Source of the DNA: an uncultured bacterium | GTDB taxonomy: Bacteria; Verrucomicrobiota; Kiritimatiellia; CAIKKV01; CAITUY01 | Direction of reading: 5' to 3' | DNA length: 64,000 bases | NCBI GenBank assembly: GCA_903958395.1 | Contig: CAJBSZ010000101.1 | Location: 3,894-67,893 of the forward strand | Part shown: positions 1 to 64,000 of the stretch, one piece after another | Numbering within the stretch: position 1 is the stretch's first letter | How the letters are laid out: every line of letters begins with the position of its first letter | Program-made: the position numbers and the translations under genes | The notes under the pieces: model-generated | What the model saw: the letters and a program-made list of their open reading frames with translations, nothing else | The model's database searches: none | Told to the model about the DNA's origin: nothing

Positions 1-416
1 TTACGCCTGGAGCCGGGTATGTCGATCTGTCGGGCGCAGTCTGGATCGGCCTGTTTTCGGGAATCATTTGCTGGCTTGCGGTGACGGCACTCAAGGCAAA
101 ATACCAGTATGATGACTCGCTGGATGCCTTCGGGGTTCACGGCGTGGGCGGCATCTGGGGGACCCTGGCGGTGGGGATCTGGGGAACCAAGGCGGTGAAT
201 CTGGCGGGGGTGGACGGACTGATCCATGGCAATCCGATTCAGCTCTTGATTCAAACCAAGGCAGTCGTGATCACCATGCTCTACTCCTTTATTGTGTCGT
301 TGGTACTGTTCAAGGTTGTGGATTTCGTGTTAGGACTTCGCGTGAATGAACATGAGGAGGCCATCGGACTGGATTTGACCCAGCACCGCGAGGCCGGATA
401 TACCCTGTTGGATTAG
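1..416 (+). CDS. amtB: ammonium transporter Amt, C-terminal fragment (gene starts upstream of the window)
   Basis: Frame-3 translation from base 3 reads ...GAGYVDLSGAVWIGLFSGIICWLAV... and continues into ORF 81..416 (GVHGVGGIWGTLAVGIWG), matching typical Amt C-terminal TM helices. glnK lies directly downstream. Confidence 0.8.
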   Translation, partial: TPGAGYVDLSGAVWIGLFSGIICWLAVTALKAKYQYDDSLDAFGVHGVGGIWGTLAVGIWGTKAVNLAGVDGLIHGNPIQLLIQTKAVVITMLYSFIVSLVLFKVVDFVLGLRVNEHEEAIGLDLTQHREAGYTLLD

Positions 417-427
417 GAGAAACCATC

Positions 428-769
428 ATGAAGTATCTTGTTGCCATTATTCAGCCCGACCGGCTTGATGAAGTGTTGAATCTGCTGACCAAGAAGGAAA
501 TTCATCTCGTTACGGTCAGTAATGTGGTCGGCCGCGGCAGGCAGAAGGGAATTGCCGAGGTGTACCGGAGTCACCGCGAAGCGGGCACGCTGCTCAAAAA
601 GGTGAAGCTTGAAATTGCCGTCAACGATGAGTTCCTTCAGCAGGCCATGGACGCGATTGTCGAGGGTGCCCGTACCGGACAAACAGGGGATGGTAAGATT
701 TTTGTATTCGACATGCAGGACTGCATGAGAATCAGAACCGGGGAAACCGGGCCGGTCGCGATCGGCTGA
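428..769 (+). CDS. glnK: nitrogen regulatory protein P-II (GlnK type)
   Basis: 113 aa, MKYLVAIIQP...VVGRGRQKGIAEVYRS... gives the P-II fold signature with a T-loop Tyr; it starts 11 nt after amt. Confidence 0.85.
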   Translation: MKYLVAIIQPDRLDEVLNLLTKKEIHLVTVSNVVGRGRQKGIAEVYRSHREAGTLLKKVKLEIAVNDEFLQQAMDAIVEGARTGQTGDGKIFVFDMQDCMRIRTGETGPVAIG

Positions 770-776
770 CAACGAC

Positions 777-1577
777 TTAGCCCGCGAATTTCCGGAGATA
801 TTTTACAGACACTGTAAAATCCTTCGGCCAGGGAGCTTCCAGGAGAATCGGAAGTCCGGTTGTCGGGTGGACGATTTCAAGTCGTTCCGCATGCAGGGCG
901 GGACGCGCCATCAAGGGGCGCTCACCTTCCGGCTTCATCCGGTAATCACGCTTGAGCTGTGACAGCAAAAGCGGAAACCCGTTGCCATAGTCCGTATCCG
1001 CAACCAGCGGGCACCCGATTTCCTTCAGATGCGCCCGGATCTGATGAAATCGTCCCGTCAACGGCTCAACTTTGATCAGGGAATACTTTTTAAACGATTC
1101 CACCCGGGTGAATCGTGTGATGGCTGATTTCCCGCGGCCACGGTCTACAGTCATAAGCTCAGGACGGGCCAGATTGGGGGCCAGGGGAAGATTAACTTCT
1201 ACTTCAGGTTGTGGAAGGGATCCACACACCAGGGCCAGGTAAGTCATCTTCGGATGCCGGTCATGAAACTGCCGGGCCAGATTGATGAGAACCGGCTTGC
1301 TCCGGGCCATCAGCACGATGCCGCTGGTTCCCGCATCAAGGCGATGGACATTCGTTACGTAGTGAAGGTCATGTTGCCGTGCCCAGGTCCGCTGAAGCTT
1401 GATTCCCGAGTGAATCAAGCCCATCAGGTTCTCGGGTGACTTGTCCCGGAGATCAGGCGCCACCAGGAGCCCCGCAGGCTTGTTGACAGCCAGGATGTCC
1501 GCGTCCTCTTCCAGAATCTCGACTTCAGGCCAGAGGGTGCTGAGGCGCAATAATTTTTCGTTGGGAATCTTTTTCAT
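777..1577 (-). CDS. RluA-family pseudouridine synthase
   Basis: HRLDAGTSGIVLMA catalytic Asp motif and RluA-family core; 266 aa. Confidence 0.8.
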   Translation of the reverse strand: MKKIPNEKLLRLSTLWPEVEILEEDADILAVNKPAGLLVAPDLRDKSPENLMGLIHSGIKLQRTWARQHDLHYVTNVHRLDAGTSGIVLMARSKPVLINLARQFHDRHPKMTYLALVCGSLPQPEVEVNLPLAPNLARPELMTVDRGRGKSAITRFTRVESFKKYSLIKVEPLTGRFHQIRAHLKEIGCPLVADTDYGNGFPLLLSQLKRDYRMKPEGERPLMARPALHAERLEIVHPTTGLPILLEAPWPKDFTVSVKYLRKFAG

Positions 1578-1599
1578 GGGTGAACAAGGTCGGAGAGGA

Positions 1600-1989
1600 T
1601 CATGTTTGAGCCGGCTTGATCTTCACGATGCAGTCGGTGAGATCCTGAACCCGGAAAGGCTTGGGAAGCACATCCTTGAAGCCATGTGATTGATAAGACA
1701 AAAGCATATTATCCAGAGACGAACCGCTGGCCATGATGGCGTAGACATTAGGATCCAGAATGCGCAATTTCTTGAGGGTTTCCAGCCCGCCCATTCCACT
1801 CTGAACGGTCAGGTCAAGAATGACAGCCAAATAGGGGGTATTCTCCTTGAGGGCTTTTTCGAAGCACGTAAGGGCCTCGTCTCCGCACGATGTGGTATCG
1901 ACATCATAGCCAAGCCGGTTCAACAAGAGCGTACAGATCTTGCAGATCGAGACATCATCGTCCATGACTAGGATTTTTGGCTTCATCAA
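1600..1989 (-). CDS. single-domain response regulator (CheY-like receiver)
   Basis: 129 aa with the MDDD acidic pocket, the phospho-acceptor Asp in VILDLT, and a conserved Lys near the C-terminus. Confidence 0.75.
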   Translation of the reverse strand: MMKPKILVMDDDVSICKICTLLLNRLGYDVDTTSCGDEALTCFEKALKENTPYLAVILDLTVQSGMGGLETLKKLRILDPNVYAIMASGSSLDNMLLSYQSHGFKDVLPKPFRVQDLTDCIVKIKPAQT

Positions 1990-2078
1990 GGTGCCAACAT
2001 AACACAGGAGTTCGGGGTTGTCGAAGCGTAATTCAGTCCACTTTTGACGAATCCTGAAATTTCACATAAAGTCACGGC

Positions 2079-3737
2079 ATGACGAAGATCGTGTTCCTTG
2101 CCGCCAACTGTTCCTACTCCCATGCCAGCCTTGCGGCCTGGTGTCTCCGTGCGGCTGTGAATCCTGGAGAAGGGGAGTGGCAGACCCTTGAGGTCACGAT
2201 CAAGGACGATCCGGATATCGTGGCCGGGCGGATTGTGGCGGCCCAGCCAGATATTTTGGCGGCTACGCTCTATTTGTTCAATCGTCAATTTGTCTCAGGC
2301 GTTCTCGAGAAGGTCAAGGCACTGCACGGGCGCGAACGTCCCCGGTATATCGTCGGTGGGCCGGAGTGTCTGGGGAATAACCAGTTCTTGGTTCAACCCG
2401 ATGGCGTGGCCGATGTCGCGGTTCGCGGGGAGGGAGAACAGGCTTTCCCCGCCTTTCTGGATGCCGTGAAGGAGGGGTCAGCCTGGTGGACGATCCCCGG
2501 AATTTGCACCACCCGGGATGGTGTGTATCGCGATAATGGTGTGGCGAACGTGTTAGAGGATCTCGACAGTATCCCGCCTTTCTATCACCGGGAACTGGCT
2601 GGATTCACCCGGCCCTTTGTCCAGTTGGAAACGTCACGGGGATGCGGGAATGGCTGTCTTTTTTGCACCAGTCGAAAGTCCGGCACAAGAGTCCATTCCC
2701 TCGCCCGCGTTCGAGGCGATTTGCGGGACATTGAAAGGGCCGGGATTCCGGAGATCCGGGTGGTGGATCGGACTTTTAATGAAGATGCGGCGCGGGCGGT
2801 GGCGCTTGTTGAAATCTTCCGGGATGAATTTCCCGGCCTTCGATTTCATCTCGAGATTGATCCCGCACGGGTTAGTGGGGCTCTTTCGAACGAGTTGGCA
2901 AAGGCGGCGCCGGGCCAGTTCCATATCGAGGCGGGAATCCAAAGCTTGAGCCCGGTGGTGTATTCAGCCATTGAGCGGCAGGCAACGGTGACCCGGACTG
3001 TGGGCGGTTTGGCAAAACTCTGCGCCTTGAAACCGGTTGAAGTTCATGTGGATCTGATTGCCGGTCTTCCCGGAGGAACCGTAAAAGACCTTCTGAATGA
3101 CCTGAATGCCCTCATCGGCCTGGAGCCTGAAGAGATCCAGTTGGAGCGATTGAAGCTCCTGCCTGGCACTCCGCTTGCCGAGTCCCCGGAACGCTGGGGC
3201 TTGGTGGCCATGTCAACGCCGCCCTATGCCATTTTGAGTACGCCGCAAATGACGAAGGCGGATTTGAAGCAAGCCGATCATCTATCAAAAATTCTGGACT
3301 GGTTCTATAATGTCGAGTCGTTACGTGACCTGATGGTGGCCGCAGTAGGAACCTCCAGTAATTGGCTTGAAAATTTCGTGTCATGGGTGGAGGTTCGGAC
3401 AGGATTCGGGTTATGCCCGAATCTCGAGGATCGTTTCAAGGTCTTGGCGGAGTATCTTGCCGCCCAACAGGATGGGGCACAATCCGATCTTATAAACCGT
3501 CTCCATTATCGGTGGTATCGCCTGGGCTTTAGCGTCAGGCAGGGTCCCTGCCGCGCGGCGCAATGGAAAAGGGCGATTCCTGATACCGCGTCGATTCTTG
3601 AAGGGGATCCCGGGGTTAGAGTCTCGCGAATCTGGCGTGTGGAACTGGAAACGACTCATCTCTTCTGTTATGGTACCGGAAAAAGAGGAGAGCGCGCCGT
3701 TGTGGCAATTTATCGTCTTGATGAGGACGCATCATGA
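2079..3737 (+). CDS. B12-binding-domain radical SAM protein
   Basis: N-terminal cobalamin-binding-like region, then a CGNGCLFC radical-SAM cysteine motif; 552 aa. Confidence 0.8.
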   Translation: MTKIVFLAANCSYSHASLAAWCLRAAVNPGEGEWQTLEVTIKDDPDIVAGRIVAAQPDILAATLYLFNRQFVSGVLEKVKALHGRERPRYIVGGPECLGNNQFLVQPDGVADVAVRGEGEQAFPAFLDAVKEGSAWWTIPGICTTRDGVYRDNGVANVLEDLDSIPPFYHRELAGFTRPFVQLETSRGCGNGCLFCTSRKSGTRVHSLARVRGDLRDIERAGIPEIRVVDRTFNEDAARAVALVEIFRDEFPGLRFHLEIDPARVSGALSNELAKAAPGQFHIEAGIQSLSPVVYSAIERQATVTRTVGGLAKLCALKPVEVHVDLIAGLPGGTVKDLLNDLNALIGLEPEEIQLERLKLLPGTPLAESPERWGLVAMSTPPYAILSTPQMTKADLKQADHLSKILDWFYNVESLRDLMVAAVGTSSNWLENFVSWVEVRTGFGLCPNLEDRFKVLAEYLAAQQDGAQSDLINRLHYRWYRLGFSVRQGPCRAAQWKRAIPDTASILEGDPGVRVSRIWRVELETTHLFCYGTGKRGERAVVAIYRLDEDAS

Positions 3738-4516
3738 AGACTCAGATATTCTACTTTTCGAGCACGGGAAATTCACTTTGCGTTGCGCGCGATATCGCGC
3801 AGGCCATTGGCGGCGAGGTAGAACTCAGTGCGATTCCTCGCGCGCTCAAGACCCCAGTCCCAGTGACAGCGTCCGCGATCGGGATCGTCTTTCCTGTTTA
3901 CATCTGGGGTTTGCCCGCCATCGTGAGGCGGTTTGTGGAACAACTTGATATTCCGCCTTCAACCTATATTTTTTCTGTAGCAACCTGCGACGGGAATGCG
4001 GCGGGAACGATGCTTCAATTGAGGGAACTGCTGGAGAGGAGCGGGCATGTTTTAGCCTTGGGTAAAATCATCCGGATGCCGGGCAACTATATTTTGATGT
4101 ACGGTGCGGAACCCAAGTGGTGGCAGAAAAGGCGGTTTGCAAAGGCAAAGAGTGCCGTTCAGCGGATTGCCCCTCTCATTGCCGCCCGGAAGCCCGGAAA
4201 GGTGGACTGCGGGACATGGCTGGGTCGACTGCTTCTATCCAAATTTATCTACAACGGGGGAATGAAGCAGATTCAGACCACCGACATCAAGTTCCGGTCC
4301 ACGGAGCCCTGTAACGGGTGCGGCCTTTGTGTCAAGGTGTGTCCCGTTCGTAATGTTGCTCTTCACGAAGGTCGTCCCCGTTGGCTGCACCACTGTGAAC
4401 ACTGTCTGGCGTGCCTCCAGTGGTGTCCGCAGGGAGCCATCGAGTTTGGTAAAATCACTGAAGGCCGGGGCCGCTATCATCACCCCGAGTGTTCGGCGTC
4501 TGACTTCATGTTTTGA
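3734..4516 (+). CDS. flavodoxin-like domain fused to 2x[4Fe-4S] ferredoxin (EFR1-type ferredoxin)
   Basis: MKTQIFYFSSTGNS flavodoxin start; C-terminal CNGCGLCVKVCP...CEHCLACLQWCP ferredoxin motifs; ATGA overlap with the radical SAM gene. Confidence 0.7.
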   Translation: MKTQIFYFSSTGNSLCVARDIAQAIGGEVELSAIPRALKTPVPVTASAIGIVFPVYIWGLPAIVRRFVEQLDIPPSTYIFSVATCDGNAAGTMLQLRELLERSGHVLALGKIIRMPGNYILMYGAEPKWWQKRRFAKAKSAVQRIAPLIAARKPGKVDCGTWLGRLLLSKFIYNGGMKQIQTTDIKFRSTEPCNGCGLCVKVCPVRNVALHEGRPRWLHHCEHCLACLQWCPQGAIEFGKITEGRGRYHHPECSASDFMF

Positions 4517-4571
4517 AAAGCAGGGCTTTAACGGATTGATCTGGGGGAGTGCTTCGGGTACGGTCTGCGTC

Positions 4572-5789
4572 ATGGATACAGTTTTCATCATTTTATCAGT
4601 GGTCCTTTCGGCTATTTCAGTGGGGTGGTTTCTCGGGCGCCGGAAAGAGTCCGTGGAAGGCGGGCCACTTCAGGCCCGGTTTGATTCCATGGAGAAGGCC
4701 TTGGATCGCAACGAACGTCTCGTTCGGGAGGAAATGGAGCGGAACCGTTCCGAAATGACCCGCCAGATCGGCCTCCTGACCCAGTCCAATGAACAGAAAA
4801 TCGAGCAGTTGCGTCAAAGTGTTTCCGGCGGACTCCAGCAAATCCAGGAGGACAACGCCCGCAAGCTGGACCAGATGCGCCAGACGGTGGACGAGAAACT
4901 CCAAGGCACATTAGAGAGAAGGCTTGGGGAGTCCTTTCGATTGGTCAGCGAGCGGTTGGAACTGGTTCAAAAAGGGTTGGGTGAGATGCAGGAATTGGCC
5001 AACGGGGTGGGGGATCTCAAGCGGGTTCTGACCAATGTGAAAACGCGGGGCACCTGGGGCGAAATCCAGTTGGGAGCCCTGCTGGAGCAGATTTTGACCC
5101 AGGAGCAATATGCGACCAATGTCGCTCCCAAGCCGGGCTCTTCCGAGCGGGTTGAGTTTGCGATTCGGCTGCCCGGGCGCGATGAGCTGGAAGGCTCCTC
5201 CGTCTGGATTCCCCTGGATGCCAAGTTTCCGAAGGAGGACTACGAGCGTCTGCTGATTGCCCAGGAGAAAGCGGATCCTATTCTGGCGGAAGAGGCGGCC
5301 AAGCGGTTGGAGGAACAGATCCGGAAATGCGGCCGGGATATTCGCGACAAGTATATCAGCCCGCCCCACACGACCGATTTTGCCATTCTCTACCTTCCCA
5401 TTGAGGGTCTCTATGCCGAGGTGATCCGGCGCACGGGTCTCATGGAGTCACTGCAACAAACCTGCCGGGTTGTCGTGGCCGGGCCCACAACGCTGGCGGC
5501 CTTGTTGAATGCACTCCAGATGGGTTTCCGCACGCTGGCAATTCAAAAACGGTCAAGCGAAGTCTGGAAATTGCTGGGAGCCGTGAAGCTTGAATTCACA
5601 CGGTTTACAGACCATCTCGATGCCGTGCAGAAGAAATTGCACCAGGCCTCGGATTCCATCGAGGATGCCACCCGCAAGTCCCGTCAGATCCAGCGCCGCC
5701 TCAAGGATGTTCAGGACCTCCCCGCTTCTGAAGTCCCCGCCTTGCTGGGGGGCGACCCCAATGAGCCTCTTCAAGTTCCTGAGCCCTGA
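4572..5789 (+). CDS. rmuC: DNA recombination protein RmuC
   Basis: N-terminal TM helix followed by a long coiled coil and the RmuC C-terminal region. The start was moved to the internal ATG at 4572, because the ORF-track N-terminal extension overlaps the upstream gene. Confidence 0.75.
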   Translation: MDTVFIILSVVLSAISVGWFLGRRKESVEGGPLQARFDSMEKALDRNERLVREEMERNRSEMTRQIGLLTQSNEQKIEQLRQSVSGGLQQIQEDNARKLDQMRQTVDEKLQGTLERRLGESFRLVSERLELVQKGLGEMQELANGVGDLKRVLTNVKTRGTWGEIQLGALLEQILTQEQYATNVAPKPGSSERVEFAIRLPGRDELEGSSVWIPLDAKFPKEDYERLLIAQEKADPILAEEAAKRLEEQIRKCGRDIRDKYISPPHTTDFAILYLPIEGLYAEVIRRTGLMESLQQTCRVVVAGPTTLAALLNALQMGFRTLAIQKRSSEVWKLLGAVKLEFTRFTDHLDAVQKKLHQASDSIEDATRKSRQIQRRLKDVQDLPASEVPALLGGDPNEPLQVPEP

Positions 5790-5864
5790 ACCCTTTCGTT
5801 GCGTTCCCCTCCCCGGAGTTGACATCCCTGATGGCTTGCTCTATGGTGTGCCGACTTTTTTCAC

Positions 5865-5940
5865 AGGCCGTTAGCTCAGTTGGTAGAGCACGACACTTTT
5901 AATGTTGGGGTCGTGGGTTCGAGTCCCACACGGCCTACCA
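5865..5940 (+). tRNA. tRNA-Lys (anticodon UUU)
   Basis: Folded by hand into a cloverleaf: 7-bp acceptor stem AGGCCGT/ACGGCCT, D-arm GCTC-AGTTGGTA-GAGC, anticodon loop CTTTTAA, T-arm GTGGG-TTCGAGT-CCCAC, discriminator A and an encoded CCA. Confidence 0.9.
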
Positions 5941-6017
5941 TCCTTCGCTCTGTACCCCTTCCGTTGGTCGGGGTTTGAGCTTCGGAAGGGCTTCGACCAT
6001 ACGGAAAGGACAGTACC

Positions 6018-6896
6018 ATGAAACTAGGCATCATTGGCGGCAGCGGATTGTACCAACTGGAAGGCCTTGAAAATGTCAGCGAGGTTACCCTCCAGACACC
6101 CTTCGGAAATCCATCGGATGCCTACATTCAGGGAACGCTCAGCGGAGTGGATGTTTATTTTCTTCCCCGGCATGGGCGCGGGCATCGCGTTCTTCCCTCG
6201 GAGATCAACCACAAGGCGAATATCTGGGGATTTAAGAAGCTGGGAGTGGACCGGGTCATCTCCGTGAGTGCTGTGGGGAGTCTTCGTGAGGGAATACGCC
6301 CCCGGGACATTGTCCTCCCTGATCAGTATTTTGATCGGACAAAAGGTTCATTAAACCACACTTTTTTCGGAAACGGAATTGTCGGGCATGTGTCATTCGG
6401 CGATCCAACGTGCAAGGATTTGCGCAACACCATGGCCGGGATTGTTGCGGAGACGGTGCGGGATTTGAAACTGGACGGAGTCGTCCGGCTTCACAAGGAT
6501 GGTACGTATGTGAACATGGAGGGGCCCGCCTTCTCCACCCGCGCGGAATCGAATGTCTACCGCGGGATGGGTTTCGATATCATCGGAATGACAAGCCTTC
6601 CTGAGGCGAAACTTTGCCGGGAGGCAGAGTTGTGCTACCAGTCCATCGCCATGGCAACGGATTACGACTGCTGGCGTGTCAGCGAGGAGGAAGTCTCCGT
6701 TGAAATGGTTATCGCGACCCTTACCGCCAATGCCAATTTGGTCAAGGAAATCATCCGCCGCCTGGTTCCCGCGTTACCCGTGACTCGGGATTGCTCCTGC
6801 CAGCATGCGTTGAAGTTCGCCATCATGACGGACATGAAATGCGTGCCGCCGGCGACGCTGGAAGCCTTGTCCCCGATGCTGGTGAAATATCGGTGA
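6018..6896 (+). CDS. mtnP: S-methyl-5'-thioadenosine phosphorylase (MTAP/PNP family)
   Basis: MKLGIIGGSGL...FLPRHGRGH...MTSLPEA motifs of MTAP-type purine nucleoside phosphorylases. Confidence 0.8.
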   Translation: MKLGIIGGSGLYQLEGLENVSEVTLQTPFGNPSDAYIQGTLSGVDVYFLPRHGRGHRVLPSEINHKANIWGFKKLGVDRVISVSAVGSLREGIRPRDIVLPDQYFDRTKGSLNHTFFGNGIVGHVSFGDPTCKDLRNTMAGIVAETVRDLKLDGVVRLHKDGTYVNMEGPAFSTRAESNVYRGMGFDIIGMTSLPEAKLCREAELCYQSIAMATDYDCWRVSEEEVSVEMVIATLTANANLVKEIIRRLVPALPVTRDCSCQHALKFAIMTDMKCVPPATLEALSPMLVKYR

Positions 6897-7633
6897 GATG
6901 GGGGCTCGACAGACTCCGGCATCTGGATCCGGGTTCTCTACTGGATCTACTCTGGCCCCGCACCTGTGAAGCCTGCGGGAAGCCTGCCGGGGCTGCCGCG
7001 AAGTATCTGTGCTGGGACTGCCTGGCCGCCTTGCCGGTGATTGAAGCTCCGTTCTGCTCCCGGTGTGGAGATCCGGTTGAGGGCGAAATCACACGGGATT
7101 ACATCTGTTCATTCTGCGTTGACCGGCCCCCGGCGTTTGACCAGGCTCGTTCTGCCGTCCGGTTCCGCGCTTCTGTCAAGGATGTGCTTCACCGGTTTAA
7201 ATATTCCCATGCCACTTTCCTGGACAAGGATCTTGCCACCCTGTTGCACGCCTGTGTGCGGACTCATTACAGTCATGAACGATTTGACGCCATCACATTT
7301 GTTCCGTTGCATCCGGCAAAGGAGCGGGCACGTACCTATAACCAAGCGCGGCTCCTCGCCGGGCGGTTGGCTGGAATGATGGACATCCCCCTGGCGCGGG
7401 GCTGTCTGGCGCGGGCACGGGAAACGGGGACTCAGACTCACCTCAGCATGCGGGACCGGGCAAGAAACATGGCCGGCGCCTTTGAGGCGCGCTGCCCGGA
7501 CTGGATTAAGGGCCGGAATTTTCTTCTCGTCGATGATGTCATGACCACCGGGGCGACTGTGAACGAGATCAGCCGGACCTTGAAGGACGCTGGCGCATCC
7601 AGAGTGTGCGTCGTCACCGTGGCGAGAGGGTAG
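6893..7633 (+). CDS. comF: ComF-family protein (Zn-ribbon + phosphoribosyltransferase domain)
   Basis: CEACG...C...C Zn ribbon followed by the PRTase motif LLVDDVMTTGAT. The start is assigned to a GTG overlapping the mtnP stop (GTGA); it is uncertain. Confidence 0.65.
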   Translation: MRWGLDRLRHLDPGSLLDLLWPRTCEACGKPAGAAAKYLCWDCLAALPVIEAPFCSRCGDPVEGEITRDYICSFCVDRPPAFDQARSAVRFRASVKDVLHRFKYSHATFLDKDLATLLHACVRTHYSHERFDAITFVPLHPAKERARTYNQARLLAGRLAGMMDIPLARGCLARARETGTQTHLSMRDRARNMAGAFEARCPDWIKGRNFLLVDDVMTTGATVNEISRTLKDAGASRVCVVTVARG

Positions 7634-7701
7634 GATTGAAAAATAATTTGACGGAAGAAAACGCGCTGTATAGATTACGCGCCTTCTTTACGGGCCATTG
7701 T

Positions 7702-7776
7702 GCCCCCATCGTCTATCGGTTAGGACAGCAGGTTCTCAACCTGTTAAGAGGAGTTCGACTCTCCTTGGGGGTGCCA
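7702..7776 (+). tRNA. tRNA-Glu (anticodon CUC)
   Basis: Hand-folded: acceptor GCCCCCA/TGGGGGT (G1-U72), D-arm GTCT-ATCGGTTA-GGAC, anticodon stem GCAGG/CCTGT with loop TTCTCAA, T-arm AGGAG-TTCGACT-CTCCT, discriminator G, CCA. The TCGTCTA..GG..AGGACA D-region is typical of tRNA-Glu. Confidence 0.8.
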
Positions 7777-7789
7777 TTTCGCGCTTTGT

Positions 7790-9355
7790 TTACCGTACGG
7801 ATACTTCGCGGAAGGCGCCGTGCATTTCTTGGATGAGATCGGTTGCGGTCAGCGTGGCCTGGGAGCGCCGCCACATGACGTTGTCGCCGGATCGTCCATG
7901 AATGAAGACGGCGGAACAGGCGGCTTCAAAAGGATTCAGGCCCTGGGCCAGGAACCCCCCCATGATTCCGGCTAGTACATCACCCATGCCGCCGGACGCC
8001 ATGCCGGGATTGCCGGTCATATTGACGTGGATCGGCTTGCCGTCCTGCGCCACAATCGTTCCAGCTCCCTTCAGAACGACAATGGAACGGGTCAGGATGG
8101 CGGCTTTTAAGGCGGCGGCTTCCCGATCCTGTTGAATGGCTTCGATCGAGCAGCCCAGCAGTCGTGCCAGTTCGCCGGGGTGGGGGGTGATGATTACCGG
8201 GCAGGATGCCCCGGCAAGGCTCTCGGGATGGCCTTCCAGGACATTGAGGGCGTCGGCATCCAGCAGGAGCGGGCGACGACAGTCGGCCAGAAGGTTTCGC
8301 ACCCAGGTCGCAGTATCGGGATGACGCGTCATTCCCGGGCCGACCACGATGGCGCTGAAGTCATTGATCCGGTGTTTCCAGGTATCCCAGACACCCGCCT
8401 TCAGGGAGCCGGTTTCTGTTTCGTCGCCGGGATAGGTCATGACTTCAAGCGCCGCGTTGGCCACGACCGGATAAGTGGTACGGGGAACCAGCGCGCTGAC
8501 CAGCCCGGTTCCGGCATGCAGGGCCGCCAGGGCCGCCATCGCCGGGGCACCCGCATAACCGGTGGCACCTCCCACGATCAGGACATGACCGAATTCACCC
8601 TTGTGTGCCGTGCGGGCACGTTTCGGAAGATGACGCCGGACATCCCAGCCGCTGATGAGATGACGCGGTGAGGCGTAGTGGGCCGTCAACTCAACGGGAA
8701 TACCGATCCCGATCACATCCAGGCTTCCCACAAAGGGGATCGCCTTTTGCGTCAGTAACCCGACCTTTGGCATTCCAACGGTGACGGTGATGTCGGCCCG
8801 AACCGCCTCCCCAGGCGTTTCCCCGGTATCGGCATCAAGCCCGGACGGCACATCGATCGAGACAACCAGATTGTCCTCCCCAACCGTGTTGATGTAATGG
8901 ATGGCTCCGGCGATGGGGCCGCGCGGGGGGCCGTTGACCCCGATTCCAAGAACCCCATCGACGATAATCTCTCCGCTTCCGGTATCTCGAAGGGCGTCAT
9001 CCCATGATTCCTTGGTGGGGAGTTCGATCAGGGGAATCCCGGCGGCCCTCATTTTGCCCAGATGCCGGAGGGCATCGCCGCGGATATCCGATGCGGAGCC
9101 GGCGAGAAGCACCTCGACTTCAAAGTCGTCCTCATGCAGAAACAGGGCGGTGGCGAAGGCATCGCCCCCGTTATTGCCGCGTCCCGCAATAATCTGGATA
9201 AACACATCGCCGCCGCGAGCTTTGTCAGCCAGATACTCCACCGTGGAAGCCACACCCTGTCCCGCCCGCCGCATCAGGTCAAACCCCGGAATCTCAAATT
9301 CCGCCGAGGCAATTTTGTCGAGTTCCCGCATCTGGGCCGAGGTGATTGCCTTCAT
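7790..9355 (-). CDS. nnr: bifunctional NAD(P)H-hydrate repair enzyme (epimerase + ADP-dependent dehydratase)
   Basis: YjeF-N and YjeF-C/carbohydrate-kinase domains; 521 aa. Confidence 0.85.
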   Translation of the reverse strand: MKAITSAQMRELDKIASAEFEIPGFDLMRRAGQGVASTVEYLADKARGGDVFIQIIAGRGNNGGDAFATALFLHEDDFEVEVLLAGSASDIRGDALRHLGKMRAAGIPLIELPTKESWDDALRDTGSGEIIVDGVLGIGVNGPPRGPIAGAIHYINTVGEDNLVVSIDVPSGLDADTGETPGEAVRADITVTVGMPKVGLLTQKAIPFVGSLDVIGIGIPVELTAHYASPRHLISGWDVRRHLPKRARTAHKGEFGHVLIVGGATGYAGAPAMAALAALHAGTGLVSALVPRTTYPVVANAALEVMTYPGDETETGSLKAGVWDTWKHRINDFSAIVVGPGMTRHPDTATWVRNLLADCRRPLLLDADALNVLEGHPESLAGASCPVIITPHPGELARLLGCSIEAIQQDREAAALKAAILTRSIVVLKGAGTIVAQDGKPIHVNMTGNPGMASGGMGDVLAGIMGGFLAQGLNPFEAACSAVFIHGRSGDNVMWRRSQATLTATDLIQEMHGAFREVSVR

Positions 9356-9750
9356 GGTGTTTCCTTTGTCAGCAGTGCATGGGCTACTGCGAAATTGTGT
9401 GTATGGGAGAGACTGATGAGAATACGGGTGACTCCCTGCCTGCCCGCCAGAAGCCGGCCGTGCTCGCTGAGGGAGATGGAGGGAGCGCCGGAATCCGGAT
9501 CTTTCACGACTTCCATGTCGAGCCAGCCAAGGTCGGGCCCGATACCGGTGCCAAAAGCCTTGGCGACCGCTTCCTTGACGGCAAACCGTCCGGCGTAATA
9601 GAGCCAGGGAGCGGCCTTTCCGTCACAGTACGCCTGCTCGGAGGGGAGAAAGACACGGGCTTTGAAACGATCACCCCACTTCTCAAGCAACACACGAATC
9701 CGTTCGTTTTCAACGAGATCCACGCCGGTTCCAATAACGCCATCACCCAT
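9352..9750 (-). CDS. acpS: holo-[acyl-carrier-protein] synthase
   Basis: GTGVDLVENERI... AcpS motif; 132 aa; 4-bp overlap with nnr. Confidence 0.85.
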   Translation of the reverse strand: MGDGVIGTGVDLVENERIRVLLEKWGDRFKARVFLPSEQAYCDGKAAPWLYYAGRFAVKEAVAKAFGTGIGPDLGWLDMEVVKDPDSGAPSISLSEHGRLLAGRQGVTRILISLSHTHNFAVAHALLTKETP

Positions 9751-10499
9751 TATGGTTTTCCTCCCCGATAGGCGCGCATGGCGTTCAACATTTCTCGCAC
9801 GGCCCGGTTCAGGCCCGTGAAGACGGCATTGCAGATGATACTGTGGCCGATATTGAGGGTATGCAAGTGCGGGATTTCAAGAATGTCCGCCGCGTTTTCA
9901 AGGTTGATACCATGGCCGGCGTTGACCGTGAGCCCCATGGAATGGGCGAGCCGCGCACCGGCACACAGGCGGGCGAGTTCCTTCCGGGCGGCCGTGCCCT
10001 TGAGATCGCAGAAGGTTCCGGTGTGAAGTTCAATGACAGGCGCCCCGAGACGTGCAGCCGCTTCAATTTGCCGGGGATGGGCTTCGATGAACAGGCTGAC
10101 TTCGATTCCGGCATCCTTCAGTTTTTTGATTGTGGGGCGCAGGCGGCGTTCCTGTCCCGCCGCATCCAAACCGCCTTCGGTGGTCAACTCCTGTCGTCGC
10201 TCAGGAACAAGGCAGACCTCGTCCGGCTTGACCTTCAGCGCCACGGCAAGGACGTCCGCGTTATTGGCCATTTCAAGGTTGAGCCTGGTCTTGATGGCCT
10301 TTCGCAAGGCATAGACATCACGATCCTGAATATGGCGGCGATCCTCACGGAGGTGCACGGTAATTCCCCCGGCGCCAGCGGCTTCACACACGCGGGCCGC
10401 CTGCACCATGTCGGGATAAACGGTGCCACGCACCTGCCGGAGCGTCGCCACATGATCAATGTTCACGCCCAGTCGAAGTCGATACGGTTTCATAGTCAT
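9750..10499 (-). CDS. pdxJ: pyridoxine 5'-phosphate synthase
   Basis: LGVNIDHVATLRQVRG PdxJ signature. The start is placed at the ATG that forms an ATGA overlap with the upstream LRR gene stop. Confidence 0.85.
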   Translation of the reverse strand: MTMKPYRLRLGVNIDHVATLRQVRGTVYPDMVQAARVCEAAGAGGITVHLREDRRHIQDRDVYALRKAIKTRLNLEMANNADVLAVALKVKPDEVCLVPERRQELTTEGGLDAAGQERRLRPTIKKLKDAGIEVSLFIEAHPRQIEAAARLGAPVIELHTGTFCDLKGTAARKELARLCAGARLAHSMGLTVNAGHGINLENAADILEIPHLHTLNIGHSIICNAVFTGLNRAVREMLNAMRAYRGGKP

Positions 10500-11152
10500 T
10501 GGAATATCACCCTGCATTTCGGAAGTGCCTTTCGAATGCGTTGCTTTTCCGCATCCGGAATCGGATTGCCCATAAGATAAAGGGTTTTGAGGTTTTGTGC
10601 CAGTCCGTTGAGATCCGCCGGAAGGGCTGTCAGGCGGTTCTGGTTGAGGCGCAGCCAGGTCAGGTTGGATAACTGGCCCAGGGAATCGGGCAATGCCGTG
10701 AGCAGGTTGCGATCCAGATTAAGGTAGGCCAGTTTCGAGAGTTGGCCCAGTTCAGGTGGAAGTGAGGTGAGGCGGTTGTCGTTGAGCCAGAGCCGGGACA
10801 GGTTGGAAAGACGGCCTACCGCCGGAGTGAGGTTGGTCAGGCTGGATTCTCCGGCGTCCAGGCGGGACAGTTTTGACAGCACCCCGATTTCTTCCGGGAA
10901 GGCGCCGATTCGACACGTGCGCAGGGTGAGACTTTCCAGATTCCTCAGTTTCAGGATATCCCGGGGAAACGAGGGGAGACGACGGTAAAACAAATCCAAT
11001 TCACGGGTTTTGTCAGGTGCTTCCAGGGCTTCCTCCATCGTGGTGGCCCGCTGCGGATCCCGTGGTGGTGTGGCAGGTTTCGGGGAGCAGCCGGACAGCA
11101 AGGCGGCTTCACCCAGTACCAGGCAAAACAAAAGTATGGCATTGATCTTCAT
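10496..11152 (-). CDS. leucine-rich-repeat lipoprotein
   Basis: Signal peptide with an LSGC lipobox, then about 7 LxxLxxLxLxxNxLxxLP repeats. Confidence 0.7.
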   Translation of the reverse strand: MKINAILLFCLVLGEAALLSGCSPKPATPPRDPQRATTMEEALEAPDKTRELDLFYRRLPSFPRDILKLRNLESLTLRTCRIGAFPEEIGVLSKLSRLDAGESSLTNLTPAVGRLSNLSRLWLNDNRLTSLPPELGQLSKLAYLNLDRNLLTALPDSLGQLSNLTWLRLNQNRLTALPADLNGLAQNLKTLYLMGNPIPDAEKQRIRKALPKCRVIFQ

Positions 11153-11156
11153 TCGG

Positions 11157-11900
11157 TCAGGGATGGTGCCGTGTGCGAGGGGGGGAAGTCAACTCTCCGC
11201 TCCAGATGGGAATGCAGGTTGACTCGTCGGTTTGGAGCAACAGTTCACCGTCCTCTCCGAATCCCGCCAGCACCCCGTTGCGTTCATGGTTGCCATCGCG
11301 GAGGCGAATGGGTTTGCCCAGGTTCGTGACCCGGGCTTCCCAGCTTTTCCGGATTCCGGGAAAGCCATGGTTTTCCCAGGCGGCGAGGTGCGGAACAAGC
11401 TTTTCCAGGAGACCCTGAAGGAGTGGCTCGCGATCATAATGCTTCCCTGATTCGAGTCGCATGGATGTCGCCGGCTGGTCAATGTGCCCCGTTGTGTCCA
11501 TGTTCACATTGAGGCCGATGCCGATGATGACGCCGCCTGAAACCGCTTCGGAAAGGATGCCGCAGATTTTCTTTCCATTCACCAAAACATCATTGGGCCA
11601 TTTAAGGGAGGCGTGAATTCCCCCGTTCTCCAGAAAGTCGGCTACTGCCACGGCGGCGGCCATGGAGACGGAGGGGAGACGGTGGAGGTCAGGCCCGGCC
11701 CTGAGGAACAGCGAGAAGGTCAGGTCTTCGTTCTTTCCTGAAATCCAGATGCGGTCAAGCCGTCCCCGCCCCCCGGTTTGTTCGCGGGCGGCAATGACGG
11801 TGCCCGATGGCAAATCGGGCGTCCTTTCCGCTAGTTCCTGAAGCGTGGTGTTTGTGGACGACAGACGATCGTGCCAGATGATGTTGAATGGGAGTTTCAT
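11157..11900 (-). CDS. birA: biotin--[acetyl-CoA-carboxylase] ligase
   Basis: GRGRLDRIWIS (GRGRxGRxW) biotin-binding motif; 247 aa with no N-terminal HTH, i.e. a group I BirA. Confidence 0.8.
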   Translation of the reverse strand: MKLPFNIIWHDRLSSTNTTLQELAERTPDLPSGTVIAAREQTGGRGRLDRIWISGKNEDLTFSLFLRAGPDLHRLPSVSMAAAVAVADFLENGGIHASLKWPNDVLVNGKKICGILSEAVSGGVIIGIGLNVNMDTTGHIDQPATSMRLESGKHYDREPLLQGLLEKLVPHLAAWENHGFPGIRKSWEARVTNLGKPIRLRDGNHERNGVLAGFGEDGELLLQTDESTCIPIWSGELTSPPRTRHHP

Positions 11901-11959
11901 ATCGACAAGGGCGTTTTTACTCGATTACGGGGTTTGGATCACCTATTAATTCACAGATT

Positions 11960-12517
11960 ATGTCGTTGCTTCAAATCATCCTGATTGCGTTTGCGCTGGC
12001 TCTGGATGCGTTTGCCGTATCCGTGGCGGCGGGCTTTTCCATTCCCAAGGTTCGCGTCCGGCATGCCTTGACCTATGGCGCCTGGTTTGGCGGGTTTCAG
12101 GCGATCATGCCGCTGGCAGGCTGGTTCGGCGGCCGGACGCTGGCGGTGTATATCAGCGAAGTGGACCATTGGATCGCCTTCGGACTTCTAACGCTGGTTG
12201 GCGGGAAGATGATCTATGAATCGTTCCGGATTGAAGAACAGGAAAAGCCGAAGGATCCTTTGGCCGTAAAGATGCTCTTCATGTTGGCGGTCGCCACCAG
12301 CATCGATGCGTTTGCTGTCGGGCTCAGTTTTGCGTTGCTGAATGTGACGGTGCTTCTGCCCATCTTGATTATCGGCGTGGTGACATTCGGACTGTCTTAT
12401 GCCGGGGTATACCTGGGGGCAAAAGGAAGCCATTTCTTCGAGCGCAAGATCGAGGTGGTTGGCGGATTGATCCTGATTGCAATCGGGATCAAGATTCTCT
12501 GGAGCCATCTGGCCTGA
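11960..12517 (+). CDS. mntP: manganese efflux pump MntP
   Basis: Six-TM DUF204/MntP protein with the repeated ALALDAFAVS / AVATSIDAFAVG motifs; start moved to the internal ATG. Confidence 0.8.
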   Translation: MSLLQIILIAFALALDAFAVSVAAGFSIPKVRVRHALTYGAWFGGFQAIMPLAGWFGGRTLAVYISEVDHWIAFGLLTLVGGKMIYESFRIEEQEKPKDPLAVKMLFMLAVATSIDAFAVGLSFALLNVTVLLPILIIGVVTFGLSYAGVYLGAKGSHFFERKIEVVGGLILIAIGIKILWSHLA

Positions 12518-12542
12518 TCCTGGCCGTAACGATGGGGTGGAA

Positions 12543-13382
12543 TTACCGTAGGCCAAGGCGTTTTAACCAGCTGATAAAATCCCGCGGAAGCGGAGCTTCA
12601 GTCCGGATTTTCTGGCCGCTGATGGGTGACGTGAAGGTCAAGCTGGCGGCGTGGAGCATCTGCCGCTCAATAGTCCTGAATTCCTCGGGAATGGCGCCCC
12701 TGCTGGCGTAGGTTCGGTCGCCCAGGACGGGATGCCCGATGTAGGCGAGATGTTTCCGGATCTGATGGGTGCGGCCGGTTTCGATTTTTACCTTAAGGTG
12801 GCTGACGCCGGGGTTGCTGGCGACACAATGAAGATGGGTTATCGCGGGCTCGCCTTCCAGTGCGTATTCAATCTGGCGTTCACGTTCCTTGATCTGGCCG
12901 GCCGCCAGGGCATGGTATACCTTTGAAATCTTCTGTCCCTTGAACAACTCCACCGCCTTGTCAAAGGCATCCTTTGACCGGGCAATCAGAATGCAACCGG
13001 AAGTGTCGCGATCCAACCGGTGGACGGCCTGGAGATTGGGCTGATTCAACATCGCGCGAAGATCCGCTTCAAGACTGTCGGGCCCGTTGGAGAGCCGCCC
13101 GGGGGCCTTGTTGACCACCAGGTAGTCGTTGTCCTGAAACAAGATGATCGGGGTAGGGGGAGTTTTCCGTTTGGAGGGGACTCCCGGCACGATGACTTCC
13201 ACGACATCTCCCCTTGCCAGCGTATGCTTGGTCATCCAGATCCGGCGTCCATTCACGAAGGCCATTCTCTGGTCGAGGATGTCCTTGGCCTTATTCCGGG
13301 AAAGGTTGAGTTGGCGTGCCAGAAAATCCTGAAGAGGCATTCCCGCCTGCTCCGGTCTGACCTGATGTCGTTGTGGTTGCAT
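12543..13382 (-). CDS. RluA-family pseudouridine synthase with N-terminal S4 domain
   Basis: HRLDRDTSGCILIA catalytic motif. The start is chosen at an internal Met; the ORF-track extension to 13472 is implausible. Confidence 0.75.
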   Translation of the reverse strand: MQPQRHQVRPEQAGMPLQDFLARQLNLSRNKAKDILDQRMAFVNGRRIWMTKHTLARGDVVEVIVPGVPSKRKTPPTPIILFQDNDYLVVNKAPGRLSNGPDSLEADLRAMLNQPNLQAVHRLDRDTSGCILIARSKDAFDKAVELFKGQKISKVYHALAAGQIKERERQIEYALEGEPAITHLHCVASNPGVSHLKVKIETGRTHQIRKHLAYIGHPVLGDRTYASRGAIPEEFRTIERQMLHAASLTFTSPISGQKIRTEAPLPRDFISWLKRLGLR

Positions 13383-13506
13383 GCGGGGAATTATGGAGTG
13401 GTGAAAGGCGGGTGTCGAGTATCGAGTGTCGAGACGCAAAGAAACTTGATTGAAGCCGTGGGAATTATACACTGCCTTAAGTCAACAATCGAAATGGGAG
13501 GATTTT

Positions 13507-14247
13507 ATGCGCGGGATCAATATCTGGAGCCGGATGGTTTTGGTGGGCGTTGTCGGGGCACTTTGTTTGGCGGGCGGTTTTTCGGCGTGGGCCGGGGGGA
13601 ATGAGCGGATTGCCATCTTGCTGGATTCCGGGAGCAATGACCGGGAAAATCGCCAGATTGCTTCACGAATGGAACGGGATTTGAAGAATGTGCTCGATAA
13701 ACGGGGGAATTATGATTCCCGGATTCTTCGTTCCCGCGATGAATTCAAGCCCGGGGTGGGCGAATACCTGCTCTCCGTGCGGATCGTCCGGTACAACTCG
13801 GGCAGTAAGGCCGCCCGCATCATTGTCGGGTTCGGCGCGGGTGCCTGCTCGCTGGACATTCATTATGAATTGTTCGGGCCAAACGAAAACATGCTGCTGT
13901 CCAAGGATGACGGGTGTGGGTCCAGTCTCGACTGGCAGCGGCTGGCCCGAAAGTTGAATGAGAACATGCTGGCGGCCATTCAGGCACGCCTGCGGGCAGG
14001 TAACTTGGATGCCACGGTCGCCCCGGCGCCGATGGCGCCGGTCGCGCCGGTTCAGGCGGTGGCTCCGGTTGTCGCCCCGGTTTCAGCTCCTGTGGTGACG
14101 CCAACACCGGCTCCTGTATCCGCCCCGGCCGCTGTCGCCGGTGATTCCGTGGAGCAGCTTCGTCAATTGGACGCCATGAAGAAACAGCGTCTGATTTCCG
14201 AGAGCGAGTACAAGCAGAAGCGCAAGCAGATCCTTGACAGGCTGTAG
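13507..14247 (+). CDS. membrane-anchored/secreted hypothetical protein with C-terminal SHOCT domain
   Basis: N-terminal hydrophobic segment, a central domain of unknown function, an (A/P/V)-rich linker and a C-terminal SESEYKQKRKQIL SHOCT-like motif; GGAGG RBS before the ATG at 13507. Confidence 0.5.
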   Translation: MRGINIWSRMVLVGVVGALCLAGGFSAWAGGNERIAILLDSGSNDRENRQIASRMERDLKNVLDKRGNYDSRILRSRDEFKPGVGEYLLSVRIVRYNSGSKAARIIVGFGAGACSLDIHYELFGPNENMLLSKDDGCGSSLDWQRLARKLNENMLAAIQARLRAGNLDATVAPAPMAPVAPVQAVAPVVAPVSAPVVTPTPAPVSAPAAVAGDSVEQLRQLDAMKKQRLISESEYKQKRKQILDRL

Positions 14248-14270
14248 GGGCCGACGCTACTGAAAAATCC

Positions 14271-14936
14271 ATGAAATCATCCCGGAATGGAAAATTCGGC
14301 ATATTTGTCACGGGTACCGATACGGGCGTTGGGAAGACGGTGGTCGTGGCCAGTCTGTTGTCGCGTTTCAGGGCGGGTGGGGTGGATGCGGTTCCCATGA
14401 AACCGGTGCAGACGGGATGCAGGCTGGTTCAGGGGCGACCGGTGGCGCCTGATCTTGCCTTCTGCTTGAAAGCCGTCCGACTTAACCCGGGCAGGCGCGA
14501 TAGGGCCGACATGGCTCCCTATTGTTTCGCTCCGGCTTGTTCGCCCCACCTGGCGGCAAAGGAGGCAGGTGTACGCATCTCCCTACCGGTCATCGAGCGT
14601 GCGTTCCGTCGATTGAGCCGGGCTCATGAAGTGGTGGTCGTGGAGGGAGCCGGAGGTGTTCTCGTGCCGGTGAATGACCGGCAAACCATGCTGGATCTGA
14701 TGATCCGGTTGCGACTTCCCGTACTTCTGGTGGCCCGGCCTGGGGTGGGAACCCTTAATCACACCCTGCTTTCCCTGCATGCGCTTCATGGAGCCGGGCT
14801 CACGGTGATGGGCGTGATTTTGAATCAGGCGACGCCCGGTCGATGGGGGCGGATTGAAGAGGATAACGTCCGTACGATAGAGCGTCTTGGCGGAGTGAAG
14901 GTGCTGGCGTGCGTGCGGTACGGGGAAACGGTTTAG
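14271..14936 (+). CDS. bioD: ATP-dependent dethiobiotin synthetase
   Basis: FVTGTDTGVGKT P-loop and BioD fold. Confidence 0.8.
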   Translation: MKSSRNGKFGIFVTGTDTGVGKTVVVASLLSRFRAGGVDAVPMKPVQTGCRLVQGRPVAPDLAFCLKAVRLNPGRRDRADMAPYCFAPACSPHLAAKEAGVRISLPVIERAFRRLSRAHEVVVVEGAGGVLVPVNDRQTMLDLMIRLRLPVLLVARPGVGTLNHTLLSLHALHGAGLTVMGVILNQATPGRWGRIEEDNVRTIERLGGVKVLACVRYGETV

Positions 14937-16060
14937 TTCGTTTCCGCCGCCTGTTCCACCCGGGTTCCCGGCGGGATCTGAATGGTTGCCTCGCCATCCA
15001 GTTCAGAGAAATGTCCCTTTGGCTTGCAATTGAAATTCAGCACCCAGACTTCGTTCGTCTTGACCCATAAGGCGGAATGCCGGATGCGGCTCCAGGGCCA
15101 GCCGAATCCCTGGGCTTCACCGGTGATGAGTATCCGGTCGCTGAGGTCGGGGTTGGCCTTCAGGGCGATTCGGCATTTTTTGACATCAAGCCGGAGCGAC
15201 GGCGCACCGTTGGGGCTCTGCATGTCATACTTGATTTCCACAAAGGCGGGGGTTCCGAACAGGATGGCCGCAAGCATGGCAATCGCGAGAGGGGGAGCGA
15301 TCCAGACCAGCCAGCGGGATTTCAGGATGGCATGTCCCCTGCCTTGCTCCGGGGTGTCTTCCGTTTGAGGAATCCGAAGAACAAAATAATACAGTCCCCA
15401 GGCGATCACGCAGGGAAAGACCGCCGACCACACCACATCGGAGGCAAAATGGGCGCCAGCCGCCATCCGGGCCACCCCGATGAGGGTTCCATACAGGGCG
15501 GTTCCTGCAAAGGCGGCCACCGCAAGACGCTTATGGTTCCGTCGGGCAAGAAAGTAGAAGGCGATGAAGTAATAGCCCATGGAACTGTGGCCGCAGGGGA
15601 ATGATTTTCCGCGTCCTCCGGTTCCTTTTTCATAAAAACACTGATAGGTCATGGTGCCGCCAAGCTCCGTGACCTGTCTCGGACGGGGGCGCCCCCAATG
15701 ATCCTTGAAGATCGTGTTCACGAAGAGGCCGGGCCCCAGGGCCATGGTGAGAAATGCCAGGGCGGCATGCTTGCGCCATCGGGCGAGCGACGGCTTAGTG
15801 AGCGCCGCCACCAGGATCCCCAGTGATGTCAACGCCGTCAGGAGGGCGGGCCAGGGGCCGAACGTATAGAGAAACCGCCAGAAGGCATCGAATTCGTGAG
15901 GCCAGGGTCGTTCTGCGCCCGGGTGATAAAATAGCGATAGGAGTTTAATGTCCAGTGCCGGAGTGAGGAATGGAACCGTGGCGACTCCAGCCAGGAGACC
16001 AATCCAGAGCAGGTCCGCAAGCCAGGGTGATCGGAGGATTGGATCGGATGAGTTAGTCAC
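14933..16060 (-). CDS. PAP2-family lipid phosphatase with ~125-aa C-terminal extension
   Basis: KDHWGRPRP ... PCGHSS ... AGAHFASDV are the three PAP2 motifs; multiple TM helices. Confidence 0.75.
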   Translation of the reverse strand: MTNSSDPILRSPWLADLLWIGLLAGVATVPFLTPALDIKLLSLFYHPGAERPWPHEFDAFWRFLYTFGPWPALLTALTSLGILVAALTKPSLARWRKHAALAFLTMALGPGLFVNTIFKDHWGRPRPRQVTELGGTMTYQCFYEKGTGGRGKSFPCGHSSMGYYFIAFYFLARRNHKRLAVAAFAGTALYGTLIGVARMAAGAHFASDVVWSAVFPCVIAWGLYYFVLRIPQTEDTPEQGRGHAILKSRWLVWIAPPLAIAMLAAILFGTPAFVEIKYDMQSPNGAPSLRLDVKKCRIALKANPDLSDRILITGEAQGFGWPWSRIRHSALWVKTNEVWVLNFNCKPKGHFSELDGEATIQIPPGTRVEQAAETN

Positions 16061-17183
16061 AACGTTTGATCAGGATAAGCCCGAGCCCGATTGACACGAC
16101 CGCCGGAATCCAGACGATCAAATGGGGCTGGGTCCAGGGATGTTTAATGAGGGTTTCCGCCACAATGATGAAAAGGTAGAAGAGGAAGATCAGGCCGAGA
16201 CTGATTCCGATTCCCACGGTGGTTTCCTGCCGGTGGGTTTTTGTGGCCAGTGGGGCGCCGAGCAGAACGAACGCAAAGCAGGCTACCGCCAGCACGATGC
16301 GCTTGTGAAATTCGACCCGCAGCGACATATCCTGCCGTTCGAGAGCCGCTGCATCAAGTTCCGGATAAATCTTTTTGATCCCGTTCCGGGCGTCCATGAT
16401 TTCAAGCAGAGTCATATCACTTTTTTTCTTCACCCCGCCGGCGGGCTCGGCACCGGTGAGACGGCTCAGGTCAATCACGTAGGGGAAATGGCTTGCGGTT
16501 CCCGGTCCGGGGCGATCCTCGTAAAAGGGGTCGATGCGAACCTCATAAAGGTCAACCAGCAGGCCTGTTTTATCAGCGGTCGGGGAGATGGTTCCGCGCT
16601 GGGCCCGGATGGTTCGTGGCGCGGACCCTCTCTGGTTCTGATAGATGATCACATCCTCGACGTTCTGGCCGCGCTTGGAGCCGACGTAAAAGGTGATGCC
16701 TGGAAAATCACGGATGGGGCGGCCCTCCTCAATCAATTGCAGGGGGGATTCAATCCCGAGCTGGCGCAGGGCGTCCCGCCGGGCGTGGTAGCTGATGGGA
16801 ATCAGCTCGGCGTTCAAATAGAGGCAGACGGAGGCCATCAGGAGTGCAAAGAGGATGGGAGCAGCCATGATTTGAAGCATGCGAATGCCGCTTCCCTTCA
16901 TGGCGGTGATTTCACCGTTGGCGGAAAGTTTTCCAAAGGTCAGGAGCGCCGCCGTGATGATGCTGACGGGGATGGAGAAGCCGAAGGCGGAGGGCAGCCC
17001 GGCCAGGAATATTTTGGTGATCAACGCCAGGGATCCGCCTGCGGCAATGGCGTCGGTGATCCGGAAAAGCACCATCACGCACATGACAAAGGTCAGCACA
17101 AACAGGGTCATCCCGAAGGTAACCAGATAACTGTCCCTGACATATCGTGAAACAATGCGCACTACCGTTCTCCCGAAAAACAA
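16053..17183 (-). CDS. LptF/LptG-family LPS export permease (YjgP/YjgQ)
   Basis: 376 aa with N-terminal TM helices, a large periplasmic loop and C-terminal TM helices; typical LptF/G topology. Confidence 0.7.
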   Translation of the reverse strand: MFFGRTVVRIVSRYVRDSYLVTFGMTLFVLTFVMCVMVLFRITDAIAAGGSLALITKIFLAGLPSAFGFSIPVSIITAALLTFGKLSANGEITAMKGSGIRMLQIMAAPILFALLMASVCLYLNAELIPISYHARRDALRQLGIESPLQLIEEGRPIRDFPGITFYVGSKRGQNVEDVIIYQNQRGSAPRTIRAQRGTISPTADKTGLLVDLYEVRIDPFYEDRPGPGTASHFPYVIDLSRLTGAEPAGGVKKKSDMTLLEIMDARNGIKKIYPELDAAALERQDMSLRVEFHKRIVLAVACFAFVLLGAPLATKTHRQETTVGIGISLGLIFLFYLFIIVAETLIKHPWTQPHLIVWIPAVVSIGLGLILIKRCD

Positions 17184-17231
17184 GTCCCGTTCTTATACTG
17201 GGCAGGGGGGGGAATGGCAAGGAGAGAAGCG

Positions 17232-18815
17232 TCACTTCATGTGCGGTTCGTGGCAGGGGCCGCGGTATTCGTAAGCCTGGTAGACTCGGCCGTAGAAGCG
17301 GGTTCGTTCGATGACTTGGAAATAGAGCGCCCGCTCCCACGTCCACTGTTCATGGTCGAATAAAATGGCCGGCCGGCCGATCAAGGCGGGATCAGCCAGA
17401 TTCGTGTCGGTAAAATAATCATAGGAGGATTCCCGGCCCCCGCGATAACTGTCGGCACAATACACGACGGGGTGGCCTTTCATGTAGAAGGCCAGGAGGG
17501 CGGCCCGCCCGTAGGTCGAAGCCACATAAAAAGGGGTTTTCCCTGTTTCGCGCGCCATTTCACCCGACGCTTCCTCCACGCTGCGGGCAAAACGGGGAAA
17601 CCCGCTGACCCGCATGAGTGCCCGTTCCGTGTTAATGGGTTTCCCGCTGATCTTGATTTTTCCAATTGCCCGGAGGGGGTAGGGAGCGAAGGAAATCAGG
17701 ATGATCAAGGCCAGTCCCAGCCCCACCGTCCATCGCCACAGAATCCGGGAAGTGCGGTCGGACTCCAGTCGTTCAGCCAGGAAGCAGGCGATTGGAACGA
17801 GAAGGCCGATAAACGCGGCGGTGGGCCAGTTCAGTTTTATATCGGTTCGGAAGGACACCAACTGGTAGAAGAAAAATGCAGGGGCTCCAATGTGGATGGC
17901 GAAGGACACAATTTTACGGAGCGGGGACGTCTGGTCCCTGTCAGTTTCTGGAGGGTAGTATGCGGCTCGAACGGTCCGGATCAGGAGCAGGGCGGCGGGG
18001 GGGGCCAGCAGAGCAAAAGCATAGAAAGGGTAACTGACTGTCCAGAGAGGATTGTAGCGCCAGTCGGCCGCCGGGGCGACATCGCCGCCCGGCAGGCGCA
18101 TGGCGCCGATGAGGTGGCTGATAGTGGGCCACCCGTGTTGCTGATTCCAAATGGCAATGGGCATGGCAAAGAGAATTACCCCCGCGAGCATGGCCAGTGA
18201 TCCGGCGATCCGGTGGGCGCGTGAGATCTGCCCGTGTCGGAACAGGAACACGAGGAGCCCGGGGAGAATGAGTAAGACGGTATATTTACACAGCATTCCC
18301 AGACCGATGAAGGCGCCGAGAAGAAAGAACCATCCCGGGGTGGTCCGGTGGTTACAGGCCATGATCCAGCCGGTGAAGGCGACGGCCAGCCAGCAGGCAT
18401 AATAGGGGCCATCAGTGGTCATGAACTGGCTTGTGCCATGGAACACGGGGAGCAGGCAGAAGAGAAGCATCGCCAGCCAGCCGGCACGCCGGTTCCCGCC
18501 TGACGCATGGGTCGCGAAGGCGGCCAGGATCAGCATGGAAGAAAACGCGGCGAGGGCTGCAGGCAGGCGCACAGCCCATTCGGTGATGCCAAAGACATGA
18601 ACCGCCGGAGCGATCAGCCAGGCGATGGCCGGGCCTTTGCTGTAGTACGACCAATCGAGGCGGCGCGACCAGTCCCAGTATTGCGCCTCGTCGGCGACCA
18701 GCTCGAAGGGACACAGCCAGACCAGATAGGCGATTCTCATGAGCAGGACGAGACCGGCGAAAAGAATCAGGCGGATCCATGACGGTTGCGTGATCGGGTT
18801 GTTCAGTGTTTTCAC
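17232..18815 (-). CDS. ArnT/PMT-like (GT39/GT83) polyprenyl-phosphate-sugar-dependent glycosyltransferase
   Basis: N-terminal ...DEAQYWDWSRRL... GT-C motif and about 12 TM helices plus a C-terminal soluble domain. The start is trimmed to the GTG at 18815, because the track ORF overlaps wbaP. Confidence 0.65.
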   Translation of the reverse strand: MKTLNNPITQPSWIRLILFAGLVLLMRIAYLVWLCPFELVADEAQYWDWSRRLDWSYYSKGPAIAWLIAPAVHVFGITEWAVRLPAALAAFSSMLILAAFATHASGGNRRAGWLAMLLFCLLPVFHGTSQFMTTDGPYYACWLAVAFTGWIMACNHRTTPGWFFLLGAFIGLGMLCKYTVLLILPGLLVFLFRHGQISRAHRIAGSLAMLAGVILFAMPIAIWNQQHGWPTISHLIGAMRLPGGDVAPAADWRYNPLWTVSYPFYAFALLAPPAALLLIRTVRAAYYPPETDRDQTSPLRKIVSFAIHIGAPAFFFYQLVSFRTDIKLNWPTAAFIGLLVPIACFLAERLESDRTSRILWRWTVGLGLALIILISFAPYPLRAIGKIKISGKPINTERALMRVSGFPRFARSVEEASGEMARETGKTPFYVASTYGRAALLAFYMKGHPVVYCADSYRGGRESSYDYFTDTNLADPALIGRPAILFDHEQWTWERALYFQVIERTRFYGRVYQAYEYRGPCHEPHMK

Positions 18816-18841
18816 TTTAGGACTGTTTTTGCGGTGCCGGT

Positions 18842-20251
18842 TCAATAGGCGTTGGTGCGAGCCGTAAGGGTGCGGAGCAGGATTTTGAAGTCGAAGGACA
18901 GGGACCAATTTTCCAGGTAATAGAGGTCGTACTTGATCCGTTCCTCGATACTGGTATTGCCCCTCAGCCCATTGACCTGGGCCCAGCCGGTCATGCCCGG
19001 TTTGGAGACATGCCGCCACATGTAACGGTCAATGTCATCCTTGAACTTTTCCACAAAGTGCGGCCGCTCCGGCCTCGGCCCGATCAGGCTCATGTCGCCC
19101 CGCAGCACATTCCAGAGTTGGGGCAGTTCGTCAATGTTTGTGGTGCGGAGGAAGGATCCGATCCGGGTCCGGCGAGGATCATTTTCAATGGTCCAGACGG
19201 GGCCCGTCTCCTTTTCGGCGTCGGTTCGCATGGTTCGGAGCTTGTAGATACTGAATTCCTTGCCGTTTTCACCGCATCGTTTCTGTTTGTAGAAAACAGG
19301 ACCTGGCGAGGAGCGTTTCACCAGCAGGGCAACCAGCGCGAGGAAGGGGGCGATGACCAAAAGGCCTGCAAAGGCACCGCAGATATCCTCTATGCGTTTG
19401 AGGATCCGGTTCCAGAAATAGTCCAGCGGCCACCGGCTGACCCCGAGGAGGGGAATGTCGTCGATGGTCTGCATGTCCATGCTTCCGGTCATGATGCGGA
19501 ACATGTCAGGCACCATGTTGAAGGTGATCATATTTCGCTCGCAGGCGAGGATGATTTCCAAAACCCGTTGGTGGCCGATATTGCTGTCGCTCAGGATGAT
19601 CTGGTCTGCGGGATGGGAATCGAGAATTGTGTCAAGCTCCTGAAGTTCGCCACGGATCAGGTAATTTGGTAAAGCAGGGTCGATTTGGGCCGTTCCGGAT
19701 CGGATGAATCCAACTACTTTTGAACGGAGGCGGGGATCCGCCTCCAATCCGCGTTTCAGATGAGCGGCAACATAGTCCGTTCCCACGATCAGAATGCGTT
19801 TGGACTGATGGCCCCGGCGCGCCAGTCGGATTTCGAACCGGAACAGAAGATAACGCTCAACCATAACAAAGACCATAATGGTCAGAAAAGAGAGCCCGAT
19901 CGTGAGACGCGAGATAGGCGGTTCGGTGCGGAAGGCGAAAGCCAATGCCGTGGTCAGGAGGATCCCGATTCCGATGGATCGGATGAGCCTCGGGATTTTT
20001 CCGGAAAAGCTGCCGAGCTGGGGGCGGACATAAAGGCCGAGGGATCGGAAAATAAAAAGGAATATGAGGGTGGCAATGGCGGAGCCCCAGCCATAGAGAA
20101 AGCACAGGTTGGGCGGCCAGCTGTCCACCCCGATAAGTCCGCTGTAGAAACGGAGCCAGATGGCCGCGACAAACCCGCAGAAAATGGCCAGGGCATCGGC
20201 GGTTACGGCCAAGCCGCTCGTCAGCGCATCCATGGTGTCGCGTATTCGCAT
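18842..20251 (-). CDS. polyprenyl-phosphate hexose-1-phosphate transferase (WbaP/bacterial sugar transferase family)
   Basis: C-terminal sugar-transferase domain ...DELPQLWNVLRGDMSLIGPRP...; 469 aa with N-terminal TM helices. Confidence 0.8.
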   Translation of the reverse strand: MRIRDTMDALTSGLAVTADALAIFCGFVAAIWLRFYSGLIGVDSWPPNLCFLYGWGSAIATLIFLFIFRSLGLYVRPQLGSFSGKIPRLIRSIGIGILLTTALAFAFRTEPPISRLTIGLSFLTIMVFVMVERYLLFRFEIRLARRGHQSKRILIVGTDYVAAHLKRGLEADPRLRSKVVGFIRSGTAQIDPALPNYLIRGELQELDTILDSHPADQIILSDSNIGHQRVLEIILACERNMITFNMVPDMFRIMTGSMDMQTIDDIPLLGVSRWPLDYFWNRILKRIEDICGAFAGLLVIAPFLALVALLVKRSSPGPVFYKQKRCGENGKEFSIYKLRTMRTDAEKETGPVWTIENDPRRTRIGSFLRTTNIDELPQLWNVLRGDMSLIGPRPERPHFVEKFKDDIDRYMWRHVSKPGMTGWAQVNGLRGNTSIEERIKYDLYYLENWSLSFDFKILLRTLTARTNAY

Positions 20252-20252
20252 G

Positions 20253-20609
20253 TCAGGAAGGAATCACCTTGATCTGGATGTTCCATTCCCTGGCCAGCCA
20301 GTCCATGAATTCTGCCTGTTCATGAGGAAGGGTGTCAGCAAGCGTTTCGGAGAGAACGGTTCCCAGAATGAGTTCGCGCGCGTCGGGATTGGTGATGGTT
20401 TTCAGGAAAGCCTTGAGCGCGCTCCGGTCGGGAAAAAGACTTTCTGCCTCATCCGCCAGTTCATGAAAAGTATCGTCGCCCAGTTCATCGACAATATCCT
20501 CTATCTGGGCCACCTCCATATCGGTAATGGTACGGTCACTGATGACGGCGACTTCCGTCAAGGCCACAAGGGCGAGTTGCTCATTACGGGACAGTTCTTT
20601 CAAGGTCAT
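20253..20609 (-). CDS. acidic hypothetical protein (possibly TerB-like)
   Basis: 118 aa, strongly acidic, with no diagnostic motif; 1-nt gap to wbaP suggests co-transcription. Confidence 0.4.
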   Translation of the reverse strand: MTLKELSRNEQLALVALTEVAVISDRTITDMEVAQIEDIVDELGDDTFHELADEAESLFPDRSALKAFLKTITNPDARELILGTVLSETLADTLPHEQAEFMDWLAREWNIQIKVIPS

Positions 20610-20683
20610 GGAGGTCCTTTCTTTTCGATTCAGTGCTCAAGGTAGCATGATTTTCACTGAACTGCATCATCGGAATCGCCGGG

Positions 20684-23014
20684 TTACTCCAGGATCTGGA
20701 TTTCGGTTTCCAGCCGGATTCCTGACCGGCTCTTGACTTCCGCCCGGGTGATTTCGAGCACGGCCATTACATCGGAAGCCCGGGCAAGAGGGGTCGTGAC
20801 GATGACGTTGGCATGGTTCAGGGAAATCGAGGCGCCGCCCACAGTGAAACCCTTCAGTCCGGCCTGTTCGATCAACTGTCCTGCAAAGCCGCCGGGTGGA
20901 TTTTTAAAAATCGAACCCGCGGACCTCAGTCCTTTCATCCAGGCTCGGCGTTGCACCAGTTCCGCCCGTTCCCGGGATATCGCGTCGGGATCTCCGGGCG
21001 TCAGTTGAAAGGCGGCCTCGATGATAATTTGGTCGCGTAAGGCTGGACAGGAGCGATAGCCGAAGTCCAGGTCATTGCGATTGATGACGACTATCCGGTC
21101 ATCACGGTCAATGAAACGTACCCAGGCCAGGGTATCGGCGATGGATTTTCCCCAGGCGCCTGCATTACCCCGAACGGCGCCGCCGACGGTTCCGGGAATG
21201 GACTCGAGGAATTCCAATCCAGTCAGGCCCTGATTCGCGCACTCGTTGAGAAGTTTTGGCAGGGATGTTCCCGCCCCTGCCACCACGAGGCCTTCGTGCG
21301 CCGAGACGCGACGGAAGGGTTCCCCGGTCAGGCGCGCCACAACACCCCGGACACCCAGATCACTAATGAGGACATTGCTTCCGCCCCCCAGGATCTGGAA
21401 GGGGATCATGGCGGAGCGGGTCCATTTTATAATGTTAAGGAGGTCGTCCTCAGTGGCCACTTCCATCCAGAGATCGGCATGGCCACCGACGCCCAGTGTG
21501 GTGCGGTTGGCCAGTGGTTCGCGGCCTTTGATCAGGGTGGACTGCAGGTCAATTTCACGGATAGCCCGGCTCACGGGGCTAATGAGGTCCTCGATGCGTT
21601 TGCGGCCCAGATCGTCGCGGGCCCAGCTGGCAATACGTTCCACATCGCCCGCGCCAATAACCAGGAACGCATCGCCGATCTGCAATTGGCCGCGACAATA
21701 GTCCCAGGCGTTGCGAAGGGATGGGGCCACTGTGATATTCAGGTCCGGATGTTTCCGGCAAAGGGCGTACAGATCCCAAATAGATCCACCCGCGAGCGGG
21801 GCTTCCGAGGCGGCATAGACCGGGCACAATACGACTTCGTCCAATCCTTTGAAGGCGGGCGGGAAGTCGGGGCCCAAAGCCCGTGTCCGGGTGTAGCGGT
21901 GCGGCTGAAACACCGCCAGAATTCGGGGTCGGTTCAGGCGGCTTGTTGCGTTGACCAGAGCGGCGATTTCGGAGGGATGGTGGGCATAATCGGAGATGAC
22001 AACGAGGTCGGCTCGGTCAATGATCCGTTCAAACCGGCGGCGGGGCAGTGCCACTTTGGCGAGAGCCTCCCGGAGTACCGGCAGGGGGATTTCGAGCTCA
22101 AGCCCTACAGCAAGGCTTGAGATGGCATTCAGGACATTGTGACGGCCCGGTGCGGGAACTGTGAAGAGCCCCAGTGGAGTCCCCCTCTGCGAGAGGCGGA
22201 ACTCTGTCGAGACGGGGGTTTCCCGGAGGACTTCGGCGCTCAAGGCGGCATCCTTTGAAAATCCGAATGAGGTGGCAAGCGGGTGGGCTCCGCAGATCTT
22301 GGCGGCACGGGGATCATCGGCGCAAAACAGAATTCGGCGGCGTGTTTGCAGGATAAAAGTCCGGAAGCACTCCTCAAAGGCGTCCACGCCGTCGAAATGT
22401 TCCATATGGTCGAACTCGACATTCGTGACCACGGCGATGTCCGGGGCATACAGGGCGAGGGTACCGTCGCTTTCATCGGCCTCCACGACGGTGAGGCCCC
22501 CCGTGCCGATTCCTGCAACCCCGCCCAGGGGCTCTGCCTCACCGCCGATGCAGAAGGAAGGCGCGCGGCCCGCTTGGGTCAGGATCTGGGCAATGAAGGA
22601 TGAGGTGGTGGTTTTGCCATGGGTTCCGGCCACCGCCACGAAAGGGGTGTCGGCCAGCAGGGCGGCAAGCACCTGGCCCCGCTTGAAGACGGGGATTCCG
22701 CGAGTTATCGCCGCCTGGATTTCGTCGGAGGTTTCAGGGACGGCGGCACTGCGGACAACCCACTGGACATCAGGGGTCAGATGGGCGGGGGCATGGCGCT
22801 CAACGACCGTGATGCCCCGTTCCCGGAGCCAGCCTGCGAGTTTGTTGATCATCAGGTCGCAGCCTGAAACGGTGAAGCCCCGTGCCTTGAGCAAAATGGC
22901 GAGGCCGGCCATGCCGATGCCGCAAATGCCCGCAAAATGAACATGGCCGGAGCCAGACTGGATCCGTTGCGACAAGTGGGGGAGTGAGTTTTGGAGACTG
23001 AAAGGAGTGGTCAT
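20684..23014 (-). CDS. murC-murB: fused UDP-N-acetylmuramate--L-alanine ligase / UDP-N-acetylenolpyruvoylglucosamine reductase (MurC-MurB)
   Basis: N-terminal MurC (HFAGICGIGMAGLA..., GTHGKTTT) spans ~470 aa; the C-terminal ~300 aa is MurB (FAD-binding GGGSN..., substrate domain). It is a single 776-aa ORF. Confidence 0.85.
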   Translation of the reverse strand: MTTPFSLQNSLPHLSQRIQSGSGHVHFAGICGIGMAGLAILLKARGFTVSGCDLMINKLAGWLRERGITVVERHAPAHLTPDVQWVVRSAAVPETSDEIQAAITRGIPVFKRGQVLAALLADTPFVAVAGTHGKTTTSSFIAQILTQAGRAPSFCIGGEAEPLGGVAGIGTGGLTVVEADESDGTLALYAPDIAVVTNVEFDHMEHFDGVDAFEECFRTFILQTRRRILFCADDPRAAKICGAHPLATSFGFSKDAALSAEVLRETPVSTEFRLSQRGTPLGLFTVPAPGRHNVLNAISSLAVGLELEIPLPVLREALAKVALPRRRFERIIDRADLVVISDYAHHPSEIAALVNATSRLNRPRILAVFQPHRYTRTRALGPDFPPAFKGLDEVVLCPVYAASEAPLAGGSIWDLYALCRKHPDLNITVAPSLRNAWDYCRGQLQIGDAFLVIGAGDVERIASWARDDLGRKRIEDLISPVSRAIREIDLQSTLIKGREPLANRTTLGVGGHADLWMEVATEDDLLNIIKWTRSAMIPFQILGGGSNVLISDLGVRGVVARLTGEPFRRVSAHEGLVVAGAGTSLPKLLNECANQGLTGLEFLESIPGTVGGAVRGNAGAWGKSIADTLAWVRFIDRDDRIVVINRNDLDFGYRSCPALRDQIIIEAAFQLTPGDPDAISRERAELVQRRAWMKGLRSAGSIFKNPPGGFAGQLIEQAGLKGFTVGGASISLNHANVIVTTPLARASDVMAVLEITRAEVKSRSGIRLETEIQILE

Positions 23015-23251
23015 CGTGGCTATGAAATTGTGTCTTCAACCGGAGTCATTGGCACATAGTATTATTATTGATATCCTGATCAATCACTTTTCGTATGCCA
23101 ACGATCACAATCTGGTGAAAGACGACAAATCTTCTGTTCCATTCTTCTGGATCGGCAGGTATTTAGAGGCGTCTGCCTTGGAATATTTGATGCCGCCGTT
23201 GACGGGAGAGGGTGGGCTCGGCTAAAGTGACCCGGTTTTGAGTTCGCCATT

Positions 23252-24367
23252 ATGAAGATTATTGACCGATATATTTTGAAGCAGTACCTCGTTCCCTTCG
23301 GGTACATTCTGGGCACGTTCAGCCTGCTTTACATCATTTTGGATTTATTTGACCGGTTTTCTGATTTTGTGGCCGTCAAGGCGGATGCCCTGGATATCCT
23401 GCTATACTACGGCTATTTCCTGTTCAAGGTGAACGGGTTCGTTCCGTTTCTGGTCATGGTGCTTCCCATTGCGATGCTGCTCGCCACGCTGTACACCCTG
23501 ACGCTGTTCGCCCGGCATAATGAGCTTACGGCCATGTGCGCCAGCGGAGTCAGCCTGCGCCGCCTGATGGTACCCCTGATGGTTGTCGGGTTGCTCGCCA
23601 GTTTGTTCGGTGCCGTGGTTCAGGAAACCATAGGGCCGGTGGCAACACGCTGGATTGCAAACTACACTAAACAGGTGCTGAAGCGTTCGAGCGATTCGTC
23701 CTTTGTTGTGAGGGATTACCTGTATCATTCAGGAACTGCGAACCGGCAATGGTTGATTAAGGAACTTGATCAGCGAACACCCACCGTTCTGAAGGGTGTC
23801 AAGGTTACGCATGAACGGCCGGATCGTTCGCTGGTTAGGGAAATCACGGCGGATCGTGCCGAATGGATGGATGGGTCCTGGTGGTTTTACGGGGTGCGCC
23901 AGCGGGATTACAACGAAAAGAGCGATCCAGTCGGAGCCCAGACCGAGGTGTTGGATAAGCCTATTGAAATGACGGACTATGACGAGCAGCCTGATGATTT
24001 CATCAACGAACTCAAGGATGTGGACTTTCTCTCCACAGCCGATATGGTCCGCTCCATTCAAAAGCGGCCGGATGTCTCCGGGCGATGGCTGGCAAAGCGG
24101 TTGACTGACATCAATTCCCGGGTGGCAATGCCCTGGTCCTGCCTGGTTCTGATTTTGTTGGGGCTGCCTGCCGCCCTCGGAGGGGGACGACAGTCGGCAA
24201 TGCGAAGTGTGGCCTTCGGGGTGGTCGCTTTGTTTGCCTTCTATGTGCTGATCCAGATGGGGATGATTCTTGGCAAGCGGGAGCTCATTTCCCCCTGGCT
24301 TGCCGGCTGGCTCCCGAATCTTACATTTCTGGGGATTGGCGGCTGGCTGACCTGGCGGTTGCGATAG
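23252..24367 (+). CDS. LptF/LptG-family LPS export permease (second copy)
   Basis: MKIIDRYILKQYL... is the canonical LptF/G N-terminus; 371 aa with the same topology as the first copy. Confidence 0.7.
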   Translation: MKIIDRYILKQYLVPFGYILGTFSLLYIILDLFDRFSDFVAVKADALDILLYYGYFLFKVNGFVPFLVMVLPIAMLLATLYTLTLFARHNELTAMCASGVSLRRLMVPLMVVGLLASLFGAVVQETIGPVATRWIANYTKQVLKRSSDSSFVVRDYLYHSGTANRQWLIKELDQRTPTVLKGVKVTHERPDRSLVREITADRAEWMDGSWWFYGVRQRDYNEKSDPVGAQTEVLDKPIEMTDYDEQPDDFINELKDVDFLSTADMVRSIQKRPDVSGRWLAKRLTDINSRVAMPWSCLVLILLGLPAALGGGRQSAMRSVAFGVVALFAFYVLIQMGMILGKRELISPWLAGWLPNLTFLGIGGWLTWRLR

Positions 24368-25178
24368 TCGACAGCTTCTTTTTGAGCGTCCACACCAGAA
24401 GGGAAATGCCGCCCAGAGCGAGCATCGCGAGGGTGATCTGTGCGATGGAATGAGCCAGGGTTTCCTTGCTGAACCCCTTCCCCAAGCCGCTCCCGATTGC
24501 TGCCACCAGGGCGGAACTGGGCAGATATCCCAAAAAAGAACCCAGCAGGAAATACCGGTGCTTAACCGGAGTCAGCCCCAGAATGAGATTGGGAACCACT
24601 CCAGCAATGGGAAGCTGGCGCACCAGGAAGATGGTGAACGTCGAGGGCTTCTTGAGCAGATCGCGCAGTCGACGGTTCTTTTCGATACGCTTCATCACCC
24701 AGTCCCGTCCACCCCAGCGGGCAAAGATAAAGGTGGTGTAGGAGCCGAAAAGGGCGGAGAGCTGACCGACGATGAAACCGGTTTGAAACCCGAACAGGAC
24801 GGCCGCCAGGCCGCACAGGAACATACGGGGAATGCCGATGGCAATCAGGCCGGTGCTGACCAGAAAGAATAATGTGGACGCCCAGATCCCGAAGTGCTGG
24901 ATGGTGTGCTTCCAGGCCTGATCGTTGGTGAGTTTCTGCAGGGGTGTGAAATGCACGATGGCGATGCAGACCACCACCACCAGCGCCATGAGTAGAAGTT
25001 TCTGTTCCGATTTTCCGGCTGACTCCGCAACCTCGAGTTCCAGTTCAATGGGGACCGGATCCGGCTCATCCGAAGGAGTGGGCGTGGGTGGCGTCGTTGA
25101 TGACCCCGGCGGAGAATTGGGTGTGGCTCCCTCAAATGTTGAAGGATCCGTGTTTCGTTCATCAAATTCTTCGCTCAT
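24321..25178 (-). CDS. DedA/TVP38/TMEM64-family membrane protein
   Basis: Pro/Thr-rich N-terminus followed by the SNARE-associated/DedA core; start placed at the internal ATG 25178. Confidence 0.7.
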   Translation of the reverse strand: MSEEFDERNTDPSTFEGATPNSPPGSSTTPPTPTPSDEPDPVPIELELEVAESAGKSEQKLLLMALVVVVCIAIVHFTPLQKLTNDQAWKHTIQHFGIWASTLFFLVSTGLIAIGIPRMFLCGLAAVLFGFQTGFIVGQLSALFGSYTTFIFARWGGRDWVMKRIEKNRRLRDLLKKPSTFTIFLVRQLPIAGVVPNLILGLTPVKHRYFLLGSFLGYLPSSALVAAIGSGLGKGFSKETLAHSIAQITLAMLALGGISLLVWTLKKKLSTIATARSASRQSPEM

Positions 25179-25180
25179 GG

Positions 25181-27553
25181 TTATTTGTCCCTCGCCAGGA
25201 TGTGGATTGCGACCCACTTCCCCTGAGAATAGTTGAAGCCCGGGATGATATCCAGCGTTTGAATTCCAGGGGTGTTCAAGGCCTCCCGGAAGGGGTTCAG
25301 TCGGGTTTCCGTGACGACCAGGATTCCTTTCCCGGGTGCCGCCGCCCAGGCCGGGAGGTCGGGCCCCTCGAGGGAAATGAGGGGCGCTTTCCTGCCCAGA
25401 TAAAAATTCAGGCTCGGTTCGCCGTACCCGCAGGTGGTTACCGGGGTGTCCGGGCTGGCTTGTTCCTGGATAAAAGACGCGATGAGCGGTGCCACTTTAT
25501 AGGATTCCACTGCGGGGAGCAGGAACAATGCGGTGGAAAGAAAAGCCGTCATCATGCCCGCGATCAGGATTCCGGCCACCGTCCCGTGTCGGGCGCGCTG
25601 GTAATGTCGCCACACCAGAAAGACCATGGTGAGAAAAATGACTCCGACTCCCGTGGCGGGAACTCGTACTCCGAAAACTGGGAGGAACCAGGGTACGCTG
25701 ATCAGGGCGAGGCCGAGACTGAGGCCGACCAGAAGAAATAGACCGAGCCCGATCCGGGCGGCAAGGGTTCGGTTTCCGGCCAGCCCCTCACTCATGGCCC
25801 GCTGAAGTCCCAGCGCCGTGGCAATGGCCAGCGCCGGCCAGGCGGGCAGGATGTAGTGGGGCAGTTTGGTCGCCACCAGACTCATCAGGAGAATGACCGG
25901 CACTCCCCAGCAGAGAAGAAGTTTTCTCCCGCTCCCTTCAGGGGAGCGGGTTGGGGTGAGGATGCTGCGTCCGGAAAAGAGTCGCGGCAGATAGAGTGTC
26001 CATGGGAAAAAAGCTAGGAGAATGACCGGCAGATAATAGAAATAAAACACAAAGGACTGTCCGCCGTGGCTTTCCATGGCATTCAGGGAGCGGGCGACGA
26101 CATGTTTCCCAATACCCAGACGCAGAAACTCGCCGTTGGTTGCGGCATTGGCCGGAAGGCCCCACGCCAAAAACAACACCGTGGCCGATGCCACGGCGAA
26201 GATAAGCCATCCCAGATAAGGGAGCGGACGGAGAACTCCTCCTTTGGCAAAGATCATGATGGCGGCTATGACCAGGAGCGGGACGGCTAGCCCAACCGGG
26301 CCTTTTGTCAGGATGGCCCCCGCCAGCGCGAGGATCATCAGGGGAAGGTGCCAGACCTTGAATCCCCGGAACCATGACAATAGGAAGGTTGAGATGGCCC
26401 CGGTGATGCAGGCGAGGAGCAGGGCGTCGGTTGTGGCGGCGGTTCCGCTGACGGCCATGAGGGGGGAGAGCATCAGGATCAGGCCTGCTATGAGGGCCGG
26501 CTTGGGGCCGGTCAGGCGGCGGGCAATCCAGACTGTGAGCAGGGCTGTGATCAGCGTGGCGATGGGCGCTACCAGGCGGCAGGCCAGTTCGGAGGGGCCG
26601 AGGAGGCGGACCGGCAGTGACATGAGCCAGTAGATCAGGATGGGTTTATCGGCCCGCAACTGGCCATTGAAGGTGGGGACGAGATAGTTTCCGGATTCCA
26701 CCATCTCGACGGTCGCACGCGAAAACCGGGGCTCATCGCGATCCCACAGCGACGAGGCGGCGCAGAGCGAGAGGTAGAGAGTGAAAATGAGTGCGAAAAG
26801 CAAAATGGAACTTCGCATGGGTTTTTTCTGCCATGCAGGAAAAAGACGGGCGATCAACAGGAAGCCGCCCAGTGGGCCCCAGATTCGAAGGAAATCCAGA
26901 ACAAAGGGCGTGGCGCGGGCCCAGGCGAGGTTGATGACAGCAAAGGCGATAATCAGAATTCCGGCGATGAAAAACCAGCGGCGGGGCGGCCGCCAGTGCC
27001 ACCTTCGAAGAATGGCCAGGGCGACGGCGGAGGCGATCAGGCCGAGCGCGGCGCCCGTGAGGGCATCACTGGGGAAATGCCGGCCGTCATAGATCCGGCC
27101 GGTGATCACGCCGCCCGTGATCACGGCGGCGAGGGGTGCGGTCCACGGCGAAGCAGTCAGTAGGGGGGCGCAGAAAGCGGCGGCCGTGGCGACATCTCCG
27201 CTGGGAAATGACTCATCATTTGTAAAGGCCGGGCGTTCGCGTCCTACAACGATTTTGAGAGGTGTGACCAGAATGGCGACCACGCCGAGAGCCAGCAGGA
27301 TGTGCATCGCTTTCCGACGTGCCCCGGCCACTCCCAATGCAGCAATGATGAGGAGAATGACGTCGCCTTTCCCGAAAGGGCGGACGAGATTCAGGAGTTC
27401 CTGGACAATATGGATTTTTCCAACCCGGTGGGAAAAGGTTCGCAGGGTCTGGTAGATAGCGGAATCAAGCGGAAAAATCAGAGCCGCAACCGCCAGCAGG
27501 AGGGCGGCGGGCAGAAGGTAAGACACATAGACTGATTTAACCGGTTGCTTCAT
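25181..27553 (-). CDS. fusion protein: N-terminal PAP2 phosphatase + C-terminal ArnT-like (GT83) glycosyltransferase
   Basis: Residues ~90-170 carry the PAP2 motifs (RERPAF, PSGD, GRHFPSDA). The remaining ~600 aa form an ArnT-type GT-C with an ...RDEPRFSRATVEM... N-terminal motif and many TM helices. Confidence 0.7.
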   Translation of the reverse strand: MKQPVKSVYVSYLLPAALLLAVAALIFPLDSAIYQTLRTFSHRVGKIHIVQELLNLVRPFGKGDVILLIIAALGVAGARRKAMHILLALGVVAILVTPLKIVVGRERPAFTNDESFPSGDVATAAAFCAPLLTASPWTAPLAAVITGGVITGRIYDGRHFPSDALTGAALGLIASAVALAILRRWHWRPPRRWFFIAGILIIAFAVINLAWARATPFVLDFLRIWGPLGGFLLIARLFPAWQKKPMRSSILLFALIFTLYLSLCAASSLWDRDEPRFSRATVEMVESGNYLVPTFNGQLRADKPILIYWLMSLPVRLLGPSELACRLVAPIATLITALLTVWIARRLTGPKPALIAGLILMLSPLMAVSGTAATTDALLLACITGAISTFLLSWFRGFKVWHLPLMILALAGAILTKGPVGLAVPLLVIAAIMIFAKGGVLRPLPYLGWLIFAVASATVLFLAWGLPANAATNGEFLRLGIGKHVVARSLNAMESHGGQSFVFYFYYLPVILLAFFPWTLYLPRLFSGRSILTPTRSPEGSGRKLLLCWGVPVILLMSLVATKLPHYILPAWPALAIATALGLQRAMSEGLAGNRTLAARIGLGLFLLVGLSLGLALISVPWFLPVFGVRVPATGVGVIFLTMVFLVWRHYQRARHGTVAGILIAGMMTAFLSTALFLLPAVESYKVAPLIASFIQEQASPDTPVTTCGYGEPSLNFYLGRKAPLISLEGPDLPAWAAAPGKGILVVTETRLNPFREALNTPGIQTLDIIPGFNYSQGKWVAIHILARDK

Positions 27554-27703
27554 AAACCCCCAATCAAACCATGGGTGGCGTCAGAGTCAAGGAAATCAAT
27601 TTATATGATATTGACTTGGGGGGTGTTTCTGGGCATGGTGTGCGCCCGTGCATTCCGGTGCATCTGTGTATTGAAGCAATGTATTGAGAGGGAAGGTGTT
27701 GCC

Positions 27704-27889
27704 ATGTCTGGAAAAGGTGTAGATACCCGTATGGGACGGCCTGTTAAGGGTGCGTCCGACAAGAAGCGTCGCGAAAAGGTTCAAGCTCTCCGTTTGATCG
27801 GGTTGGGTGTTCCTGAAGCAACGGTGAAGAAGATGAATCCGACCGAGGTTCGCACGATGTTGAAGCGGCCGGCCAAGTTGAAAAAGTAA
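27704..27889 (+). CDS. small Lys/Arg-rich protein (61 aa), function unknown
   Basis: GGGAAGG RBS-like sequence upstream of the ATG and a strong intrinsic terminator directly downstream; very basic composition. Confidence 0.4.
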   Translation: MSGKGVDTRMGRPVKGASDKKRREKVQALRLIGLGVPEATVKKMNPTEVRTMLKRPAKLKK

Positions 27890-27917
27890 TAGAGGCCGTT
27901 TTCTTCGAAATCGATCC

Positions 27918-27955
27918 GCCAGCCTGACCGCTCCGGTCAGTCTGGCGTTTTTTTG
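27918..27955 (+). terminator. rho-independent terminator
   Basis: GCCAGCCTGACCG-ctc-CGGTCAGTCTGGC hairpin (one mismatch) followed by TTTTTTT. Confidence 0.7.
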
Positions 27956-28002
27956 TTTCATTCCCCGGATTCTGTGGCGTACTCTATAGCAGAGTGTGAT
28001 CC

Positions 28003-28998
28003 ATGAAAGTGCTTTGCGTACTCAATCCCGGGGCGGCAGGCGGCGATGCCTTGAAGCTCTGGCCCGTGGTCGCCGACTTGCTTCAACAGCAGGGCGTTGA
28101 CTATGAGTTGTTGTCCTGTGAAGGCGGATCCCCGATCAAGGACCAGGTTTACACCCAACTGATGGCGGCCGGAGCGGCGGCCTACGACGTGGTGGCGGGG
28201 ATCGGCGGAGATGGCACCCATGCCGCCGTGATCAACGCCTTGATGCAGGTCCGGGCGGCCTGCGGGGGAGTCCTGAAGCCCCGGTATGCCTTCATCCCCC
28301 TGGGCACAGGCAATGACATCGCTAAATCCCTGGGAATCCGGATTCACGATGACTATTCCCCTCGCGATCTCCGGCGCGCGGTCTCAACTATCCTGCATGG
28401 GGCTGATTACTGTCTCGACCTGGGCGTGATCAAGGGAACCTATTTTGCCGATGCCCTGACCATCGGGCTTGATTCCCGCATTCTCATGGAGCGGAATACT
28501 CATAAACGTGCCCTTGAAACCATTCCGTTGCTGAAATACCTGGCGAAGGGACGATTCCTCTACACGATGTCATGGGGCTCCCGGTTCTTACAGCACGCCC
28601 CCATGGTGGGGGAAATCAGGGTGGACGGGAAGTCCTGGTATACGGGGCGGTTGATCAATGTGGTGGTTAATAATACCCGGATTTATGCCGGTGATTTTGA
28701 TTTCAGCAGGGATGCCTATCCTGATGACGGTCTTCTGGATGTGGTTCTGTTCAATGCGCATGTGGACTATCTGACCCGCTATCTTCTGGCGATCCGTCAT
28801 AACCCGGACAAAATCAGGGACCTCTCCGCTGAATTGCATCGGCGTTCCATGCAGATCCAGGGGCGGGAAATCGAAATCCTTCTTGAGGATCCCGAGCCGG
28901 CTCAGGTGGATGGCGAGGAGTTTCCCGGAGATTCGATTTTCAAGGTTTCCGTGGCGTATCGCGTCTTGCCTATCAAAACTCCCGCTGAACCGCTGTGA
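28003..28998 (+). CDS. YegS/DgkA-like lipid kinase (DAGK catalytic domain)
   Basis: VLNPGAAGG ... GIGGDGT ... PLGTGND motifs of the diacylglycerol-kinase catalytic family. Confidence 0.75.
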   Translation: MKVLCVLNPGAAGGDALKLWPVVADLLQQQGVDYELLSCEGGSPIKDQVYTQLMAAGAAAYDVVAGIGGDGTHAAVINALMQVRAACGGVLKPRYAFIPLGTGNDIAKSLGIRIHDDYSPRDLRRAVSTILHGADYCLDLGVIKGTYFADALTIGLDSRILMERNTHKRALETIPLLKYLAKGRFLYTMSWGSRFLQHAPMVGEIRVDGKSWYTGRLINVVVNNTRIYAGDFDFSRDAYPDDGLLDVVLFNAHVDYLTRYLLAIRHNPDKIRDLSAELHRRSMQIQGREIEILLEDPEPAQVDGEEFPGDSIFKVSVAYRVLPIKTPAEPL

Positions 28999-29042
28999 AA
29001 ACAATCGACAGGTCGACGGTCCTCCTTTTATAGTCAAATCGC

Positions 29043-29897
29043 ATGAAGGCAATTTCTGATAATCCGATGGTGAAAGACCTGATCCGCCGTGCGCTGGAAG
29101 AGGATGTTGGCTCCGGTGATGTAACCACTCTCTCCGTTGTGCCTGAATCCAGCCGGGGTCGGGCCGTGATTCTTTCACGGGGTCACTATGTGGTGTCCGG
29201 TCTGGATGTCGCCGCCGCTGTGTTCGGAGCCGTGGATGCCTCACTCCAGTGCCGGTTTCTGGTTGCTGATGGCGACGTTGTGAAGCCGGATCAGCCCTTG
29301 ATGGCCATCGAAGGGGGTATTCGTGGAATTCTGACGGGGGAGCGGACTGCGTTGAATTTCATGCAGCGAATGACCGGGATCGCGTCGAGAACCCGTGAAT
29401 TTGCGGACACAGTGAAGCCCTATGGGACGCGGATCCTGGACACACGCAAAACGACTCCCACGCTGCGGATCCTGGAGAAATATGCGGTCACCTGCGGGGG
29501 TGGAAGGAATCATCGTATGGGGCTCTATGACATGGTTCTGATCAAGGACAATCACCGCCGCCTGTGGCAGGCGGCAGGGATCAGCAACCTGCAGGGTGCC
29601 GTGGCCGCCGCACGGGAAAAATTCCCCGGCATTCCGGTGGAGGTCGAAGTGGAATCCGAGGCTGAGCTTCGGGATGCCTTACGGGCGACTCCGGACTGGA
29701 TCATGCTCGACAACATGGATCCGACCCGGATGCGCGAGTGCGTGGCGATTTGTGCCGGGCAGGCCAAGCTGGAGGCTTCGGGCGGGGTCACGCTGGCCTC
29801 GGTCGAGGCCATTGCCGCAACCGGAGTGGATGCCATTTCCATTGGCGGGTTGACCCATTCGTCGCCAGCCGCCGATTTATCACTGGAGCTCGACTAA
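29043..29897 (+). CDS. nadC: nicotinate-nucleotide pyrophosphorylase (carboxylating) / quinolinate phosphoribosyltransferase
   Basis: ILDTRKTTP ... MLDNM QPRTase motifs; 284 aa. Confidence 0.85.
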   Translation: MKAISDNPMVKDLIRRALEEDVGSGDVTTLSVVPESSRGRAVILSRGHYVVSGLDVAAAVFGAVDASLQCRFLVADGDVVKPDQPLMAIEGGIRGILTGERTALNFMQRMTGIASRTREFADTVKPYGTRILDTRKTTPTLRILEKYAVTCGGGRNHRMGLYDMVLIKDNHRRLWQAAGISNLQGAVAAAREKFPGIPVEVEVESEAELRDALRATPDWIMLDNMDPTRMRECVAICAGQAKLEASGGVTLASVEAIAATGVDAISIGGLTHSSPAADLSLELD

Positions 29898-30662
29898 ATG
29901 GAAGCCTTCTTTGTTATCGATGTCGGCAACACGAGTACCCATGTGGGGTTGGTTCGGGGACGCCGGATTCTGCGACAGGGCCGCATGTCAACGCGGGAGG
30001 GGCGGGATGAGCGCAACATCACGGCGCTTCTCCGCCGCATCGCGGGTGCCCGCAAGGTGACGGGCTCCGTTCTATGTTCCGTGGTCCCCGGACTCAACCC
30101 CCTCTGGACAGAGATCCTGATGAAACTGTGCGGATCCCTTCCGCTGGTGGTGGATCACCGGATTTGCCTCAACATCACGGTGGATTATCCTCATCCTGAA
30201 ACCATCGGGGCGGATCGTCTTGCGGATGCGGCGGCCGCCTGGGCCCGCTACAAGGGCGCGGTGATTGTGGCCGACTTCGGAACGGCACTGACGTTTGACG
30301 TGATTACCGGGGATGGCCGTTATGTCGGGGGAGTGATTGCGCCCGGGTTGCCCCTGATGACCGATTATCTTTCTGAACGAACAGCCCTGCTGCCGCAGAT
30401 CAAGCTGGGCGGGCGCTTCAAGGCGATCGGGCGCAGTACGGATGAGGCGATGCGGATCGGGGCCATGGTGGGCTATTGCGGCATGGTTCGCGAAATCCTG
30501 CGTCATATCAAATCCGGAATGAAAGAACGCCGTGTCCGGTTCTGCGCCACAGGTGGGTATGCCGGGTTGGCTCTGAAGGGGCTCGACACCCCGGTTGATA
30601 TTATACCGGAACTGACGCTGGAGGGGCTGGTGTTGCTCAGGGAAATCAACATTCTTCAATAA
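29898..30662 (+). CDS. coaX: type III pantothenate kinase
   Basis: FFVIDVGNTSTHVGL and GGYAGLA motifs of CoaX/Bvg-accessory-factor family proteins. Confidence 0.85.
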   Translation: MEAFFVIDVGNTSTHVGLVRGRRILRQGRMSTREGRDERNITALLRRIAGARKVTGSVLCSVVPGLNPLWTEILMKLCGSLPLVVDHRICLNITVDYPHPETIGADRLADAAAAWARYKGAVIVADFGTALTFDVITGDGRYVGGVIAPGLPLMTDYLSERTALLPQIKLGGRFKAIGRSTDEAMRIGAMVGYCGMVREILRHIKSGMKERRVRFCATGGYAGLALKGLDTPVDIIPELTLEGLVLLREINILQ

Positions 30663-30667
30663 ATGCC

Positions 30668-31129
30668 ATGGGTAGAATTCTGGGAATTGATTACGGGACC
30701 AAGCGCATGGGAATCGCCATCAGCGATGCCACGGCCATGCTGTCCACTCCGGTGTCGGTTGAATCGGTTCACTCCATGGACGAGGCGGTCACCGTGGCCT
30801 GTCGCATTGCCCGGGAGCGGGGTGTTGAGAAAATTGTGGTGGGTATTCCCGTCAACATGAATGGAACCAATGGCCCGATGGCCCTGGAAGCCATGCAATT
30901 CATCGAACGGCTCCGGGGGGCAAGCGGGCTTCCCGTTGACACCACGGATGAACGGCTCAGCACCAGTCTCGTGGAGCGGATGCTGGTGGACGCCGATGTT
31001 TCGCGGGGGCGGCGGAAGGAAGTTCGCGACAAGCTGGCCGCGCAGGTCATTTTGCAGGGATACCTGGATGCCAAGGCGGGTCCCCAATTTTACAACCCCG
31101 ATGATGACGCCTTGCGCAATCCGGATTGA
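30668..31129 (+). CDS. ruvX: YqgF/RuvX Holliday-junction-resolvase-like nuclease
   Basis: ILGIDYGTKRMGIAISD is the RNase H-like YqgF start. Confidence 0.8.
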   Translation: MGRILGIDYGTKRMGIAISDATAMLSTPVSVESVHSMDEAVTVACRIARERGVEKIVVGIPVNMNGTNGPMALEAMQFIERLRGASGLPVDTTDERLSTSLVERMLVDADVSRGRRKEVRDKLAAQVILQGYLDAKAGPQFYNPDDDALRNPD

Positions 31130-32178
31130 TCCGGAGCAGGGGCGGCGCTTTTTCTTTTTCTGGATTTTGGTTTAGTGGTGACGGGTCGATCAGGGTTTGC
31201 GGGAGCAGCAATCTGTGACGACCGGGGGCGGGTTGTCCTTTTGTGACTTTTATGGCCGTTCCAGAGCCATGCGGCGCCTGCACTGGAAAGTAGCCCGGTG
31301 ATCACCATCGCAAGGAATAGCTGTTTCCAGCGCCTGAGGCTCCTCTTCAGAAGCGTGACATCCTGGGTGGCGAGCAGTGTGTGCGCGGCTTTCACCGCTG
31401 TGGTAGGCGGGGTAAAGTCCAATTGTTCCCGAACCGGAATGGTTTTCTTCAGGGGGTCATTCTTCAGGAAATGGCAACGACTCACATCCAGGCCCGACTG
31501 GATGATGGCGGAGCGGTAACTGTCGAGATCGAAGGCGACCCGTCGCCAGAAAACGGCCCGGGCTTCCGTATCATACAGACAATAGCTGGCGCGCGGGTCG
31601 CCGTCACGGGGGGCGCCCACCGAGCCGACATTGACGAAATAGCGTTTTCCGGGTTCCAGTTCAAAATCCTGCGGCTCGATTTCACGGGGAACGCCGCTTG
31701 AGCCGATGAGGAAGAAGGCGGGGTCATGGGTGTGGCCGGCCAGGAGCAGTTGGGAGTCAACAGCCTGCCATGACGGCAGGGCATCCTCGGGGTTGAGGAT
31801 ATATTCGAAATTCGCCGGTTTGGAAAAGTCCCCATGGGCGCACCGGAATCCGTTTCCCACCAGCGTCAGGGGGAACGACCCCAGAAACGCCGCCGCTTTC
31901 CGGTTGAGCTGCCCGGCCGTCCACCGGATGATTTCCCGCGCCTCCGGATTGAATGAGGAATCATCCATTTTCCCGCCCACCACGGCATCGTGATTGCCCA
32001 ATACAAAGGCATCGACATGGGAGTGAACTTCATTCAGAAGTCGGGCGGGGGAAGGGCCGTAGCCGACGACATCGCCCAGGCAGATGATATAATCCGCGCG
32101 CTGCCCCCGGATGTCCCGATGTACGGCGTGCCACGCCTGGAGGTTGGCATGAAGGTCCGAAATGAAGGCATATCGCAT
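31090..32178 (-). CDS. membrane-anchored calcineurin-like metallophosphoesterase, paralog 1
   Basis: FISDLHAN, GDVVGYGP and GNHD metal-ligand motifs, then a TM helix and a basic Pro-rich tail. It overlaps the ruvX 3' end by 40 nt on the opposite strand. Confidence 0.7.
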   Translation of the reverse strand: MRYAFISDLHANLQAWHAVHRDIRGQRADYIICLGDVVGYGPSPARLLNEVHSHVDAFVLGNHDAVVGGKMDDSSFNPEAREIIRWTAGQLNRKAAAFLGSFPLTLVGNGFRCAHGDFSKPANFEYILNPEDALPSWQAVDSQLLLAGHTHDPAFFLIGSSGVPREIEPQDFELEPGKRYFVNVGSVGAPRDGDPRASYCLYDTEARAVFWRRVAFDLDSYRSAIIQSGLDVSRCHFLKNDPLKKTIPVREQLDFTPPTTAVKAAHTLLATQDVTLLKRSLRRWKQLFLAMVITGLLSSAGAAWLWNGHKSHKRTTRPRSSQIAAPANPDRPVTTKPKSRKRKSAAPAPDQSGLRKASSSGL

Positions 32179-32229
32179 GACTAGTCGATAACCTAGTTGC
32201 GATTAGCCGTCAACTAAAACAAATCTAAT

Positions 32230-33816
32230 TTATTTATTTTTCGGCGGCATGGCCCAGGAGTCGTCAGCTTTGTCGCCCGGGTTCGAAGGCGGGGTGGCGG
32301 CAGCCGGGTCCGCCGGAGTCGATTCAGGGGCAGGGGCGGTCGGAGCCGGTTCGGAGGCCGGTTCCTGGAGTGGGGTTCCGTCATCGGTGGGCTTCAGGGA
32401 CACCTGGGGGAACAGGATGGTGCCCGAGAAGCGTCCCTCCAGGCACGCCTGAAGTGTGCCGCGTGAGGCGGGCGTGGTGATCTGGCCCTGAATCTTTGAC
32501 AATCCGGAAATCAGCATGTCGCCCACATCCTGTTTAAAGAGGATTTTCCGGGCGGAGCCGTCGGCGGCGGAAAAAATCAGGGACACGGTAAAACGCCCCG
32601 AAAAGTCATGATATTTCTGGGCGGCAGCGTCCAGAATCCAGGTTTGGCCGGGTTCCGCGCTGATCCGGGAGGACACCATCTGGATGGCATGTTTTTCCCG
32701 TTTTGAACGGAGATAGAGGAACGATTGTTTAAAGGCGTTCAGGTTCAAGCCGGCGGCCTGCCTGTATTTATCCTCCAGATGAATCGTCCAGCCGGTGATG
32801 GGGGTTCCGGGCTCAATGACGCGAGCCGGAAAGGAGAGCATGTTGATGCGGGTGGACTGAACCGGCTGGTTTCCGGTTCCGGCGATGACGACGGGGTGGG
32901 GCAGGGCTCGCCAGATGGCCGTTCCGATCATCAGGACGACGATCGCCAGGATGACTTTCATGTTCAGCGGCATTTTCTGGGGGCGGCGCGGGAGTACCTT
33001 GATATCCTGCACGGCGACGACATCATGAGCGGCCTTGTCGCTGGATTTCGGGGGAATAAAGACCTTTTGTTTTTCGATCTGGGCGTTTTTCGGGGCGGGT
33101 TGCATATAGTAGCTGGGATCCAGTTGCAGGCCCGTGGCCTTGAGTGATTTCCGGTAGGCCTCCAGATCAAACGACACGCGCCGCCAGTAGAGCGACTTGG
33201 TTTCCGAATCATAAATGCAGTAACACGACCGGACATCCGAGCCCCGGGGCTGTCCGACCGATCCGATGTTCACCAGATAGCGCTTGCCCGGATCCACGAC
33301 AAAATCCTGGGGTTCGACGCTGCGGGGGGTTCCGCTGGTTCCCAGGATATAGAGGGCCGGTTCATGCGTGTGGCCGACGAACAGCAGGGCGTCATCCACG
33401 GCCTTCCAGGAGGGGAGGGCGCCCTCCGCGTCCAGGACATAATCAAAATTGGCGGGTGCGGTAAATTCGCCGTGAACGCAACGGAATCCGTCGCCGACCA
33501 GGGTGAGCGGAAAGGTTCCCAGGAAATTCCGATCCTCGTCGCTCAGCTGCTTGTTTGTCCACTCAATAATCTTCCGGGCATCGTCATTAAACAGGGACTC
33601 GTCCAGTTTCCCGCACATCACGGCATCATGGTTTCCGAGGACAAAGGCATCGACCTTGGTGCGGACTTCCCGGAGTATTTCGCGCGGATTCGGGCCGTAG
33701 CCGACCACGTCCCCGAGGGAAATGATCCGGTCCACATTGTTCGCCTGAATATCATGGTAAACCGTTTTCCATGCCTGGATATTGGAATGGAGGTCTGAAA
33801 CGAAAGCATATTTCAT
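32230..33816 (-). CDS. membrane-anchored calcineurin-like metallophosphoesterase, paralog 2, with ~250-aa extracytoplasmic C-terminal region
   Basis: About 55-60 % identical to paralog 1 over the first ~280 aa (MKYAFVSDLHSN...GDVVGYGP...GNHD), followed by a TM helix and a C-terminal domain with a Pro-rich acidic tail. Confidence 0.7.
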   Translation of the reverse strand: MKYAFVSDLHSNIQAWKTVYHDIQANNVDRIISLGDVVGYGPNPREILREVRTKVDAFVLGNHDAVMCGKLDESLFNDDARKIIEWTNKQLSDEDRNFLGTFPLTLVGDGFRCVHGEFTAPANFDYVLDAEGALPSWKAVDDALLFVGHTHEPALYILGTSGTPRSVEPQDFVVDPGKRYLVNIGSVGQPRGSDVRSCYCIYDSETKSLYWRRVSFDLEAYRKSLKATGLQLDPSYYMQPAPKNAQIEKQKVFIPPKSSDKAAHDVVAVQDIKVLPRRPQKMPLNMKVILAIVVLMIGTAIWRALPHPVVIAGTGNQPVQSTRINMLSFPARVIEPGTPITGWTIHLEDKYRQAAGLNLNAFKQSFLYLRSKREKHAIQMVSSRISAEPGQTWILDAAAQKYHDFSGRFTVSLIFSAADGSARKILFKQDVGDMLISGLSKIQGQITTPASRGTLQACLEGRFSGTILFPQVSLKPTDDGTPLQEPASEPAPTAPAPESTPADPAAATPPSNPGDKADDSWAMPPKNK

Positions 33817-36632
33817 GGGTTCCGCCTTACTGTTGATGTTGATTTCTTGATCTCAAAAGGGGTGTGTGACGGGCGGGTGCGAATCCATTTTTCGATGGAT
33901 ATCACGGGAAGAACCGTGGCTCCGACGAGAATGGCATGGGACCACTCGGACCAGCCCAACGGGCTTGTCTTGAACAGGGTTTGAAAAAACGGGATATAGA
34001 GAAAGCAGGCCTGAAGGAGAAGGAGGCTTCCGATTCCAACAAAGACGGGGGGATTGGAGAAGAGCCCCATGGACAGGACTGAATTTTTCAAGGAGCGGCA
34101 ATTGAACAAATAGAAGATCTGGAAAAACACGATCGTGGTGACACAGGTGCTTTGAGCCCCCGAAAGGGCCAGGGTATGGCGTGCCAGGGAGAGGGGTGCG
34201 GGACCGGCCATCCGATCATATTCCCAGAGGAAGAGGGCGCAGGATCCCGCTGTCATGAGTCCCGCCACCATGAAGAGGCGGAACACAATAAATCCCGAAA
34301 ACACCGGCTCGTCCGGGCCCCGTGGTTTCCGGTGCATGGCGTTACGTTCCAGCACCTCAAAGGCGAGGGGAACCGACAAGGCCAGGCTGGCCACAAGATT
34401 GATCCAGAGGGTCTGGGTCGGAGACATGGCCAGAAGGAGGGCGGGGGTGCCCTCAATCATGGCAACCGGGAAGAAGAATACGGCTGCCGCCAGGATAAAG
34501 GCCAGTCCCAGGTTGGTGGGCAGGAGAAAGGCGAGGGACTTGATAAGGTTGTCATAAACGCGGCGGCCTTCCTCCACTGCGGCGGCGATGGACGCGAAAT
34601 TATCATCCGCCAGGATCACCTTGGAGGCTTCCTTGGCGACGGCGGTGCCGGTGATGCCCATGGCAATGCCGATATCGGCTTTTTTGAGGGCGGGGCCGTC
34701 GTTGACGCCATCGCCGGTCATGGCGACAACATGCCCCCTGGCCTGGAGGGCTTCCACAATCCTGATCTTATGCTCGGGTGCCACTCGCGCGAACACATTG
34801 GTTTCCGTGACACGATCCTGAAGCTGTTCCCCGGTCAACCCGTCCAAGTCACGGCCGATGCAGGCATATTGAGAGGGTTTCAGGAGACCGAGTTGCCGTC
34901 CGATGGCCTGGGCCGTGGTGGGGTGATCGCCCGTGATCATCTTGACCGTGATGCCGGCTCCATGGCAGACGCGGATAGCCTCCATCGCCTCGGTCCGGGG
35001 CGGGTCAATCATTCCCATCAGGCCTACGAACGTCAGGCCGCCCGAGACGGTCTCCGGCTGAAAGGATTCAGTTTCAGAGCCTGTTTTTTTGGCGAAGGCG
35101 ATGACCCGCATGCCTTGCCGGGCGTATGTTTCAATGGCCTCATGAACCCGGGCTCGTTCCGGATCTGTCAGGGAGCAGCGTTGCAGAACCGTTTCCGGCG
35201 CACCTTTGAGGCTGATGTGATGGGCTCCGTCAAGGGAGTTGAGCGTGGCCATAAACTTGGTTTCCGATTCAAACGGAATGACATCCAGGCGAGGGTGTTC
35301 CCGGCGCAGGGAGTGCGCAAAGAGGCCTGCTTTTTGTCCGGCAACAACGAGGGCCGCCTCCGTCGGGTCGCCTGTAATGCTCCAGCCGTCGTTCTCCTGC
35401 TGAAGGGATGAATCATTACACAACACTGAAATGATCAGGAGCTCTCTGAGTTCAGGAGGAAGTTCATGGGTGAGGGCGACTCCATTATGCTCGATGACTC
35501 CCTCGGGGGAATAGCCCACCCCTGAAAAGCGGTATTCCCGGGCGCCGGTCCAGGCGACCTGAATGGTCATCTCATTACGGGTCAGTGTGCCGGTTTTATC
35601 GGTGCAGATCACCGAGGTTGAGCCCAGCGTTTCCACGGCGGGAAGATGTCGCACCACGGCATGGCGCGCCGCCATGGCCCTGACGCCAAGGGCAAGGGAA
35701 ATGGTGATCATGGCGGGCAATCCTTCGGGAATGGCGGCGACGGCCAGGGTGATGGCCACCATGAGCGCATCGTTCAGGGGGGCCTGTTTGATCCAGAGGC
35801 CGAAAATCAGAAGTATGCCGGCGAGAATCACGACGGCGGCGGTAATCAAGAGGCTGACTTTGGCAAGCTGCCGGGTCAGCGGGGTCTCGATTTCGCGCGT
35901 TTGGTTCAGCAGGGTATTGATGTGTCCGAGTTCGGTCTGGTTGCCCGTCGCCACCACGACCCCGGTGGCAGTCCCCTGAAGCACCAGTGTGCCGCTGTAG
36001 GCCATGCCAAACCGGTCGCCGAGGGCTGCGTCGGGTGCGGCCGCATCGGACTGTTTTCCGACAGGCAGGGATTCGCCAGTCAGGGCGGCTTCCTCAATCA
36101 GCAGGTTCTTGACCTGGATCAGTCGCAAGTCGGCAGGAATTTTGTCGCCGCTTTGCAGGGTGACAATATCGCCCGGGACAAGTTCGGCGGCGTGCAGGGT
36201 CACGGGAACGCCCCCGCGACGGGCGTTGGCCATCTCGGGAACCATGGCGGAAAGTGCTTCAATGGCCTTTCCGGCGCGGTATTCCTGGAAAAATCCGATG
36301 ATGGCATTGACCACAAGGGCACCGAAGACAACGATGGCGTCGGTTGTTTTGTGAAGAATCAGGGCCAGGCTTCCGGCCCCGATCAGCAGCCATCCGATCG
36401 GGTTGTTGATCTGTCGCCAGAACATCAGCCACGGGCTGTCACCGGCTGTTTTGAGTAAGACGTTGGCGCCGTAGGTATTTCGCTGTTTGACGACTTCGTC
36501 CGGAGTCAGTCCATTCTGTCGCGAGCCGAGGGTCTCCAGAATAGAGTCCGGGCGCATGGCGTGCCAGGAAGGCGGCGGTGCAGCCTGAGGCTGAGGCATC
36601 GTGTGTCGCTGGTCTTTTTCCGGATTCATCAA
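33813..36632 (-). CDS. cation-transporting P-type ATPase (Ca2+/Mg2+ family)
   Basis: CTDKTGTLT phosphorylation motif, MTGDGVNDGPAL hinge motif and 10 TM helices; 939 aa. The true start could be one of several nearby Met codons. Confidence 0.8.
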   Translation of the reverse strand: MMNPEKDQRHTMPQPQAAPPPSWHAMRPDSILETLGSRQNGLTPDEVVKQRNTYGANVLLKTAGDSPWLMFWRQINNPIGWLLIGAGSLALILHKTTDAIVVFGALVVNAIIGFFQEYRAGKAIEALSAMVPEMANARRGGVPVTLHAAELVPGDIVTLQSGDKIPADLRLIQVKNLLIEEAALTGESLPVGKQSDAAAPDAALGDRFGMAYSGTLVLQGTATGVVVATGNQTELGHINTLLNQTREIETPLTRQLAKVSLLITAAVVILAGILLIFGLWIKQAPLNDALMVAITLAVAAIPEGLPAMITISLALGVRAMAARHAVVRHLPAVETLGSTSVICTDKTGTLTRNEMTIQVAWTGAREYRFSGVGYSPEGVIEHNGVALTHELPPELRELLIISVLCNDSSLQQENDGWSITGDPTEAALVVAGQKAGLFAHSLRREHPRLDVIPFESETKFMATLNSLDGAHHISLKGAPETVLQRCSLTDPERARVHEAIETYARQGMRVIAFAKKTGSETESFQPETVSGGLTFVGLMGMIDPPRTEAMEAIRVCHGAGITVKMITGDHPTTAQAIGRQLGLLKPSQYACIGRDLDGLTGEQLQDRVTETNVFARVAPEHKIRIVEALQARGHVVAMTGDGVNDGPALKKADIGIAMGITGTAVAKEASKVILADDNFASIAAAVEEGRRVYDNLIKSLAFLLPTNLGLAFILAAAVFFFPVAMIEGTPALLLAMSPTQTLWINLVASLALSVPLAFEVLERNAMHRKPRGPDEPVFSGFIVFRLFMVAGLMTAGSCALFLWEYDRMAGPAPLSLARHTLALSGAQSTCVTTIVFFQIFYLFNCRSLKNSVLSMGLFSNPPVFVGIGSLLLLQACFLYIPFFQTLFKTSPLGWSEWSHAILVGATVLPVISIEKWIRTRPSHTPFEIKKSTSTVRRNP

Positions 36633-36748
36633 GAGGGGAACTTTAGCAGGGAATCATAGTGCATCAATCCTAAATGAAAATGCAGTATCGGCTGGATGTC
36701 CTGGGCGGAGACGGTGTAATGTCACCCCGAACAGCAGGAGACCAATTT

Positions 36749-37645
36749 ATGGCGAAGAAAACCATTGTGGCGGCCGTCCAGTCGGGCCGCGTGTTAGTTT
36801 CGGATGGCGCGTGGGGGACATTCCTTCAGAAAAAAGGGATGAAGCCGGGCGAATGCCCGGAATTGTGGTGCGTGACGCATCGGGCGGATGTTCTCGACAT
36901 TGCCCGCAGTTATATCGAGGCGGGTGCCGACATGATTGAGTCCGACAGCTTTGGGGGTACCCGCTGCAAGTTGCAGCATTTCGGGCTTGAGGATCGGACT
37001 GCCGAACTGAATCGGGCGGCGGCGGCAGTTTCGCGTGAGGCGGCCGGGACTGACCGGTGGGTGATTGCTTCCGTTGGGCCGACCGGACTGATGACCGTTC
37101 TGGGAGATGTGACCGAGGATGACCTGTACCGTGATTTCAAGGAGCAGGCCATGGCGTTGGCCGAGGGGGGCGCCGATGCCCTCTGTATTGAAACGATGAG
37201 TGCGGTGGATGAGGCGGCGGCGGCGGTGCGGGCCTGCCGGGATCACACTCAATGCGAGGTGATCTGCACCTTTACCTTTGAGCGAACCCTCCAGGGCGAG
37301 TACCGGACGATGATGGGTGTATCCCCGACCGAGGCGGCGCGTGCGGCGATTGAGGCGGGTGCCCATGTCATCGGTACAAATTGTGGCAACGGCATGGAAC
37401 GTATGGTGGAGATTGTGCGGGAGATGAGGGCCGCCGCTCCGGTCACACCGATCCTGGTCCATGCCAATGCGGGGCTACCCAAGTCAGTCGATGGCGTCGA
37501 TGTTTTTCCGGAAACCCCGGCTGACATGGCGGCCCGCGTTCCCGCCCTGATTGCGGCGGGGGCCAATATCATTGGCGGCTGTTGCGGGACGACGCCCGCG
37601 CATATTACGGCAATCAAGCGGGCCGTGCTTGGCTTGAAGGCCTGA
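36749..37645 (+). CDS. homocysteine S-methyltransferase-domain protein (stand-alone MetH/MmuM-like Hcy-binding domain)
   Basis: The ...LVSDGAWGT... start and C-terminal GGCCGTTP Zn-binding motif are typical of the Hcy S-methyltransferase domain; start moved to the internal ATG. Confidence 0.7.
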   Translation: MAKKTIVAAVQSGRVLVSDGAWGTFLQKKGMKPGECPELWCVTHRADVLDIARSYIEAGADMIESDSFGGTRCKLQHFGLEDRTAELNRAAAAVSREAAGTDRWVIASVGPTGLMTVLGDVTEDDLYRDFKEQAMALAEGGADALCIETMSAVDEAAAAVRACRDHTQCEVICTFTFERTLQGEYRTMMGVSPTEAARAAIEAGAHVIGTNCGNGMERMVEIVREMRAAAPVTPILVHANAGLPKSVDGVDVFPETPADMAARVPALIAAGANIIGGCCGTTPAHITAIKRAVLGLKA

Positions 37646-37646
37646 A

Positions 37647-38276
37647 ATGAATGAGCTGAATCATCCTCCCCGTCTGGGCATTCTGGGCGGAACCTTCAAT
37701 CCGGTTCATTTGGGGCATATGATCATGGCCCAGGATGCGATGGAGGCCTTTGATTTATCCCGGGTACTATTTATGCCCTGCGCCCGGCCGCCCCACAAAC
37801 CGGCCACCGCCCTGGCTCCCGCGCACCACCGGTTCGCCATGCTGGAGGCCGCGATTGAGGGGGATTTGCGGTTTGAGTTGTCCGACATGGAACTCCAGCG
37901 TGGCGGAATCTCCTACACCATTGATACCCTGCGCGCCCTGACGGCGGAACATCCGGGCGTGGAGTTGTTTTTCATCATCGGGGCGGATTCACTGGGTGAA
38001 CTGCATCTCTGGCGCGAGATTGAGGCACTGCTGGCGTTGTGCCGGATTGTGACCATGGCGCGGCCGGGCGTGAAACCGGAGGCCCTTCAGGCCAACGCCA
38101 TCAACTTAAGGGATCCCTGGCCCGAGCAGATTCATGCGGACATCCGGGTCGGGCACCTGGTGGAGGTGTCCTCAACCGACATCCGGTATCGGGCGGCGGA
38201 AGGCATGACGATTCGTTATCTTGTGCCGCCGGGGGTTGATATGTATATTGCTGAGCATTCGCTATACAGGAGATGA
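37647..38276 (+). CDS. nadD: nicotinate-nucleotide adenylyltransferase
   Basis: GILGGTFNPVHLGH is the (H/T)xGH nucleotidyltransferase motif. Confidence 0.85.
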   Translation: MNELNHPPRLGILGGTFNPVHLGHMIMAQDAMEAFDLSRVLFMPCARPPHKPATALAPAHHRFAMLEAAIEGDLRFELSDMELQRGGISYTIDTLRALTAEHPGVELFFIIGADSLGELHLWREIEALLALCRIVTMARPGVKPEALQANAINLRDPWPEQIHADIRVGHLVEVSSTDIRYRAAEGMTIRYLVPPGVDMYIAEHSLYRR

Positions 38277-38620
38277 ACGGAATGATGGATTCACTGAAAT
38301 TGATGCGCCTTGCCCGGGAAGCCCTGCTTTCAAAGAAGGCTTCCAACCTTGTTGTTTTTGATGTGCGGAAAACGTCGCCCGTGACGGATTATTATATGAT
38401 CACGTCCGGAGCCACGCCGGCCCAGCTGAAGGCCATGATGAATGCCGTGATCAAGGATATCAAGGCGACAGACTCAATCCGTCCCCGCATTTCAGGAACC
38501 CCGGACGACGGGTGGATGGTGCTCGACCTGTTTGATGTAGTTATCCACGTTTTTCAGGACGAGGTCCGGAAATACTATTCCATTGAAGAGTTGTGGGCTG
38601 ATTGTCCTCAAGTGACGTGA
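38273..38620 (+). CDS. rsfS: ribosomal silencing factor RsfS (Iojap)
   Basis: 115 aa ending in the Iojap-family ...YYSIEELW motif; 4-bp overlap with nadD (conserved nadD-rsfS synteny). Confidence 0.85.
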   Translation: MNGMMDSLKLMRLAREALLSKKASNLVVFDVRKTSPVTDYYMITSGATPAQLKAMMNAVIKDIKATDSIRPRISGTPDDGWMVLDLFDVVIHVFQDEVRKYYSIEELWADCPQVT

Positions 38621-39137
38621 AGTCATCCATCAGGTCGATTTGCGAATCCATCTTCATTCCCTGAAGGATCAGCAACTGATCCGCGAGAATCGTCATGTCG
38701 GATTCGTCAGAGTAACTCGCCTGGGAGCCCTCATTTCCCATAACCAGCGCGACCAGGGAAACAATTTCCGTGGCTGGCGAGTTTTTGGCCAGTGCGGGGG
38801 CAGCACGGTGTATGGTCATTAATTTGAGGCTGGTGAGGCAAATCGCAAGACTGGCGGCGGCGGCCAGGATTCCCCGCCAGGGAATGGAGAGCTGCCGCGG
38901 GGTTCTCAGGGCGTGTCGTTCCGCAGCGGCCCGTAGGGATTCCAGAATTGCCGGGGAGGGCGAGGTGCGGGAGGCCGGGGTTTCCTTCAGGACTTTTCGC
39001 AGAAGGCTGAGGTCAGCCTGGCTCTGGCGGCAGGCGGGGCATTCCACGAGGTGGCGGTCCAGATCCTGCCGCTGCCGGCCGGTCAATTCCCCCGAGTCCT
39101 GCAAGAGGATCAAGTTTTCAATTTGAGTACAGTTCAT
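38541..39137 (-). CDS. putative zinc-finger anti-sigma factor
   Basis: N-terminal HLVECPACR zinc-finger anti-sigma motif; 1-nt gap from the ECF sigma gene upstream; one predicted TM helix. Confidence 0.6.
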   Translation of the reverse strand: MNCTQIENLILLQDSGELTGRQRQDLDRHLVECPACRQSQADLSLLRKVLKETPASRTSPSPAILESLRAAAERHALRTPRQLSIPWRGILAAAASLAICLTSLKLMTIHRAAPALAKNSPATEIVSLVALVMGNEGSQASYSDESDMTILADQLLILQGMKMDSQIDLMDDFTSLEDNQPTTLQWNSISGPRPEKRG

Positions 39138-39138
39138 T

Positions 39139-39759
39139 TTAGTCTTTCCGATCCGGCTCGTGATCCTTCAGAAGCAGTCTCATTTTATCGAGTGCATAAT
39201 GCATTCTCGAAAGAGCCGTGTTCAGTGAGACCCGTTGCATTTTTGCTATATCCTTAAACGCCATATCCGCCTCCATGCGGAGCGTGAACACCTCGCGCTG
39301 TTCAGCCGGCAACTGCGCCAGCGCCAGCTCAATCGCCCTCCCCAGATCCCGGCTGTGTGCCCGCCTGTCCGGACCCGGTTCCGGGGTTTTCATCCGGTCA
39401 CGCCAGGTGGTTTCGTTTTCACCCGTCCCCAGGGGGGCATCCATACTGACTTTTTTCTTTTCCCGTCTGCTCCAGTCGACGACCAGATTATACCCGATCG
39501 TGAACAGCCAGCTCTTAAAATGATCCCCCCTGAACCCGTGGGCCTTGGTGATGACCCGCATCCACGTGTTCTGGAAAATCTCCTCTGCCTCTGCCTCACA
39601 CTTGGTCGTCCGAACCAGAAAGCTGAAAAGCGGTCGCCTGTAGCGCTCCACCAATTCATCGAGCGCCCCGGGAACTCCCCGGTTATAGGCCGCAATGAGA
39701 TCCTCATCACAGGTCTTTCCGGGCGAACTCCCGTCACTATTTCCGGTCTCACTACTCAT
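39139..39759 (-). CDS. ECF-subfamily RNA polymerase sigma-70 factor
   Basis: Region 2 (FQNTWMRV...GYNLVVDWSRR) and region 4 (REVFTLRMEADMAFKDIAKMQRVSLNTALSRMHYA). Confidence 0.8.
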   Translation of the reverse strand: MSSETGNSDGSSPGKTCDEDLIAAYNRGVPGALDELVERYRRPLFSFLVRTTKCEAEAEEIFQNTWMRVITKAHGFRGDHFKSWLFTIGYNLVVDWSRREKKKVSMDAPLGTGENETTWRDRMKTPEPGPDRRAHSRDLGRAIELALAQLPAEQREVFTLRMEADMAFKDIAKMQRVSLNTALSRMHYALDKMRLLLKDHEPDRKD

Positions 39760-39884
39760 AACGAACGAGCACCCTTGTTTATTTTATACAAATTACAGGT
39801 TGACTTGGACTGATGGGCCGATATTATGACGGCGTTTTTTGCGGTCAGCAAGCAACAACAGAAGTTAGGGTAAAGGATAGTTTT

Positions 39885-40148
39885 ATGCCGAATATCAAGC
39901 AAGCGGGCAAGCGGGCGAAACAGGCGTTGGTCCGACGGGTTCGCAATCGCAGCACCAAGAGTGAAATTGCCACGGGGCGTCGCGTGTATGTCGCGGCGAT
40001 CGAGTCGAAGGATAAAGTCAAGGCGCTCGCGGAATTCAGCGCATTCTGCTCAATTCTCGACAAGTCCTCCAAGCGGGGCATCATCAAGAAGAGTACGGCG
40101 GATCGTCGCAAATCGCGCGCTGCCGCCATGCTCGCGAAGATGGTGTAA
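39885..40148 (+). CDS. rpsT: 30S ribosomal protein S20
   Basis: MPNIKQAGKRAKQ... S20 N-terminus; 87 aa; start at the internal ATG. Confidence 0.85.
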   Translation: MPNIKQAGKRAKQALVRRVRNRSTKSEIATGRRVYVAAIESKDKVKALAEFSAFCSILDKSSKRGIIKKSTADRRKSRAAAMLAKMV

Positions 40149-40165
40149 GTTTTTTGATGTTACTA

Positions 40166-40210
40166 TGAAAAAAGCCGTGCCGGGCAACCGGACACGGCTT
40201 TTTGTGTTGT
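40166..40210. terminator. bidirectional intrinsic terminator between convergent rpsT and the lptE-like gene
   Basis: GAAAAAA-GCCGTGCCGG-gcaa-CCGGACACGGC-TTTTTGTGTTG: a GC-rich hairpin with an A-tract upstream and a T-tract downstream. Confidence 0.65.
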
Positions 40211-40222
40211 TGTGAGTGGCCG

Positions 40223-40738
40223 TTACCAGTATTCCACCACGCATTTGACGACCCGCTGCCCCAGATCTGAGGCGGCCTTTGGAAGAGCCAGGCGGCGTGC
40301 GCTGGGAAGATCCGCGAGCGCCGTGAAGGTGGTGAAGCCAATGACCCCCTTGGTGTTCACCACGATTTCATTCGAGGGAAGCTTTTTAAGAATGACATCA
40401 GCGGTCAGGATCAGGCGATATTCCTTGGCGGTCGTGGCCTGATCCCGGCGATACCGGAGGGGCTCCAGTTCATATTTCCTGACGGTGACCTCCAGGATGC
40501 TGTTGGCCTGCTCTTTCGGGAGAACCTTCAGGGATCCGTCCTTCTGGAATTCCTGAATGGCGGCACCGGTCAGGATGGTCTCCAACCCGGGTTCCTTGGC
40601 CTCAATGGTGAATACCGGGATGTTAATGGAGGTGATCCCCGGGGGGAGATTGCTACCCAGTTTGTAGCCCACGCATCCGGAGGTGGCCAGAACCAGGCTG
40701 GCGAGTCCAAGAAGTCCCCAAAAATTACTTTTTTTCAT
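40223..40738 (-). CDS. lipoprotein, LptE-like (tentative)
   Basis: Signal peptide with a TSGC lipobox immediately followed by GYKLGS (E. coli LptE, recalled from memory, has C-GWHLRD at the equivalent position); ~170 aa. Confidence 0.35.
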   Translation of the reverse strand: MKKSNFWGLLGLASLVLATSGCVGYKLGSNLPPGITSINIPVFTIEAKEPGLETILTGAAIQEFQKDGSLKVLPKEQANSILEVTVRKYELEPLRYRRDQATTAKEYRLILTADVILKKLPSNEIVVNTKGVIGFTTFTALADLPSARRLALPKAASDLGQRVVKCVVEYW

Positions 40739-41747
40739 GGCTGTTGATGTCCTTTCTCAAGTTCTCGATCCGTTGGCGTGCTTGTCCTGCACATTCATGT
40801 GAGGCGTATTTTTTCAAAAATCCCTCGTAGGCGATCAGGGCGGCTTTCGGGCGATGAGCGATTTGATCGTAATATCGGGCCAATTCAAACGCCCGCCGGG
40901 CCTGCTCATCGTTGAGTTGTGCCAGAAGGGTTCTGGACTCCGTGATTTTTTCGTGGCCGGGATAGGCACGGATGAATTGAACCAGCGCCGCCCGGGCGGC
41001 ATTGCAGGAGTTTTCATCGTTGGGGCGGTTCCGGTACAATTTGGTCAGGCACTGGGCTTCGCGGAAGGAGGCCTGCGCCAGGATCGTCTCGTCGTTGTAA
41101 CGGTTCTGGACGATCTCAAAGGCGGCAACCGCCTCTTCCTCCTCCTCATTCAATTCATGAATGATGCCGATGTTGAGCTGGCAGGTGGCGGCATACTCCC
41201 AGGTGGGCGCATTCAGAATAATCTTTTCAAAGAGGGGGATGGCCCGCTCGGGGGCTTCAAATCCGGGAAATAACAGAAAGGCGCCCTTCCGCGTGGTCAT
41301 GAGGTAATTGGCAATTTTGAACTGACGGCCCAGAACGTCCCGGTAGTCGAACTGTCCGGGATAGTAATCAAACAGGTATTGATACTCGTCAAAGGCCTTC
41401 TCGTAGAGTTCGCGTTCTTCCTGAACCCGGGCAAGCTCGAATTGAGCCTTCGGGGCTTCGGGCGAGTCCGGCCACGCGTAGACCAGCGCCTGATAGGCGT
41501 TGGCCGTCTTCCGGTAGCGTTTATCCTGATGGTACTGTGCGGCCAGCTTCATCTGCTCTGCGGCCGTGGCACAGGAGGGACTGCGGTACCAGCGAAGACC
41601 CCGCTTGACCTGTGCTTTTTCACCTCTGGATTGATTCTGGGTTGACGGGGCGCCGGGGGGCGGAGTGGGCATGTTGTCGTAACTGGCCCGACAAGGGCTC
41701 GCCCAGAGCAACATCAGGAACAATAATATCGGGATCATGAAACGCAT
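40725..41747 (-). CDS. TPR-repeat envelope protein with signal peptide (BamD/YfiO-like, tentative)
   Basis: Signal peptide followed by multiple TPR-like helical repeats; start at internal ATG 41747; 14-nt overlap with the downstream lipoprotein gene. Confidence 0.45.
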   Translation of the reverse strand: MRFMIPILLFLMLLWASPCRASYDNMPTPPPGAPSTQNQSRGEKAQVKRGLRWYRSPSCATAAEQMKLAAQYHQDKRYRKTANAYQALVYAWPDSPEAPKAQFELARVQEERELYEKAFDEYQYLFDYYPGQFDYRDVLGRQFKIANYLMTTRKGAFLLFPGFEAPERAIPLFEKIILNAPTWEYAATCQLNIGIIHELNEEEEEAVAAFEIVQNRYNDETILAQASFREAQCLTKLYRNRPNDENSCNAARAALVQFIRAYPGHEKITESRTLLAQLNDEQARRAFELARYYDQIAHRPKAALIAYEGFLKKYASHECAGQARQRIENLRKDINSHEKK

Positions 41748-41760
41748 ATGGGGGCATACT

Positions 41761-42663
41761 TTAGGGGGCGTGGCGGAGAGGGTCAAGAGGGGAATGAGCG
41801 GCCGCGACGGAGGTGGTGGACGATGTCGGGCAGGCGATGCAGCGGCAGAGTCCCGCCTCTTTCAGTGCCTGCGGGCCATCGAAGAAGGGCTTGTCCGGAA
41901 CCGTGAATCCCACCCGTCGGGCCTCATCCACCAGAATGTGAAGATAGTCTGTCATATGTCGCGCCGTGTAGGGATTGACATCATGAAAGTTCAGGATGAC
42001 GGTGAGCGAGGCCGCCGGACTGCCGCTGTGCCTGGCGTTTTGAAAGATCTCAATGAGGGCGTTCCGGATATGGATCCGCCGGAACAGGCTGCCCTTGTAG
42101 CCGTAGATCAGGCCGTCCCTCGCCCGGATATCCGCCATGAGCATGTGAAGTCCCAGCGCCTCATAGAGGGCCTGTGTCGTTTGATTTTTTGCCCCGAACG
42201 GCGGGCGCACGAATATCGGATCCGAGCCCGTGATGTCCCGAAGCAATGCCTGGGCCGCCTTGAGTCCTGCCTCCAATTCAGCGGGCGGGACTTTCCGGTG
42301 ATCCACATGGCCCCGGGGTGATACACTATGAATGCCGAGCAGGTGCTCCTCTGCGGCGAGGGCCCGCATGACGGCGTGGCCTTCCGGGGTGCCCCCTCCG
42401 CGCGGATGCCCCGTTTGGACAAAAAAGAGGGCCTTGGCGCCCGGTTGCACATCATTGGTGGCAAGTTGATGCAGGATGGCGAGGGTCGGGTTGTAGGGCT
42501 TTGTGATGCTGGGACCGTCATCAAAGGAGAGGATGAAGCGGATCACCGGCGGCGGAATGCCCGCATCATGCGCGGAGGGGGCGGGAATGGAGCGGCAGGA
42601 TGACAGGACTCCTGCCAGCAGGATCAAGCCCGACAGCTGTGCTGGAATCGCCGGGGATTTCAT
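41761..42663 (-). CDS. polysaccharide deacetylase (NodB-homology) lipoprotein
   Basis: Signal peptide with an LSSC lipobox, then the SFDDGP catalytic motif of carbohydrate esterase family 4; ATGA overlap with the activase gene. Confidence 0.65.
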   Translation of the reverse strand: MKSPAIPAQLSGLILLAGVLSSCRSIPAPSAHDAGIPPPVIRFILSFDDGPSITKPYNPTLAILHQLATNDVQPGAKALFFVQTGHPRGGGTPEGHAVMRALAAEEHLLGIHSVSPRGHVDHRKVPPAELEAGLKAAQALLRDITGSDPIFVRPPFGAKNQTTQALYEALGLHMLMADIRARDGLIYGYKGSLFRRIHIRNALIEIFQNARHSGSPAASLTVILNFHDVNPYTARHMTDYLHILVDEARRVGFTVPDKPFFDGPQALKEAGLCRCIACPTSSTTSVAAAHSPLDPLRHAP

Positions 42664-43634
42664 CGGGAGCCTCCCGCCTGAACCCCTTGTTCCCATTTCC
42701 GGCAGCGTCCCCCGCTGCGGCCCAGGGATTCGTCATGATCCAGGATCTCTATCACCTCGCACTGGTTCGGGCAGTCGTTGCACCGGAAGCCGCGTGTGGC
42801 GATCTCACGGTCACAGAGGCTGTAACCACGAAAACGGGTTCGGATCGGATTGGCGCGGGCTGCGAGCAGGGCCGCGCCATAAGCACCCATGACCATGTTG
42901 TGTTGCGGGATGATGACCTCGGTCTGGAGAGCCTCATTGAAGGCCCGGCGGATTCCCCGGTTGGCGCTGACCCCGCCCTGCAGGACGATGGGGGGGCGGA
43001 TTTCCTTTCCGGCGCAGACATTGCTGAGGAAGTTGCGCACCATGGCCTGGCACAGGCCCATGACGATATCGTGCTGCTGGTGGCCGGCTTGCTGCTTATG
43101 GATCATGTCGGATTCGGCAAAGACGGTGCAACGCCCCGCAATGGTGGTGGGATCGCTCGAGAGGAGCGCCCGTTCGCCCAGTTCCTCAATGGAGAGGCTG
43201 AGTCGCTTGGCTTGTGAATCCAGAAAACTTCCCGTACCCGCGGCGCAGATCAGGTTCATGGCAAAGTCCACCACCACGCCGTTGCGCAGGATCGTGACCT
43301 TGCTGTCCTGCCCCCCGATTTCAAAAATGGTGTTCGCCTCCGGGTGCAGATGCAGCGCAGCCCGGGCATGGGCGCTGATCTCATTCTTCACGATGTCCGC
43401 CCCGACGACGGCTCCGATCAGGGTGCGGGCACTCCCCGTGGTGCCGACTCCGGCGATTTCCAGGGTGCCGGGAACCGTCTGGCGCATCTCCAGAAGTGCT
43501 TTCTGAACGGAGTGGATCGGATTGCCATCAACCCGCCGGTAGGCGGTGAAGAGGACCGTCGAGCCGGAATCAATCAATACCAGATTGGTGCTGATCGAGC
43601 CGACATCAATCCCGAGATAGGCTTGGGTTGTCAT
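42660..43634 (-). CDS. BadF/BadG/BcrA/BcrD-type ATPase (HgdC-like activase of acyl-CoA dehydratase/reductase systems)
   Basis: AYLGIDVGSISTNLVL ASKHA-fold start and IFEIGGQDSKV motif; C-terminal Cys pair consistent with a bridging [4Fe-4S] cluster. Confidence 0.75.
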   Translation of the reverse strand: MTTQAYLGIDVGSISTNLVLIDSGSTVLFTAYRRVDGNPIHSVQKALLEMRQTVPGTLEIAGVGTTGSARTLIGAVVGADIVKNEISAHARAALHLHPEANTIFEIGGQDSKVTILRNGVVVDFAMNLICAAGTGSFLDSQAKRLSLSIEELGERALLSSDPTTIAGRCTVFAESDMIHKQQAGHQQHDIVMGLCQAMVRNFLSNVCAGKEIRPPIVLQGGVSANRGIRRAFNEALQTEVIIPQHNMVMGAYGAALLAARANPIRTRFRGYSLCDREIATRGFRCNDCPNQCEVIEILDHDESLGRSGGRCRKWEQGVQAGGSR

Positions 43635-44704
43635 GATGAGGCCTGCTTTCTTCGTTCCCGCAGAATGTCTGTAAAGGCTTCCAACCGGGTGACGATCCCG
43701 ACATGGCTGCTGTGTTCGTCAAATGACAGTTCGAGAATGGGGATCGAGTGGTCCTGGCTGATCTTGCGCAGGATCGGGCGGATGGTGATTTCCGGCATAC
43801 AGCCGGTGGGGGCGATATGAATGACCCCGTCATAGTGCTCCTGGGCGCAGCGCAGGGTGTAGGCCACGGATTCCAAGGCGTGGCCGCCCACCCGCGACTT
43901 GAGATAGGGACGCGCAAGCCGGTTCAGGGAGTCACGGGAATCCGGGCTCCGGAATCCGATGTGGAAGATTTTAGCCAGTTCGTTTCCGAGCAGGAAAAAA
44001 TTCTGAACCTCGACGCCCAGGCTGCCCAGGGTTTCTTCCAGGTTGTGGTTCAGATAACTGTCCCGCAGGATTGAGGCTTCGCCCAGCAGTCCGATTTTCA
44101 GGGGCCTGGCCGCTGCGTCGGTGGGGACGGTGTGGAAGCGTGCGGGAATCGTCCGGGACAGGGCCCGGATGGCAGGCACGGTTCGGGCCTCGTCCAAATC
44201 CTTGAGGCACGTATTCATGAGGCGGGTGGTGTCGCCGGTGTGGAGCTCCCGTGCCCGGGTTTCCCAGGCCAGCTTTTCAATGGCGTCCACGGCATGAACC
44301 TTGAAAAAAGCGCGGCCGCAGCAGCGGAGGAAATCGCCCATCGTGGGGTCGAAATGGCGGATCAGGGGCGGCTTGATCCCGTCATAACCCAGTCCAAAGA
44401 TGAACAGATTGAATCCGCGATCCCTGAGGATTTTCTGCTGCAGTTCCCGGTAGTACCGGAGCCGGCAGGTGCCCACGCTGTTGACCATGACCCCGTATTC
44501 CACGCCTTCCATGGCCGCCTTGATGAAATAGCCGGTCGTAGCCTTAAAGGCCAGACAGCTGAACTCGGGCGAGGCGTCCGTCCCGAGTTTCATGATTTCA
44601 GGCGTGGTGCAGCGGGTGCTCCACGGGGTGACTCGCAGGCACTCCACGGAGGCGGCCAGCGCAATCGAATAGTTTCCCCAGGGGGGTATGGCCAGGGCTG
44701 TCAT
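43631..44704 (-). CDS. DUF2229/COG3580-81-type protein (uncharacterised partner of HgdC-like activases)
   Basis: Cys-containing motifs (GTCRLRYY, RCCGRA, PTGCMPE); start trimmed to the ATG at 44704, which abuts the upstream stop. Confidence 0.55.
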   Translation of the reverse strand: MTALAIPPWGNYSIALAASVECLRVTPWSTRCTTPEIMKLGTDASPEFSCLAFKATTGYFIKAAMEGVEYGVMVNSVGTCRLRYYRELQQKILRDRGFNLFIFGLGYDGIKPPLIRHFDPTMGDFLRCCGRAFFKVHAVDAIEKLAWETRARELHTGDTTRLMNTCLKDLDEARTVPAIRALSRTIPARFHTVPTDAAARPLKIGLLGEASILRDSYLNHNLEETLGSLGVEVQNFFLLGNELAKIFHIGFRSPDSRDSLNRLARPYLKSRVGGHALESVAYTLRCAQEHYDGVIHIAPTGCMPEITIRPILRKISQDHSIPILELSFDEHSSHVGIVTRLEAFTDILRERRKQASS

Positions 44705-44705
44705 G

Positions 44706-47153
44706 TTACCATCTCGTTGAATCCACAAATGCCTCCAGCCGGGTATCCGTTCCGGCCTGTGCGGCGTGTTCATCCACCACTAAAGTCATGGTGGGAATCC
44801 CTTTTGTTTTGAGTATGTCGCGGTTGAATTCCATCACAATGGAGTCGCATCCGCAATTGAAGGAGGTGAGTTGGATGACGGCGGCGCATTCAGCCGCATC
44901 CAGGGTCTTGAGATGGTGGATCATTTTTCCGCAGGTGTCCCACTTGATGTTGCCCGTCGGCATTTCCTCGCCGTCAAAGGGCATCAGGTCAACATCCACA
45001 TCGAGTCGTTTCAAGGTGGCGAGAATGGGGCCGGAAATATAGTCGTCGTGGAGATTGTAGGGATGGCTGATGACCAGGAGTCTTTTCCGTGCCGGACCCG
45101 GGGGGCGGACGGGCGGACGGCGCGCCTGGGCGAGGGCGGCGAGGGCGGCATCGGCGGCGGTGCACGTCAGGGCTTCCTCCGCGCCAAGGCGGCGGCCCAG
45201 TTCCAGCAGGGAGTCGCGCAGGGGCGTTATGGTTTCATTGATATCAAGGCTCAGGATCCGGGTGCGGTTCCCGAACTGGGCCTCGGCAACATCGGGCAAA
45301 GCGGAAAGTTTGGGGCAGGCAATGTGTCCCTTCAGGCCCGACAAAAGACGTGGAACAAAAAGCCGATCCACTTTACCGGCGAGTTCGGCCAGGTGGGCGT
45401 CGAGTAGTTTGAGTGGCAGGCAATGTTCCGATTCCGAGATCAGGACGGCCTGCTCGACCGTGTGACGGGTTGAAGCGCCGGACATTACGGGGGTGTGTCC
45501 GAGCTGGGTGAAGAAGGTTTCGAAAAGGGAGGGATAGTAAAAATAATACAGGGCGCGGGGGATGCCGATGGTCAGCGGCCTGAAACCTGTGCCATCCACC
45601 ACCGTTTTCAAAGCGGTGAAAGCGTCTGGGCGCATCTCCTGGAGAATCATGAGGCTGGCGTTGACGGCGGCCTTGGTGGCCATGGGCACTCCGCCCCCGT
45701 ACTCCGCCCATTGGCCGCCCAGCAACAACCGTTTGACGGGGGTCGTGAGAGTGGCGAGGCGGGCGTGGATGTTTTTTTGGGTCGGCTTGTGTCCCATGAT
45801 CGAGCCGTCCCGGTTTCCCGTGTAGCGGTGGAACGTAACCGGAGTGGCCACCTCCCTGACCTCGATGTGGCGGCGAAGGCCGGGGATCAGCAGGCGCTCG
45901 ACCCGGTCGAGAATCGTGTCGGTGAATTCCTGCTTATACCGGCGATAGGCTTCCCCGCGCTCCAGACCGGGTCCGGTTTCCCACTGATTGTGATGGGACA
46001 GGTAGGAGGGGCACTGGATGAGGAGAGTGCCTTTCCCCGGAGGGGCCAGGGAGGGATCGCGGAGAGAAGGGGCCAGAACGCTGATCAGGGTGGAATGGGC
46101 TTCTCCACTGACCCGATCTTCCAGGGGTATGGAGTCCTCAGTCAGGCGAACCAGGGACTCATCCAATCCAAGCGAGGCGGGGGGGCAATCCAGTCCCAGA
46201 TAAATTGAGAAGCTGGAGTAATACAGATCTGCATGACGAAGGCGCTTGAGTATTCTGGCGGGAACGCTGGCAGGGGGAAGCATCGTGGTGAAGAGCTGTT
46301 CCACATCGCAGGCGGCGATGACGTAGCGGGCGTGCACGGTGTCGCCGGTGGCGAGCCGGACTCCGGTCGCTTTTTTGGAGGCGTTGACGAGGACTTCACG
46401 GACGCGTTGGTTCAGGGTGATTCGGCCGCCGTTTTCGGTGATTTTCCGGCACAGCCAGTCCACCATTACGGCGCAGCCTCCCTCAGGCGGCTTTTGGAAA
46501 TCACCTGTGAAAGCGAACCCCAGCGGGACGAGAACCGACATCATGGTGCCATCGGAGTGAAAGAGATTCAGGAGTTCGCGGGTCTTGAAATAGCGGGTTA
46601 ATCCCCTGGCGGCCGGGGTTGATACCATATGGCGGATGGGCCAGACCCAGCCCGTCATGGCCAGGCCGTGATGCAGGAGTTCGCGGGGGGACATGGTTTT
46701 CACCGACCGCATGCGGTTGTCGAGGAACAGCATATGATGGCCGAGGCGTTCGGCGTCCCGGAAGAGTTTCTGAATCCCCTTTGATTCATGGGGAAAGTCC
46801 TGGATCAGTTGATCGCGAAGTTCCAGAGGGTTCGAGGTGAGCAGATAATTATGACCGGTGTTTTTATAGCGATGAATCCGCTGGAGCGGGACATAGCGCG
46901 GGCCGTCGTTGCCAATGGCGTGCTGAATACGGGCGAGAAAGCCGCCCGGGCGGCATTGGTTCAGCCATTCAAGGGAGGCGTCAAACGTGAATCCCTTGCG
47001 GTGGAACGAGGCCAGACAGCCGCCCGCCTGTGATTCTGTTTCGAAGAGCTCGACACGGAGACCGGCCTTCGACAGCAGGGCGGCGGCAGTTAATCCTGCA
47101 ATACCACCCCCGATGATCACGACATCGCAGTGAGTTGGACGGCCCATAGTCAC
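44706..47153 (-). CDS. fusion: CrtI/phytoene-desaturase-family FAD oxidoreductase (N-terminal ~500 aa) + DUF2229/HgdB-like domain (C-terminal ~300 aa)
   Basis: N-terminal CDVVIIGGGIAGLTAAALLSKAGLRVELFE dinucleotide-binding motif and the amine-oxidase/CrtI-like body. The C-terminus carries TIGIPRALYYFYYPSLFETFF and SFNCGCDS motifs typical of activase-associated DUF2229 proteins. Confidence 0.6.
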   Translation of the reverse strand: MTMGRPTHCDVVIIGGGIAGLTAAALLSKAGLRVELFETESQAGGCLASFHRKGFTFDASLEWLNQCRPGGFLARIQHAIGNDGPRYVPLQRIHRYKNTGHNYLLTSNPLELRDQLIQDFPHESKGIQKLFRDAERLGHHMLFLDNRMRSVKTMSPRELLHHGLAMTGWVWPIRHMVSTPAARGLTRYFKTRELLNLFHSDGTMMSVLVPLGFAFTGDFQKPPEGGCAVMVDWLCRKITENGGRITLNQRVREVLVNASKKATGVRLATGDTVHARYVIAACDVEQLFTTMLPPASVPARILKRLRHADLYYSSFSIYLGLDCPPASLGLDESLVRLTEDSIPLEDRVSGEAHSTLISVLAPSLRDPSLAPPGKGTLLIQCPSYLSHHNQWETGPGLERGEAYRRYKQEFTDTILDRVERLLIPGLRRHIEVREVATPVTFHRYTGNRDGSIMGHKPTQKNIHARLATLTTPVKRLLLGGQWAEYGGGVPMATKAAVNASLMILQEMRPDAFTALKTVVDGTGFRPLTIGIPRALYYFYYPSLFETFFTQLGHTPVMSGASTRHTVEQAVLISESEHCLPLKLLDAHLAELAGKVDRLFVPRLLSGLKGHIACPKLSALPDVAEAQFGNRTRILSLDINETITPLRDSLLELGRRLGAEEALTCTAADAALAALAQARRPPVRPPGPARKRLLVISHPYNLHDDYISGPILATLKRLDVDVDLMPFDGEEMPTGNIKWDTCGKMIHHLKTLDAAECAAVIQLTSFNCGCDSIVMEFNRDILKTKGIPTMTLVVDEHAAQAGTDTRLEAFVDSTRW

Positions 47154-47584
47154 GCCAGAGTGAAAAACGCGGCGGCATCCAGGATGGAAAGCCCGTTTTT
47201 GTGAAGGGCTTTGGAGGCCTGGTCGGGCTTGTCCACCCGGACAATCATGATTGCGTTACTGCCCCGCTTAAGGGTAAAGGCGTACATGTATTCGATGTTG
47301 ATGGCATTGGGTTCCAGGATGGCCAGAATGCTTTCCATACCCCCGGGATGATCCGGAATTTCAATGGCCAGTACATCGCTGATAGTCACCACGCAGCCGG
47401 CCTTCTCCAGTACGTCCCGGGCCTTTTCCCACTCCCTGATCATGATCCTCAGAATGCCGAATTTTCCAGTGTCCGCGAGGCAGAGGGTTGGGATATTGAT
47501 GCCTGCCGCCGCCAGCACCTTGCAAGGATGGCCGAGGCGGCCGGGTTTGTTTTCCAGACAGACAGACAGTTGTTTCAGTGTCAT
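47150..47584 (-). CDS. tandem ACT-domain protein
   Basis: Two ~65-aa beta-alpha-beta-beta-alpha-beta ACT-like units; 4-bp overlaps on both sides. Confidence 0.6.
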   Translation of the reverse strand: MTLKQLSVCLENKPGRLGHPCKVLAAAGINIPTLCLADTGKFGILRIMIREWEKARDVLEKAGCVVTISDVLAIEIPDHPGGMESILAILEPNAINIEYMYAFTLKRGSNAIMIVRVDKPDQASKALHKNGLSILDAAAFFTLA

Positions 47585-49608
47585 ACGCCCTCCTTTCCGG
47601 TCAACAGTTGTGAAGCCATGAAATGTTTCCGAATCGCACCGGTAAGGGCCATGGGATCGGTCCGGTTCAGCCGGTCAAGCACCCGTTCCCACCGATAGGC
47701 AAAACTGCCCTTTTCATCACGCGGGCGTTGTTTAAAAAGCGTATCGAAGGACCGTTTTCGCCGTGTATAATCCTGTTTCACATGAAGAAACCGTTCCGTA
47801 AATGAGGCAAGATAAGCCTCCAGCACTTCTCCGGGAGAGGAAAAAAAGGGGAGTCGGCGTCGGATGGGCTCCGCATAGGCCTCCGCAAAGGAAGCCAGAT
47901 CAGACTGATAATCCGTGAAGGTGCCGGTGTGATCGGCGACGATGATTTCCCTGGGCATGCCGAACTCGTCCTCTATCAAAACCTCATCGCCATCGTCGAA
48001 CAGCACGGCGTTTTTCAGGTTCAGGCGGCCTGTGATGATATTGGACGCGGCGGCCCGGCCCAGTAACCTCGCAAAGGCGAGGGAATACGTGAGGCTCTGG
48101 AAACGGGAACGGGGGATCTTGTCGGTGGCCATGCCGGAGAGATAGTCGCGTTCGAAATAGGTGGACCAGATCTGCTGGCCGTCATACCGGGTTCCGTGGT
48201 AGTGCTCGCTGATTTTGCGGGTTGTGATGCGGGCGGGCAGGTTCATGCCCAGCTGACGGCAGCCCAGTCTGCGATCCAGGATATATTCGGTGTAGTCCTC
48301 CGCCTCCATGATGGCGGGGAGGAGATCCTTGCCCTCGTTCAGGTGTTCCCGGATTCCCCATTTCTGCATGCGAAGAATACGGACAACAGGGTGCGGCGAA
48401 CTGTTTTGTTTGATCTCCGCCACATACACATCGCGGCGGCCGGAGCTCGAGGGTCGGCGTGATAGCGAGCCGATGACCCGGCCGACATTGACATAATCAA
48501 TATCCCCGAATTCGCGAAGGAAATTAAAGATGAACCCGCGTGCCTTTTCGTCGCAGAGGATCCTCAATTCGGAATCAGGGGGTGAACGATCCGCTTCATC
48601 GAAAAGGCTGTCGAACATCAATTCCCCCTCTTCGATGCGGCCGCCGGGGAGCCATTCGATCTGCATGAAGAATTCGGAACTCAGTCCGAGGATGGTTTCT
48701 TCGGGAAGGGCTTCGCCTCCCTGACCGATCAGGCATGAAAACATCAGGTTTCGCCAGTCGGGATTATCGGGATTGTCTTCCCTCATTTCCGGCCGCACGG
48801 CATCGCGAAAGGCCGCTTTGAGGTGTTCATAACAGGTGCGGATATCCGGAGGAGATTGATCCATGGGTTCGCAGGGTTTGAAGCTGGAATGGTCGAATGA
48901 TTTGTCGGTGGAAAAAAAGGCTACTTCGGGGTGGCCCATGCGGTTGTAGCGGCATGAAAAATCCCGGATTTCAATCAGATGTGCCTGGAGTTCATTGTCC
49001 GGCAGGGTTTCGAGTTCACAGAACTGCTGGTAGGTCAGGAATCGCGTGCCGATGTCGCGACTGTAATAGTAGATGGAACGGCCCCCGATCGGCAGCATGG
49101 CTGAGGCGATCATGCGTTTCATTTCATCAGGACTTTGGGGGAGCAGGGCAATCCGCCAGTTTTCGCCACGTTCCTTGATGGCATAGCGGACTTTTTCATT
49201 CATGAGGTTGAGAAACTTGATTTTCTGCTTGGAGACCAGTTCCTGAAGCAGGTCGTCGGCTTCGAAGGCCAGTGCCATGTTCTCGGGATCAGGCCGGATC
49301 AGGATGCTCCCGGGGTCCATGATCAGGTCAACCGACAGCTGCCATTCCAGCATCTCGTCCTCTTCGGACAGCGGGGGCTGGTTGGCTTGTTTCCGGGTGG
49401 CGTTAAGATCGGCGATATAGGCAAAGCGCTGGGTGGCGTGGATGCCGGGCAGGGTGACGAGGGTCCGGCTCCGGGGAAAGATCGTGCCGATCCGTGAGAT
49501 CAATCGTCCCTGCTGATCCTTCGCAAGCGGGTGTTCACCTAGAATTCGAATAGTCATTCCCTCGCATACTACCAATCCCTCCCTGTATTGAACAATCTGC
49601 TTTTTCAT
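47581..49608 (-). CDS. large hypothetical protein; C-terminal region with AceK-like (isocitrate dehydrogenase kinase/phosphatase family) motif, tentative
   Basis: No standard motif in the N-terminal half. The C-terminal half has AAASNIITGRLNLKNAVLFDDGDE, which resembles the AceK catalytic-loop/metal-binding segment AAANIFPGDMLFKNFG...FYDYDE (recalled from E. coli AceK). Start placed at ATG 49608. Confidence 0.35.
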   Translation of the reverse strand: MKKQIVQYREGLVVCEGMTIRILGEHPLAKDQQGRLISRIGTIFPRSRTLVTLPGIHATQRFAYIADLNATRKQANQPPLSEEDEMLEWQLSVDLIMDPGSILIRPDPENMALAFEADDLLQELVSKQKIKFLNLMNEKVRYAIKERGENWRIALLPQSPDEMKRMIASAMLPIGGRSIYYYSRDIGTRFLTYQQFCELETLPDNELQAHLIEIRDFSCRYNRMGHPEVAFFSTDKSFDHSSFKPCEPMDQSPPDIRTCYEHLKAAFRDAVRPEMREDNPDNPDWRNLMFSCLIGQGGEALPEETILGLSSEFFMQIEWLPGGRIEEGELMFDSLFDEADRSPPDSELRILCDEKARGFIFNFLREFGDIDYVNVGRVIGSLSRRPSSSGRRDVYVAEIKQNSSPHPVVRILRMQKWGIREHLNEGKDLLPAIMEAEDYTEYILDRRLGCRQLGMNLPARITTRKISEHYHGTRYDGQQIWSTYFERDYLSGMATDKIPRSRFQSLTYSLAFARLLGRAAASNIITGRLNLKNAVLFDDGDEVLIEDEFGMPREIIVADHTGTFTDYQSDLASFAEAYAEPIRRRLPFFSSPGEVLEAYLASFTERFLHVKQDYTRRKRSFDTLFKQRPRDEKGSFAYRWERVLDRLNRTDPMALTGAIRKHFMASQLLTGKEGV

Positions 49609-49645
49609 GGTGACAGTTGAGTCGGATTGAATACGATGGGGGGCT

Positions 49646-50566
49646 ATGAATTCGGTATACACCACAACGATTACCCGGGAAGCGCGCACGCGCGGGATTC
49701 AAATTGAAGTGATTGATCCCCGGACTCCCATTTTCGTGCTCAGGCATAAGGGAAAGTCAATCCGGTGTTACAACGCCCTGACGGATCGGGTTGGGGCGGT
49801 GACTTTTCAGATGACCCAGAACAAGGCCCTGGCCAATGTCTTTCTCAAGTCCCGCGGGTTTCCCGTTCCGGCCCAGCAACTTTTCACGGAGCCGGTGTCG
49901 GCGGAGCGTTTTTTGAAGCGATACCGCAGTATTGTTGTTAAACCCTGCTCCCAATGGGGCGGGCGCGGGGTGTCGGTGGCGGTGAAAACGGCTGAGGAAT
50001 TGGCCTGTGCCGTGCGTTTTGCGAAGCGGTTTGAGGAGGAGATCATTCTCGAACAGTATGTCGAGGGAGTGGACTACCGCCTGATATTTGTGGATTTCAA
50101 ATTCGTAGCGGCTATTCGCCGGCGATCCGCCCATGTGGAGGGGAATGGCCGGGATTCAATCCGGAACCTGGTGCAGGCAAAGAACCGGCAGGAACGGCGC
50201 GTTGATCCGAGTCATATCATTCCGCTCGATGCCGAGACGGCTCGCAACCTCAAGGTTTTAGGCCTGTCGTGGGAGCAGGTTCCTGCGGCGGGGCGGGTTG
50301 TTCGCGTCAGGTTGACCTCCAACTACCATACTGGCGGTGATGTGGATGTGGTGACCCATACGGTCAATCGGAAGCTGGTGGCCTTGGCCAGGCGTGCCGT
50401 GAAAGCGCTGAACGTTCCGGTCATTGGCATTGATTTCCTGGTGAATGAGGCAAGCGGTCGGTCGTGGCTGATTGAGTTGAGCCCCGATCTGGCAATTTCC
50501 CCGCCCGAGGGCGAAGAGGTGGCCCGGCATTTCATGAACTTCCTGTTCCCGGAGACAAAACGATGA
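49646..50566 (+). CDS. stand-alone cyanophycin-synthetase-like (CphA G-domain/RimK-type) ATP-grasp ligase
   Basis: IVVKPCSQWGGRGVSVAV...IILEQYVEGVDYRLIFVDFKFVAAIRR closely follows the CphA ATP-grasp core KP.dGN.GRGV...vvE.yi.G.DyRllVv...vAA..R. Confidence 0.65.
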   Translation: MNSVYTTTITREARTRGIQIEVIDPRTPIFVLRHKGKSIRCYNALTDRVGAVTFQMTQNKALANVFLKSRGFPVPAQQLFTEPVSAERFLKRYRSIVVKPCSQWGGRGVSVAVKTAEELACAVRFAKRFEEEIILEQYVEGVDYRLIFVDFKFVAAIRRRSAHVEGNGRDSIRNLVQAKNRQERRVDPSHIIPLDAETARNLKVLGLSWEQVPAAGRVVRVRLTSNYHTGGDVDVVTHTVNRKLVALARRAVKALNVPVIGIDFLVNEASGRSWLIELSPDLAISPPEGEEVARHFMNFLFPETKR

Positions 50567-51864
50567 AATCCTGTCATCTGGTTGGCGTTGCGGGTGTGGG
50601 GATGAATGCCTTAGCTCAGGCACTCAAGGGGGGTGGGTGGGCGGTCAGCGGCTCGGACCGTTATGAGGATCAGGGCCAGGATCTTGAGGTGATCCGGAAG
50701 CTGAAGGAGGCGGGAATTCGATTTTATCCGCAGGATGGATCCGGGATATCCCGAGAGACGGGTGCGGTGGTCGTGAGTACCGCGATTGAGAAGGATAATC
50801 CCGATATCGTCGCTGCGGAAAGGCTTGGGGTCCCTGTGCGGCACCGGGCCGAAATGCTAGCCGAACTCGTTCAGGGAAAGAAAACGGTGGCGATTGCGGG
50901 GACCTCCGGAAAAACGACGGTAACGGGCATGGTCGGCTGGCTTCTCGAGCAACTCGGAGCTGATCCCACGGTGGTCAATGGCGGGGCTCTGGTGAACTGG
51001 GCGGATGATCATCATGTGGGAAACGCGCGAACAGGCGGCTCAGGACTTTGCGTGATTGAGGTCGATGAGAGTGATCGCTCGCTCCTGCGGTTTTCACCCG
51101 ACCGGGCCTTGATTACCAATATGTCGGCTGATCATTTCAGCCTGGAGGAGACCGTCGGGCTTTTCAGCCAGTTCAGGAGTCAGGTCCGGTGCGATTGTAT
51201 TGCAGGGTGGGATCCCGGAATGCCGTGGCAGGGCCTGAAGCCGGTGCTGAGCCGGACCGGGTGCCGCTTCGCTTATGGCGGGCTTGAGTTCGAAATTTCG
51301 TTACTAGGGGCACACAACGCCGAAAATGCGCTTCAGGCGGTTGTGCTGTGCCAGCGAATGGGTTTTGACTTAGGTCGCATTCGCGATGCCCTGGCTCAAT
51401 TCAAGGGTATTCAGCGGCGCCTGGAGCGGGTGGGGGAAGCCGGCGGGGTGACGGTGGTGGATGAGTATGCCCATAACCCGGCGAAAATTTCGGCCGCCTG
51501 GCGGGCTGTGGCTCCTTATTATTCGCGGGTCACCGCGTTCTGGCGCCCGCATGGATTCAAGCCGTTGTCCCTGATGTTCAACGATCTGGTGGCGATGTTC
51601 GGGGACGTATGCCGCCCGCAGGACCGGCTTTTTCTGATGCCGGTGTATTACGCGGGAGGGACGGTGAGTAAGGCGATGGACTCGGATGTGCTTGCGACGG
51701 CGTTGCAGGCGCGCGGGGTGCCCGCCGTATGGGTTCCGGATTACGACCGGTTGATGTCCGGGATTATGAAAGACAGTCAAGCGGGCGAGGTCGTGCTATG
51801 CGTGGGCGCCCGGGACCCCGGCATCCCCCGGTTTGCCCGCGAGTTGGTGACTCGTCTGGGATGA
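50563..51864 (+). CDS. MurC/Mpl-family Mur ligase (paralog of the fused murC)
   Basis: HLVGVAGVGMNALAQALKGGGWAVSGSD Rossmann N-domain, VAIAGTSGKTT P-loop and a VVDEYAHNP C-domain motif; it resembles Mpl/MurC rather than MurE/F. ATGA overlap with the ATP-grasp gene. Confidence 0.7.
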   Translation: MKSCHLVGVAGVGMNALAQALKGGGWAVSGSDRYEDQGQDLEVIRKLKEAGIRFYPQDGSGISRETGAVVVSTAIEKDNPDIVAAERLGVPVRHRAEMLAELVQGKKTVAIAGTSGKTTVTGMVGWLLEQLGADPTVVNGGALVNWADDHHVGNARTGGSGLCVIEVDESDRSLLRFSPDRALITNMSADHFSLEETVGLFSQFRSQVRCDCIAGWDPGMPWQGLKPVLSRTGCRFAYGGLEFEISLLGAHNAENALQAVVLCQRMGFDLGRIRDALAQFKGIQRRLERVGEAGGVTVVDEYAHNPAKISAAWRAVAPYYSRVTAFWRPHGFKPLSLMFNDLVAMFGDVCRPQDRLFLMPVYYAGGTVSKAMDSDVLATALQARGVPAVWVPDYDRLMSGIMKDSQAGEVVLCVGARDPGIPRFARELVTRLG

Positions 51865-51879
51865 GCGGGCGCGAGCCCC

Positions 51880-54800
51880 TCATTGTATGGATTGGCGTCG
51901 CAAGACCACCCGTTCCATCAAGACATACATGGCGGGCAGGACGAGCAGGGTTAACAGTTGGGAGGTGATGATGCCACCCATGACGACAACGGCCAGCGGT
52001 TTCTGGATGTCGGCGCCGGAACCGGTGGCATAGAGCATGGGGAGATGCCCGATGAAACTGGTCAGTGCTGTCATCATCAACGGCCGGAACCGGATGTCGC
52101 ATCCGGTTCGGACAGTGTCGGAAAGGCCCAATCCGCTGTCACTCAACTGGCGGAAAAAGGCGACGAGCACCACGCCATTCTGAACGGCGATGCCGAGCAG
52201 GACGATGAAGGCCACGGCTGAGGAAACGGAGAGATTGATTCCGAATGCCGCCACCGCCAGTACGCCGCCCACCAGGGCGAAGGGCAGATTCGCGAGGACG
52301 AGCAGGGAATGCCGGACCGAGCCCAGCGCCGCAAAGAGCAGGATGAAAATCAGGATCAGGGCGATGGGCACCACGATGGATAATTGGCGCATGGCGCGCT
52401 GCTGATTTTCAAATTGGCCCCCGTATTCAATGAAATAGCCCGTCGGTAACTCGCGGGCCAGCGGAGCGAGCTTCTGTTGAATGTCCTTCACGAACCCCCC
52501 GAGGTCGCGCCCGCGGACATTGGTTTCGACCACCACCCGGCGCATGCCGTTTTCGCGGCTGATCTGGGCCGGCGACTCAATGCGCATGAACGAGGCCAGC
52601 TGATCGAGCGGAACCCGCTCCCCGCCGGGTGCCACGATCCATAACCGTTTAATGGCCTCCTCGTCCCGGCGTGACTTTTCCTCGAAGCGGACCACCACGG
52701 CGAAGCGCTTTTCTCCTTCAATCAGGGTGGTGGCACGGGTGCCTGCAATGGCGCTTTCGATGGTGTCGTTGATGTCGCTAATCCGGATGCCATGGCGGGC
52801 CGCCGCCTGGCGGTCAATCACCACATCCAGTTGGTTCATTCCGGTCACCTGTTCAACTTTCGTGTCCTGGGCGCCGGGCGCCGAACGGATGACGCCTGCC
52901 GCGCGGTCGGCAAATTGCCGGATCAGGGTGAGATCGGGGCCAAAGACTTTTACGGCCAGATCGCTCTTGATTCCCGAAATCAGTTCATTGACCCGCAGGG
53001 CGATGGGTTGCGAGAAGGAAAACCGGAGGCCGGGAATGATGGAAAGATCCCGGTTAATGGCGTCCACAAGGTCTTCCCGATTGCGTCCGGATGACCATTG
53101 TTTCCGGTGCTTGAGAACAATAAAGACGTCCGTCTGTTCGGGGCCCATGGGATCTTCCGAAATTTCGGCCCGGCCGGTCTTGCAGATCACGCTTTCGATC
53201 TCCGGGAACCGGCGCAGTTGTTTTTCCATGAAATCGGCGACCCGCACCGAGCCTTCGATCGAGGCGTTGGGGAGGCGGACCACATTGATGGCGATCGCAC
53301 CCTCATCCAATGTCGGCATGAATTCCGTTCCGATAAAGGGAATGGCCCCCAGTGAGGCAACCAGGATTCCCACCGCCAGCCCCAGGGTCAGGCCCGGGCG
53401 CCGCATGGCCCGGTCAAGCAGGGCGAGATAGCCGTGATGAAATTTTTTGATAAACCCGAATTCCCGCTCCGGGTCCTGTTTGAGGGTCAGGTCGGCCAAT
53501 ACGGGAATGGTCGTGAACGCGACGCCGAGCGAAACCAGCAGGGCGATAAGCAGGGTCAGCGCGAGCGGAGCGAACATCTTTCCCTCAATGCCCTGAAGGG
53601 TGAACAGCGGAACCAGAATGATGGCGATAATCATCACGGAAAAGGCCACCGGCCGGCCGACTTCCTGGACGGCCTCGGTGATGACGGTTCGCCGCGGTTC
53701 ATGCAGTCGCAGGGCCAATTGGCGCCGGATGTTTTCGATCACGACAATCGAGGCATCCACCACCATGCCCACCGAGAAGGCCAGCCCGCCCAGGCTCATC
53801 AGATTGGAACTGAGGCCGGCCCAGCCCATGAAGATGAAACTGACAAGGAAGGTGAGGGGCAGGGATAGCACCACAATCAGGGCGGTTCGCATCTCGGCAA
53901 TGAACAGAAATAGAATCAGGATCACGAAGAGCGAGCCTTCCATCAAGGCGGTCATGACGGTCGAGATGCAGGCCTTGACCAGCGAGGTTCGGTCGTAGAA
54001 AACATTGACCCGAACTCCTTCGGGAAGAGTGCCGCGCACCTTGTCCAGGGCATCCTTGACGCGGGCGACCACCTCGCGGGAATTTTCGCCCTTCAGCATG
54101 ATGATCATTCCCGCCACGACTTCGCCGCGGCCATCCCGGGTGACGGCACCCTGGCGGGGCTCGGTGCCGATCACCACCTCAGCCACATCCTTCACGCGCA
54201 CCGGGGTGCCATCCATTGCCTTGATCACCAGTTGCTCGATGTCGGGAATGTCCTTGAGCAGCCCCACTCCCCGTAAATAGACCTGTTCCCAGCCGCTGAC
54301 GAGGACACCCCCGCCTGCGTTGGCATTGCCGCGCTCGACGGCGGCGGTGACCTCGGCGACGGTCAGTTTATATTGGGCCAGCTTTTCGGGAGTTAACAGA
54401 ATCTGATACTGCCGTACCGCACCCCCGAAACTGTTTACCTCGTTGACGCCCGCCACCGGTTTGAGCATCGGGGCTACAAGCCAGTCCTGGAGGGTGCGGA
54501 GTTCCATGGCGTTGTGCCGGTCGCTCTCCAGGGTATATTGGAAAATTTCACCCAATCCGGTGCTGAGCGGGCCCAATTCGGGTTCCGTTCCCGGGGGTAA
54601 CTGGTCCCGGGCCATGGCCAGTCGCTCGAATACTACCTGGCGTGTCCAATAGGTGTCCACCCCGTCCTGGAAGATGACGACCACCTGCGACAAGCCTGCA
54701 CGGGAGAGGGATCGGACCTGGGTGACCTTGGGAAGGCCCCGCATCACCTGTTCAAGCGGATAACTGATCCGCTGTTCGACGTCTATGGCCGCCAAGCCAC

Positions 54801-54960
54801 TCGCCTTGGTCAGGATCATGACCTGGGTGTTGGTGACGTCCGGGAATGCGTCGATGGGAAGGGTTTTCCAGGCGACCAGCCCCGCCAGGGCGAGGGCGAC
54901 AGTGCCAAGCATGACCATGAGGCGCTGGGCGAGTACGGCTTTTATGAGGAGGTTAAACAT
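51880..54960 (-). CDS. heavy-metal-efflux RND permease (CusA/CzcA family)
   Basis: 1026 aa with 12 TM helices and two large periplasmic loops; HME-RND-type sequence. Confidence 0.85.
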   Translation of the reverse strand: MFNLLIKAVLAQRLMVMLGTVALALAGLVAWKTLPIDAFPDVTNTQVMILTKASGLAAIDVEQRISYPLEQVMRGLPKVTQVRSLSRAGLSQVVVIFQDGVDTYWTRQVVFERLAMARDQLPPGTEPELGPLSTGLGEIFQYTLESDRHNAMELRTLQDWLVAPMLKPVAGVNEVNSFGGAVRQYQILLTPEKLAQYKLTVAEVTAAVERGNANAGGGVLVSGWEQVYLRGVGLLKDIPDIEQLVIKAMDGTPVRVKDVAEVVIGTEPRQGAVTRDGRGEVVAGMIIMLKGENSREVVARVKDALDKVRGTLPEGVRVNVFYDRTSLVKACISTVMTALMEGSLFVILILFLFIAEMRTALIVVLSLPLTFLVSFIFMGWAGLSSNLMSLGGLAFSVGMVVDASIVVIENIRRQLALRLHEPRRTVITEAVQEVGRPVAFSVMIIAIILVPLFTLQGIEGKMFAPLALTLLIALLVSLGVAFTTIPVLADLTLKQDPEREFGFIKKFHHGYLALLDRAMRRPGLTLGLAVGILVASLGAIPFIGTEFMPTLDEGAIAINVVRLPNASIEGSVRVADFMEKQLRRFPEIESVICKTGRAEISEDPMGPEQTDVFIVLKHRKQWSSGRNREDLVDAINRDLSIIPGLRFSFSQPIALRVNELISGIKSDLAVKVFGPDLTLIRQFADRAAGVIRSAPGAQDTKVEQVTGMNQLDVVIDRQAAARHGIRISDINDTIESAIAGTRATTLIEGEKRFAVVVRFEEKSRRDEEAIKRLWIVAPGGERVPLDQLASFMRIESPAQISRENGMRRVVVETNVRGRDLGGFVKDIQQKLAPLARELPTGYFIEYGGQFENQQRAMRQLSIVVPIALILIFILLFAALGSVRHSLLVLANLPFALVGGVLAVAAFGINLSVSSAVAFIVLLGIAVQNGVVLVAFFRQLSDSGLGLSDTVRTGCDIRFRPLMMTALTSFIGHLPMLYATGSGADIQKPLAVVVMGGIITSQLLTLLVLPAMYVLMERVVLRRQSIQ

Positions 54961-54972
54961 GGCTGTGACTCC

Positions 54973-56217
54973 TTAATCCGCGCAACCGGCGCCCATTTTT
55001 TCGCGCAACACATCCGACTTAAGCAGAAAGGCGCCTTCGGTGACGACCTTCTGTCCCTCGGCCAATCCCTCCAGGATTTCGATTGAATCGCTGAAGTGGC
55101 GTCCCTTTTTGACGGGAGTGCGAATGTAATAGTCGTCCTTCAGATGAGTGAAGACAAAGCATTGGCCCTCGTCCTCCAGAACGGCATTACGGGGAACCGC
55201 CAGGACATCCTCGTTGCAAGTCCAGATCAGGTTGGCCTTGCAGAACATTCCGGGTCGGAGAAGGCCTTCCGGGTTGGGTATCAGGGCGCGTGCTTTCACG
55301 GTTCGAGTCGTTTCATCCATCGTGGCACCGAGGGTTTCAAGAGTCCCTTTGAATGGGTGCCCCGGGAAAGCCCTCGTTTCAAGGGTTACCAACAGGGGTG
55401 ACTTGGCGGCAGCCGCAAGAACGGCGGCAAGGTCACGTTCGTAGAGATCGAGCCAGACCCAGACGGAGGAGAGGTCCGATAGGGTCATGGCCGTCTGGCC
55501 GGGCTGAATACGATTCCCGGAAACCGCCTGCTTTTCAATCAAGGTTCCCGCCTGGGGAGATCTGAGGGAAAGGGTGCGGGGCGATTCTCCGGTGAGGGCG
55601 GCTATGTCAGATTCTGAAAATCCCATTGTATTAAGGGTATGGGCGGCGGCATCCCGATCCGTTTTGATCGTTTCGTAACGGATTTCGGCCTCGTCGGCTT
55701 CCACTTGGGCCGAGACTTTTTGCTCAGCCAGTCCCTTTTCCCGTTGGTAGGTGCGCTGGGCCGTTTGGGTCAGGGCGCGATTTTTGATATAGGAGCTGAT
55801 TGCATCGCCCAATTCGGCGCTCTCGATTTCAGCCAGGATGTCGCCCGGCTTCATGAGTTTGCCGATGTCGCCCCTGACATTGCGGAGAATGCCGGGAACG
55901 GGGGAGGAGATGCGGACGGTGGCGTTTTCGTTGAGTGCGATTTCGCCGACTGCCGCGAGTCCCTGTTCCAGCTTCTGGCGGGTGGCGGAACCGAATTGAA
56001 CCAGTGCCGGACTATTGGTTCCGGGGGTGAGAAGTGCTGGTGCGAGTTTAACCACGCCGGGTTCATACCGGCATTCATCGCAGGTATAAATCAGGATTTC
56101 ATGTTCGCACATCCGCGTCATCAGGTCGTCTTTCGGAGCCTCGGCCTGAGTTTGAAGAATGGCACTCATGAGGCAGATTATTCCCGTTACTATTAAGTTT
56201 TGTGTTTTTGTCGTCAT
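54973..56217 (-). CDS. RND efflux periplasmic adaptor (CusB/CzcB/HlyD family) with Cys/His-containing N-terminal segment
   Basis: Membrane-fusion-protein lipoyl and beta-barrel domains; N-terminal MCEHEILIYTCDECRYE possible metal site. Confidence 0.75.
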   Translation of the reverse strand: MTTKTQNLIVTGIICLMSAILQTQAEAPKDDLMTRMCEHEILIYTCDECRYEPGVVKLAPALLTPGTNSPALVQFGSATRQKLEQGLAAVGEIALNENATVRISSPVPGILRNVRGDIGKLMKPGDILAEIESAELGDAISSYIKNRALTQTAQRTYQREKGLAEQKVSAQVEADEAEIRYETIKTDRDAAAHTLNTMGFSESDIAALTGESPRTLSLRSPQAGTLIEKQAVSGNRIQPGQTAMTLSDLSSVWVWLDLYERDLAAVLAAAAKSPLLVTLETRAFPGHPFKGTLETLGATMDETTRTVKARALIPNPEGLLRPGMFCKANLIWTCNEDVLAVPRNAVLEDEGQCFVFTHLKDDYYIRTPVKKGRHFSDSIEILEGLAEGQKVVTEGAFLLKSDVLREKMGAGCAD

Positions 56218-56230
56218 AGATATCCTCGGC

Positions 56231-57499
56231 TTAGGGTTGGTTGAAAAGTGTCAGTCCTGTTGTTTCTCCGGTGAGTCGGCCGATCGCGGCCAGAACTTTA
56301 TGGTATTCGGACAGGGTATTGATCCAGCGGGCGCGAAGACTCACAAAGGAACGCTCCGCGTCAACCCATTCAAGGTACGAGAATTTACCCTGTTCATAGC
56401 CGATTTTTGCCTTCTCCGTGGCGTCACGGGCGGCGGGCAGGGCCTTGTCACGCAGGGCCGCGATTTCCTGCCAGGCATTTTCCGCCGCCACAAGCAAGTT
56501 CGCATGGTCGGCTTGCTGCTGAAGGAGGGCGGTCTGTTGAAGCTGTTCGGCGCGTAATACTTCGTGACCGGCTTTTTGAATGCCCGCCCGGTTCCGGTTA
56601 AAGAGGGGGATTGGCAGGGCGATGCCGCCTACCCAGGCGAATTCCTCATTGTTCTCGAAACGGCGTAAGCCGGCCGAGACCACGACATTGGGATAGGCCA
56701 TGGCCCGTTCGCGGGTTAAGGCGGCATTCCGGGCGGCGAGTTCCGTTTGCGCCCGCATGAGAGCCGGAGCGGTCGACGGGGATTGCGTTCCTGAATCGGG
56801 GAGGCTTCCTTTCTGAACTGAATCAAGCCGTCCCTTTATGGAGTTGAAATCCGGCTTGGCGTGGCCCCAGAGGAGAGCCAAGCGGCGATGGGTCAATTGG
56901 GTCTGGCGGCGGGCTTTATTCAATTCCACCTGTGCCAGTGTGGATTCGACTTCAGCCCGTGAGGCTTCAAGAGGGGGCGCCTTGCCTGCCTGTACCCGTT
57001 GTGAAATCAGGCGGTAACGCTCCCCTGTGAGCCGCAGGTTATCTCCGGCAATCGCTTCCTGTTCCCCGGCTTGCAAGGCTTCGACATAGCGTTCCATAAG
57101 GGTGTGCCAGAGTTCAAGCTGGCAGGTTTTCTGTTCCACCCGTGAAAGGTCAGTTCCGGCACGGGCTTCCGCAATTCGGGCCCTGCGCTTCCCGCCTGTC
57201 TCGACGGGTTGGTTGATGAGCAGGGTGGTTTCGGCCGCATCCCAGCCTGAATTCGGCCCGGATCCTCCGAAGTTTTCAGCCTCCACCGAAAGCTCGGGAT
57301 TGAGCTGGGTGTCGGCCTGAGTGGCGGCGCTTCGGGACGCCTCGACGCTGGATCGTGCGGCGGAAAGGGTTGGGTTGAGGTGTTGAATCTTTTCCCAAGC
57401 CTGGTCAAATGAAAGACTGGCCTCGTCGGCGTGTGTCATTGGCAGCAGACTGAGCGTCACGCCAATGGCCATAAAACAATGTTTTGTGAATAAAGACAT
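56231..57499 (-). CDS. outer-membrane efflux protein (TolC/CzcC/CusC family)
   Basis: Signal peptide, two OEP repeats, 422 aa. Confidence 0.75.
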   Translation of the reverse strand: MSLFTKHCFMAIGVTLSLLPMTHADEASLSFDQAWEKIQHLNPTLSAARSSVEASRSAATQADTQLNPELSVEAENFGGSGPNSGWDAAETTLLINQPVETGGKRRARIAEARAGTDLSRVEQKTCQLELWHTLMERYVEALQAGEQEAIAGDNLRLTGERYRLISQRVQAGKAPPLEASRAEVESTLAQVELNKARRQTQLTHRRLALLWGHAKPDFNSIKGRLDSVQKGSLPDSGTQSPSTAPALMRAQTELAARNAALTRERAMAYPNVVVSAGLRRFENNEEFAWVGGIALPIPLFNRNRAGIQKAGHEVLRAEQLQQTALLQQQADHANLLVAAENAWQEIAALRDKALPAARDATEKAKIGYEQGKFSYLEWVDAERSFVSLRARWINTLSEYHKVLAAIGRLTGETTGLTLFNQP

Positions 57500-57584
57500 A
57501 AATCCCCTGTAACGTCATGAGTGTCGGATTCGGAGTGTGGTCGCTTGACCTGAACTCCAGAGAGAAGACGGATTGCCTGATGGA

Positions 57585-57842
57585 TCAGGCAATCGGGGGG
57601 CGGAAGATGCGGGAGGAAAAAGAAAAAGCCGTTGAGAGTGGGATTGGGGGGAACAGTCGTTCTGTCGTGGTGGGCAATAGATGAGCGATATCTGACAAGG
57701 CTGTCTCGGCCGGGGAATGTGACACACATGAGCATTCCAAGGTGCATCCGTCGTCATGACCATGGGTGTCGCAGGGGAAAAGACAGCCGAGCAAGGCAAG
57801 TGCCAGCATGATTTGGATAATGACTGAAACTTTTTTTGGCAT
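57585..57842 (-). CDS. small Cys/His-rich putative metal-binding lipoprotein
   Basis: Signal peptide with an LLGC lipobox, then CDTHGHDDGCTLECSCVSH; it lies directly upstream of the czcCBA-like operon on the same strand. Confidence 0.4.
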   Translation of the reverse strand: MPKKVSVIIQIMLALALLGCLFPCDTHGHDDGCTLECSCVSHSPAETALSDIAHLLPTTTERLFPPIPLSTAFSFSSRIFRPPIA

Positions 57843-57948
57843 CGGAACGGCACTCTAGGGTTTTATAGAAAGGGCGTCAAGATGACATAAAGTGAACAAA
57901 AATGGAATGGGATTGACCTCGCGCGGGAGGGAAGGCATCTTGAGTGGC

Positions 57949-58413
57949 ATGAAAACAAAACCCTTTGTCCGTCCCGATTGGGATCACTACTTCATGGCTA
58001 TTGCGACGGTGGTCGCCACGCGCGGAAATTGCTGCCGAAGGCAGGTCGCGGCCGTGATTGTGAAGGATCAGCGCATGATTTCGAGTGGTTATAACGGAAC
58101 GCCGCGCGGGGTGAAAAATTGCTGCGAAGGGGGCTGCGAGCGATGTGCCGGGGACGCGCCGTCAGGGACCTCCCTTGGAGAGTGCATCTGTTGCCATGCC
58201 GAGGAGAACGCCATCACCCAGGCGGCCTACCACGGGATCGGCCTGCGTGGTGCCACGCTGTACTCAACGCTGAGCCCGTGCCTGACCTGTGCCAAAATGA
58301 TTATCAATGCCGGGATACAGGAAGTGGTATACGAGAACGAGTATGAGTTCAGCAACCAGACGCGTTCCCTATTGCACGAGGGCGGCGTCCGGTGCCGTAA
58401 GCTGACGGAATAG
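57949..58413 (+). CDS. dCMP/cytidine deaminase-family zinc enzyme (ComEB-like dCMP deaminase)
   Basis: CHAEENAI ... PCLTCAKMI zinc-binding motifs; start at internal ATG. Confidence 0.75.
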   Translation: MKTKPFVRPDWDHYFMAIATVVATRGNCCRRQVAAVIVKDQRMISSGYNGTPRGVKNCCEGGCERCAGDAPSGTSLGECICCHAEENAITQAAYHGIGLRGATLYSTLSPCLTCAKMIINAGIQEVVYENEYEFSNQTRSLLHEGGVRCRKLTE

Positions 58414-58426
58414 GGGCACGACCGGA

Positions 58427-59233
58427 TTATTTCTCGGCCGGATCGTCCTTGTCGTCTTCCATGGTCGTTGTGACGGGTCCAGCGGAAGGCTCAGTGACGA
58501 CGGGTTTCTCAGGCACAATCACTTTTTCCGGGGCCACGGGTGTCTTTGTCTCAACCACCGGCTTTACTTCAACCACCGTGGGTTTCACAACGGCGGGGGC
58601 TGCCACCACGGGGGCGGGCTTTTCCACGATGGGTTCGATGATTGGAGCCGGCGGCATTTGAATGGATTCAATCCGGGTCGGCTTCAGATCCACTTCCTTG
58701 CCCGGGCTGCCCCAGCGGCCAAACCGGCGGCGTTCGGCGTTCCGGTCTTCAATCTTCAGGCCATTTTCATTCGCCAGAAATTTCCACTGATGCGAACTGA
58801 ACTTGAGCGCCGTTCCGATCTCATTGATGAGCGTGGTGGTGTCGAGTGTGGTCAGGCGGTGAAGATCCTTATACCAGGACACGTTGTCCATCATCCGGAG
58901 GGGAATGGTGGTGCTGTCGCCCAGAAGGAAAACATGTTTGGGATCCCCGGACATGAAGCTCCCCATGGTGTAATCCTGAAGGGTGATCTGGATCCATTCC
59001 TGGCCATTCCAGACATGAATCAGGGGCTCACTGAGTGTGGGGCTGGTATTGTACGTCACCAGGCCGATATTTTTGCAACGGGCCATCTGGAAGGCGAGTT
59101 GCACCACGCGCTTGCGGGCGGGCATCACGAGGATCGAGTCCGGCGTTGCCGTTCCCGCCACAACACAATCCGAAGTCGCCATAATCGTCACAGCCATGAA
59201 AGCCGCGCCAATCCATTTATTCACTTTTGTCAT
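58427..59233 (-). CDS. secreted hypothetical protein with Pro/Val/Lys-rich C-terminal repeats
   Basis: Signal peptide, a ~170-aa domain of unknown function, and a (P/V/K/E) repeat tail. Confidence 0.5.
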   Translation of the reverse strand: MTKVNKWIGAAFMAVTIMATSDCVVAGTATPDSILVMPARKRVVQLAFQMARCKNIGLVTYNTSPTLSEPLIHVWNGQEWIQITLQDYTMGSFMSGDPKHVFLLGDSTTIPLRMMDNVSWYKDLHRLTTLDTTTLINEIGTALKFSSHQWKFLANENGLKIEDRNAERRRFGRWGSPGKEVDLKPTRIESIQMPPAPIIEPIVEKPAPVVAAPAVVKPTVVEVKPVVETKTPVAPEKVIVPEKPVVTEPSAGPVTTTMEDDKDDPAEK

Positions 59234-59298
59234 GTTTGCTCTCCTCAAAATAAGTTCTTTTTTGAATCTACAGCGTGGTTTTATTCAATGCAAGCCTG

Positions 59299-60504
59299 CT
59301 ATTTTCCAAGAACCTTCCTGAACTGCTGGGTTAGCAGGGGGAGGATCTCAAACAAGTCGCCCACGATGCCGTAGGTGGCGACCTTGAAGATGGGGGCATC
59401 CGCGTCCTTATTGATGGCCACAATAATATCCGAGGACTGCATTCCGGCAAGATGCTGGATCTGGCCGCTGATTCCCACCGCGATGTAGATCTTGGGGCAG
59501 ACCGTTTTCCCGGTCTGGCCAACCTGATGCGAATAGGGGATCCAATTCGAATCCACGGCGGCACGCGAGGCACCCACACCCGCGCCGATCACATCAGCCA
59601 GTTCGCGCAGCAGCGCGAAGTTTTCAGGAGTCTGGAGGCCGCGACCGCCCGACACAATGATGTTGGCTTCCGCGATATTCATCGTGGTTTCCACCTCGGG
59701 CACGAATTTCAGACGACGTGCCTTGGATTGAAGCAGGACTTCCGCGATGGTTTCCATCGAGACTTCCCCCTTGCGGGCGGGGTTGACTTCGGCTTCCTTC
59801 ATCACCTTGTGCCGCACCGTGGCCATCTGGGGCCGCGCGTTCGGGGTTTCAATGGTGGCCATGATGTTGCCGCCGAACGCGGGGCGGGTCTGGAGCAGAT
59901 TCAGGGTCTTGGGGTCAATCGCCAGTCCGGTACAGTCCGCTGTCAAACCGGCATTCACCCGTACGGCCACTCGCGACACCAGGCTGCGCCCGATGGTCGA
60001 GGCGCCGCAGAGGAACACATTGGGCTTGTGCCGTTTGACAAGGTCGATCAGGACATTGGCGTAGGATTCATCCTGGAAATGCTCGAGCGCGGGACGATCG
60101 ACCAGGTACACCTTGTCGGCGCCGCGGGCGATCAGTTCATCGGTCTGCTTCTGAACATTGCTGCCCAGCAGTACGGCGCACAGCTTCATGCCCAGCGAGT
60201 CGGCCAGCTTGCGCCCTTCCCCCAGCAGTTCGAAGGTGATGGACTGAATCACGCCGTCATGCTGCTCGGCGAACACCCATACATCCTTGAAAGATGACAG
60301 GTCGATTGTGGCGGCGGATTTTTCCTTCATCCAGATGGCCTCGAACTTGCAGGAGGCGACGCAGGCGCCGCACAGCGTACACTTCATGAGGTCAATGACG
60401 GGGACTGTTTTGCGTTCCGTCTGGGTGATGGCACCGAACGGACAGGCTTTGACGCAGGCGCCGCAATAAACGCATTTCTCGTTGATTTTGATGGGATCGC
60501 TCAT
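59299..60504 (-). CDS. etfA: electron transfer flavoprotein alpha subunit with N-terminal 2x[4Fe-4S] ferredoxin domain
   Basis: N-terminal [12 protein letters not shown] and [11 protein letters not shown] ferredoxin motifs, followed by the EtfA FAD-binding domain. Confidence 0.8.
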
Positions 60505-60514
60505 GGTTGGTTCC

Positions 60515-61309
60515 TTAGTTGGCGGCGCCCAGAATGGCGTCCTTCAGTTTGGCTATGAGTTGGGGGACGACTTCCGAGGGTTCGCCCTTCAGCATTTCGC
60601 CACCCTGCCGAGCTGGCGGGGTGAAAATCTTGACCACCTTGGTGGGTGAGCCTTCCAGCCCGATGCACTTGGGGTCGCACTGGAGATCGGCGGCCTTCCA
60701 GGTGGTGATGACCGCCTTCTTGGCGGCCAGCTTGCCCTTCAGGGATGGAAGACGCGGCTCATTGATTTCCTTTACGACTGTGAGCACGCAGGGCAGGGGA
60801 GCCTGAATGACTTCGTAGCCGTTTTCCATCAACCGTTCCGCAACGATCGTTTTTTCATCAATCGATTCGATCTTGCGGACATAGGTGATCTGGGGGAGAT
60901 CCAGATGAATGGCAATGCCGGGCCCGACCTGAGCGGTGTCGCCGTCGGAAGCCTGTTTGCCGCAGAGAATGATGTCAAAAGCGCCGATTTTCCGGATGGC
61001 CATGGCGAGCGTGTAGCTGGTGGCCCAGGTGTCGCTACCGGCGAAGGCCCGATCGGACAGCAGGATGCCGTCATCGGCGCCCATGGAAATGGCTTCCCGC
61101 AGGGCGGCATCAGCCTGGGGCGGCCCCATGGAGAGCACGGTCACGGTGCCGCCTGTCTTGGCTTTCAGGCGGAGGCCTTCCTCGATGGCGTACATGTCAA
61201 AAGGGTTGATAATCGCGGCTACCCCGTCCCGCATCAGGGTGTTTGTTTCCGGATTGATCTTCACATCAGTGGTTTCCGGAACCTGTTTGATACAAACAAC
61301 GTATCGCAT
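60515..61309 (-). CDS. etfB: electron transfer flavoprotein beta subunit
   Basis: MRYVVCIKQVPE... EtfB N-terminus; start trimmed to the internal ATG. Confidence 0.8.
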   Translation of the reverse strand: MRYVVCIKQVPETTDVKINPETNTLMRDGVAAIINPFDMYAIEEGLRLKAKTGGTVTVLSMGPPQADAALREAISMGADDGILLSDRAFAGSDTWATSYTLAMAIRKIGAFDIILCGKQASDGDTAQVGPGIAIHLDLPQITYVRKIESIDEKTIVAERLMENGYEVIQAPLPCVLTVVKEINEPRLPSLKGKLAAKKAVITTWKAADLQCDPKCIGLEGSPTKVVKIFTPPARQGGEMLKGEPSEVVPQLIAKLKDAILGAAN

Positions 61310-61412
61310 ACTGTTCTCCTTTATAAAACGGGGGCGCATTATATGAATTAAACGGTGAGATGCAAGGCGGAATTACCGGTGTAAATAGCTCAACCGTGGA
61401 TTCATGGATATA

Positions 61413-61458
61413 CAGGATAGACAGGATACATCTAGCAAACTCTATCCTGAACATCCTG
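61413..61458. promoter_or_regulatory. heptamer array CAGGATA-N2-CAGGATA ... TATCCTG-N3-ATCCTG (two direct plus two inverted copies) in the etfB-higB intergenic region
   Basis: Read directly in the AT-rich 61340..61643 spacer, ~100-150 bp upstream of etfB; coordinates +/-1. Confidence 0.4.
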
Positions 61459-61619
61459 CCCATCGATGTTTGACTCTTCCGGCGTGCCACTAACAGTCTA
61501 TCTCTTGCAGTCCTATGTAATTTAGATAACTATATATAGCTATACAGGTCCGGCGTGATCGGTCTATAGTTCTGGCGGATGGTGATGTCCGTAAAACAGT
61601 TGATAAACAATAACCATTA

Positions 61620-61631
61620 GGTTATATAACC
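61620..61631. promoter_or_regulatory. perfect 12-bp palindrome GGTTATATAACC immediately upstream of higB (candidate HigA operator / -10 region)
   Basis: Perfect dyad 13-16 nt upstream of the higB start codon. A second imperfect palindrome, ATAACTATATATAGCTAT, lies at ~61526..61543. Confidence 0.45.
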
Positions 61632-61643
61632 AGAAAGTTATAT

Positions 61644-62030
61644 TTGATGAGTTGGGAAGTCGAGTATTCGGATGAATTCGGCGAGTGGTGGGAGGGGCTG
61701 ACTGAGGCTGAACAGGAGTCGGTTGCGGCGAGCGTGGGATTGCTTGAGCTGAAGGGGCCCCACCTGCCGTTTCCTTACAGTTCTGGAATTCAGCGGTCAA
61801 GACACGGGCATATGCGGGAGTTGAGGATTCAACATGCAGGGGGGCCGTACCGAGTGCTTTATGCCTTCGATCCCCGCCGGAAAGCTTTGCTTCTGGTGGG
61901 GGGGAGTAAGTGGGGCGACGATCGGTGGTATGAAAAAGCGGTGCCGATTGCAGATCGAATATACGACCAGCATTTGCAGGAGTTGAAACGGCGAGGAGGG
62001 GTGTCATGTCAAAACAATTCAAGAAGTTAG
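61644..62030 (+). CDS. higB: HigB-like (Gp49/RelE superfamily) type II toxin
   Basis: The ...RVLYAFDPRRKALLLVGGSKWGDDRWYEKAVPIAD... motif matches Gp49-like HigB toxins. A TTG at 61644 is followed by an ATG at 61647 (probable start). Its 3' end overlaps higA by 25 nt. Confidence 0.65.
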   Translation: MMSWEVEYSDEFGEWWEGLTEAEQESVAASVGLLELKGPHLPFPYSSGIQRSRHGHMRELRIQHAGGPYRVLYAFDPRRKALLLVGGSKWGDDRWYEKAVPIADRIYDQHLQELKRRGGVSCQNNSRS

Positions 62031-62338
62031 TTCACGGGATGCCGCCAGCGAGTCAGGCCCGGATTCGAGCCCGGATTGTGGAATTGTCAGGGGAGATGGC
62101 CTTGCAGGAGGTCCGCCAAGCCATGGAGCTCACCCAGCAGCAACTTGCCGCGTCGCTTCGCATGAATCAGGCGGCTGTTTCCAAGCTCGAGCATCAGTCC
62201 GACATGTATATCAGCACTCTTCGGAAATTCCTGTCGGCGATGGGCGGAACCCTTCGGATCGTGGCGTCCTTTCCGGAAGGTGAAGTTGTGATCAGTCAGT
62301 TTGAACAGTTGGCTGGAGTAAGTGCTGAACGCCGTTAA
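62006..62338 (+). CDS. higA: HigA-like XRE-family HTH antitoxin
   Basis: ELTQQQLAASLRMNQAAVSKLE helix-turn-helix; toxin-first gene order typical of HigBA. Confidence 0.65.
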   Translation: MSKQFKKLVHGMPPASQARIRARIVELSGEMALQEVRQAMELTQQQLAASLRMNQAAVSKLEHQSDMYISTLRKFLSAMGGTLRIVASFPEGEVVISQFEQLAGVSAERR

Positions 62339-62385
62339 CCTCCAGATTGTCCATAACGAATAACCAATATGGGATGATGACGGAC

Positions 62386-62934
62386 ATGAATTTGCCGGTC
62401 CGGAAATTGACGCGTTCGTTCTATGACCACGACACCGTGACGGTGGCGCGGGACCTGCTGGGGAAATATCTGGTGCATGGGGCCCGCGTGGGGCGGATTG
62501 TGGAGGTCGAGGCCTATGTGGGGCCGCATGACCGCGCGTCCCATTCTTCGCGGGGGCGGACGGCGCGCAATGCGCCGATGTTTGGCCCCCCGGGGGTTGC
62601 CTATGTCTACCTCATATACGGGATGTACTGTTGCATGAACGTGGTCACGGAGGGCGAGGGGCATGCCGCCGCCGTGCTGTTGCGGGCGGTGGAGCCGGTG
62701 GCAGGGATATCAGGAAAGACGAATGGCCCCGGCTTGCTGTGCCGGGCTATGGATATTGATCGGCGGCTCAACATGCACGATCTGCTCAGCGACGACTTTT
62801 ATATCGCGGAAGGGGAAGCCGGTGAGTTCCGCATCGTCAAGCGACCCCGCATCGGCGTGGATTACGCCGGGGTCTGGGCGCGCCGGCATCTGCGGTTTTA
62901 TATCGCGGGCAATCCCTTCATCTCCCGGCGTTGA
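62386..62934 (+). CDS. mpg: DNA-3-methyladenine glycosylase (Mpg/AAG family)
   Basis: The LPVRKLTRSFYDHDTVTVARDLLGKYLV...EAY N-terminal pattern and overall length match AAG-family glycosylases. Start chosen at the ATG (M14 of the track ORF, which begins at a TTG). Confidence 0.7.
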   Translation: MNLPVRKLTRSFYDHDTVTVARDLLGKYLVHGARVGRIVEVEAYVGPHDRASHSSRGRTARNAPMFGPPGVAYVYLIYGMYCCMNVVTEGEGHAAAVLLRAVEPVAGISGKTNGPGLLCRAMDIDRRLNMHDLLSDDFYIAEGEAGEFRIVKRPRIGVDYAGVWARRHLRFYIAGNPFISRR

Positions 62935-63067
62935 GGCAGAGAATCGGAAGATTAGCGGGAAGGGATGAGGGCGGGCGGGAACCCTAAGATTTCTCTATCA
63001 GCATTGGTTATTTTGCATGACAAGGCGAAATCGAGGAGGGGCTGTTTTTCGCGTTAAATTACCTCAG

Positions 63068-63120
63068 CCAAGGCGGGGCAGGGGGCAGTCCAGAGCGTCG
63101 GCGGTAGCACGCAGGGCTTC
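63068..63120. repeat. direct repeat copy A (~50 bp, duplicated 3' end of the TerB-like gene)
   Basis: gcggggcagggggcagtccagAgcgtcggcggTAgcacgcagggcTtc is identical to copy B at 63527..63574 except for 4 mismatches. On the minus strand it would encode ...EALRATADALDCPLPRLG*. Confidence 0.75.
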
Positions 63121-63228
63121 TGGCTAGGTGGGGATGACCGCCATGACTGGTCTCGCCATCAGCACCGAGGCCGCGACAAGGATGGCAGAACAATCGTCTG
63201 TGCGCATACGATGTCGATCCAAGGATCG

Positions 63229-63465
63229 TTACTCCTTATTGGCTATTCTTTCAAGTGCCACAAGGACTCTATCCGTTTTCTCGCTCAGCGCCTTTAACTC
63301 GAGGCCATTTTTATAGGACATGGCAATAATCTTAACGGAGACCAGAAAAACGCCTGTTTCCAAAAAAAGATCGTGAGTCAGCCCCTTCACAAAAAGTGCC
63401 GCAATAAACAGCACCAGAGTCAGGAGCGCCACAAACCATGAACCCATGTCCAAATACTTGATCAT
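63229..63465 (-). CDS. small membrane protein (78 aa) inside low-GC insert
   Basis: AGGAGG RBS 6 nt before the ATG at 63465; one central TM helix; AT-rich codon usage unlike its neighbours. Confidence 0.4.
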   Translation of the reverse strand: MIKYLDMGSWFVALLTLVLFIAALFVKGLTHDLFLETGVFLVSVKIIAMSYKNGLELKALSEKTDRVLVALERIANKE

Positions 63466-63517
63466 AATCATCCTCCTCAGTTTTAGTGAGACCTTCACCC
63501 TTTTGGTTAAAATATCA

Positions 63518-63973
63518 TCATCCAGCGCGGGGCAGGGGGCAGTCCAGGGCGTCGGCGGCGGCACGCAGGGCCTCGGCTTCATCGGGGGTAATGTGGCCGT
63601 CCCGGCTGACGGTCGCTGCAAAAGCGGCCACGAGTTTCGCCTTCACCGGCGGGGTGGTCTCGGCTAGACGATCGAGGGCGGTGTCCATGGCCTTGAGGGA
63701 AGCCTGTTCCGCTGGGAGCAGATCGATGTCCACTTCGCCGAGTTCCCGCTGGCCGGCGGAAAAGGATTGTGCCGCCTCGGCGGGGGTATCGGTGCCGAAC
63801 CAGGCCAAAGCTGACAAGACTGTGCCGACTTCCTCTTGCACTGGCTTCAGCGACGTGTGCCGAGGGCGCGGGCGGGTGCCGACCTTGAAGTGGGGGTCGA
63901 GATTGCGCAGCATCATGCGAAGGATCATGTACTCGAACAGGGAGACCTCGGAATCGGCGGCGATCAGGCCCAT
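63518..63973 (-). CDS. TerB-family protein (N-terminus may extend beyond window end)
   Basis: VSRDGHITPDEAEALRAAADAL resembles the TerB-type aDG...E...L C-terminal motif; the first in-window Met is only 7 nt from the window edge. Confidence 0.5.
   Translation of the reverse strand: MGLIAADSEVSLFEYMILRMMLRNLDPHFKVGTRPRPRHTSLKPVQEEVGTVLSALAWFGTDTPAEAAQSFSAGQRELGEVDIDLLPAEQASLKAMDTALDRLAETTPPVKAKLVAAFAATVSRDGHITPDEAEALRAAADALDCPLPRAG
63522..63574. repeat. direct repeat copy B (native 3' end of TerB-like gene)
   Basis: See copy A; it encodes the C-terminal ...EALRAAADALDCPLPRAG* of ORF 63518..63973. Confidence 0.75.
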
Positions 63974-64000
63974 GACGGCTTCCCGGAAGGCGGGATAGAG

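Follow-up and report, generated by a model that had tools for sequence, protein, structure and literature searches.

A PAP2 phosphatase module fused to an ArnT-like GT-C glycosyltransferase, a putative lipopolysaccharide-remodelling enzyme

The window, a 64,000-nucleotide stretch of DNA from an uncultured member of the Verrucomicrobiota, encodes a 790-aa protein joining an N-terminal PAP2 phosphatase module to a C-terminal ArnT-like GT-C glycosyltransferase. This PAP2–GT-C fusion is a real and widespread single protein, and the genes for this PAP2 type and this GT-C family occur linked in several ways. By analogy with known enzyme pairs, we propose with moderate confidence that the protein is an LpxE/RgtF-type bifunctional inner-membrane enzyme of LPS remodelling, by which a lipid A phosphate would be replaced by a sugar. 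The features of the locus are as follows.

25181..27553, reverse strand: fusion ORF (PAP2 phosphatase and ArnT-like GT-C), 790 aa; Pfam, NCBIfam, AF2 and Foldseek
26819..27553, reverse strand: PAP2 module, aa 1-245; profile search, AF2 helices, hydropathy and charge
27230..27256, reverse strand: PAP2 motif C1, K100-x6-R107-P108; alignment of homologues
27194..27205, reverse strand: PAP2 motif C2, P117-S-G-D120; invariant, Asp in place of the usual His
27065..27097, reverse strand: PAP2 motif C3, R153-x5-H159-x3-D163; invariant among homologues
26828..26983, reverse strand: two-helix hairpin, aa 191-242, from the PAP2 core to GT-C TM1; AF2, hydropathy and charge
25184..26818, reverse strand: ArnT-like GT-C module, aa 246-790; phmmer, NCBIfam and Foldseek
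24321..25178, reverse strand: DedA/VTT-family membrane protein, 285 aa from ATG 25178; PF09335, E 2.7e-19
23252..24367, forward strand: LptG-like LPS-export permease; PF03739, E 5e-65

Integrity and distribution of the fusion

The fusion ORF is a single open chain with neither frameshift nor stop. In Pfam scans, residues 82-184 match PAP2 (PF01569; 47.9 bits against a cutoff of 27.2, E 1.4e-12) and residues 302-460 match PMT_2 (PF13231; E 6.5e-16); the ArnT model of NCBIfam covers residues 247-653 (E 1e-35). A sequence-only reading of this DNA had described one ORF with three PAP2 motifs and a full ArnT-like GT-C body, which the domain scan and motif alignment bear out. An uninterrupted junction and the same fusion elsewhere, both named as checks in that reading, were likewise found.

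The sequences are metagenome assemblies, and a sequencing or assembly error joining two neighbouring genes was considered; no support for it was found. An identical 790-aa protein is present on 11 contigs from several samples and ~100 protein clusters at 37-89% identity from independent projects have both domains; the junction therefore does not stem from misassembly. The isolate genome of Desulfosoma caldarium also encodes the fusion (WP_123291116.1), and AF2 predicts one compact chain (pLDDT 89.4, pTM 0.90). For practical purposes an artefact is refuted. The whole-chain pTM further indicates a defined relative placement of the two modules in the model.

The fusion-bearing clusters (~100 in all, at 37-100% identity) represent Verrucomicrobiota, Planctomycetota, Lentisphaeria and Desulfobacterota; among the 150 best clusters formed at 50% identity, about 40 are fusions over their full length. 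Not counting the contig of the window, 14 loci have the fused state. In Planctomycetota, ~17 loci have a separate PAP2 gene directly after the orthologous GT-C gene; 15 of these co-directional split PAP2 genes were checked, and every one has the PSGD motif. At locus L022 the two are separate ORFs with PAP2 first. An ArnC-like GT2 gene (polyprenyl-P-sugar synthase type) adjoins GT-C in 10 Planctomycetota loci. For most unfused GT-C orthologues (~45 of 81 loci), no PAP2 gene lies within 8 kb.

Catalytic modules and topology

The PAP2 module is predicted to contain an N-terminal TM helix, a periplasmic amphipathic helix, an LpxE-like five-helix core and a C-terminal two-helix hairpin. Its best sequence and structure match is Aquifex LpxE (AaLpxE; 6EBU): a profile from 22 such modules gives E-values of 2e-25 to AaLpxE, well ahead of the PgpB-type enzymes (6e-15 to BsPgpB/YodM and 1e-6 to EcPgpB), and Foldseek aligns the AF2 model of the fusion to 6EBU with TMt 0.77 and rmsd 3.1 A. 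Unlike AaLpxE, a stand-alone protein of 180 aa with a periplasmic N-terminus, it has the extra N-terminal TM helix, the hairpin and the GT-C partner. R107 and P108 of C1 are invariant in three alignments (A1, 18 sequences; A2, 62; A3, 22), and K100 is invariant in A1 and A3 and reaches at least 90% conservation in A2; K100 and R107 are equivalent to K73 and R80 of AaLpxE (PMC6581854). The rare PSGD form of C2 has the same His to Asp change as AaLpxE, which is an active enzyme (PMC6581854), and R153, H159 and D163 of C3 match AaLpxE R137, H143 and D147, with H159 the predicted nucleophile.

The GT-C module has a 13-TM-type body and a C-terminal periplasmic alpha/beta domain, and resembles ArnT (GT83), the lipid A L-Ara4N transferase, in fold and in catalytic and phosphate-binding residues. 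It matches Cupriavidus ArnT (CmArnT) by phmmer (5EZM; E 4e-19, aa 259-726) and by Foldseek (5F15; E 2e-16, TMt 0.76), with D273/E274 corresponding to D55/E56, D302/K303 to E84/K85, D376 to D158, R488 to R270 and Y567 (in K563-LPH-Y567) to Y345; in 62 sequences these GT-C residues are invariant apart from Y567, whose conservation is at least 90%. Of the two zinc-site His residues, the fusion lacks one (H265->G). Orthology with ArnT was considered and rejected, the score of 123 bits being far under the equivalog cutoff (567), with neither an arn operon nor individual arn genes nearby. Both modules look catalytically competent, since C1-C3 and the ArnT-equivalent residues show little or no variation across the 62 homologues, the most distant at 37% identity.

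Loops rich in Arg and Lys (RRWHWRPPRRW and QKKPMRS) border the hairpin that connects the modules, such that topology is preserved. G226-P227 is nearly invariant, and the hairpin region aligns at the C-terminus of separately encoded PSGD-type PAP2 proteins. AF2 helix order, the positive-inside rule and homology to AaLpxE, whose active site is periplasmic, and to ArnT place C1-C3 and D273/E274 in periplasmic loops, suggesting that both active sites face the periplasm, as the earlier reading had supposed.

Neighbouring genes

The DedA gene follows the fusion stop after 2 nt (TAA-CC-ATG), its start likely being ATG 25178 and not GTG 25217, and its product has a Pro/Thr/Glu-rich N-terminal tail of ~75 aa. 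The fusion-to-VTT order is seen at loci L001-L010 and L083-L085 (51-100% identity) with a 2-nt gap or a 4 to 32 nt overlap, and DedA is translationally coupled to the fusion in every examined Verrucomicrobiota relative. DedA proteins are C55-P flippases (PMC12893004), a role that the sequence-only reading had suggested for this gene and that the coupling fits. The adjacency is limited to the Verrucomicrobiota clade. The permease gene, which that reading took for a second LptF/G paralog tying the operon to LPS export, is an ordinary LptG of an LptF/LptG pair (197 bits to LptG TIGR04408 vs 121 to LptF). It is convergent to the DedA gene, their 3' ends overlapping by 47 nt, and thus lies outside the fusion/DedA operon and is not co-transcribed with it. 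LptG synteny with the fusion is kept in Verrucomicrobiota relatives, and both DedA and LptG are absent from beside fused and split homologues in other phyla.

An operon 6 kb from the fusion locus contains the following three genes.

16053..17183, reverse strand: LptF-like LPS-export permease, between the second GT-C and the LpxF-like PAP2; PF03739, E 1.7e-64
17232..19019, reverse strand: second, unfused ArnT-like GT-C (PMT_2); PF13231, E 9.5e-20
14933..16060, reverse strand: unfused, LpxF-like PAP2 with a canonical PCGH motif, overlapping the lptF end; PF01569, E 2e-23

The permease scores 170 bits to LptF (TIGR04407) and 99 to LptG, and the LptF/G family has only these two members in the window, one LptF-like and one LptG-like. 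The second GT-C probably starts near 18815, directly after the stop of the upstream gene; it has an ADE motif after TM1, and its relationship to the fused GT-C is no more than remote (29% over 78 aa). The unfused PAP2 best matches the lipid A 4'-phosphatase LpxF (117 bits, below the NCBIfam cutoff of 400), its homologues carry the JGI label 'lipid A 4'-phosphatase', and the overlapping LptF-PAP2 pair is kept at two other loci (L086 and L087). A WcaJ-type Und-P glycosylphosphotransferase gene (18842..20251) is in the same region. A donor synthase (GT2) was found neither in the scanned window ORFs nor by phmmer of all window ORFs with a GT2 query from locus L033.

At the locus of a 53% identity orthologue (L084), LpxK and GT9 heptosyltransferase genes adjoin the fusion. 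The D. caldarium fusion is within a general polysaccharide cluster that has neither Lpt nor DedA genes, and its neighbours encode GT2, GT4 and glycerophosphotransferase proteins typical of polysaccharide or teichoic-like synthesis; neighbourhoods of relatives outside Verrucomicrobiota have no LPS genes. The named lineages among the best 80 species-level loci were examined for phylum, and all belong to phyla regarded as diderm and LPS-bearing.

Proposed function and comparison with known systems

In the proposed scheme, lipid A-core would first be flipped to the periplasmic leaflet, where the LpxE-like module would strip a phosphate (the 1-phosphate being the better guess) and the GT-C module would add a sugar to the freed hydroxyl, presumably from a polyprenyl-phosphate-sugar donor as for ArnT. 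The net result would be a sugar in place of the phosphate. The co-translated DedA protein would most likely bring the released polyprenyl phosphate back to the cytoplasm; alternatively, it may export the lipid-linked donor. The lipid A substrate, modified position, added sugar, reaction order and DedA role are those that we infer.

Phosphate replacement of this kind is performed by LpxE then RgtF and by LpxF then RgtD, as separate proteins in Rhizobiales (PMC9393093). In Rhizobiales, Oligotropha and Aquifex, a phosphatase precedes an ArnT-like GalA transferase supplied by the GT2 enzyme RgtE; rgtE-lpxE-rgtF are consecutive in Oligotropha, and Aquifex and Mesorhizobium too have rgtE and rgtF in a cluster (PMC7663294). 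The fusion would similarly act in sequence at the periplasmic face, and the GT2, GT-C and PAP2 trio of Planctomycetota orthologues parallels the Oligotropha genes. It differs in being one polypeptide joined by a conserved hairpin, and in belonging to Verrucomicrobiota, Planctomycetota and others rather than Proteobacteria and Aquificota. The likeness to RgtF and RgtD is one of described function and gene order. ArnT itself places L-Ara4N on a phosphate, which the PAP2 module would remove, so plain ArnT chemistry is disfavoured, and the fused phosphatase implies glycosylation at the dephosphorylated position. For the same reason the earlier suggestion that LpxE/LpxF and ArnT act sequentially on one phosphate is wrong; the phosphatase would destroy the ArnT acceptor.

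Pseudomonas aeruginosa LpxT-ArnT also pairs a PAP2-family lipid A enzyme with an ArnT-type GT-C in the inner membrane, but the contact is non-covalent, and LpxT, a phosphotransferase, adds a phosphate and works against the resistance that ArnT confers (PMC13142001). The two are thus no phosphatase-transferase couple acting in sequence. Three-component periplasmic glycosylation systems (Gtr, Arn, pentofuranose; PMC11127046) likewise use a GT-C acting on a GT2-made lipid-linked monosaccharide, and DedA could by analogy fill the flippase slot; unlike these, the locus has an added PAP2 module, no GtrA or ArnE/F-type flippase, and no synthase in the window. Porphyromonas gingivalis LpxE is naturally fused to a second domain, a C-terminal beta-barrel probably for outer-membrane localisation and not a glycosyltransferase (PMC12704123).

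Alternative functions

Several observations are counted in favour of LPS remodelling. The nearest solved relatives of both modules are lipid A enzymes (Aquifex LpxE and ArnT), the fused and split genes suggest a Rosetta-stone linkage, the Verrucomicrobiota clade has an LPS context (LptG; the LptF, LpxF-like PAP2 and second GT-C operon; LpxK and GT9 at L084), and the best 80 loci with named lineages point the same way. Counted against it are the ~45 unfused loci lacking a nearby PAP2, the D. caldarium context, the lack of a GT2 in the window, the fact that a PAP2 sequence does not reveal its substrate, and the larger number of PAP2 members with weak hits to Und-PP phosphatase models than to LpxE. 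This last point raises carrier recycling, in which the PAP2 module would be an Und-PP phosphatase (UppP, YbjG or PgpB-like) converting Und-PP to Und-P on the spot, with the GT-C or its neighbours using Und-PP-linked glycans and DedA, a co-translated member of the C55-P flippase family (PMC12893004), flipping Und-P back. AaLpxE dephosphorylates C55-PP too, and C55-PP or PGP are substrates of both this enzyme and YodM, its structural twin (PMC6581854). The WcaJ-type protein of the same region makes Und-PP intermediates, and of the 22 PAP2 modules, 21 hit the NCBIfam model for SepP, 15 that of the YbjG type (PRK11837) and three that for LpxE. These matches are all weak, however, with the window module at no more than 26 bits against cutoffs of 229-250. 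Characterised ArnT/PMT-clan GT-C enzymes take their sugars from monophosphate-linked donors, so that Und-P and not Und-PP is set free. The ArnC-like GT2 at 10 loci implies a monophosphate-linked donor, leaving the PAP2 module no carrier-recycling role and pointing to the acceptor; there is also no obvious reason why a housekeeping UppP should be linked to this GT-C family in both fused and split forms. We regard recycling as rather improbable.

The phosphatase might instead mature a periplasmic lipid-linked donor such as polyprenyl-P-ribose-5-P, with the GT-C transferring a pentofuranose. The model is mycobacterial PAP2 Rv3807c, downstream of the UbiA-type synthase Rv3806c; at L084 a UbiA gene adjoining a GT2 is 4 kb from the fusion (240 bits, above the NCBIfam decaprenyl-phosphate phosphoribosyltransferase cutoff of 234), and pentofuranose pathways with synthase, phosphatase and GT-C are established (PMC11127046). 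However, UbiA is present at one of 85 loci and absent from the window, the recurrent ArnC-like GT2 needs no phosphatase, and characterised Gram-negative systems use a cytoplasmic HAD phosphatase domain fused to the synthase, making this very unlikely. The same two steps on a different phosphorylated envelope acceptor (a phosphate on core Kdo or heptose, a polysaccharide or a phosphoglycolipid), or a PMT-like protein glycosyltransferase with a functionally independent PAP2, is unlikely but would suit the breadth of the PMT_2 clan and its many acceptors, the GT-C score far below the ArnT equivalog, the D. caldarium neighbours, and the absence of LPS genes near relatives outside Verrucomicrobiota. 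Against it are the lipid A substrates of the nearest solved relatives, the LPS genes near the fusion in the window and at L084, the lpxE-rgtF precedent and the diderm phyla of the best 80 named-lineage loci. If the LPS-remodelling reading is correct, a single chain would here do the job that in studied bacteria is done by separate neighbouring genes.

The fusion gene and its distribution

The 790-aa ORF (25181..27553, minus strand) runs without interruption and joins a PAP2 module (aa 1–245) to an ArnT-like GT-C module (aa 246–790). The identical protein is encoded on 11 contigs, and a search of 5.8 billion proteins finds both Pfam domains together in ~100 clusters with 37–89% identity; the fusion recognized in the sequence-only reading is thus real, and an assembly artefact is effectively excluded. 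Its relatives include Desulfosoma caldarium WP_123291116.1, automatically named 'ArnT family glycosyltransferase', and in the databases the architecture appears only under generic automatic names. No paper describing a PAP2–ArnT fusion, or an architecture pairing PAP2 with GT83, GT39 or GT-C, was found in the literature. Among 50%-identity representatives, searched exhaustively with HMMER, 1037 relatives reach E≤1e-30; full-length fusions make up ~40 of the 150 top-ranking ones. With one genome per GTDB species, the family is present in Verrucomicrobiota, Planctomycetota (Phycisphaerae, Pirellulales and Sedimentisphaerales), Acidobacteriota and Gemmatimonadales.

One homologue with 67% identity (P0147) resembled a stand-alone PAP2 module, but its gene is truncated by a contig end and is not a real split. 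Met245 of the fusion (codon 26819–26821, minus strand) sits exactly on the boundary between the modules (QKKP-M-RSS) and is not conserved in the homologues; production of a stand-alone GT-C from this internal start is a speculative possibility.

The PAP2 module

PF01569 matches aa 82–184 (E 1.4e-12; 47.9 bits against a gathering threshold of 27.2), and the tripartite PAP2 motif (KX6RP–PSGH–SRX5HX3D) is present as K100x6R107P108, P117-S-G-D120 and R153x5H159x3D163, the third part beginning (G)R153. Alignments of 18 and 62 fused homologues show little or no variation at these residues. In the second motif, Asp takes the place of the usual His (PSGD rather than PSGH). Aquifex aeolicus LpxE (AaLpxE), an active lipid A 1-phosphatase with its active site at the periplasmic surface, has the same His-to-Asp change (PMC6581854).

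The N-terminal module has the helical PAP2 membrane fold, matching AaLpxE (6EBU; TMt 0.77, rmsd 3.1 Å) and Bacillus subtilis PgpB (5JKI; TMt 0.63) in Foldseek searches of the PDB. A profile of 22 PAP2 modules finds AaLpxE at E 2e-25, YodM/PgpB at 6e-15 and Escherichia coli PgpB at 1e-6, so that by sequence the closest characterized relative of the module is an LpxE. The curated LpxE model (NCBIfam PRK09597) does not match the window protein and matches three of the 22 related modules weakly (E 5e-5 or worse).

The GT-C module and predicted topology

A PMT_2 GT-C domain is identified by Pfam at aa 302–460, and ArnT ranks first in Foldseek comparison with the PDB (E 2e-16, TMt 0.76). The NCBIfam ArnT equivalog PRK13279 aligns over aa 247–653, but its 123 bits fall short of the 567-bit cutoff, and the module is therefore ArnT-like rather than an ArnT orthologue. 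HMMER pairwise alignment to Cupriavidus ArnT (CmArnT, 5EZM; E 4e-19) equates D273/E274 with D55/E56, D302/K303 with E84/K85, D376 with D158, R488 with R270, and Y567 with Y345. The GT-C fold is thus accompanied by its periplasmic-loop Asp/Glu and phosphate-binding Lys/Arg/Tyr residues, all invariant in the family except Y567, with conservation of at least 90%.

AlphaFold2 modeling on a 62-sequence alignment gives a whole-chain mean pLDDT of 89.4 and a pTM of 0.90. Topology was derived from the AlphaFold2 helices, hydropathy and charge (the positive-inside rule), and homology to 6EBU. The predicted path begins with a short cationic cytoplasmic N-terminus, a TM helix at ~aa 10–30 and a periplasmic amphipathic stretch, followed by a five-helix LpxE core with motifs C1–C3 in periplasmic loops. 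At the junction, a cytoplasmic RRWHWRPPRRW segment (five Arg) leads into a two-helix hairpin (aa 191–242) and a cytoplasmic QKKPMRS; ArnT TM1 (aa 249–266) then returns the chain to the periplasm at the D273/E274 loop. Both active sites are therefore predicted to face the periplasm, consistent with the sequence-only reading, which a cytoplasmic PAP2 site was to have overturned.

Fused and split loci

Genomic loci with fused or unfused homologues (81 in all, with handles beginning L) were classified by ORF calling and phmmer. Fifteen encode PAP2–GT-C fusions, ~17 Planctomycetota loci contain an orthologous GT-C gene (41–46% identity) followed directly by a separate PAP2 gene on the same strand, and in L022 (Acidobacteriota) PAP2 precedes GT-C as separate overlapping ORFs, such that ~33 of the 81 loci couple GT-C to a PSGD-type PAP2 by fusion or adjacency. 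All 15 aligned co-directional split PAP2 proteins contain SFPSGD, and at their C-termini the hairpin region can be aligned to its counterpart in the fusion. The fused and split loci thus share one PAP2 subtype; this GT-C family has it either within the same polypeptide or as a neighbor in an operon, with the two genes in either order. Oppositely oriented PAP2 genes (L021, L061, L077 and L078) were rejected as cognate partners; they have the canonical PSGH and no hairpin and are probably unrelated. In a rough neighbor-joining tree of the GT-C module, constructed without support values, the fused Verrucomicrobiota are monophyletic and the fused L012, L039 and L080 are scattered among unfused proteins.

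A ~258-aa GT2 with ArnC as its best NCBIfam match adjoins GT-C in 10 Planctomycetota loci (L011, L013, L021, L024, L027, L030, L033, L055, L058 and L073). These GT2 proteins score up to 304 bits between loci, are often encoded divergently from the unfused GT-C, and together with it and the PSGD-type PAP2 constitute a three-gene module. In its genetic coupling the family resembles RgtF/RgtD, where an ArnT-like GT-C is paired with a phosphatase of lipid A and with a GT2 that makes the donor. Clustering of 724 neighboring ORFs from the 81 loci reveals no universal neighbor other than PAP2; the genes conserved in a marine Planctomycetota subclade (M48 peptidase, formate-dehydrogenase-like, Nuo-like subunits and RadA) are unrelated housekeeping functions.

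Gene neighborhood of the fusion

Downstream of the fusion is a DedA/VTT gene (PF09335, E 2.7e-19; 70.3 bits against a gathering threshold of 33.9). The junction reads TAA-CC-ATG, which places the true DedA start at ATG 25178, 2 nt past the fusion stop. The window DedA protein has no NCBIfam family match, and other DedA members transport other lipids, e.g. PetA (PMC10193950). A ~75-residue low-complexity tail rich in Pro, Thr, Ser and Glu (DedA aa 1–75; 24954–25178, minus strand) precedes its first TM helix.

An LptF/G gene (23252..24367, plus strand) converges on the DedA gene, the two overlapping by 47 nt at their 3′ ends. It is LptG-like and the permease at 16053..17183 is LptF-like, both matching PF03739 over their full length (~E 1e-65) and both below the TIGR equivalog cutoffs; the gene previously described as a second LptF/G is therefore the other half of an ordinary LptF/LptG pair. 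Every Verrucomicrobiota relative examined (51–100% identity) retains the fusion–DedA operon and the convergent LptG gene, an arrangement seen in no other phylum. A promoter and terminator scan of 23000–28200 is uninformative, with counts at or near shuffle expectation.

An operon-like row on the same strand lies 6 kb from the fusion:

14933..16060, minus strand: unfused PAP2; best NCBIfam match lipid A 4′-phosphatase LpxF, 117 bits, below cutoff
16053..17183, minus strand: LptF-like permease, overlapping the PAP2 gene
17232..19019, minus strand: second, unfused GT-C, distantly related and ArnT-like

No solved structure matches the second GT-C by sequence. The overlapping pair of LptF-like and LpxF-like genes is retained in L086 and L087 (63% and 49% identity), and in L087 three tandem PMT_2 genes are located upstream of it. 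This unfused set (14933–19019, minus strand) suggests one phosphatase/glycosyltransferase pair for each lipid A phosphate.

Directly upstream of the second GT-C is a WcaJ/EPS-type polyprenyl glycosylphosphotransferase (18842–20251, minus strand; TIGR03025, 443 bits). The mechanically called GT-C ORF overlaps it by 178 nt, so its start is probably near 18815, at a non-ATG codon. A 118-aa acidic ORF (20253–20609, minus strand) with no convincing Pfam family, called as a gene on identical public contigs, separates the glycosylphosphotransferase from a 776-aa ORF (20684–23014, minus strand) in which MurC (Mur ligase N, M and C domains) is fused to MurB (FAD_binding_4 and MurB_C); the fused murC–murB gene is also on the identical contigs. 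Elsewhere in the window, a 702-aa ORF (47581–49689, minus strand) has no Pfam family at E≤1e-4.

The Ara4N donor pathway (arnBCADEF) is absent among the window ORFs scanned, and neither Pfam on 37 window ORFs nor phmmer with the Planctomycetota ArnC-like GT2 reveals a polyprenyl-P-sugar synthase or arn gene. At L084 (53% identity), LpxK and a GT9 heptosyltransferase are encoded just upstream of the fusion, along with another GT2. The fusion, DedA and LptG genes there are followed (L084 14497–17685) by a 483-aa protein without a family match, a 249-aa GT2 and a UbiA protein exceeding the NCBIfam cutoff for decaprenyl-phosphate phosphoribosyltransferase; a link to DPPR synthase was set aside, as it occurs at this locus only.

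Proposed function

The sequence-only reading had phosphatase and ArnT acting in turn on the same lipid A phosphate. This order does not hold for ArnT itself, which adds L-Ara4N to a lipid A phosphate, so that prior removal would destroy its acceptor. The established precedent is that of Rhizobia, where LpxE acts before RgtF at position 1 and LpxF before RgtD at position 4′, with the GT2 RgtE making the bactoprenyl-P-GalA donor (PMC9393093); rgtE, lpxE and rgtF are consecutive in Oligotropha, and Aquifex and Mesorhizobium have rgtE and rgtF in a cluster (PMC7663294). The Planctomycetota trio of GT2, GT-C and PSGD-type PAP2 and the window fusion correspond to this Rgt/LpxE module in new lineages and a new physical form. 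From this correspondence we lean towards a two-step activity on lipid A: the PAP2 module would strip a phosphate and the GT-C module would add a sugar to the hydroxyl thus exposed. Position 1 is the better guess because of the LpxE resemblance and the separate LpxF-like enzyme nearby. The substrate and the sugar, like the position, are what we infer for the fusion protein. DedA may recycle the released polyprenyl phosphate, as a C55-P flippase of the UptA or PA4029 type would (cf. PMC12893004), or alternatively flip the sugar donor, as in three-component systems (cf. PMC11127046).

Other activities would also fit parts of the evidence. The D. caldarium fusion gene lies in a general polysaccharide cluster, as would be expected if the acceptor were something other than lipid A, which we consider unlikely. 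Somewhat less probable again is a role in carrier recycling with the PAP2 module as an Und-PP phosphatase; the weak NCBIfam matches of the module lean towards such enzymes and AaLpxE is also promiscuous towards C55-PP, but a monophosphate donor, as implied by the ArnC-like neighbor, would leave a by-product with no need of a phosphatase. Donor maturation of the Rv3807c type is improbable, since the DPPR-synthase-type UbiA behind it is found at a single locus.

Dephosphorylation coupled to glycosylation could be elaborated further, to a tentative and rather doubtful reading in which a substrate-channeling two-site machine would act on lipid A without releasing it, with the conserved hairpin for docking and the co-translated DedA completing the cycle of the carrier lipid. 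With the operon of GT-C, LptF and LpxF-like genes, the outcome in these Verrucomicrobiota would be a constitutive phosphate-free, sugar-capped lipid A genetically wired to the Lpt exporter. Related precedents are the Pseudomonas aeruginosa LpxT–ArnT interaction, which differs in being non-covalent (PMC13142001), and Porphyromonas gingivalis LpxE, in which PAP2 is combined with a beta-barrel (PMC12704123). What is new is the covalent joining of enzyme types whose two-step action is already known, in phyla with virtually uncharacterized lipid A; no Verrucomicrobiota or Planctomycetota lipid A structure against which the prediction could be tested was found in the literature.

The fused and split forms provide an independent genomic argument for pairing a specific PSGD-type LpxE with a specific ArnT-like GT-C, and this pairing helps in annotating genes labeled 'GT39/ArnT-like' or 'PAP2', of which there are hundreds. 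A natural single-chain phosphatase–transferase would be convenient for structural work on the hand-over of lipid A between remodeling enzymes, and the conserved DedA operon offers a clean genetic setting in which to examine, beyond Proteobacteria, whether DedA flippases and GT-C enzymes are linked as proposed. If the proposed activity is correct, several little-studied phyla (Verrucomicrobiota, Planctomycetota, Lentisphaerota and some Desulfobacterota) would exchange a lipid A phosphate for a sugar; cationic antimicrobial peptides would thereby lose their main target, and innate immune recognition would change.

Follow-up and report, generated by a model that had tools for sequence, protein, structure and literature searches.

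An apparently mosaic eight-gene run from an uncultured Kiritimatiellia bacterium with a putative PlsA/PlsR/Ger-like envelope lipid enzyme

Within the DUF2229 branch of the benzoyl-CoA-reductase/2-hydroxyacyl-CoA-dehydratase superfamily, only the plasmalogen synthase PlsA/PlsR and the glycerol ester reductase Ger have been characterised. Ger is defined by the domain set PF01869, PF09989 and PF06050, and in E. coli it has been reported to produce saturated alkyl ethers on its own (PMC13159169). The same domain set is carried by three adjacent genes, C, D and E, in the 64,000-nucleotide stretch of DNA from an uncultured Kiritimatiellia bacterium that we analysed (the window). These genes lie within a run of eight, A to H, and a preliminary description of the run held that it matches no characterised pathway. 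That statement was too strong, as the parts are those of PlsA/PlsR and Ger (PMC13159169). Based on sequence comparisons, the reading to which we give somewhat better than an even chance is that the run is a mosaic in which C-D-E would be an uncharacterised variant of the PlsA/PlsR/Ger kind acting on an envelope lipid, its putative substrate.

Composition of the run

The genes and elements discussed are as follows.

X, 49646-50566, plus strand: ATP-grasp protein, first member of a divergent pair (49646..51864)
Y, 50563-51864, plus strand: MurC-like ligase, second member of the pair
A, 47581..49608, minus strand: PVC-wide conserved protein of ~650 aa with a protein-kinase-like fold
B, 47150..47584, minus strand: stand-alone tandem-ACT protein (ACT_8 pair, 91.9 bits)
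C, N-terminal domain (residues 1-515), 45603..47147, minus strand: CrtI/amine-oxidase superfamily flavoprotein, fused to DUF2229
C, C-terminal domain (C2, residues 516-813), 44706..45602, minus strand: DUF2229 catalytic subunit (106 bits)
D, 43631..44704, minus strand: HGD-D-type catalytic subunit, paralogue of the DUF2229 domain
E, 42660..43634, minus strand: ATP-dependent activase, an ASKHA ATPase of the HgdC/BcrA type that has an added Cys4 module at its C terminus
F, 41761..42663, minus strand: CE4/NodB-family deacetylase lipoprotein (Polysacc_deac_1, 51.5 bits)
Promoter-like element, 41758..41786, minus strand: TTGACC-17 nt-TAAAGT, from a consensus scan, overlapping the 3' end of F
G, 40725..41747, minus strand: secreted TPR protein, BamD/YbgF-like
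H, 40223..40738, minus strand: LptE lipoprotein (LptE, 37.5 bits against a cut-off of 23 bits), overlapping G by 14 nt and translationally coupled to it

The ORF calls for the window confirmed eight head-to-tail minus-strand ORFs, from ~49.6 kb down to 40.2 kb, and public contigs encoding identical proteins have the same eight genes, independently called. The junctions, read from the sequence, are as tight as had been described, spanning a 14-nt overlap (G/H) to a 13-nt gap (F/G). ATGA overlaps join A to B, with a strong GGAAAGGAGGG ahead of the overlap, D to E, and E to F, where F starts at ATG 42663. C and D are 1 nt apart, and the B/C junction is a 2-nt gap if C starts at ATG 47147 or a GTGA overlap if it starts at GTG 47153. 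No co-directional run in the window is longer than A-H, and all others have four genes at most. Tight spacing, however, is the norm there, since gaps of 15 nt or less were found in 17 of the 31 same-strand neighbour pairs when the A-H run was left out.

Pfam and NCBIfam searches essentially upheld the domain assignments made earlier, except for an AceK-like motif in A, which in these searches matched neither AceK nor any other profile. D had been called a DUF2229 protein; Pfam places it under HGD-D (30 bits against a cut-off of 28.4 bits), although some D homologues match both. The start of A at 49608 also needs revision: the true start is probably ATG 49557, because homologues are 643-651 aa long and the model of A has pLDDT <50 over residues 1-18. 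Profile matches did bear out the ATP-grasp/Mur-ligase pair as the divergent partner of the run, X being TIGR03103-like (248 bits) and Y matching murC at 287 bits, under the murC cut-off.

Decay of synteny in relatives

The order A-B-C-D-E-F-G-H was found whole at 88-100% identity. At 74% (locus L094) it reads A-SLT-C-D-E-F-G-H, with a transglycosylase (SLT) gene in place of B, and at 73% (L089) C-D-E-F is followed by an inverted gene and then G-H. F-C-D-E remains at 65-66% and C-D-E alone at 52-54%, and relatives at ≤73% identity have either lost A, B, G and H or carry them elsewhere. This stepwise decay, together with a conserved promoter-like element ahead of G-H and the occurrence of A alone or with X/Y, suggests that at least three units, rather than one system, were brought together in the run recently and in this lineage only. 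The units would be A (with B inserted after it) and the divergent X/Y pair; C-D-E, joined by F in closer relatives; and G-H. Read-through co-transcription of all eight genes may nevertheless occur.

Gene A appears to lie outside the conserved module and to have X/Y as its partner. Its family occurs alone, without C-D-E, in Kiritimatiellae and Planctomycetaceae genomes, and the X-Y/A arrangement is retained in L092 and L094. B adjoins C only in relatives of at least 88% identity; in L013 it sits 9 kb upstream. It is likely a recent, lineage-specific insert between A and C. In L051, a B-like ACT gene adjoins a PaaK-like ligase gene.

G and H likely represent a housekeeping outer-membrane biogenesis pair, a separate unit with a putative promoter of its own. 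G scores under the curated cut-offs of its profiles (TIGR03302, 57 bits against 81; YfiO, 24.6 bits against 25), and H follows it in every relative inspected. The promoter-like element ends 10 nt ahead of the G start codon, and a near-identical element precedes G in L009-L012, L094 and L089, whatever gene lies upstream; it is directly past the F stop in L094 and within a true divergent intergenic region in L089. The order G-H-rpsT-sigma factor is kept in the last two loci independently of C-D-E-F, and G-H was not beside C-D-E in relatives of ≤66% identity.

Three envelope lipoproteins had been tied to the redox module; the tie holds for F, seen in three gene orders, and fails for G and H, which form their own unit. 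F appears to be the sole envelope protein that travels with C-D-E. It has a conserved lipobox (L-[AS]-[SA]-C-RS) and the motifs FDDGP, HSxSxRGH, RPPFG and NFHD. The order is C-D-E-F in the window, L089 and L094, and F-C-D-E in L014 and the P0010 contig; in L021, F is on the opposite strand beside an unfused triad. The link is absent in L007 and L015 (52-54% relatives). The C-terminal extension of F, which exceeds that in L089, L094, L014 and L021 by 10-20 residues, runs into the promoter-like element of G.

The conserved triad and its flavoprotein

The DUF2229/HGD-D/activase triad kept its synteny across more than 70 retrieved loci from many anaerobic phyla (strict anaerobes), CPR and DPANN included, and is likely the ancient core of the locus. 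The earlier view of the activase/DUF2229/FAD module as a genuine conserved unit is supported. C-D-E is predicted to be an ATP-driven iron-sulfur radical enzyme made up of three components, within the superfamily and branch named above, because of its Pfam/NCBIfam matches, the matches of the D model, a 3+3 set of invariant cysteines, two activase cluster cysteines and the Cys4 module. The cysteines are C576, C611 and C765 in C2 (invariant in 63 sequences) and C50, C80 and C302 in D; those of E are C130 and C169, with C285-x2-C288-x3-C292...C311 likewise invariant. E matches BcrAD_BadFG at 160 bits and TIGR00241 at 195 bits (cut-off 125). The AF2 model of D has a pLDDT of 91.4, and its best 20 Foldseek PDB matches are all HadBC, DCCP, MbdON or BzdNO. 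D is 47-70% identical across PVC, Acidobacteriota, Spirochaetes and Deltaproteobacteria; the top 120 homologues listed bear MAG or generic names only, with no cultured organism among them.

The flavin domain of C matches Amino_oxidase (81 bits) and NAD_binding_8, has an invariant GxGxxG motif and reaches 133 bits against crtI_fam (cut-off 238). It matches the CrtI structure 4dgk at 3.5e-12 and is just 24-25% identical to kuste3336 and P. agglomerans CrtI; stand-alone homologues are 50-63% identical. Its link to the triad takes several forms: fusion to DUF2229, a rare form limited to a PVC subclade; a separate gene adjoining the triad in Tichowtungia L016; and other CrtI-family genes within 3 kb of the triad in L021 and L071 or adjoining it in L104.

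B12-radical-SAM, ACP, ketosynthase, PlsC-like acyltransferase or acyl-ligase genes were found near at least 11 of 42 non-redundant window-type loci. L104 reads rSAM-FabF-FabF-FAD-DUF2229-D-FabD-FabG. In L016 and L021 the triad lies among ACP, ketosynthase, SDR, PaaK-like ligase, PlsC-like acyltransferase and radical SAM genes, and neighbours are homologous to kuste3342 (33%), kuste3343 (41-43%) and kuste3608/kuste2803 (28-31%). These belong to candidate "ladderane" clusters of Kuenenia, which also contain CrtI-like genes, and the PaaK-like ligase is of the kind annotated for kuste3344. In L037, near yceD-plsX, and in L095, beside a GT4 glycosyltransferase gene, DUF2229 is fused to a Kdo/WaaP kinase. 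No ACP or ketosynthase gene lies within 7-10 kb of most window-type triads, the window's own included. The window triad has a Fer4-ETF gene pair at a distance of 10 kb, and a similar pair is near C-D-E in L007.

Proposed function and comparison with known systems

The steps proposed here draw on family membership and conserved residues (steps one and two) and on genomic context (steps three and four). An E dimer around a [4Fe-4S] cluster on C130 and C169 would receive an electron from ferredoxin or flavodoxin and, with ATP hydrolysis, pass it on at very low potential. The electron would enter a heterodimer of C2 and D, each with an iron-sulfur cluster on its three invariant cysteines. In a lipid acyl ester, the heterodimer would then reduce the carbonyl group, giving a ketyl-type intermediate, and eliminate oxygen, turning the ester into a (vinyl) ether, as proposed for PlsA/PlsR. 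Lastly, the CrtI/RetSat-like flavin domain would act on the new double bond, most simply by saturating it to an alkyl ether, and F may modify the same lipid across the membrane, e.g., by de-N-acetylation of a sugar head group. The radical SAM, ACP, ketosynthase and acyltransferase contexts, with L104 and L037, lend lipid-synthesis support to a PlsA/Ger-like role, and the gene orders of F and the kinase fusions in L037 and L095 support a place in the envelope. Of the redox-dependent glycan or lipid modification suggested earlier, an envelope-lipid role is plausible.

It is possible, if rather unlikely, that C-D-E acts instead on thioester-bound acyl chains (acyl-ACP or acyl-CoA) in a specialised fatty-acid pathway, with DUF2229/HGD-D as a radical dehydratase or reductase like 2-hydroxyacyl-CoA dehydratase or benzoyl-CoA reductase, the flavoprotein as an acyl-chain desaturase or enoyl reductase, and the other pathway genes elsewhere in the organism. 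CoA thioesters are the substrates of all structurally characterised relatives of D, and the FAS-like contexts (ACP, FabF, FabD, FabG), including L104, where the genes stand behind a B12 radical SAM gene and between two FabF and FabD-FabG, and the L016/L021 loci with their "ladderane" cluster homologues, fit a thioester as well as an ester. However, the solitary position of most window-type triads is the pattern of an enzyme that remodels bulk lipid, the characterised DUF2229 enzymes all act on glycerolipid esters, and the flavin domain shares only 24% identity with kuste3336. The triad is also present in CPR and DPANN genomes, which are largely without fatty-acid synthesis.

A soluble-metabolite enzyme, either an amino-acid-derived 2-hydroxyacyl-CoA dehydratase or a double-cubane-type small-molecule reductase, with B as amino-acid sensor and the flavin domain as electron entry point, seems improbable to us. 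The modelled fold of D fits HadBC and DCCP about equally, B is translationally coupled to C in the window lineage, and the Fer4-ETF pairs would suit such an enzyme, but B is likely a recent insert, the loci inspected had no CoA-transferase, acyl-CoA or fermentation genes with the triad, and its recurrent neighbours are lipid genes. The double-cubane protein has six cysteines in one subunit, unlike the HAD-like 3+3 pattern over two subunits seen here. Least credible is the earlier proposal of one translationally coupled system of redox module, three envelope lipoproteins, A and the ACT protein. The seven tight junctions, the unmatched length of the run, its recurrence with SLT for ACT in L094 and a hint of an LPS connection from the Kdo/WaaP-kinase fusions speak for it; the ordinariness of such spacing in the window, the loss of A, B, G and H, the A family without C-D-E, and the promoter-like element, rpsT and sigma-factor neighbours of G-H speak against it. 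Synteny largely refutes it: the gene-neighbourhood comparison that the preliminary description had proposed found the orthologues scattered in relatives, the outcome it had itself held to count against a single system, as separate promoters would.

We thus return to C-D-E as a PlsA/PlsR/Ger-like enzyme of envelope lipid. Because Ger by itself reportedly yields saturated alkyl ethers (PMC13159169), such a reaction has no obvious need for a dedicated saturase domain. C2 would be the counterpart of "Red1" in PlsA/Ger-type proteins and D that of "Red2"/PlsR. This kinship was judged by proxy, with the PlsA/Ger-type fusion of L078 standing in for the reference PlsA, PlsR and Ger sequences. E, C2 and D are collinear with this 1409-aa Act-Act-Cys4-DUF2229-HGD-D protein: E is 46% identical (3e-89) and shares the Cys4 module that follows Act2, C2 is 30% identical to residues 671-978 (5e-36), and D is 26% identical to residues 1033-1384 (3e-19). 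Nevertheless, the fused PlsA/Ger-like proteins and the split triads of Bacillota both fall outside the clade of the window-type triad, and L023 and L096 each have a divergent second triad next to the window-type one, an arrangement that implies distinct functions for the two.

The eight-gene run and its conservation in relatives

Positions 40223-49608 of the window are filled by eight minus-strand ORFs (A to H), which form the longest co-directional run within the window. The tight packing reported in the preliminary description was confirmed by the sequence and by independent calls of the same eight genes on public contigs with identical proteins. Tight spacing is common here, with gaps of 15 nt or less in 17 of the 31 other same-strand pairs of the window. 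Domain searches also agreed with the families first proposed, except for an AceK-like motif in A, which matched neither AceK nor any other family; a PDB sequence search with A returned nothing useful. H passed the LptE model (37.5 bits, cut-off 23) and F passed Pfam PF01522 (51.5 bits, cut-off 23.1), with FDDGP, RPPFG and NFHD conserved and an unusually spaced His-His motif (HSxSxRGH). G fell under the cut-offs for YfiO (24.6 vs 25) and TIGR03302 (57 vs 81). The nearest loci in genome collections, at 88–93% identity, are labelled Verrucomicrobiota/PVC. An Rfam scan of the entire window found no riboswitch, and tRNA genes at 5865-5937 (+) and 7702-7773 (+) were the sole matches there.

Genes of the run (minus strand) from domain searches, each with its junction to the following gene as read from the sequence, and the divergent pair upstream
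A, 47581-49608 (start probably ATG 49557): ~650-aa PVC protein; A/B, ATGA overlap
B: ACT pair; B/C, 2-nt gap (or GTGA overlap)
C: CrtI-like FAD domain (C1) + DUF2229 domain (C2); C/D, 1-nt gap
D: HGD-D type subunit; D/E, ATGA overlap
E: BcrAD_BadFG activase; E/F, ATGA overlap
F: CE4 deacetylase with lipobox; F/G, 13-nt gap
G: TPR protein, BamD/YbgF-like; G/H, 14-nt overlap
H: LptE
X/Y, 49646-51864 (+): ATP-grasp/MurC-like pair, divergent, upstream of the run

Protein A belongs to a PVC-wide family of ~650-aa proteins without a Pfam domain (1773 matches; 55–90% identity in the best 120 of 1773). Its predicted fold is protein-kinase-like, with K400, E437, D538/D541 and D559 as conserved candidate residues. 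The conserved neighbour of A, also in loci L092 and L094, is the split pair of a cyanophycin-synthetase-like ATP-grasp protein (X) and a MurC paralogue (Y), and together A and X/Y may form an undescribed kinase-plus-peptide-ligase unit. Since a 776-aa fusion of a complete MurC-like Mur ligase to MurB (FAD_binding_4 + MurB_C) is encoded at 20684-23014 (-), Y is an extra MurC-like paralogue. Further envelope genes of the window, at 14933-19019 and 25181-27553 (-), encode a PAP2 phosphatase, an LptF/LptG permease, two PMT_2 (ArnT-like) glycosyltransferases and a 790-aa PAP2-PMT_2 fusion.

Relatives of C were gathered at graded identity and all eight proteins were mapped onto each, with gene presence scored by tblastn because antisense ORFs in GC-rich loci had led some longest-ORF calls astray.

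Gene order in loci of decreasing identity to C
88–100% (window, L009-L012): order kept to the limit of each contig; A-H complete in the identical-protein contigs L001, L002 and L004
74% (L094): A, a lytic transglycosylase replacing the ACT gene, then C-D-E-F-G-H
74–76% (L013): ACT gene 9 kb from C
73% (L089): C-D-E-F alone, an inverted methyltransferase gene, then G-H-rpsT-sigma factor; A and B absent
65–66% (L014, P0010 contig): F-C-D-E with unrelated flanking genes
52–54% (L007, L015, L017): C-D-E only

Only C-D-E, with or without F, persisted across the relatives, and at identities of 73% and lower A, B, G and H were missing or had moved elsewhere. Members of the A family also occur on their own in Kiritimatiellae and Planctomycetaceae genomes, or next to the ATP-grasp/Mur-ligase pair with no C-D-E. 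A consensus promoter/terminator scan of 39.7–50 kb gave counts not above shuffled expectation; a single match was given meaning, because it is conserved in relatives. This promoter-like element (TTGACC-17 nt-TAAAGT) lies upstream of G and ends 10 nt before its start codon, and near-identical elements precede G in L009-L012, in L094 (F-G spacer) and in L089, where the position is a true divergent intergenic region. If active as a promoter, it would speak against the earlier view of a single operon. The C-terminal tail of F is 10–20 residues longer in the window than in L089, L094, L014 and L021, and at 41761-41800 (-) the F reading frame has grown over the G element in the window lineage. The longer tail is a read-through into this element, the coding sequence having grown into its neighbour's promoter after a rearrangement.

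The stepwise loss of synteny, the occurrence of A without C-D-E and the conserved G element together argue that the block is a mosaic of three units, to judge from the sequences: X,Y with A (and B), C-D-E-F, and G-H. The preliminary description had taken all eight genes as one system, to be given up if orthologues proved scattered rather than syntenic; the eight-gene system fails because they are scattered. Its link between a redox module and envelope lipoproteins survives for one of these, F. The unit to carry forward is C-D-E(-F), a small and directly clonable set of three or four genes, and the misleading eight-gene "operon" is set aside.

The C-D-E triad and its flavoprotein domain

A scan with one genome per species yielded 80 loci, nearly all of which have genes for a DUF2229 protein, an HGD-D-type protein and one activase, in that order. 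They come from, among others, PVC, Acidobacteriota, Aminicenantes, Spirochaetes, Brocadiaceae, Syntrophus/Smithella, Fibrobacteres, Bacillota, Saccharibacteria, Pacebacteria and Nanoarchaeia. In the clade that holds the window's own triad ("window-type"), D is 47–70% and E 59–73% identical between phyla. In a neighbour-joining tree this clade stands apart from the split triads of Bacillota and from fused proteins. The best 120 D homologues listed carried MAG or generic names only; the clade is well conserved and without a characterised or cultured member. Loci L023 and L096 (both 10001-15847) each carry two paralogous triads, tail-to-tail or back-to-back, one window-type (52/65/68% identity) and one Bacillota-like (28/25/46%). 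The presence of two divergent triads side by side in one organism points to distinct functions, which suggests that the window-type and Bacillota-like triads are functionally non-identical.

The collected sequences share three invariant cysteines in the DUF2229 domain, namely C576, C611 and C765, and three in D, namely C50, C80 and C302. In E, C130 and C169 do not vary across 53 sequences and lie within AAGTG and CTVFAESD motifs, and E also ends in an invariant CxxCxxxC...C tail. E scored 160 bits for BcrAD_BadFG and 195 bits for TIGR00241 (cut-off 125), C2 scored 106 bits for DUF2229, and D scored 30 bits for HGD-D. A PDB sequence search with D gave nothing useful (HadC, E 0.14). The structure matches of its predicted model (pLDDT 91) were solely 2-hydroxyisocaproyl-CoA dehydratase (HadBC), the double-cubane protein (DCCP), benzoyl-CoA reductase BzdNO and 3-methylbenzoyl-CoA reductase MbdON. 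The features of the BCR/HAD superfamily are present, namely an ASKHA-fold activator with two cluster cysteines and two paralogous HGD-D-fold subunits with Fe-S cysteine ligands. Domain matches, invariant cysteines and the predicted D fold together argue strongly that C-D-E is a bona fide three-component member of this radical-enzyme superfamily.

An ETF-alpha protein with a ferredoxin domain is encoded ~10 kb away from the module (59299-61339, -), next to a 274-aa ORF that may be ETF-beta, and a similar Fer4-ETF gene is found 9 kb from the C-D-E of a 54% relative (L007, 21421-22445). The Fer4-ETF protein may supply the activase with low-potential electrons, or the position of its gene is a coincidence.

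The CrtI-like domain is fused to DUF2229 in a PVC subclade only. The fusion is rare, in that among the best 150 of the 50%-identity representatives of the DUF2229 domain only one has fusion length (~816 aa), and a metagenome scan, from which L104 came, gave no further close relatives of the fusion among the matches listed. In Tichowtungia (L016) the CrtI-like domain is a separate adjacent gene, and other CrtI-family genes lie within 3 kb of the triad in L021 and L071. C1 spans ~500 residues with a Rossmann GxGxxG motif and an Amino_oxidase domain, and its best PDB match is CrtI (4dgk). It is ~25% identical to CrtI and kuste3336, and it missed the cut-off of the CrtI/phytoene desaturase family (TIGR02734 crtI_fam, 133 bits vs 238), with all equivalogs far below theirs. 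C1 is therefore best classed, on these scores, as a CrtI superfamily member only. We rejected C1 as an orthologue of the Kuenenia "phytoene desaturases" kuste3336/kuste3607, since its identity to kuste3336 (24%) is no better than that to CrtI; kuste3607 had no tblastn match in the window. Both queries were partial sequences (PMC4790861 Table S6).

Unnamed proteins that stand alone in many anaerobes share 50–63% identity with C1 across phyla, which is unusually high conservation for a CrtI-superfamily protein without a name. These homologues (e.g., L006 10001-11641 and L093 8225-9847) come from Kiritimatiellales, Desulfobulbaceae, Spirochaetes and other lineages, and no conserved neighbours were seen around those of L006 and L093. 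A set of SDR, FAD, KAS, ACP, acyltransferase and ligase genes (L006 16459-21641) lies 5 kb from one of them.

Lipid and envelope genes near the triad, and a proposed activity

Non-isoprenoid ether lipids of anaerobic bacteria serve as environmental biomarkers and are relevant to the "lipid divide", and their anaerobic synthesis has so far been explained by PlsA/PlsR and Ger alone. Of 42 non-redundant window-type loci, at least 11 have lipid-type genes near the triad; these genes encode B12-radical-SAM and SPASM radical-SAM proteins, ACP, ketosynthase, SDR, PlsC-like acyltransferase and PaaK-like/AMP ligase. Several are homologous to Kuenenia kuste3342, kuste3343 and kuste3608/kuste2803, and the PaaK-type ligases are of the type annotated for kuste3344. 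The triad of L037 adjoins yceD-plsX, and the CE4 lipoprotein gene F takes three arrangements relative to the triad. In a distant lineage, L104 (5936-16032) holds genes for a B12-rSAM protein, FabF, FabF, a CrtI-like FAD protein (30% to C1), DUF2229, a D-like protein, FabD and FabG, with no activase within 10 kb. Overall, the triad is repeatedly tied in evolution to lipid-tail flavoproteins, fatty-acid/radical-SAM genes and envelope glycolipid enzymes (CE4 deacetylase, Kdo/WaaP kinase).

Observed gene contexts and fusions
L021 1789-20897, L016 6297-14742, L023/L028 (upstream of the triad) and L071: triad inside large lipid-type clusters with AMP ligases, MipA, ketosynthase, CrtI-like FAD, SDR, lipoprotein and CE4 genes, B12-, HemN- and SPASM-type radical SAM, ACP, PlsC-like acyltransferase and PaaK-like ligase
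L037 252-2048 and L095 1592-3349 (two different Lentisphaerae-lineage MAGs): Kdo/WaaP-family LPS kinase (PF06293, 119–124 bits) N-terminal to window-type DUF2229; with D, E and a B12 radical SAM gene after it in L037, and a GT4 glycosyltransferase before it in L095
L051 3673-5405 (Syntrophaceae): B-like tandem-ACT gene (39%) directly beside a PaaK-like ligase, and the triad at a distance of 6 kb; PaaK-like ligases may be the usual partners of ACT_8 proteins
Window 2079-3737 (+): B12-binding radical SAM protein with DUF4080, weakly like kuste3342 (24%), its position unrelated to the module

We propose that E most probably acts as an ATP-driven electron injector and that C2 and D would form the Fe-S heterodimer taking the electron from it, as their sequences strongly suggest. 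By analogy with PlsA/PlsR and Ger, the electron would reduce a lipid acyl carbonyl, for which we favour the oxygen ester of a finished envelope lipid. Homology and context suggest that the double bond so formed is next processed by the fused flavin domain and that the target of F, outside the cytoplasm, is the same lipid.

In our judgement the ester model, combined with the view of the run as a mosaic, has somewhat better than even prospects. Its main rival, that C-D-E acts on ACP- or CoA-bound acyl chains in a specialised fatty-acid pathway, is well matched by the contexts in L104, L021 and L016, and we rate it as a serious but clearly minor prospect. That C-D-E is instead a soluble-metabolite enzyme seems improbable; neither CoA-transferase nor fermentation genes were seen near the triad in the loci inspected. 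Least credible of all is that the eight genes work as one functional system, given how their orthologues are distributed.

Within the ester model we also entertain a bolder and rather doubtful proposal, that the FAD-DUF2229/HGD-D/activase complex and its exported CE4 partner make up an unrecognised route by which PVC bacteria produce ether-linked or otherwise reduced envelope lipids anaerobically, and in which a PlsA-type ester reductase captured a RetSat/CrtI-like saturase. If this is true, vinyl-ether formation and saturation would take place on one complex. On this view the window-type triad (47–70% identical in PVC, Acidobacteriota, Spirochaetes, Deltaproteobacteria and Brocadiaceae) would be a missing lipid-tailoring enzyme of anaerobic diderms. 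It would be linked to the unexplained radical-SAM/CrtI "ladderane-candidate" clusters, and the Kdo/WaaP-kinase fusions would connect it to LPS-type glycolipids.

Relation to known enzymes

HadBC+HadI, HgdAB+HgdC, BzdNOPQ, MbdONPQ and DCCP/DCCP-R share with C-D-E an ATP-driven activator and two paralogous Fe-S subunits; the predicted fold of D matches only their structures, and the activase cluster cysteines are conserved. The substrates of these enzymes are CoA thioesters or small molecules. Sequence identity to them is low (10–17%), no CoA-handling genes lie nearby here, and E carries an extra Cys4 module (CxxCxxxC...C); HgdC is not known to have this module. C1 has the GxGxxG motif and amine-oxidase fold of the CrtI/CrtISO/RetSat family, whose members act on long lipophilic chains at C=C or C-C bonds, but its scores do not come near any NCBIfam equivalog or subfamily cut-off and it represents an unnamed subfamily. 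The candidate "ladderane" or unusual FASII clusters of Kuenenia stuttgartiensis (kuste3335-3352, kuste3603-3608) and their Desulfotalea counterparts resemble the lipid-type loci in their ACP, FabF, FabG and CrtI-like genes, whereas the window itself has none of those neighbour genes. The cluster gene lists name no activase, DUF2229 or HGD-D gene (PMC4790861 Table 2; PMC2649909).

Ger and PlsA/PlsR were the only characterised DUF2229 enzymes found in the literature (PMC13159169, PMC9702350, PMC12838417). Searches on DUF2229, Pfam accessions and PVC ether lipids found the Ger paper and nothing on the present FAD-DUF2229 architecture. Ger, defined by PF01869, PF09989 (DUF2229) and PF06050, turns an sn-1 ester into an alkyl ether, and does so only under anaerobic conditions, as described for Thermotoga maritima (Tmari_0479) and Desulfatibacillum alkenivorans; homologues are reported from the PVC group, Deltaproteobacteria, Spirochaetes and DPANN archaea (PMC13159169). 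It is one polypeptide of B-B-D-H... architecture (here B, activase domain; D, DUF2229; H, HGD-D), and all alkyl-ether producers are said to retain the B-B-D core (PMC13159169). PlsA/PlsR is the plasmalogen synthase of Clostridium perfringens, a single fused gene in Enterococcus and Listeria; it is oxygen-sensitive and occurs in strict or facultative anaerobes (PMC9702350; PMC12838417). The legend of Figure 8 in PMC12838417 names Act1, Act2, Red1, Red2 and a [4Fe-4S] cluster.

As a proxy for these enzymes we used a 1409-aa Ignavibacteriales protein (L078) of B-B-Cys4-D-H architecture. E matched its Act2 and the same Cys4 module (46% identity, 3e-89), C2 aligned to the segment following Act2-Cys4 (30%) and D to the last segment (26%), so that E, C2 and D are collinear with it. 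The Cys4 module is invariant in E and also follows Act2 in L078, and this one fused representative suggests that it may be general to PlsA/Ger.

The window module thus appears, in its parts list, to be like PlsA/PlsR/Ger. It shares with PlsA/PlsR the BcrAD_BadFG activase, the DUF2229 "reduction" domain, the HGD-D domain and, through the L078 proxy, Cys4 after the activase. It differs in having one activase gene in place of two fused activase domains, in its order (Red1-Red2-Act rather than Act-Act-Red1(+Red2)), in catalytic domains only 26–30% identical to L078, and in an extra N-terminal CrtI-like flavoprotein and associated CE4 lipoprotein. With Ger it shares all three domain types, and the phylum spread of the triad is that reported for Ger homologues; here, however, the PF01869 domain is a single, separate gene and the PF09989 domain is fused to a flavoprotein. 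A domain search of C-D-E found neither the two PF01869 domains nor the single-polypeptide B-B-D core of Ger/PlsA. The window holds a distinct, strongly conserved split relative of PlsA/PlsR/Ger that is widespread in freshwater and sediment anaerobes. C-D-E(-F) is not categorically new, and its novelty lies in the split genes, the single activase, the flavoprotein fusion and the CE4 partner.

Follow-up and report, generated by a model that had tools for sequence, protein, structure and literature searches.

By sequence, the locus described here, from an uncultured anaerobic Verrucomicrobiota bacterium, is assigned to the BCR/HAD radical-enzyme superfamily: its three genes encode a self-contained, ATP-driven iron-sulfur enzyme from the DUF2229 branch, to which the ether-lipid synthases of bacteria, PlsA/PlsR and Ger, also belong. 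It is unusual in being split into three genes with only one activase, and in the fusion of a flavoenzyme to one of the subunits. We tentatively propose that it is a lipid carbonyl reductase, a split version of the PlsAR/Ger type, and that its flavin domain would handle the resulting C=C, possibly turning a vinyl ether into an alkyl ether, a reading that we regard as quite possible though short of probable. The features of the locus, numbered within the 64-kb window (the whole stretch of DNA that was analysed), are as follows.

47150..47584, minus strand: ACT-domain-pair protein, 144 aa (Pfam ACT_8), upstream and translationally coupled; outside the conserved core.
44706..47153, minus strand: fusion gene, 815 aa, CrtI-family flavoenzyme, linker and Red1; GTG start, TAA stop.
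45636..47153, minus strand: FAD domain, residues 1-506; GGGIAGLTAAALL dinucleotide fold and C-terminal GGxWAEYGGGVPMA flavin motif.
45582..45635, minus strand: inter-domain linker, about residues 507-524 (about 20 aa); kept among fusions in the alignment.
44709..45581, minus strand: Red1 domain, residues 525-815; DUF2229 at 528-721 and HGD-D C-terminal motif at 748-812.
43631..44704, minus strand: Red2, 357 aa, second HAD-like subunit and counterpart of PlsR/'Red2'; ATG 1 nt past the fusion stop.
42660..43634, minus strand: activase, 324 aa, single BcrAD_BadFG ATPase domain at residues 7-258; 4-nt overlap between its start and the Red2 stop.
42687..42842, minus strand: Cys-rich C-terminal tail of the activase, about residues 265-316; C-x10-CxxCxxxC-x17-RSGGRCRKWE.
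41761..42663, minus strand: polysaccharide-deacetylase lipoprotein (Pfam Polysacc_deac_1); ATGA overlap with the activase stop.

The three minus-strand ORFs of the initial annotation (47153..44706, 44773..43631 and 43634..42660) are all found in place, and the fusion, Red2 and activase genes are all translationally coupled. The Red2 start was set at the ATG at 44704 by homolog alignment, giving 357 aa, the ORF itself opening from 44773. The flanking genes are less constant. The ACT-domain-pair gene is confined to relatives that are at least about 90% identical (L001, L002, L016), with an SLT gene in its place in L006, and the deacetylase gene is an accessory limited to closer relatives (L001, L002, L006, L007, L016, L056) and missing in L008 and L009. 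A ferredoxin-fused EtfA is also encoded in the window, which we count as a sign of an anaerobic setting.

The N-terminal domain of the fusion protein belongs to the CrtI family, having the full-length Amino_oxidase fold (residues 18-500 of 815, E 1e-22) and the N-terminal FAD dinucleotide motif (NAD_binding_8 at 13-68; both Pfam). Its highest NCBIfam and PDB likenesses are to CrtI, CrtD and carotenoid isomerase, and homologs are labelled 'prolycopene isomerase' at JGI, as might be expected if it were a true carotenoid desaturase or isomerase, with the Fe-S module reducing or dehydrating an isoprenoid. We consider this very improbable. Every carotenoid family score lies far under its curated NCBIfam cut-off (crtI_fam 133.5 versus 238, CrtD 115 versus 550, carotenoid isomerase 108 versus 587), as does that for HpnE (55 versus 283), and the domain reaches no NCBIfam equivalog cut-off. 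No crtB, crtE or cyclase gene was seen around any locus examined, neither the window region nor any of 15 annotated related loci showed carotenoid or squalene biosynthesis genes, and the recurrent neighbours are instead fatty-acid and phospholipid genes. The flavoenzyme thus differs from CrtI, CrtD, CrtISO and RetSat, FAD-dependent enzymes that desaturate, isomerise or saturate polyenes, in its scores, in its lack of nearby carotenoid genes and in its fusion to an Fe-S subunit, and its clade, set apart from these enzymes, is uncharacterised and found mostly in anaerobes. The earlier suggestion of an ATP-dependent reduction of a lipid-like substrate is reasonable, given that the flavoenzyme family recurs by lipid genes; for the isoprenoid or carotenoid substrate that it also entertained we found no evidence.

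Comparative sequence data show that the flavoenzyme-Red1 fusion is genuine, without a missed stop or frameshift, as had been claimed from the single ORF. The full-length fusion is kept as one ORF in 18 protein clusters (812-844 aa, 51-93% identity, 99-100% coverage) that come from different assemblies and sources (JGI, NCBI, ENA, Logan). In an alignment of 34 sequences, 19 fusions and 15 unfused Red1 proteins, the linker consensus among the fusions reads ...ILxxxRPxAFxxLKxVVDGTG-xPLTIGIPRAL..., and independent contigs repeat the same three-gene order. An AF2 model of the 815-aa fusion has a pLDDT of 87.9 and a pTM of 0.76. It is hardly credible that an assembly or sequencing error has run two genes together into this ORF: we found no support for it, and it is ruled out by so many independent and divergent clusters, from several assemblers, with the linker kept. 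Some 'stand-alone' Red1 entries in databases are fragments that start inside the flavin domain (P0122, P0123, P0125, P0128). The fusion is restricted to a Verrucomicrobiota-like clade, and the flavoenzyme family is far commoner than the three-gene module.

Red1, the C-terminal part of the fusion, matches DUF2229 (Pfam PF09989) at 528-721 with E 2.4e-30, covering profile positions 1-212 of 218, which bears out the similarity first ascribed to it; an HGD-D C-terminal piece follows at 748-812 (18.2 bits, under the 28.4 cut-off, profile positions 276-341 only). Red2 matches HGD-D (PF06050) at 29.8 bits against the cut-off of 28.4, over C-terminal profile positions 241-342 only. The initial annotation spoke of two DUF2229-type partners; for Red2 this stands at the family level, its homologs often bearing precomputed PF09989 and PF06050 matches, and only weakly for the Red2 sequence itself. 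The Cys motifs that it quoted are present and conserved, with Red1 C578, C613, C767 and C769 invariant in 34 of 34 sequences and GTCRLRYY and (T/A)GCMPE invariant in Red2. The top structural match of a Red1-only AF2 model is 3o3n_B (HadC; E 2e-8, probability 1.00, TMq 0.54), with MbdON, DCCP and BzdNO next. Red1 and Red2 each have at least three invariant Cys and the HadBC/BCR/DCCP fold.

The activase is well matched by BcrAD_BadFG (PF01869, E 1e-46) and TIGR00241 (195 bits), and by the structures 4eht (HadI, E 9e-35) and 1hux (HgdC, E 2e-33). Its NLICAAGTG and AGRCTVFAES align to the cluster-Cys motifs of HgdC/HadI, both bridging-cluster Cys being kept, and it would work as a homodimer bridging one [4Fe-4S] cluster. 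The Cys-rich tail is invariant among six aligned homologs. The original description, of an intact CrtI/amine-oxidase-type flavoenzyme covalently joined to a DUF2229-type Fe-S partner, a second partner of this type and an HgdC-like activase, is correct.

An activase with DUF2229 and HGD-D units is how both PlsA/PlsR, the anaerobic plasmalogen synthase, and Ger, the glycerol ester reductase, are built according to published work (PMC13159169; PMC12838417), and an activase with only DUF2229 partners is therefore not the oddity it was first taken for; the locus is colinear with a Pls-type protein. The comparison used the 1475-aa Listeria monocytogenes WP_014600632.1, presumed to be a Pls ortholog by its architecture and by review statements. 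The activase profile matches this protein at 317-640, Red1 at 666-970 (i-E 2e-32) and Red2 at 1022-1240 (i-E 1e-19), and the Red1 family HMM also matches a Paraclostridium BBD protein at residues 601-912 (i-E 2e-48). Common to the locus and the Listeria protein are Red1 C578, C613 and C767, two Red2 Cys and CxxCxxxC...C, the activase tail aligning to the part of the Listeria protein that links its second ATPase domain to DUF2229. The locus therefore has the activase domain, DUF2229 reduction domain, second reduction unit and cluster Cys with Cys-rich linker that mark PlsA/PlsR and Ger. Validated Ger and the Pls of Listeria and Enterococcus have tandem activation domains (BB), whereas the locus has one 324-aa single-domain activase, which can be aligned to either activation domain of the Listeria protein, B1 or B2, and better to B2. 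An activase homodimer could stand in for the two tandem domains. Homologs with one B domain have been reported (PMC13274423). At the Pfam and profile level, and as compared through the presumed Listeria ortholog, the relation to validated PlsA and Ger appears distant, a point against our proposal.

PlsA/PlsR is Clostridium perfringens CPE1194/1195, with single-gene forms in Enterococcus, Listeria and Bifidobacterium. The locus resembles it in having a BcrAD_BadFG activase, a DUF2229 'Red1' and an HGD-D-type 'Red2', and in being a self-contained operon, often in a housekeeping context; by analogy, oxygen sensitivity and dependence on ATP and ferredoxin would be expected of its enzyme. It differs in having three genes rather than one or two, in the order Red1-Red2-activase, one ATPase domain rather than two, an extra invariant Cys in Red1 and a fused 506-residue CrtI-family flavoenzyme. 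The extra Cys, C769 of the 'CGC' motif, is a feature by which the split family can be told from Pls-type proteins. Ger (Thermotoga maritima Tmari_0479; Desulfatibacillum alkenivorans SHJ90043) shares the superfamily and the Pfam set (BBDH...) with the locus and, in the absence of oxygen, converts esters to saturated 1-O-alkyl ethers (PMC13159169), the product also proposed here, but it consists of a single long polypeptide that has two activase domains and lacks a flavin domain. Ger and PlsA are indistinguishable by sequence (PMC13274423).

Classical HAD, BCR and DCCP enzymes are much more distant from Red1 and Red2 in sequence (E 0.007 or worse), yet the fold matches. The likeness is confined to the C-terminal motif (E 0.007-0.14); neither subunit has a full-length PF06050 match and the PDB sequences gave E 0.14 and no match, although the Red1-only model has the catalytic-subunit fold of a classical dehydratase. 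The (R)-2-hydroxyacyl-CoA dehydratases and activators HadBC/HadI and HgdAB/HgdC, class I benzoyl-CoA reductases and the double-cubane cluster protein DCCP/DCCP-R are thus like the locus in their activase and in the Red1 model fold, and unlike it in that the locus is of the DUF2229 branch. The operon and its flanks, both here and in related loci, showed no CoA-transferase, 2-hydroxyacid dehydrogenase or acyl-CoA dehydrogenase/ETF genes, and there are no aromatic-degradation genes near the locus.

The Red1-Red2-activase operon is widespread among anaerobe MAGs, mostly unfused, and its gene order is constant in every locus, out of about 50, that is long enough for at least two of the genes to be seen. 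Many modules, and all of those that are fused, lie in unrelated housekeeping contexts, which fits a self-contained enzyme like plsAR/ger. Most modules have no flavoenzyme within 10 kb, which, like the wider spread of the flavoenzyme family, counts against our proposal; in L036 and L039 an unfused flavoenzyme ortholog (47-48% identity) immediately adjoins the module in convergent orientation. Unfused modules and stand-alone flavoenzymes recur by a ketosynthase/ACP/acyltransferase/B12-radical-SAM lipid cluster, and a KR-amine oxidase-KS-ACP-acyltransferase cluster adjoins the module in some genomes and the flavoenzyme in others. Elsewhere the flavoenzyme family has a CDP-diacylglycerol pyrophosphatase or a fatty-acid desaturase as neighbour, and one member (P0081) is a PAP2 fusion. 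For our proposal, the link between flavoenzyme and module lies in the fusion in 18 clusters, the adjacency in L036 and L039 and the common cluster type.

The association with ACP/KS clusters suits thioester substrates equally well, which counts against our proposal. The module may be a HAD-like radical dehydratase or reductase of acyl-ACP or acyl-CoA, with the CrtI-like domain desaturating, saturating or isomerising the chain and no ether bond made; the intermediate would come from an aryl-polyene-like, 'Kuenenia/Desulfotalea-type' FAS cluster of KS paralogs, ACP, AMP-ligase, FabA/ApeI dehydratase, thioesterase and two B12-radical-SAM enzymes. To our knowledge, CoA thioesters are the substrates of all characterised non-Pls members of the superfamily. 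Such clusters directly adjoin unfused modules (L027, L034, L039, L043, L030, L038/L040/L041 and the P0134 locus), and the same type of cluster is found 2-5 kb away from stand-alone homologs of the flavoenzyme. Also in favour, Rattray et al. 2009 proposed that clusters of radical-SAM, phytoene-desaturase-like and fabF-paralog genes make anaerobic polyunsaturated lipids (PMC2649909). The extended FAS clusters of Kuenenia stuttgartiensis and Desulfotalea psychrophila, of the aryl-polyene-like type, have the same kinds of gene as the module-adjacent cluster, namely fabF paralogs, ACP, radical-SAM (B12) enzymes, two phytoene-desaturase-like genes and a polysaccharide-deacetylase-like gene, a likeness judged by gene kind; HAD-like and activase genes, however, go unmentioned in their gene lists (PMC2649909). 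We judge a thioester substrate somewhat unlikely, as the ketosynthase/ACP cluster was not found in the 64-kb window, the housekeeping contexts argue against it, and the module is far closer in sequence to Pls-type proteins than to CoA-dependent HAD/BCR enzymes. Moreover, the clusters also encode PlsC-type and lipid-A-type acyltransferases, so that an esterified lipid, a possible substrate of the module, is expected anyway.

For the split ether-lipid enzyme, we propose a model where reduced ferredoxin or flavodoxin would load the activase, and ATP hydrolysis would inject a low-potential electron into the Red1/Red2 clusters. With this electron, the carbonyl of a lipid carboxylic ester, or a related one, would become a ketyl radical, from which reduction and water loss would then leave, as has been proposed for PlsAR, a C=C beside the oxygen, a 1-alkenyl (vinyl) ether. 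This double bond would be the target of the fused flavoenzyme, which would most likely saturate it as RetSat does, to give a 1-O-alkyl ether; isomerising or introducing it are less likely alternatives. The proposed mechanism would echo the logic of known HAD pathways, in which a flavin-dependent C=C (enoyl) reductase acts after a radical dehydratase.

The conversion of an ester to a vinyl ether needs two electrons, and activases of the BCR/HAD type deliver one per cycle. It is conceivable, if improbable, that the flavin domain is not a second catalyst and instead exchanges electrons or hydrogen atoms with the Red1/Red2 clusters, for example by supplying the second electron of ester reduction or by re-oxidizing the enzyme, which would cut the ATP cost or provide a connection to quinone or NAD(P)H. 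FAD and a cluster-binding domain share one polypeptide here, the pTM suggests a defined domain arrangement, and C769 sets the split family apart; unfused Red1, however, carries C769 too. CrtI-family enzymes have a substrate tunnel and we know of no pure electron-transfer members. The flavoenzyme family is also overwhelmingly stand-alone, in genomes and loci that lack the module, and must therefore have its own substrate.

A saturating role for the flavin domain meets its own difficulties. Its CrtI fold would suit a saturase, desaturase or isomerase alike, and Ger alone yields saturated ethers in E. coli (PMC13159169), so that a separate saturase is not strictly needed. Nonetheless, the enzyme that converts vinyl to alkyl ethers is called 'yet-unknown' by the field (PMC13274423), and owing to the fusion this CrtI-like flavoprotein family becomes a testable candidate for the saturation of vinyl-ether lipids. 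Since module and flavoenzyme both recur by the KS/ACP lipid cluster, the enzyme may in nature act on a specialised membrane lipid and not on bulk phospholipid. In cultured Pontiella strains no ether lipids were seen (PMC11868695), which counts against our proposal; beside this result we set a Red1 homolog (P0160) that comes from a Pontiellaceae MAG and not from a cultured strain.

The HgdC-type activase and the DUF2229 partner fused to a flavoenzyme, as described in the initial annotation, proved right in coordinates and content by ORF calling and by Pfam and NCBIfam searches. ORF calling in the window places them in a run of translationally coupled minus-strand genes reaching from a 702-aa ORF through a polysaccharide-deacetylase lipoprotein:

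49689..47581, minus strand: 702-aa ORF without a family match in Pfam or NCBIfam; 4-nt overlap with the ACT gene
47584..47150, minus strand: ACT-domain pair, 144 aa; 4-nt overlap with the fusion ORF
47153..44706, minus strand: fusion ORF, 815 aa; TAA stop, 1 nt, then the Red2 ATG
44704..43631, minus strand: Red2, the second HAD-like subunit, 357 aa; start set by homolog alignment; 4-nt overlap with the activase gene
43634..42660, minus strand: activase, 324 aa; ATGA overlap with the polysaccharide-deacetylase gene
42663..41761, minus strand: polysaccharide-deacetylase lipoprotein, lipobox LSSC; ATG overlaps the activase stop (ATGA)

The 702-aa ORF appears to head the same operon as the fusion, its stop overlapping the ACT gene start by 4 nt. 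Promoter and terminator scans gave signal at chance level.

Within the 815-aa protein, Pfam matches Amino_oxidase at residues 18-500 and NAD_binding_8 at 13-68, followed by almost the entire DUF2229 model at 528-721 (E 2.4e-30) and a C-terminal piece of HGD-D at 748-812. Alignment puts the end of the flavin domain near residue 506, from which a conserved linker of ~20 residues (…LKxVVDGTG…) leads to Red1, which begins ‘TIGIPRAL’. This architecture is kept as one ORF in 18 protein clusters from JGI, NCBI, ENA and Logan assemblies, 812-844 aa long, at 51-93% identity and 99-100% coverage. The fusion is thus genuine: these clusters and their conserved linker rule out that a stop or a frameshift was missed where the domains join, and leave a vanishingly small chance that it is an artefact and not one real gene.

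The closest genomes belong either to uncultured Verrucomicrobiota or to unclassified lake MAGs. At 74%, 54% and 52% identity, loci have only fusion, Red2 and activase, in that order, in common with the window, their other flanks being unrelated. Only nearer relatives retain the ACT-pair gene, the deacetylase gene and the 702-aa ORF, and on this limited conservation the three were rejected as core parts. The deacetylase lipoprotein stays with the operon where the relatives’ Red1 domain is at least ~68% identical, and a 648-aa counterpart of the 702-aa ORF, also without Pfam hits, lies upstream of the fusion in three related loci (L006, L007, L016). A ‘polysaccharide deacetylase-like’ gene, Kuste3351, also occurs in the Kuenenia lipid cluster (PMC2649909), a likeness that may be coincidence.

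An activase with only DUF2229 partners had been taken as an anomaly, a view not borne out, as the same arrangement is already published for the anaerobic plasmalogen synthase PlsA/PlsR and for the glycerol ester reductase Ger. PlsA/PlsR combines activation domains Act1/Act2 with reduction/dehydration domains Red1/Red2 (PMC12838417; PMC9702350), and Ger carries PF01869 twice, then PF09989 and PF06050 (PMC13159169). Of the earlier interpretation, the domains and their fusion stand and the premise of an unknown partner falls. Reference proteins of PlsA/Ger architecture came from tblastn of plasmid records, which yielded Listeria chromosome pieces under wrong labels and, on a Paraclostridium plasmid, BBD-type proteins: 1475 aa from Listeria monocytogenes (WP_014600632.1, presumed a Pls ortholog by architecture) and 1282 aa from Paraclostridium. 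HMMs of the three window families are colinear on the Listeria protein:

Listeria protein 317-640, second ATPase domain plus Cys-rich linker: activase HMM, i-E 7e-74
Listeria protein 666-970: Red1 HMM, i-E 2e-32
Listeria protein 1022-1240: Red2 HMM, i-E 1e-19

Like the split family, the Listeria protein has Red1 Cys 578, 613 and 767, two Red2 cysteines and the CxxCxxxC…C linker, whereas Cys 769 (‘CGC’) is peculiar to the split family. Given the colinear matches and these common features, we regard the locus as a split, single-activase relative of PlsAR/Ger; with Listeria and Paraclostridium as reference, its sequence places it much nearer to PlsAR/Ger-type proteins than to CoA-dependent dehydratases or reductases. 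The enzyme type is already known; neither its split form of three genes nor, most notably, the fusion to a flavoenzyme seems to have been reported, and we found no mention of the fusion in the few papers retrieved that name DUF2229.

The activase is a clear family member (BcrAD_BadFG E 1e-46; TIGR00241 195 bits), with HadI (E 9e-35), HgdC (2e-33) and MbdQ as nearest solved relatives, and the two [4Fe-4S]-bridging cysteines of HgdC align with its NLICAAGTG and AGRCTVFAES. Its 65-residue C-terminal tail, C-x10-CxxCxxxC-x17-RSGGRCRKWE, is invariant among homologs. This tail (42687-42842, minus strand) corresponds to the stretch that links DUF2229 to the second ATPase domain of the Listeria Pls-type protein (locus L069, ~5650-5920) and may form a fourth metal site, Fe-S or Zn; no description of the motif (CxxCxxxC…C) was found in the literature examined. 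Red1 has invariant cysteines at 578, 613, 767 and 769 (34/34 sequences). Red2 matches only the C-terminal third of HGD-D in Pfam (29.8 bits), its homologs commonly carry precomputed PF09989 and PF06050 hits, and their alignment reveals invariant SVEC, EF(S/A)C, GTCRLRYY and (T/A)GCMPE motifs. Solved HAD, BCR and DCCP structures are barely detectable from Red1 or Red2 by sequence (Red1 profile against DCCP, E 0.007, C-terminal motif only; Red2 against HadC, E 0.14). An AF2 model of Red1 alone (pLDDT 86.7) matches HadC (E 2e-8), the benzoyl-CoA reductase subunits MbdON and BzdNO, and DCCP.

An exhaustive Red1 search, with proteins clustered at 50%, returned 1651 representatives, of which 90 reach E ≤ 1e-30. 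Among the best 150 of the 1651, nearly all are stand-alone (290-340 aa) and a few are Red1-Red2 fusions (690-765 aa); one representative among the best matches, P0005, is the full-length flavin fusion. Another homolog (P0241, 585 aa) places ~290 uncharacterised residues before Red1. Across 53 loci from the metagenome scan, the order Red1-Red2-activase holds wherever a contig shows more than one of the genes. Named hosts of this three-gene module are MAGs of Kiritimatiellia, Pontiellaceae, Planctomycetota, Acidobacteriota and Dehalococcoidia; cluster members bear almost no organism names, and no cultured host of fusion or module was identified among them. The flavoenzyme is fused in the window’s clade (L001, L002, L006-L009, L016-L018; L019 may be a truncated fusion), follows the activase directly as a separate convergent gene in L036 and L039 (47-48% identity), and was not found within the available flanks of more than 10 other module loci, neighbourhood counts being approximate because longest-ORF calling on the fetched loci was crude and GC-rich antisense ORFs intrude. 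L065 (12288-12758) is closely syntenic with L036 (6749-8314) and lacks the flavoenzyme gene, a presence/absence polymorphism.

The flavin domain scores far under all curated CrtI-family cut-offs (crtI_fam, 133 vs 238; CrtD, 115 vs 550; carotenoid isomerase, 108 vs 587), and so represents an uncharacterised clade of the CrtI/CrtISO/RetSat superfamily. An isoprenoid substrate had been entertained initially; with such scores, a place for the locus in carotenoid or isoprenoid metabolism is highly improbable. Elsewhere the flavoenzyme family adjoins a CDP-diacylglycerol pyrophosphatase (one locus) and a fatty-acid desaturase (another). The 743-aa protein P0081 combines a flavoenzyme-domain homolog (49% identity) with PAP2/PAP2_3 lipid-phosphatase domains, a second and independent case of this family being fused with a lipid enzyme.

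Unfused modules frequently border on a lipid-type cluster (L027, L034, L039, L043, L030, L038/L040/L041 and the P0134 locus), and others lie amid unrelated housekeeping genes. The cluster holds ketosynthase paralogs, ACP, a PlsC-type acyltransferase, an AMP-ligase, a FabA/ApeI-like dehydratase, a 4HBT thioesterase, a GT2-DUF2062-lipid-A-acyltransferase protein, two B12-radical-SAM enzymes and a second, unrelated amine-oxidase. Clusters of this type also have stand-alone flavoenzyme homologs (60-63% identity) at a distance of 2-5 kb. Fusion, adjacency and common neighbourhood tie flavoenzyme family, module and lipid metabolism together. Similar to this cluster are the extended FAS clusters found in Kuenenia and Desulfotalea, for which a role as an anaerobic polyunsaturated-lipid or ladderane pathway has been discussed (PMC2649909). 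In L027 (9971-16048), two paralogous modules stand back to back at the end of a KS/ACP/acyltransferase/AMP-ligase/B12-radical-SAM cluster, the first as Red1-Red2-activase, the second divergent on the opposite strand (activase 47%, Red1 28% and Red2 25% identical to the window’s).

From the observed cofactor-binding features, family placement and gene linkage, we tentatively propose an activase-driven reduction of a lipid carbonyl to a C=C bond on which the flavin domain then acts. The homodimeric activase would take an electron from ferredoxin or flavodoxin and, on ATP hydrolysis, inject it into the Red1/Red2 clusters; that the fused flavin domain is itself an electron port seems decidedly improbable. 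A lipid carbonyl at an open iron site would become a ketyl radical, whose reduction and loss of water would leave a C=C beside oxygen, as proposed for PlsAR. The CrtI-like domain would work on this double bond, with saturation to an alkyl ether the favoured outcome, since its superfamily includes saturases and since, to our knowledge, a flavin-dependent C=C reductase comes after the radical dehydratase in all classical HAD pathways. Several observations speak against the ether reading: most modules have no nearby flavoenzyme; cultured Pontiella strains showed no ether lipids, and a Pontiellaceae MAG carries a Red1 homolog; and Ger alone gives saturated ethers in E. coli (PMC13159169). The main rival, which we consider somewhat less likely and still take seriously, has module and flavoenzyme tailoring ACP- or CoA-bound intermediates of the ketosynthase cluster, with no ether made. 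Such clusters adjoin many relatives, and the window has none: tblastn with six cluster proteins matched the fusion gene only. If the substrate were a thioester in an aryl-polyene-like cluster, the locus would still define an ATP-driven radical step new to the anaerobic biosynthesis of specialised lipids; our literature search found nothing on aryl polyene together with BcrAD_BadFG.

PlsA/Ger-type enzymes make the ether lipids of bacteria, the brGDGT palaeothermometer lipids among them, in anoxic settings. It is tempting to speculate, at quite long odds, that the CrtI-like domain of the fusion, and with it the large family of stand-alone homologs in anaerobes, is the bacterial vinyl-ether (plasmalogen) reductase still being sought, the split module making a 1-alkenyl ether from a lipid ester and the flavin domain saturating it on the same complex. 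Saturated alkyl ethers typify anaerobe ether lipids and brGDGT-type lipids, and such an enzyme would be a source of them, the fusion a ‘Rosetta stone’ giving functions to two widespread uncharacterised families, and its sequence a marker parting plasmalogen makers from alkyl-ether makers. By the field's own account, PlsA and Ger are indistinguishable by sequence, and the enzyme converting vinyl to alkyl ethers is unknown (PMC13274423); with both enzyme and marker missing, the fusion offers a concrete and cheap test. As this locus shows, enzymes of Pls/Ger type also come split into an operon of three genes, which is widespread in MAGs of PVC, Acidobacteriota and other anaerobes and is physically linked to one particular flavoenzyme family, and full-length Ger/PlsA queries with coverage thresholds likely miss this form.

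Divergent from the operon are an ATP-grasp gene (49646-50566, plus strand; cyanophycin-synthetase/N-acetylglutaminylglutamine-synthetase-like, TIGR03103 E 2e-73, under its cut-off) and the Mur-ligase-family gene it overlaps (50563-51864, plus strand). In L006 and L007, too, the pair adjoins the operon; it has the look of a cyanophycin-synthetase-like enzyme split in two. Two envelope- or lipid-related proteins, a 790-aa PAP2 and PMT_2 (glycosyltransferase 39-like) fusion (25181-27553, minus strand) and a B12-binding radical-SAM protein with DUF4080 (2079-3737, plus strand), have no detectable link to the operon. A 776-aa MurC-MurB fusion (20684-23014, minus strand) joins a complete three-domain MurC-like Mur ligase to FAD_binding_4 and MurB_C. 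An EtfA whose N terminus carries a 2x[4Fe-4S] ferredoxin domain (59299-60504, minus strand) adjoins a 274-aa ORF that is possibly EtfB (60515-61339, minus strand); such ferredoxin-fused EtfA is of the type found in electron-bifurcating ETF complexes, consistent with an anaerobic, ferredoxin-based metabolism.
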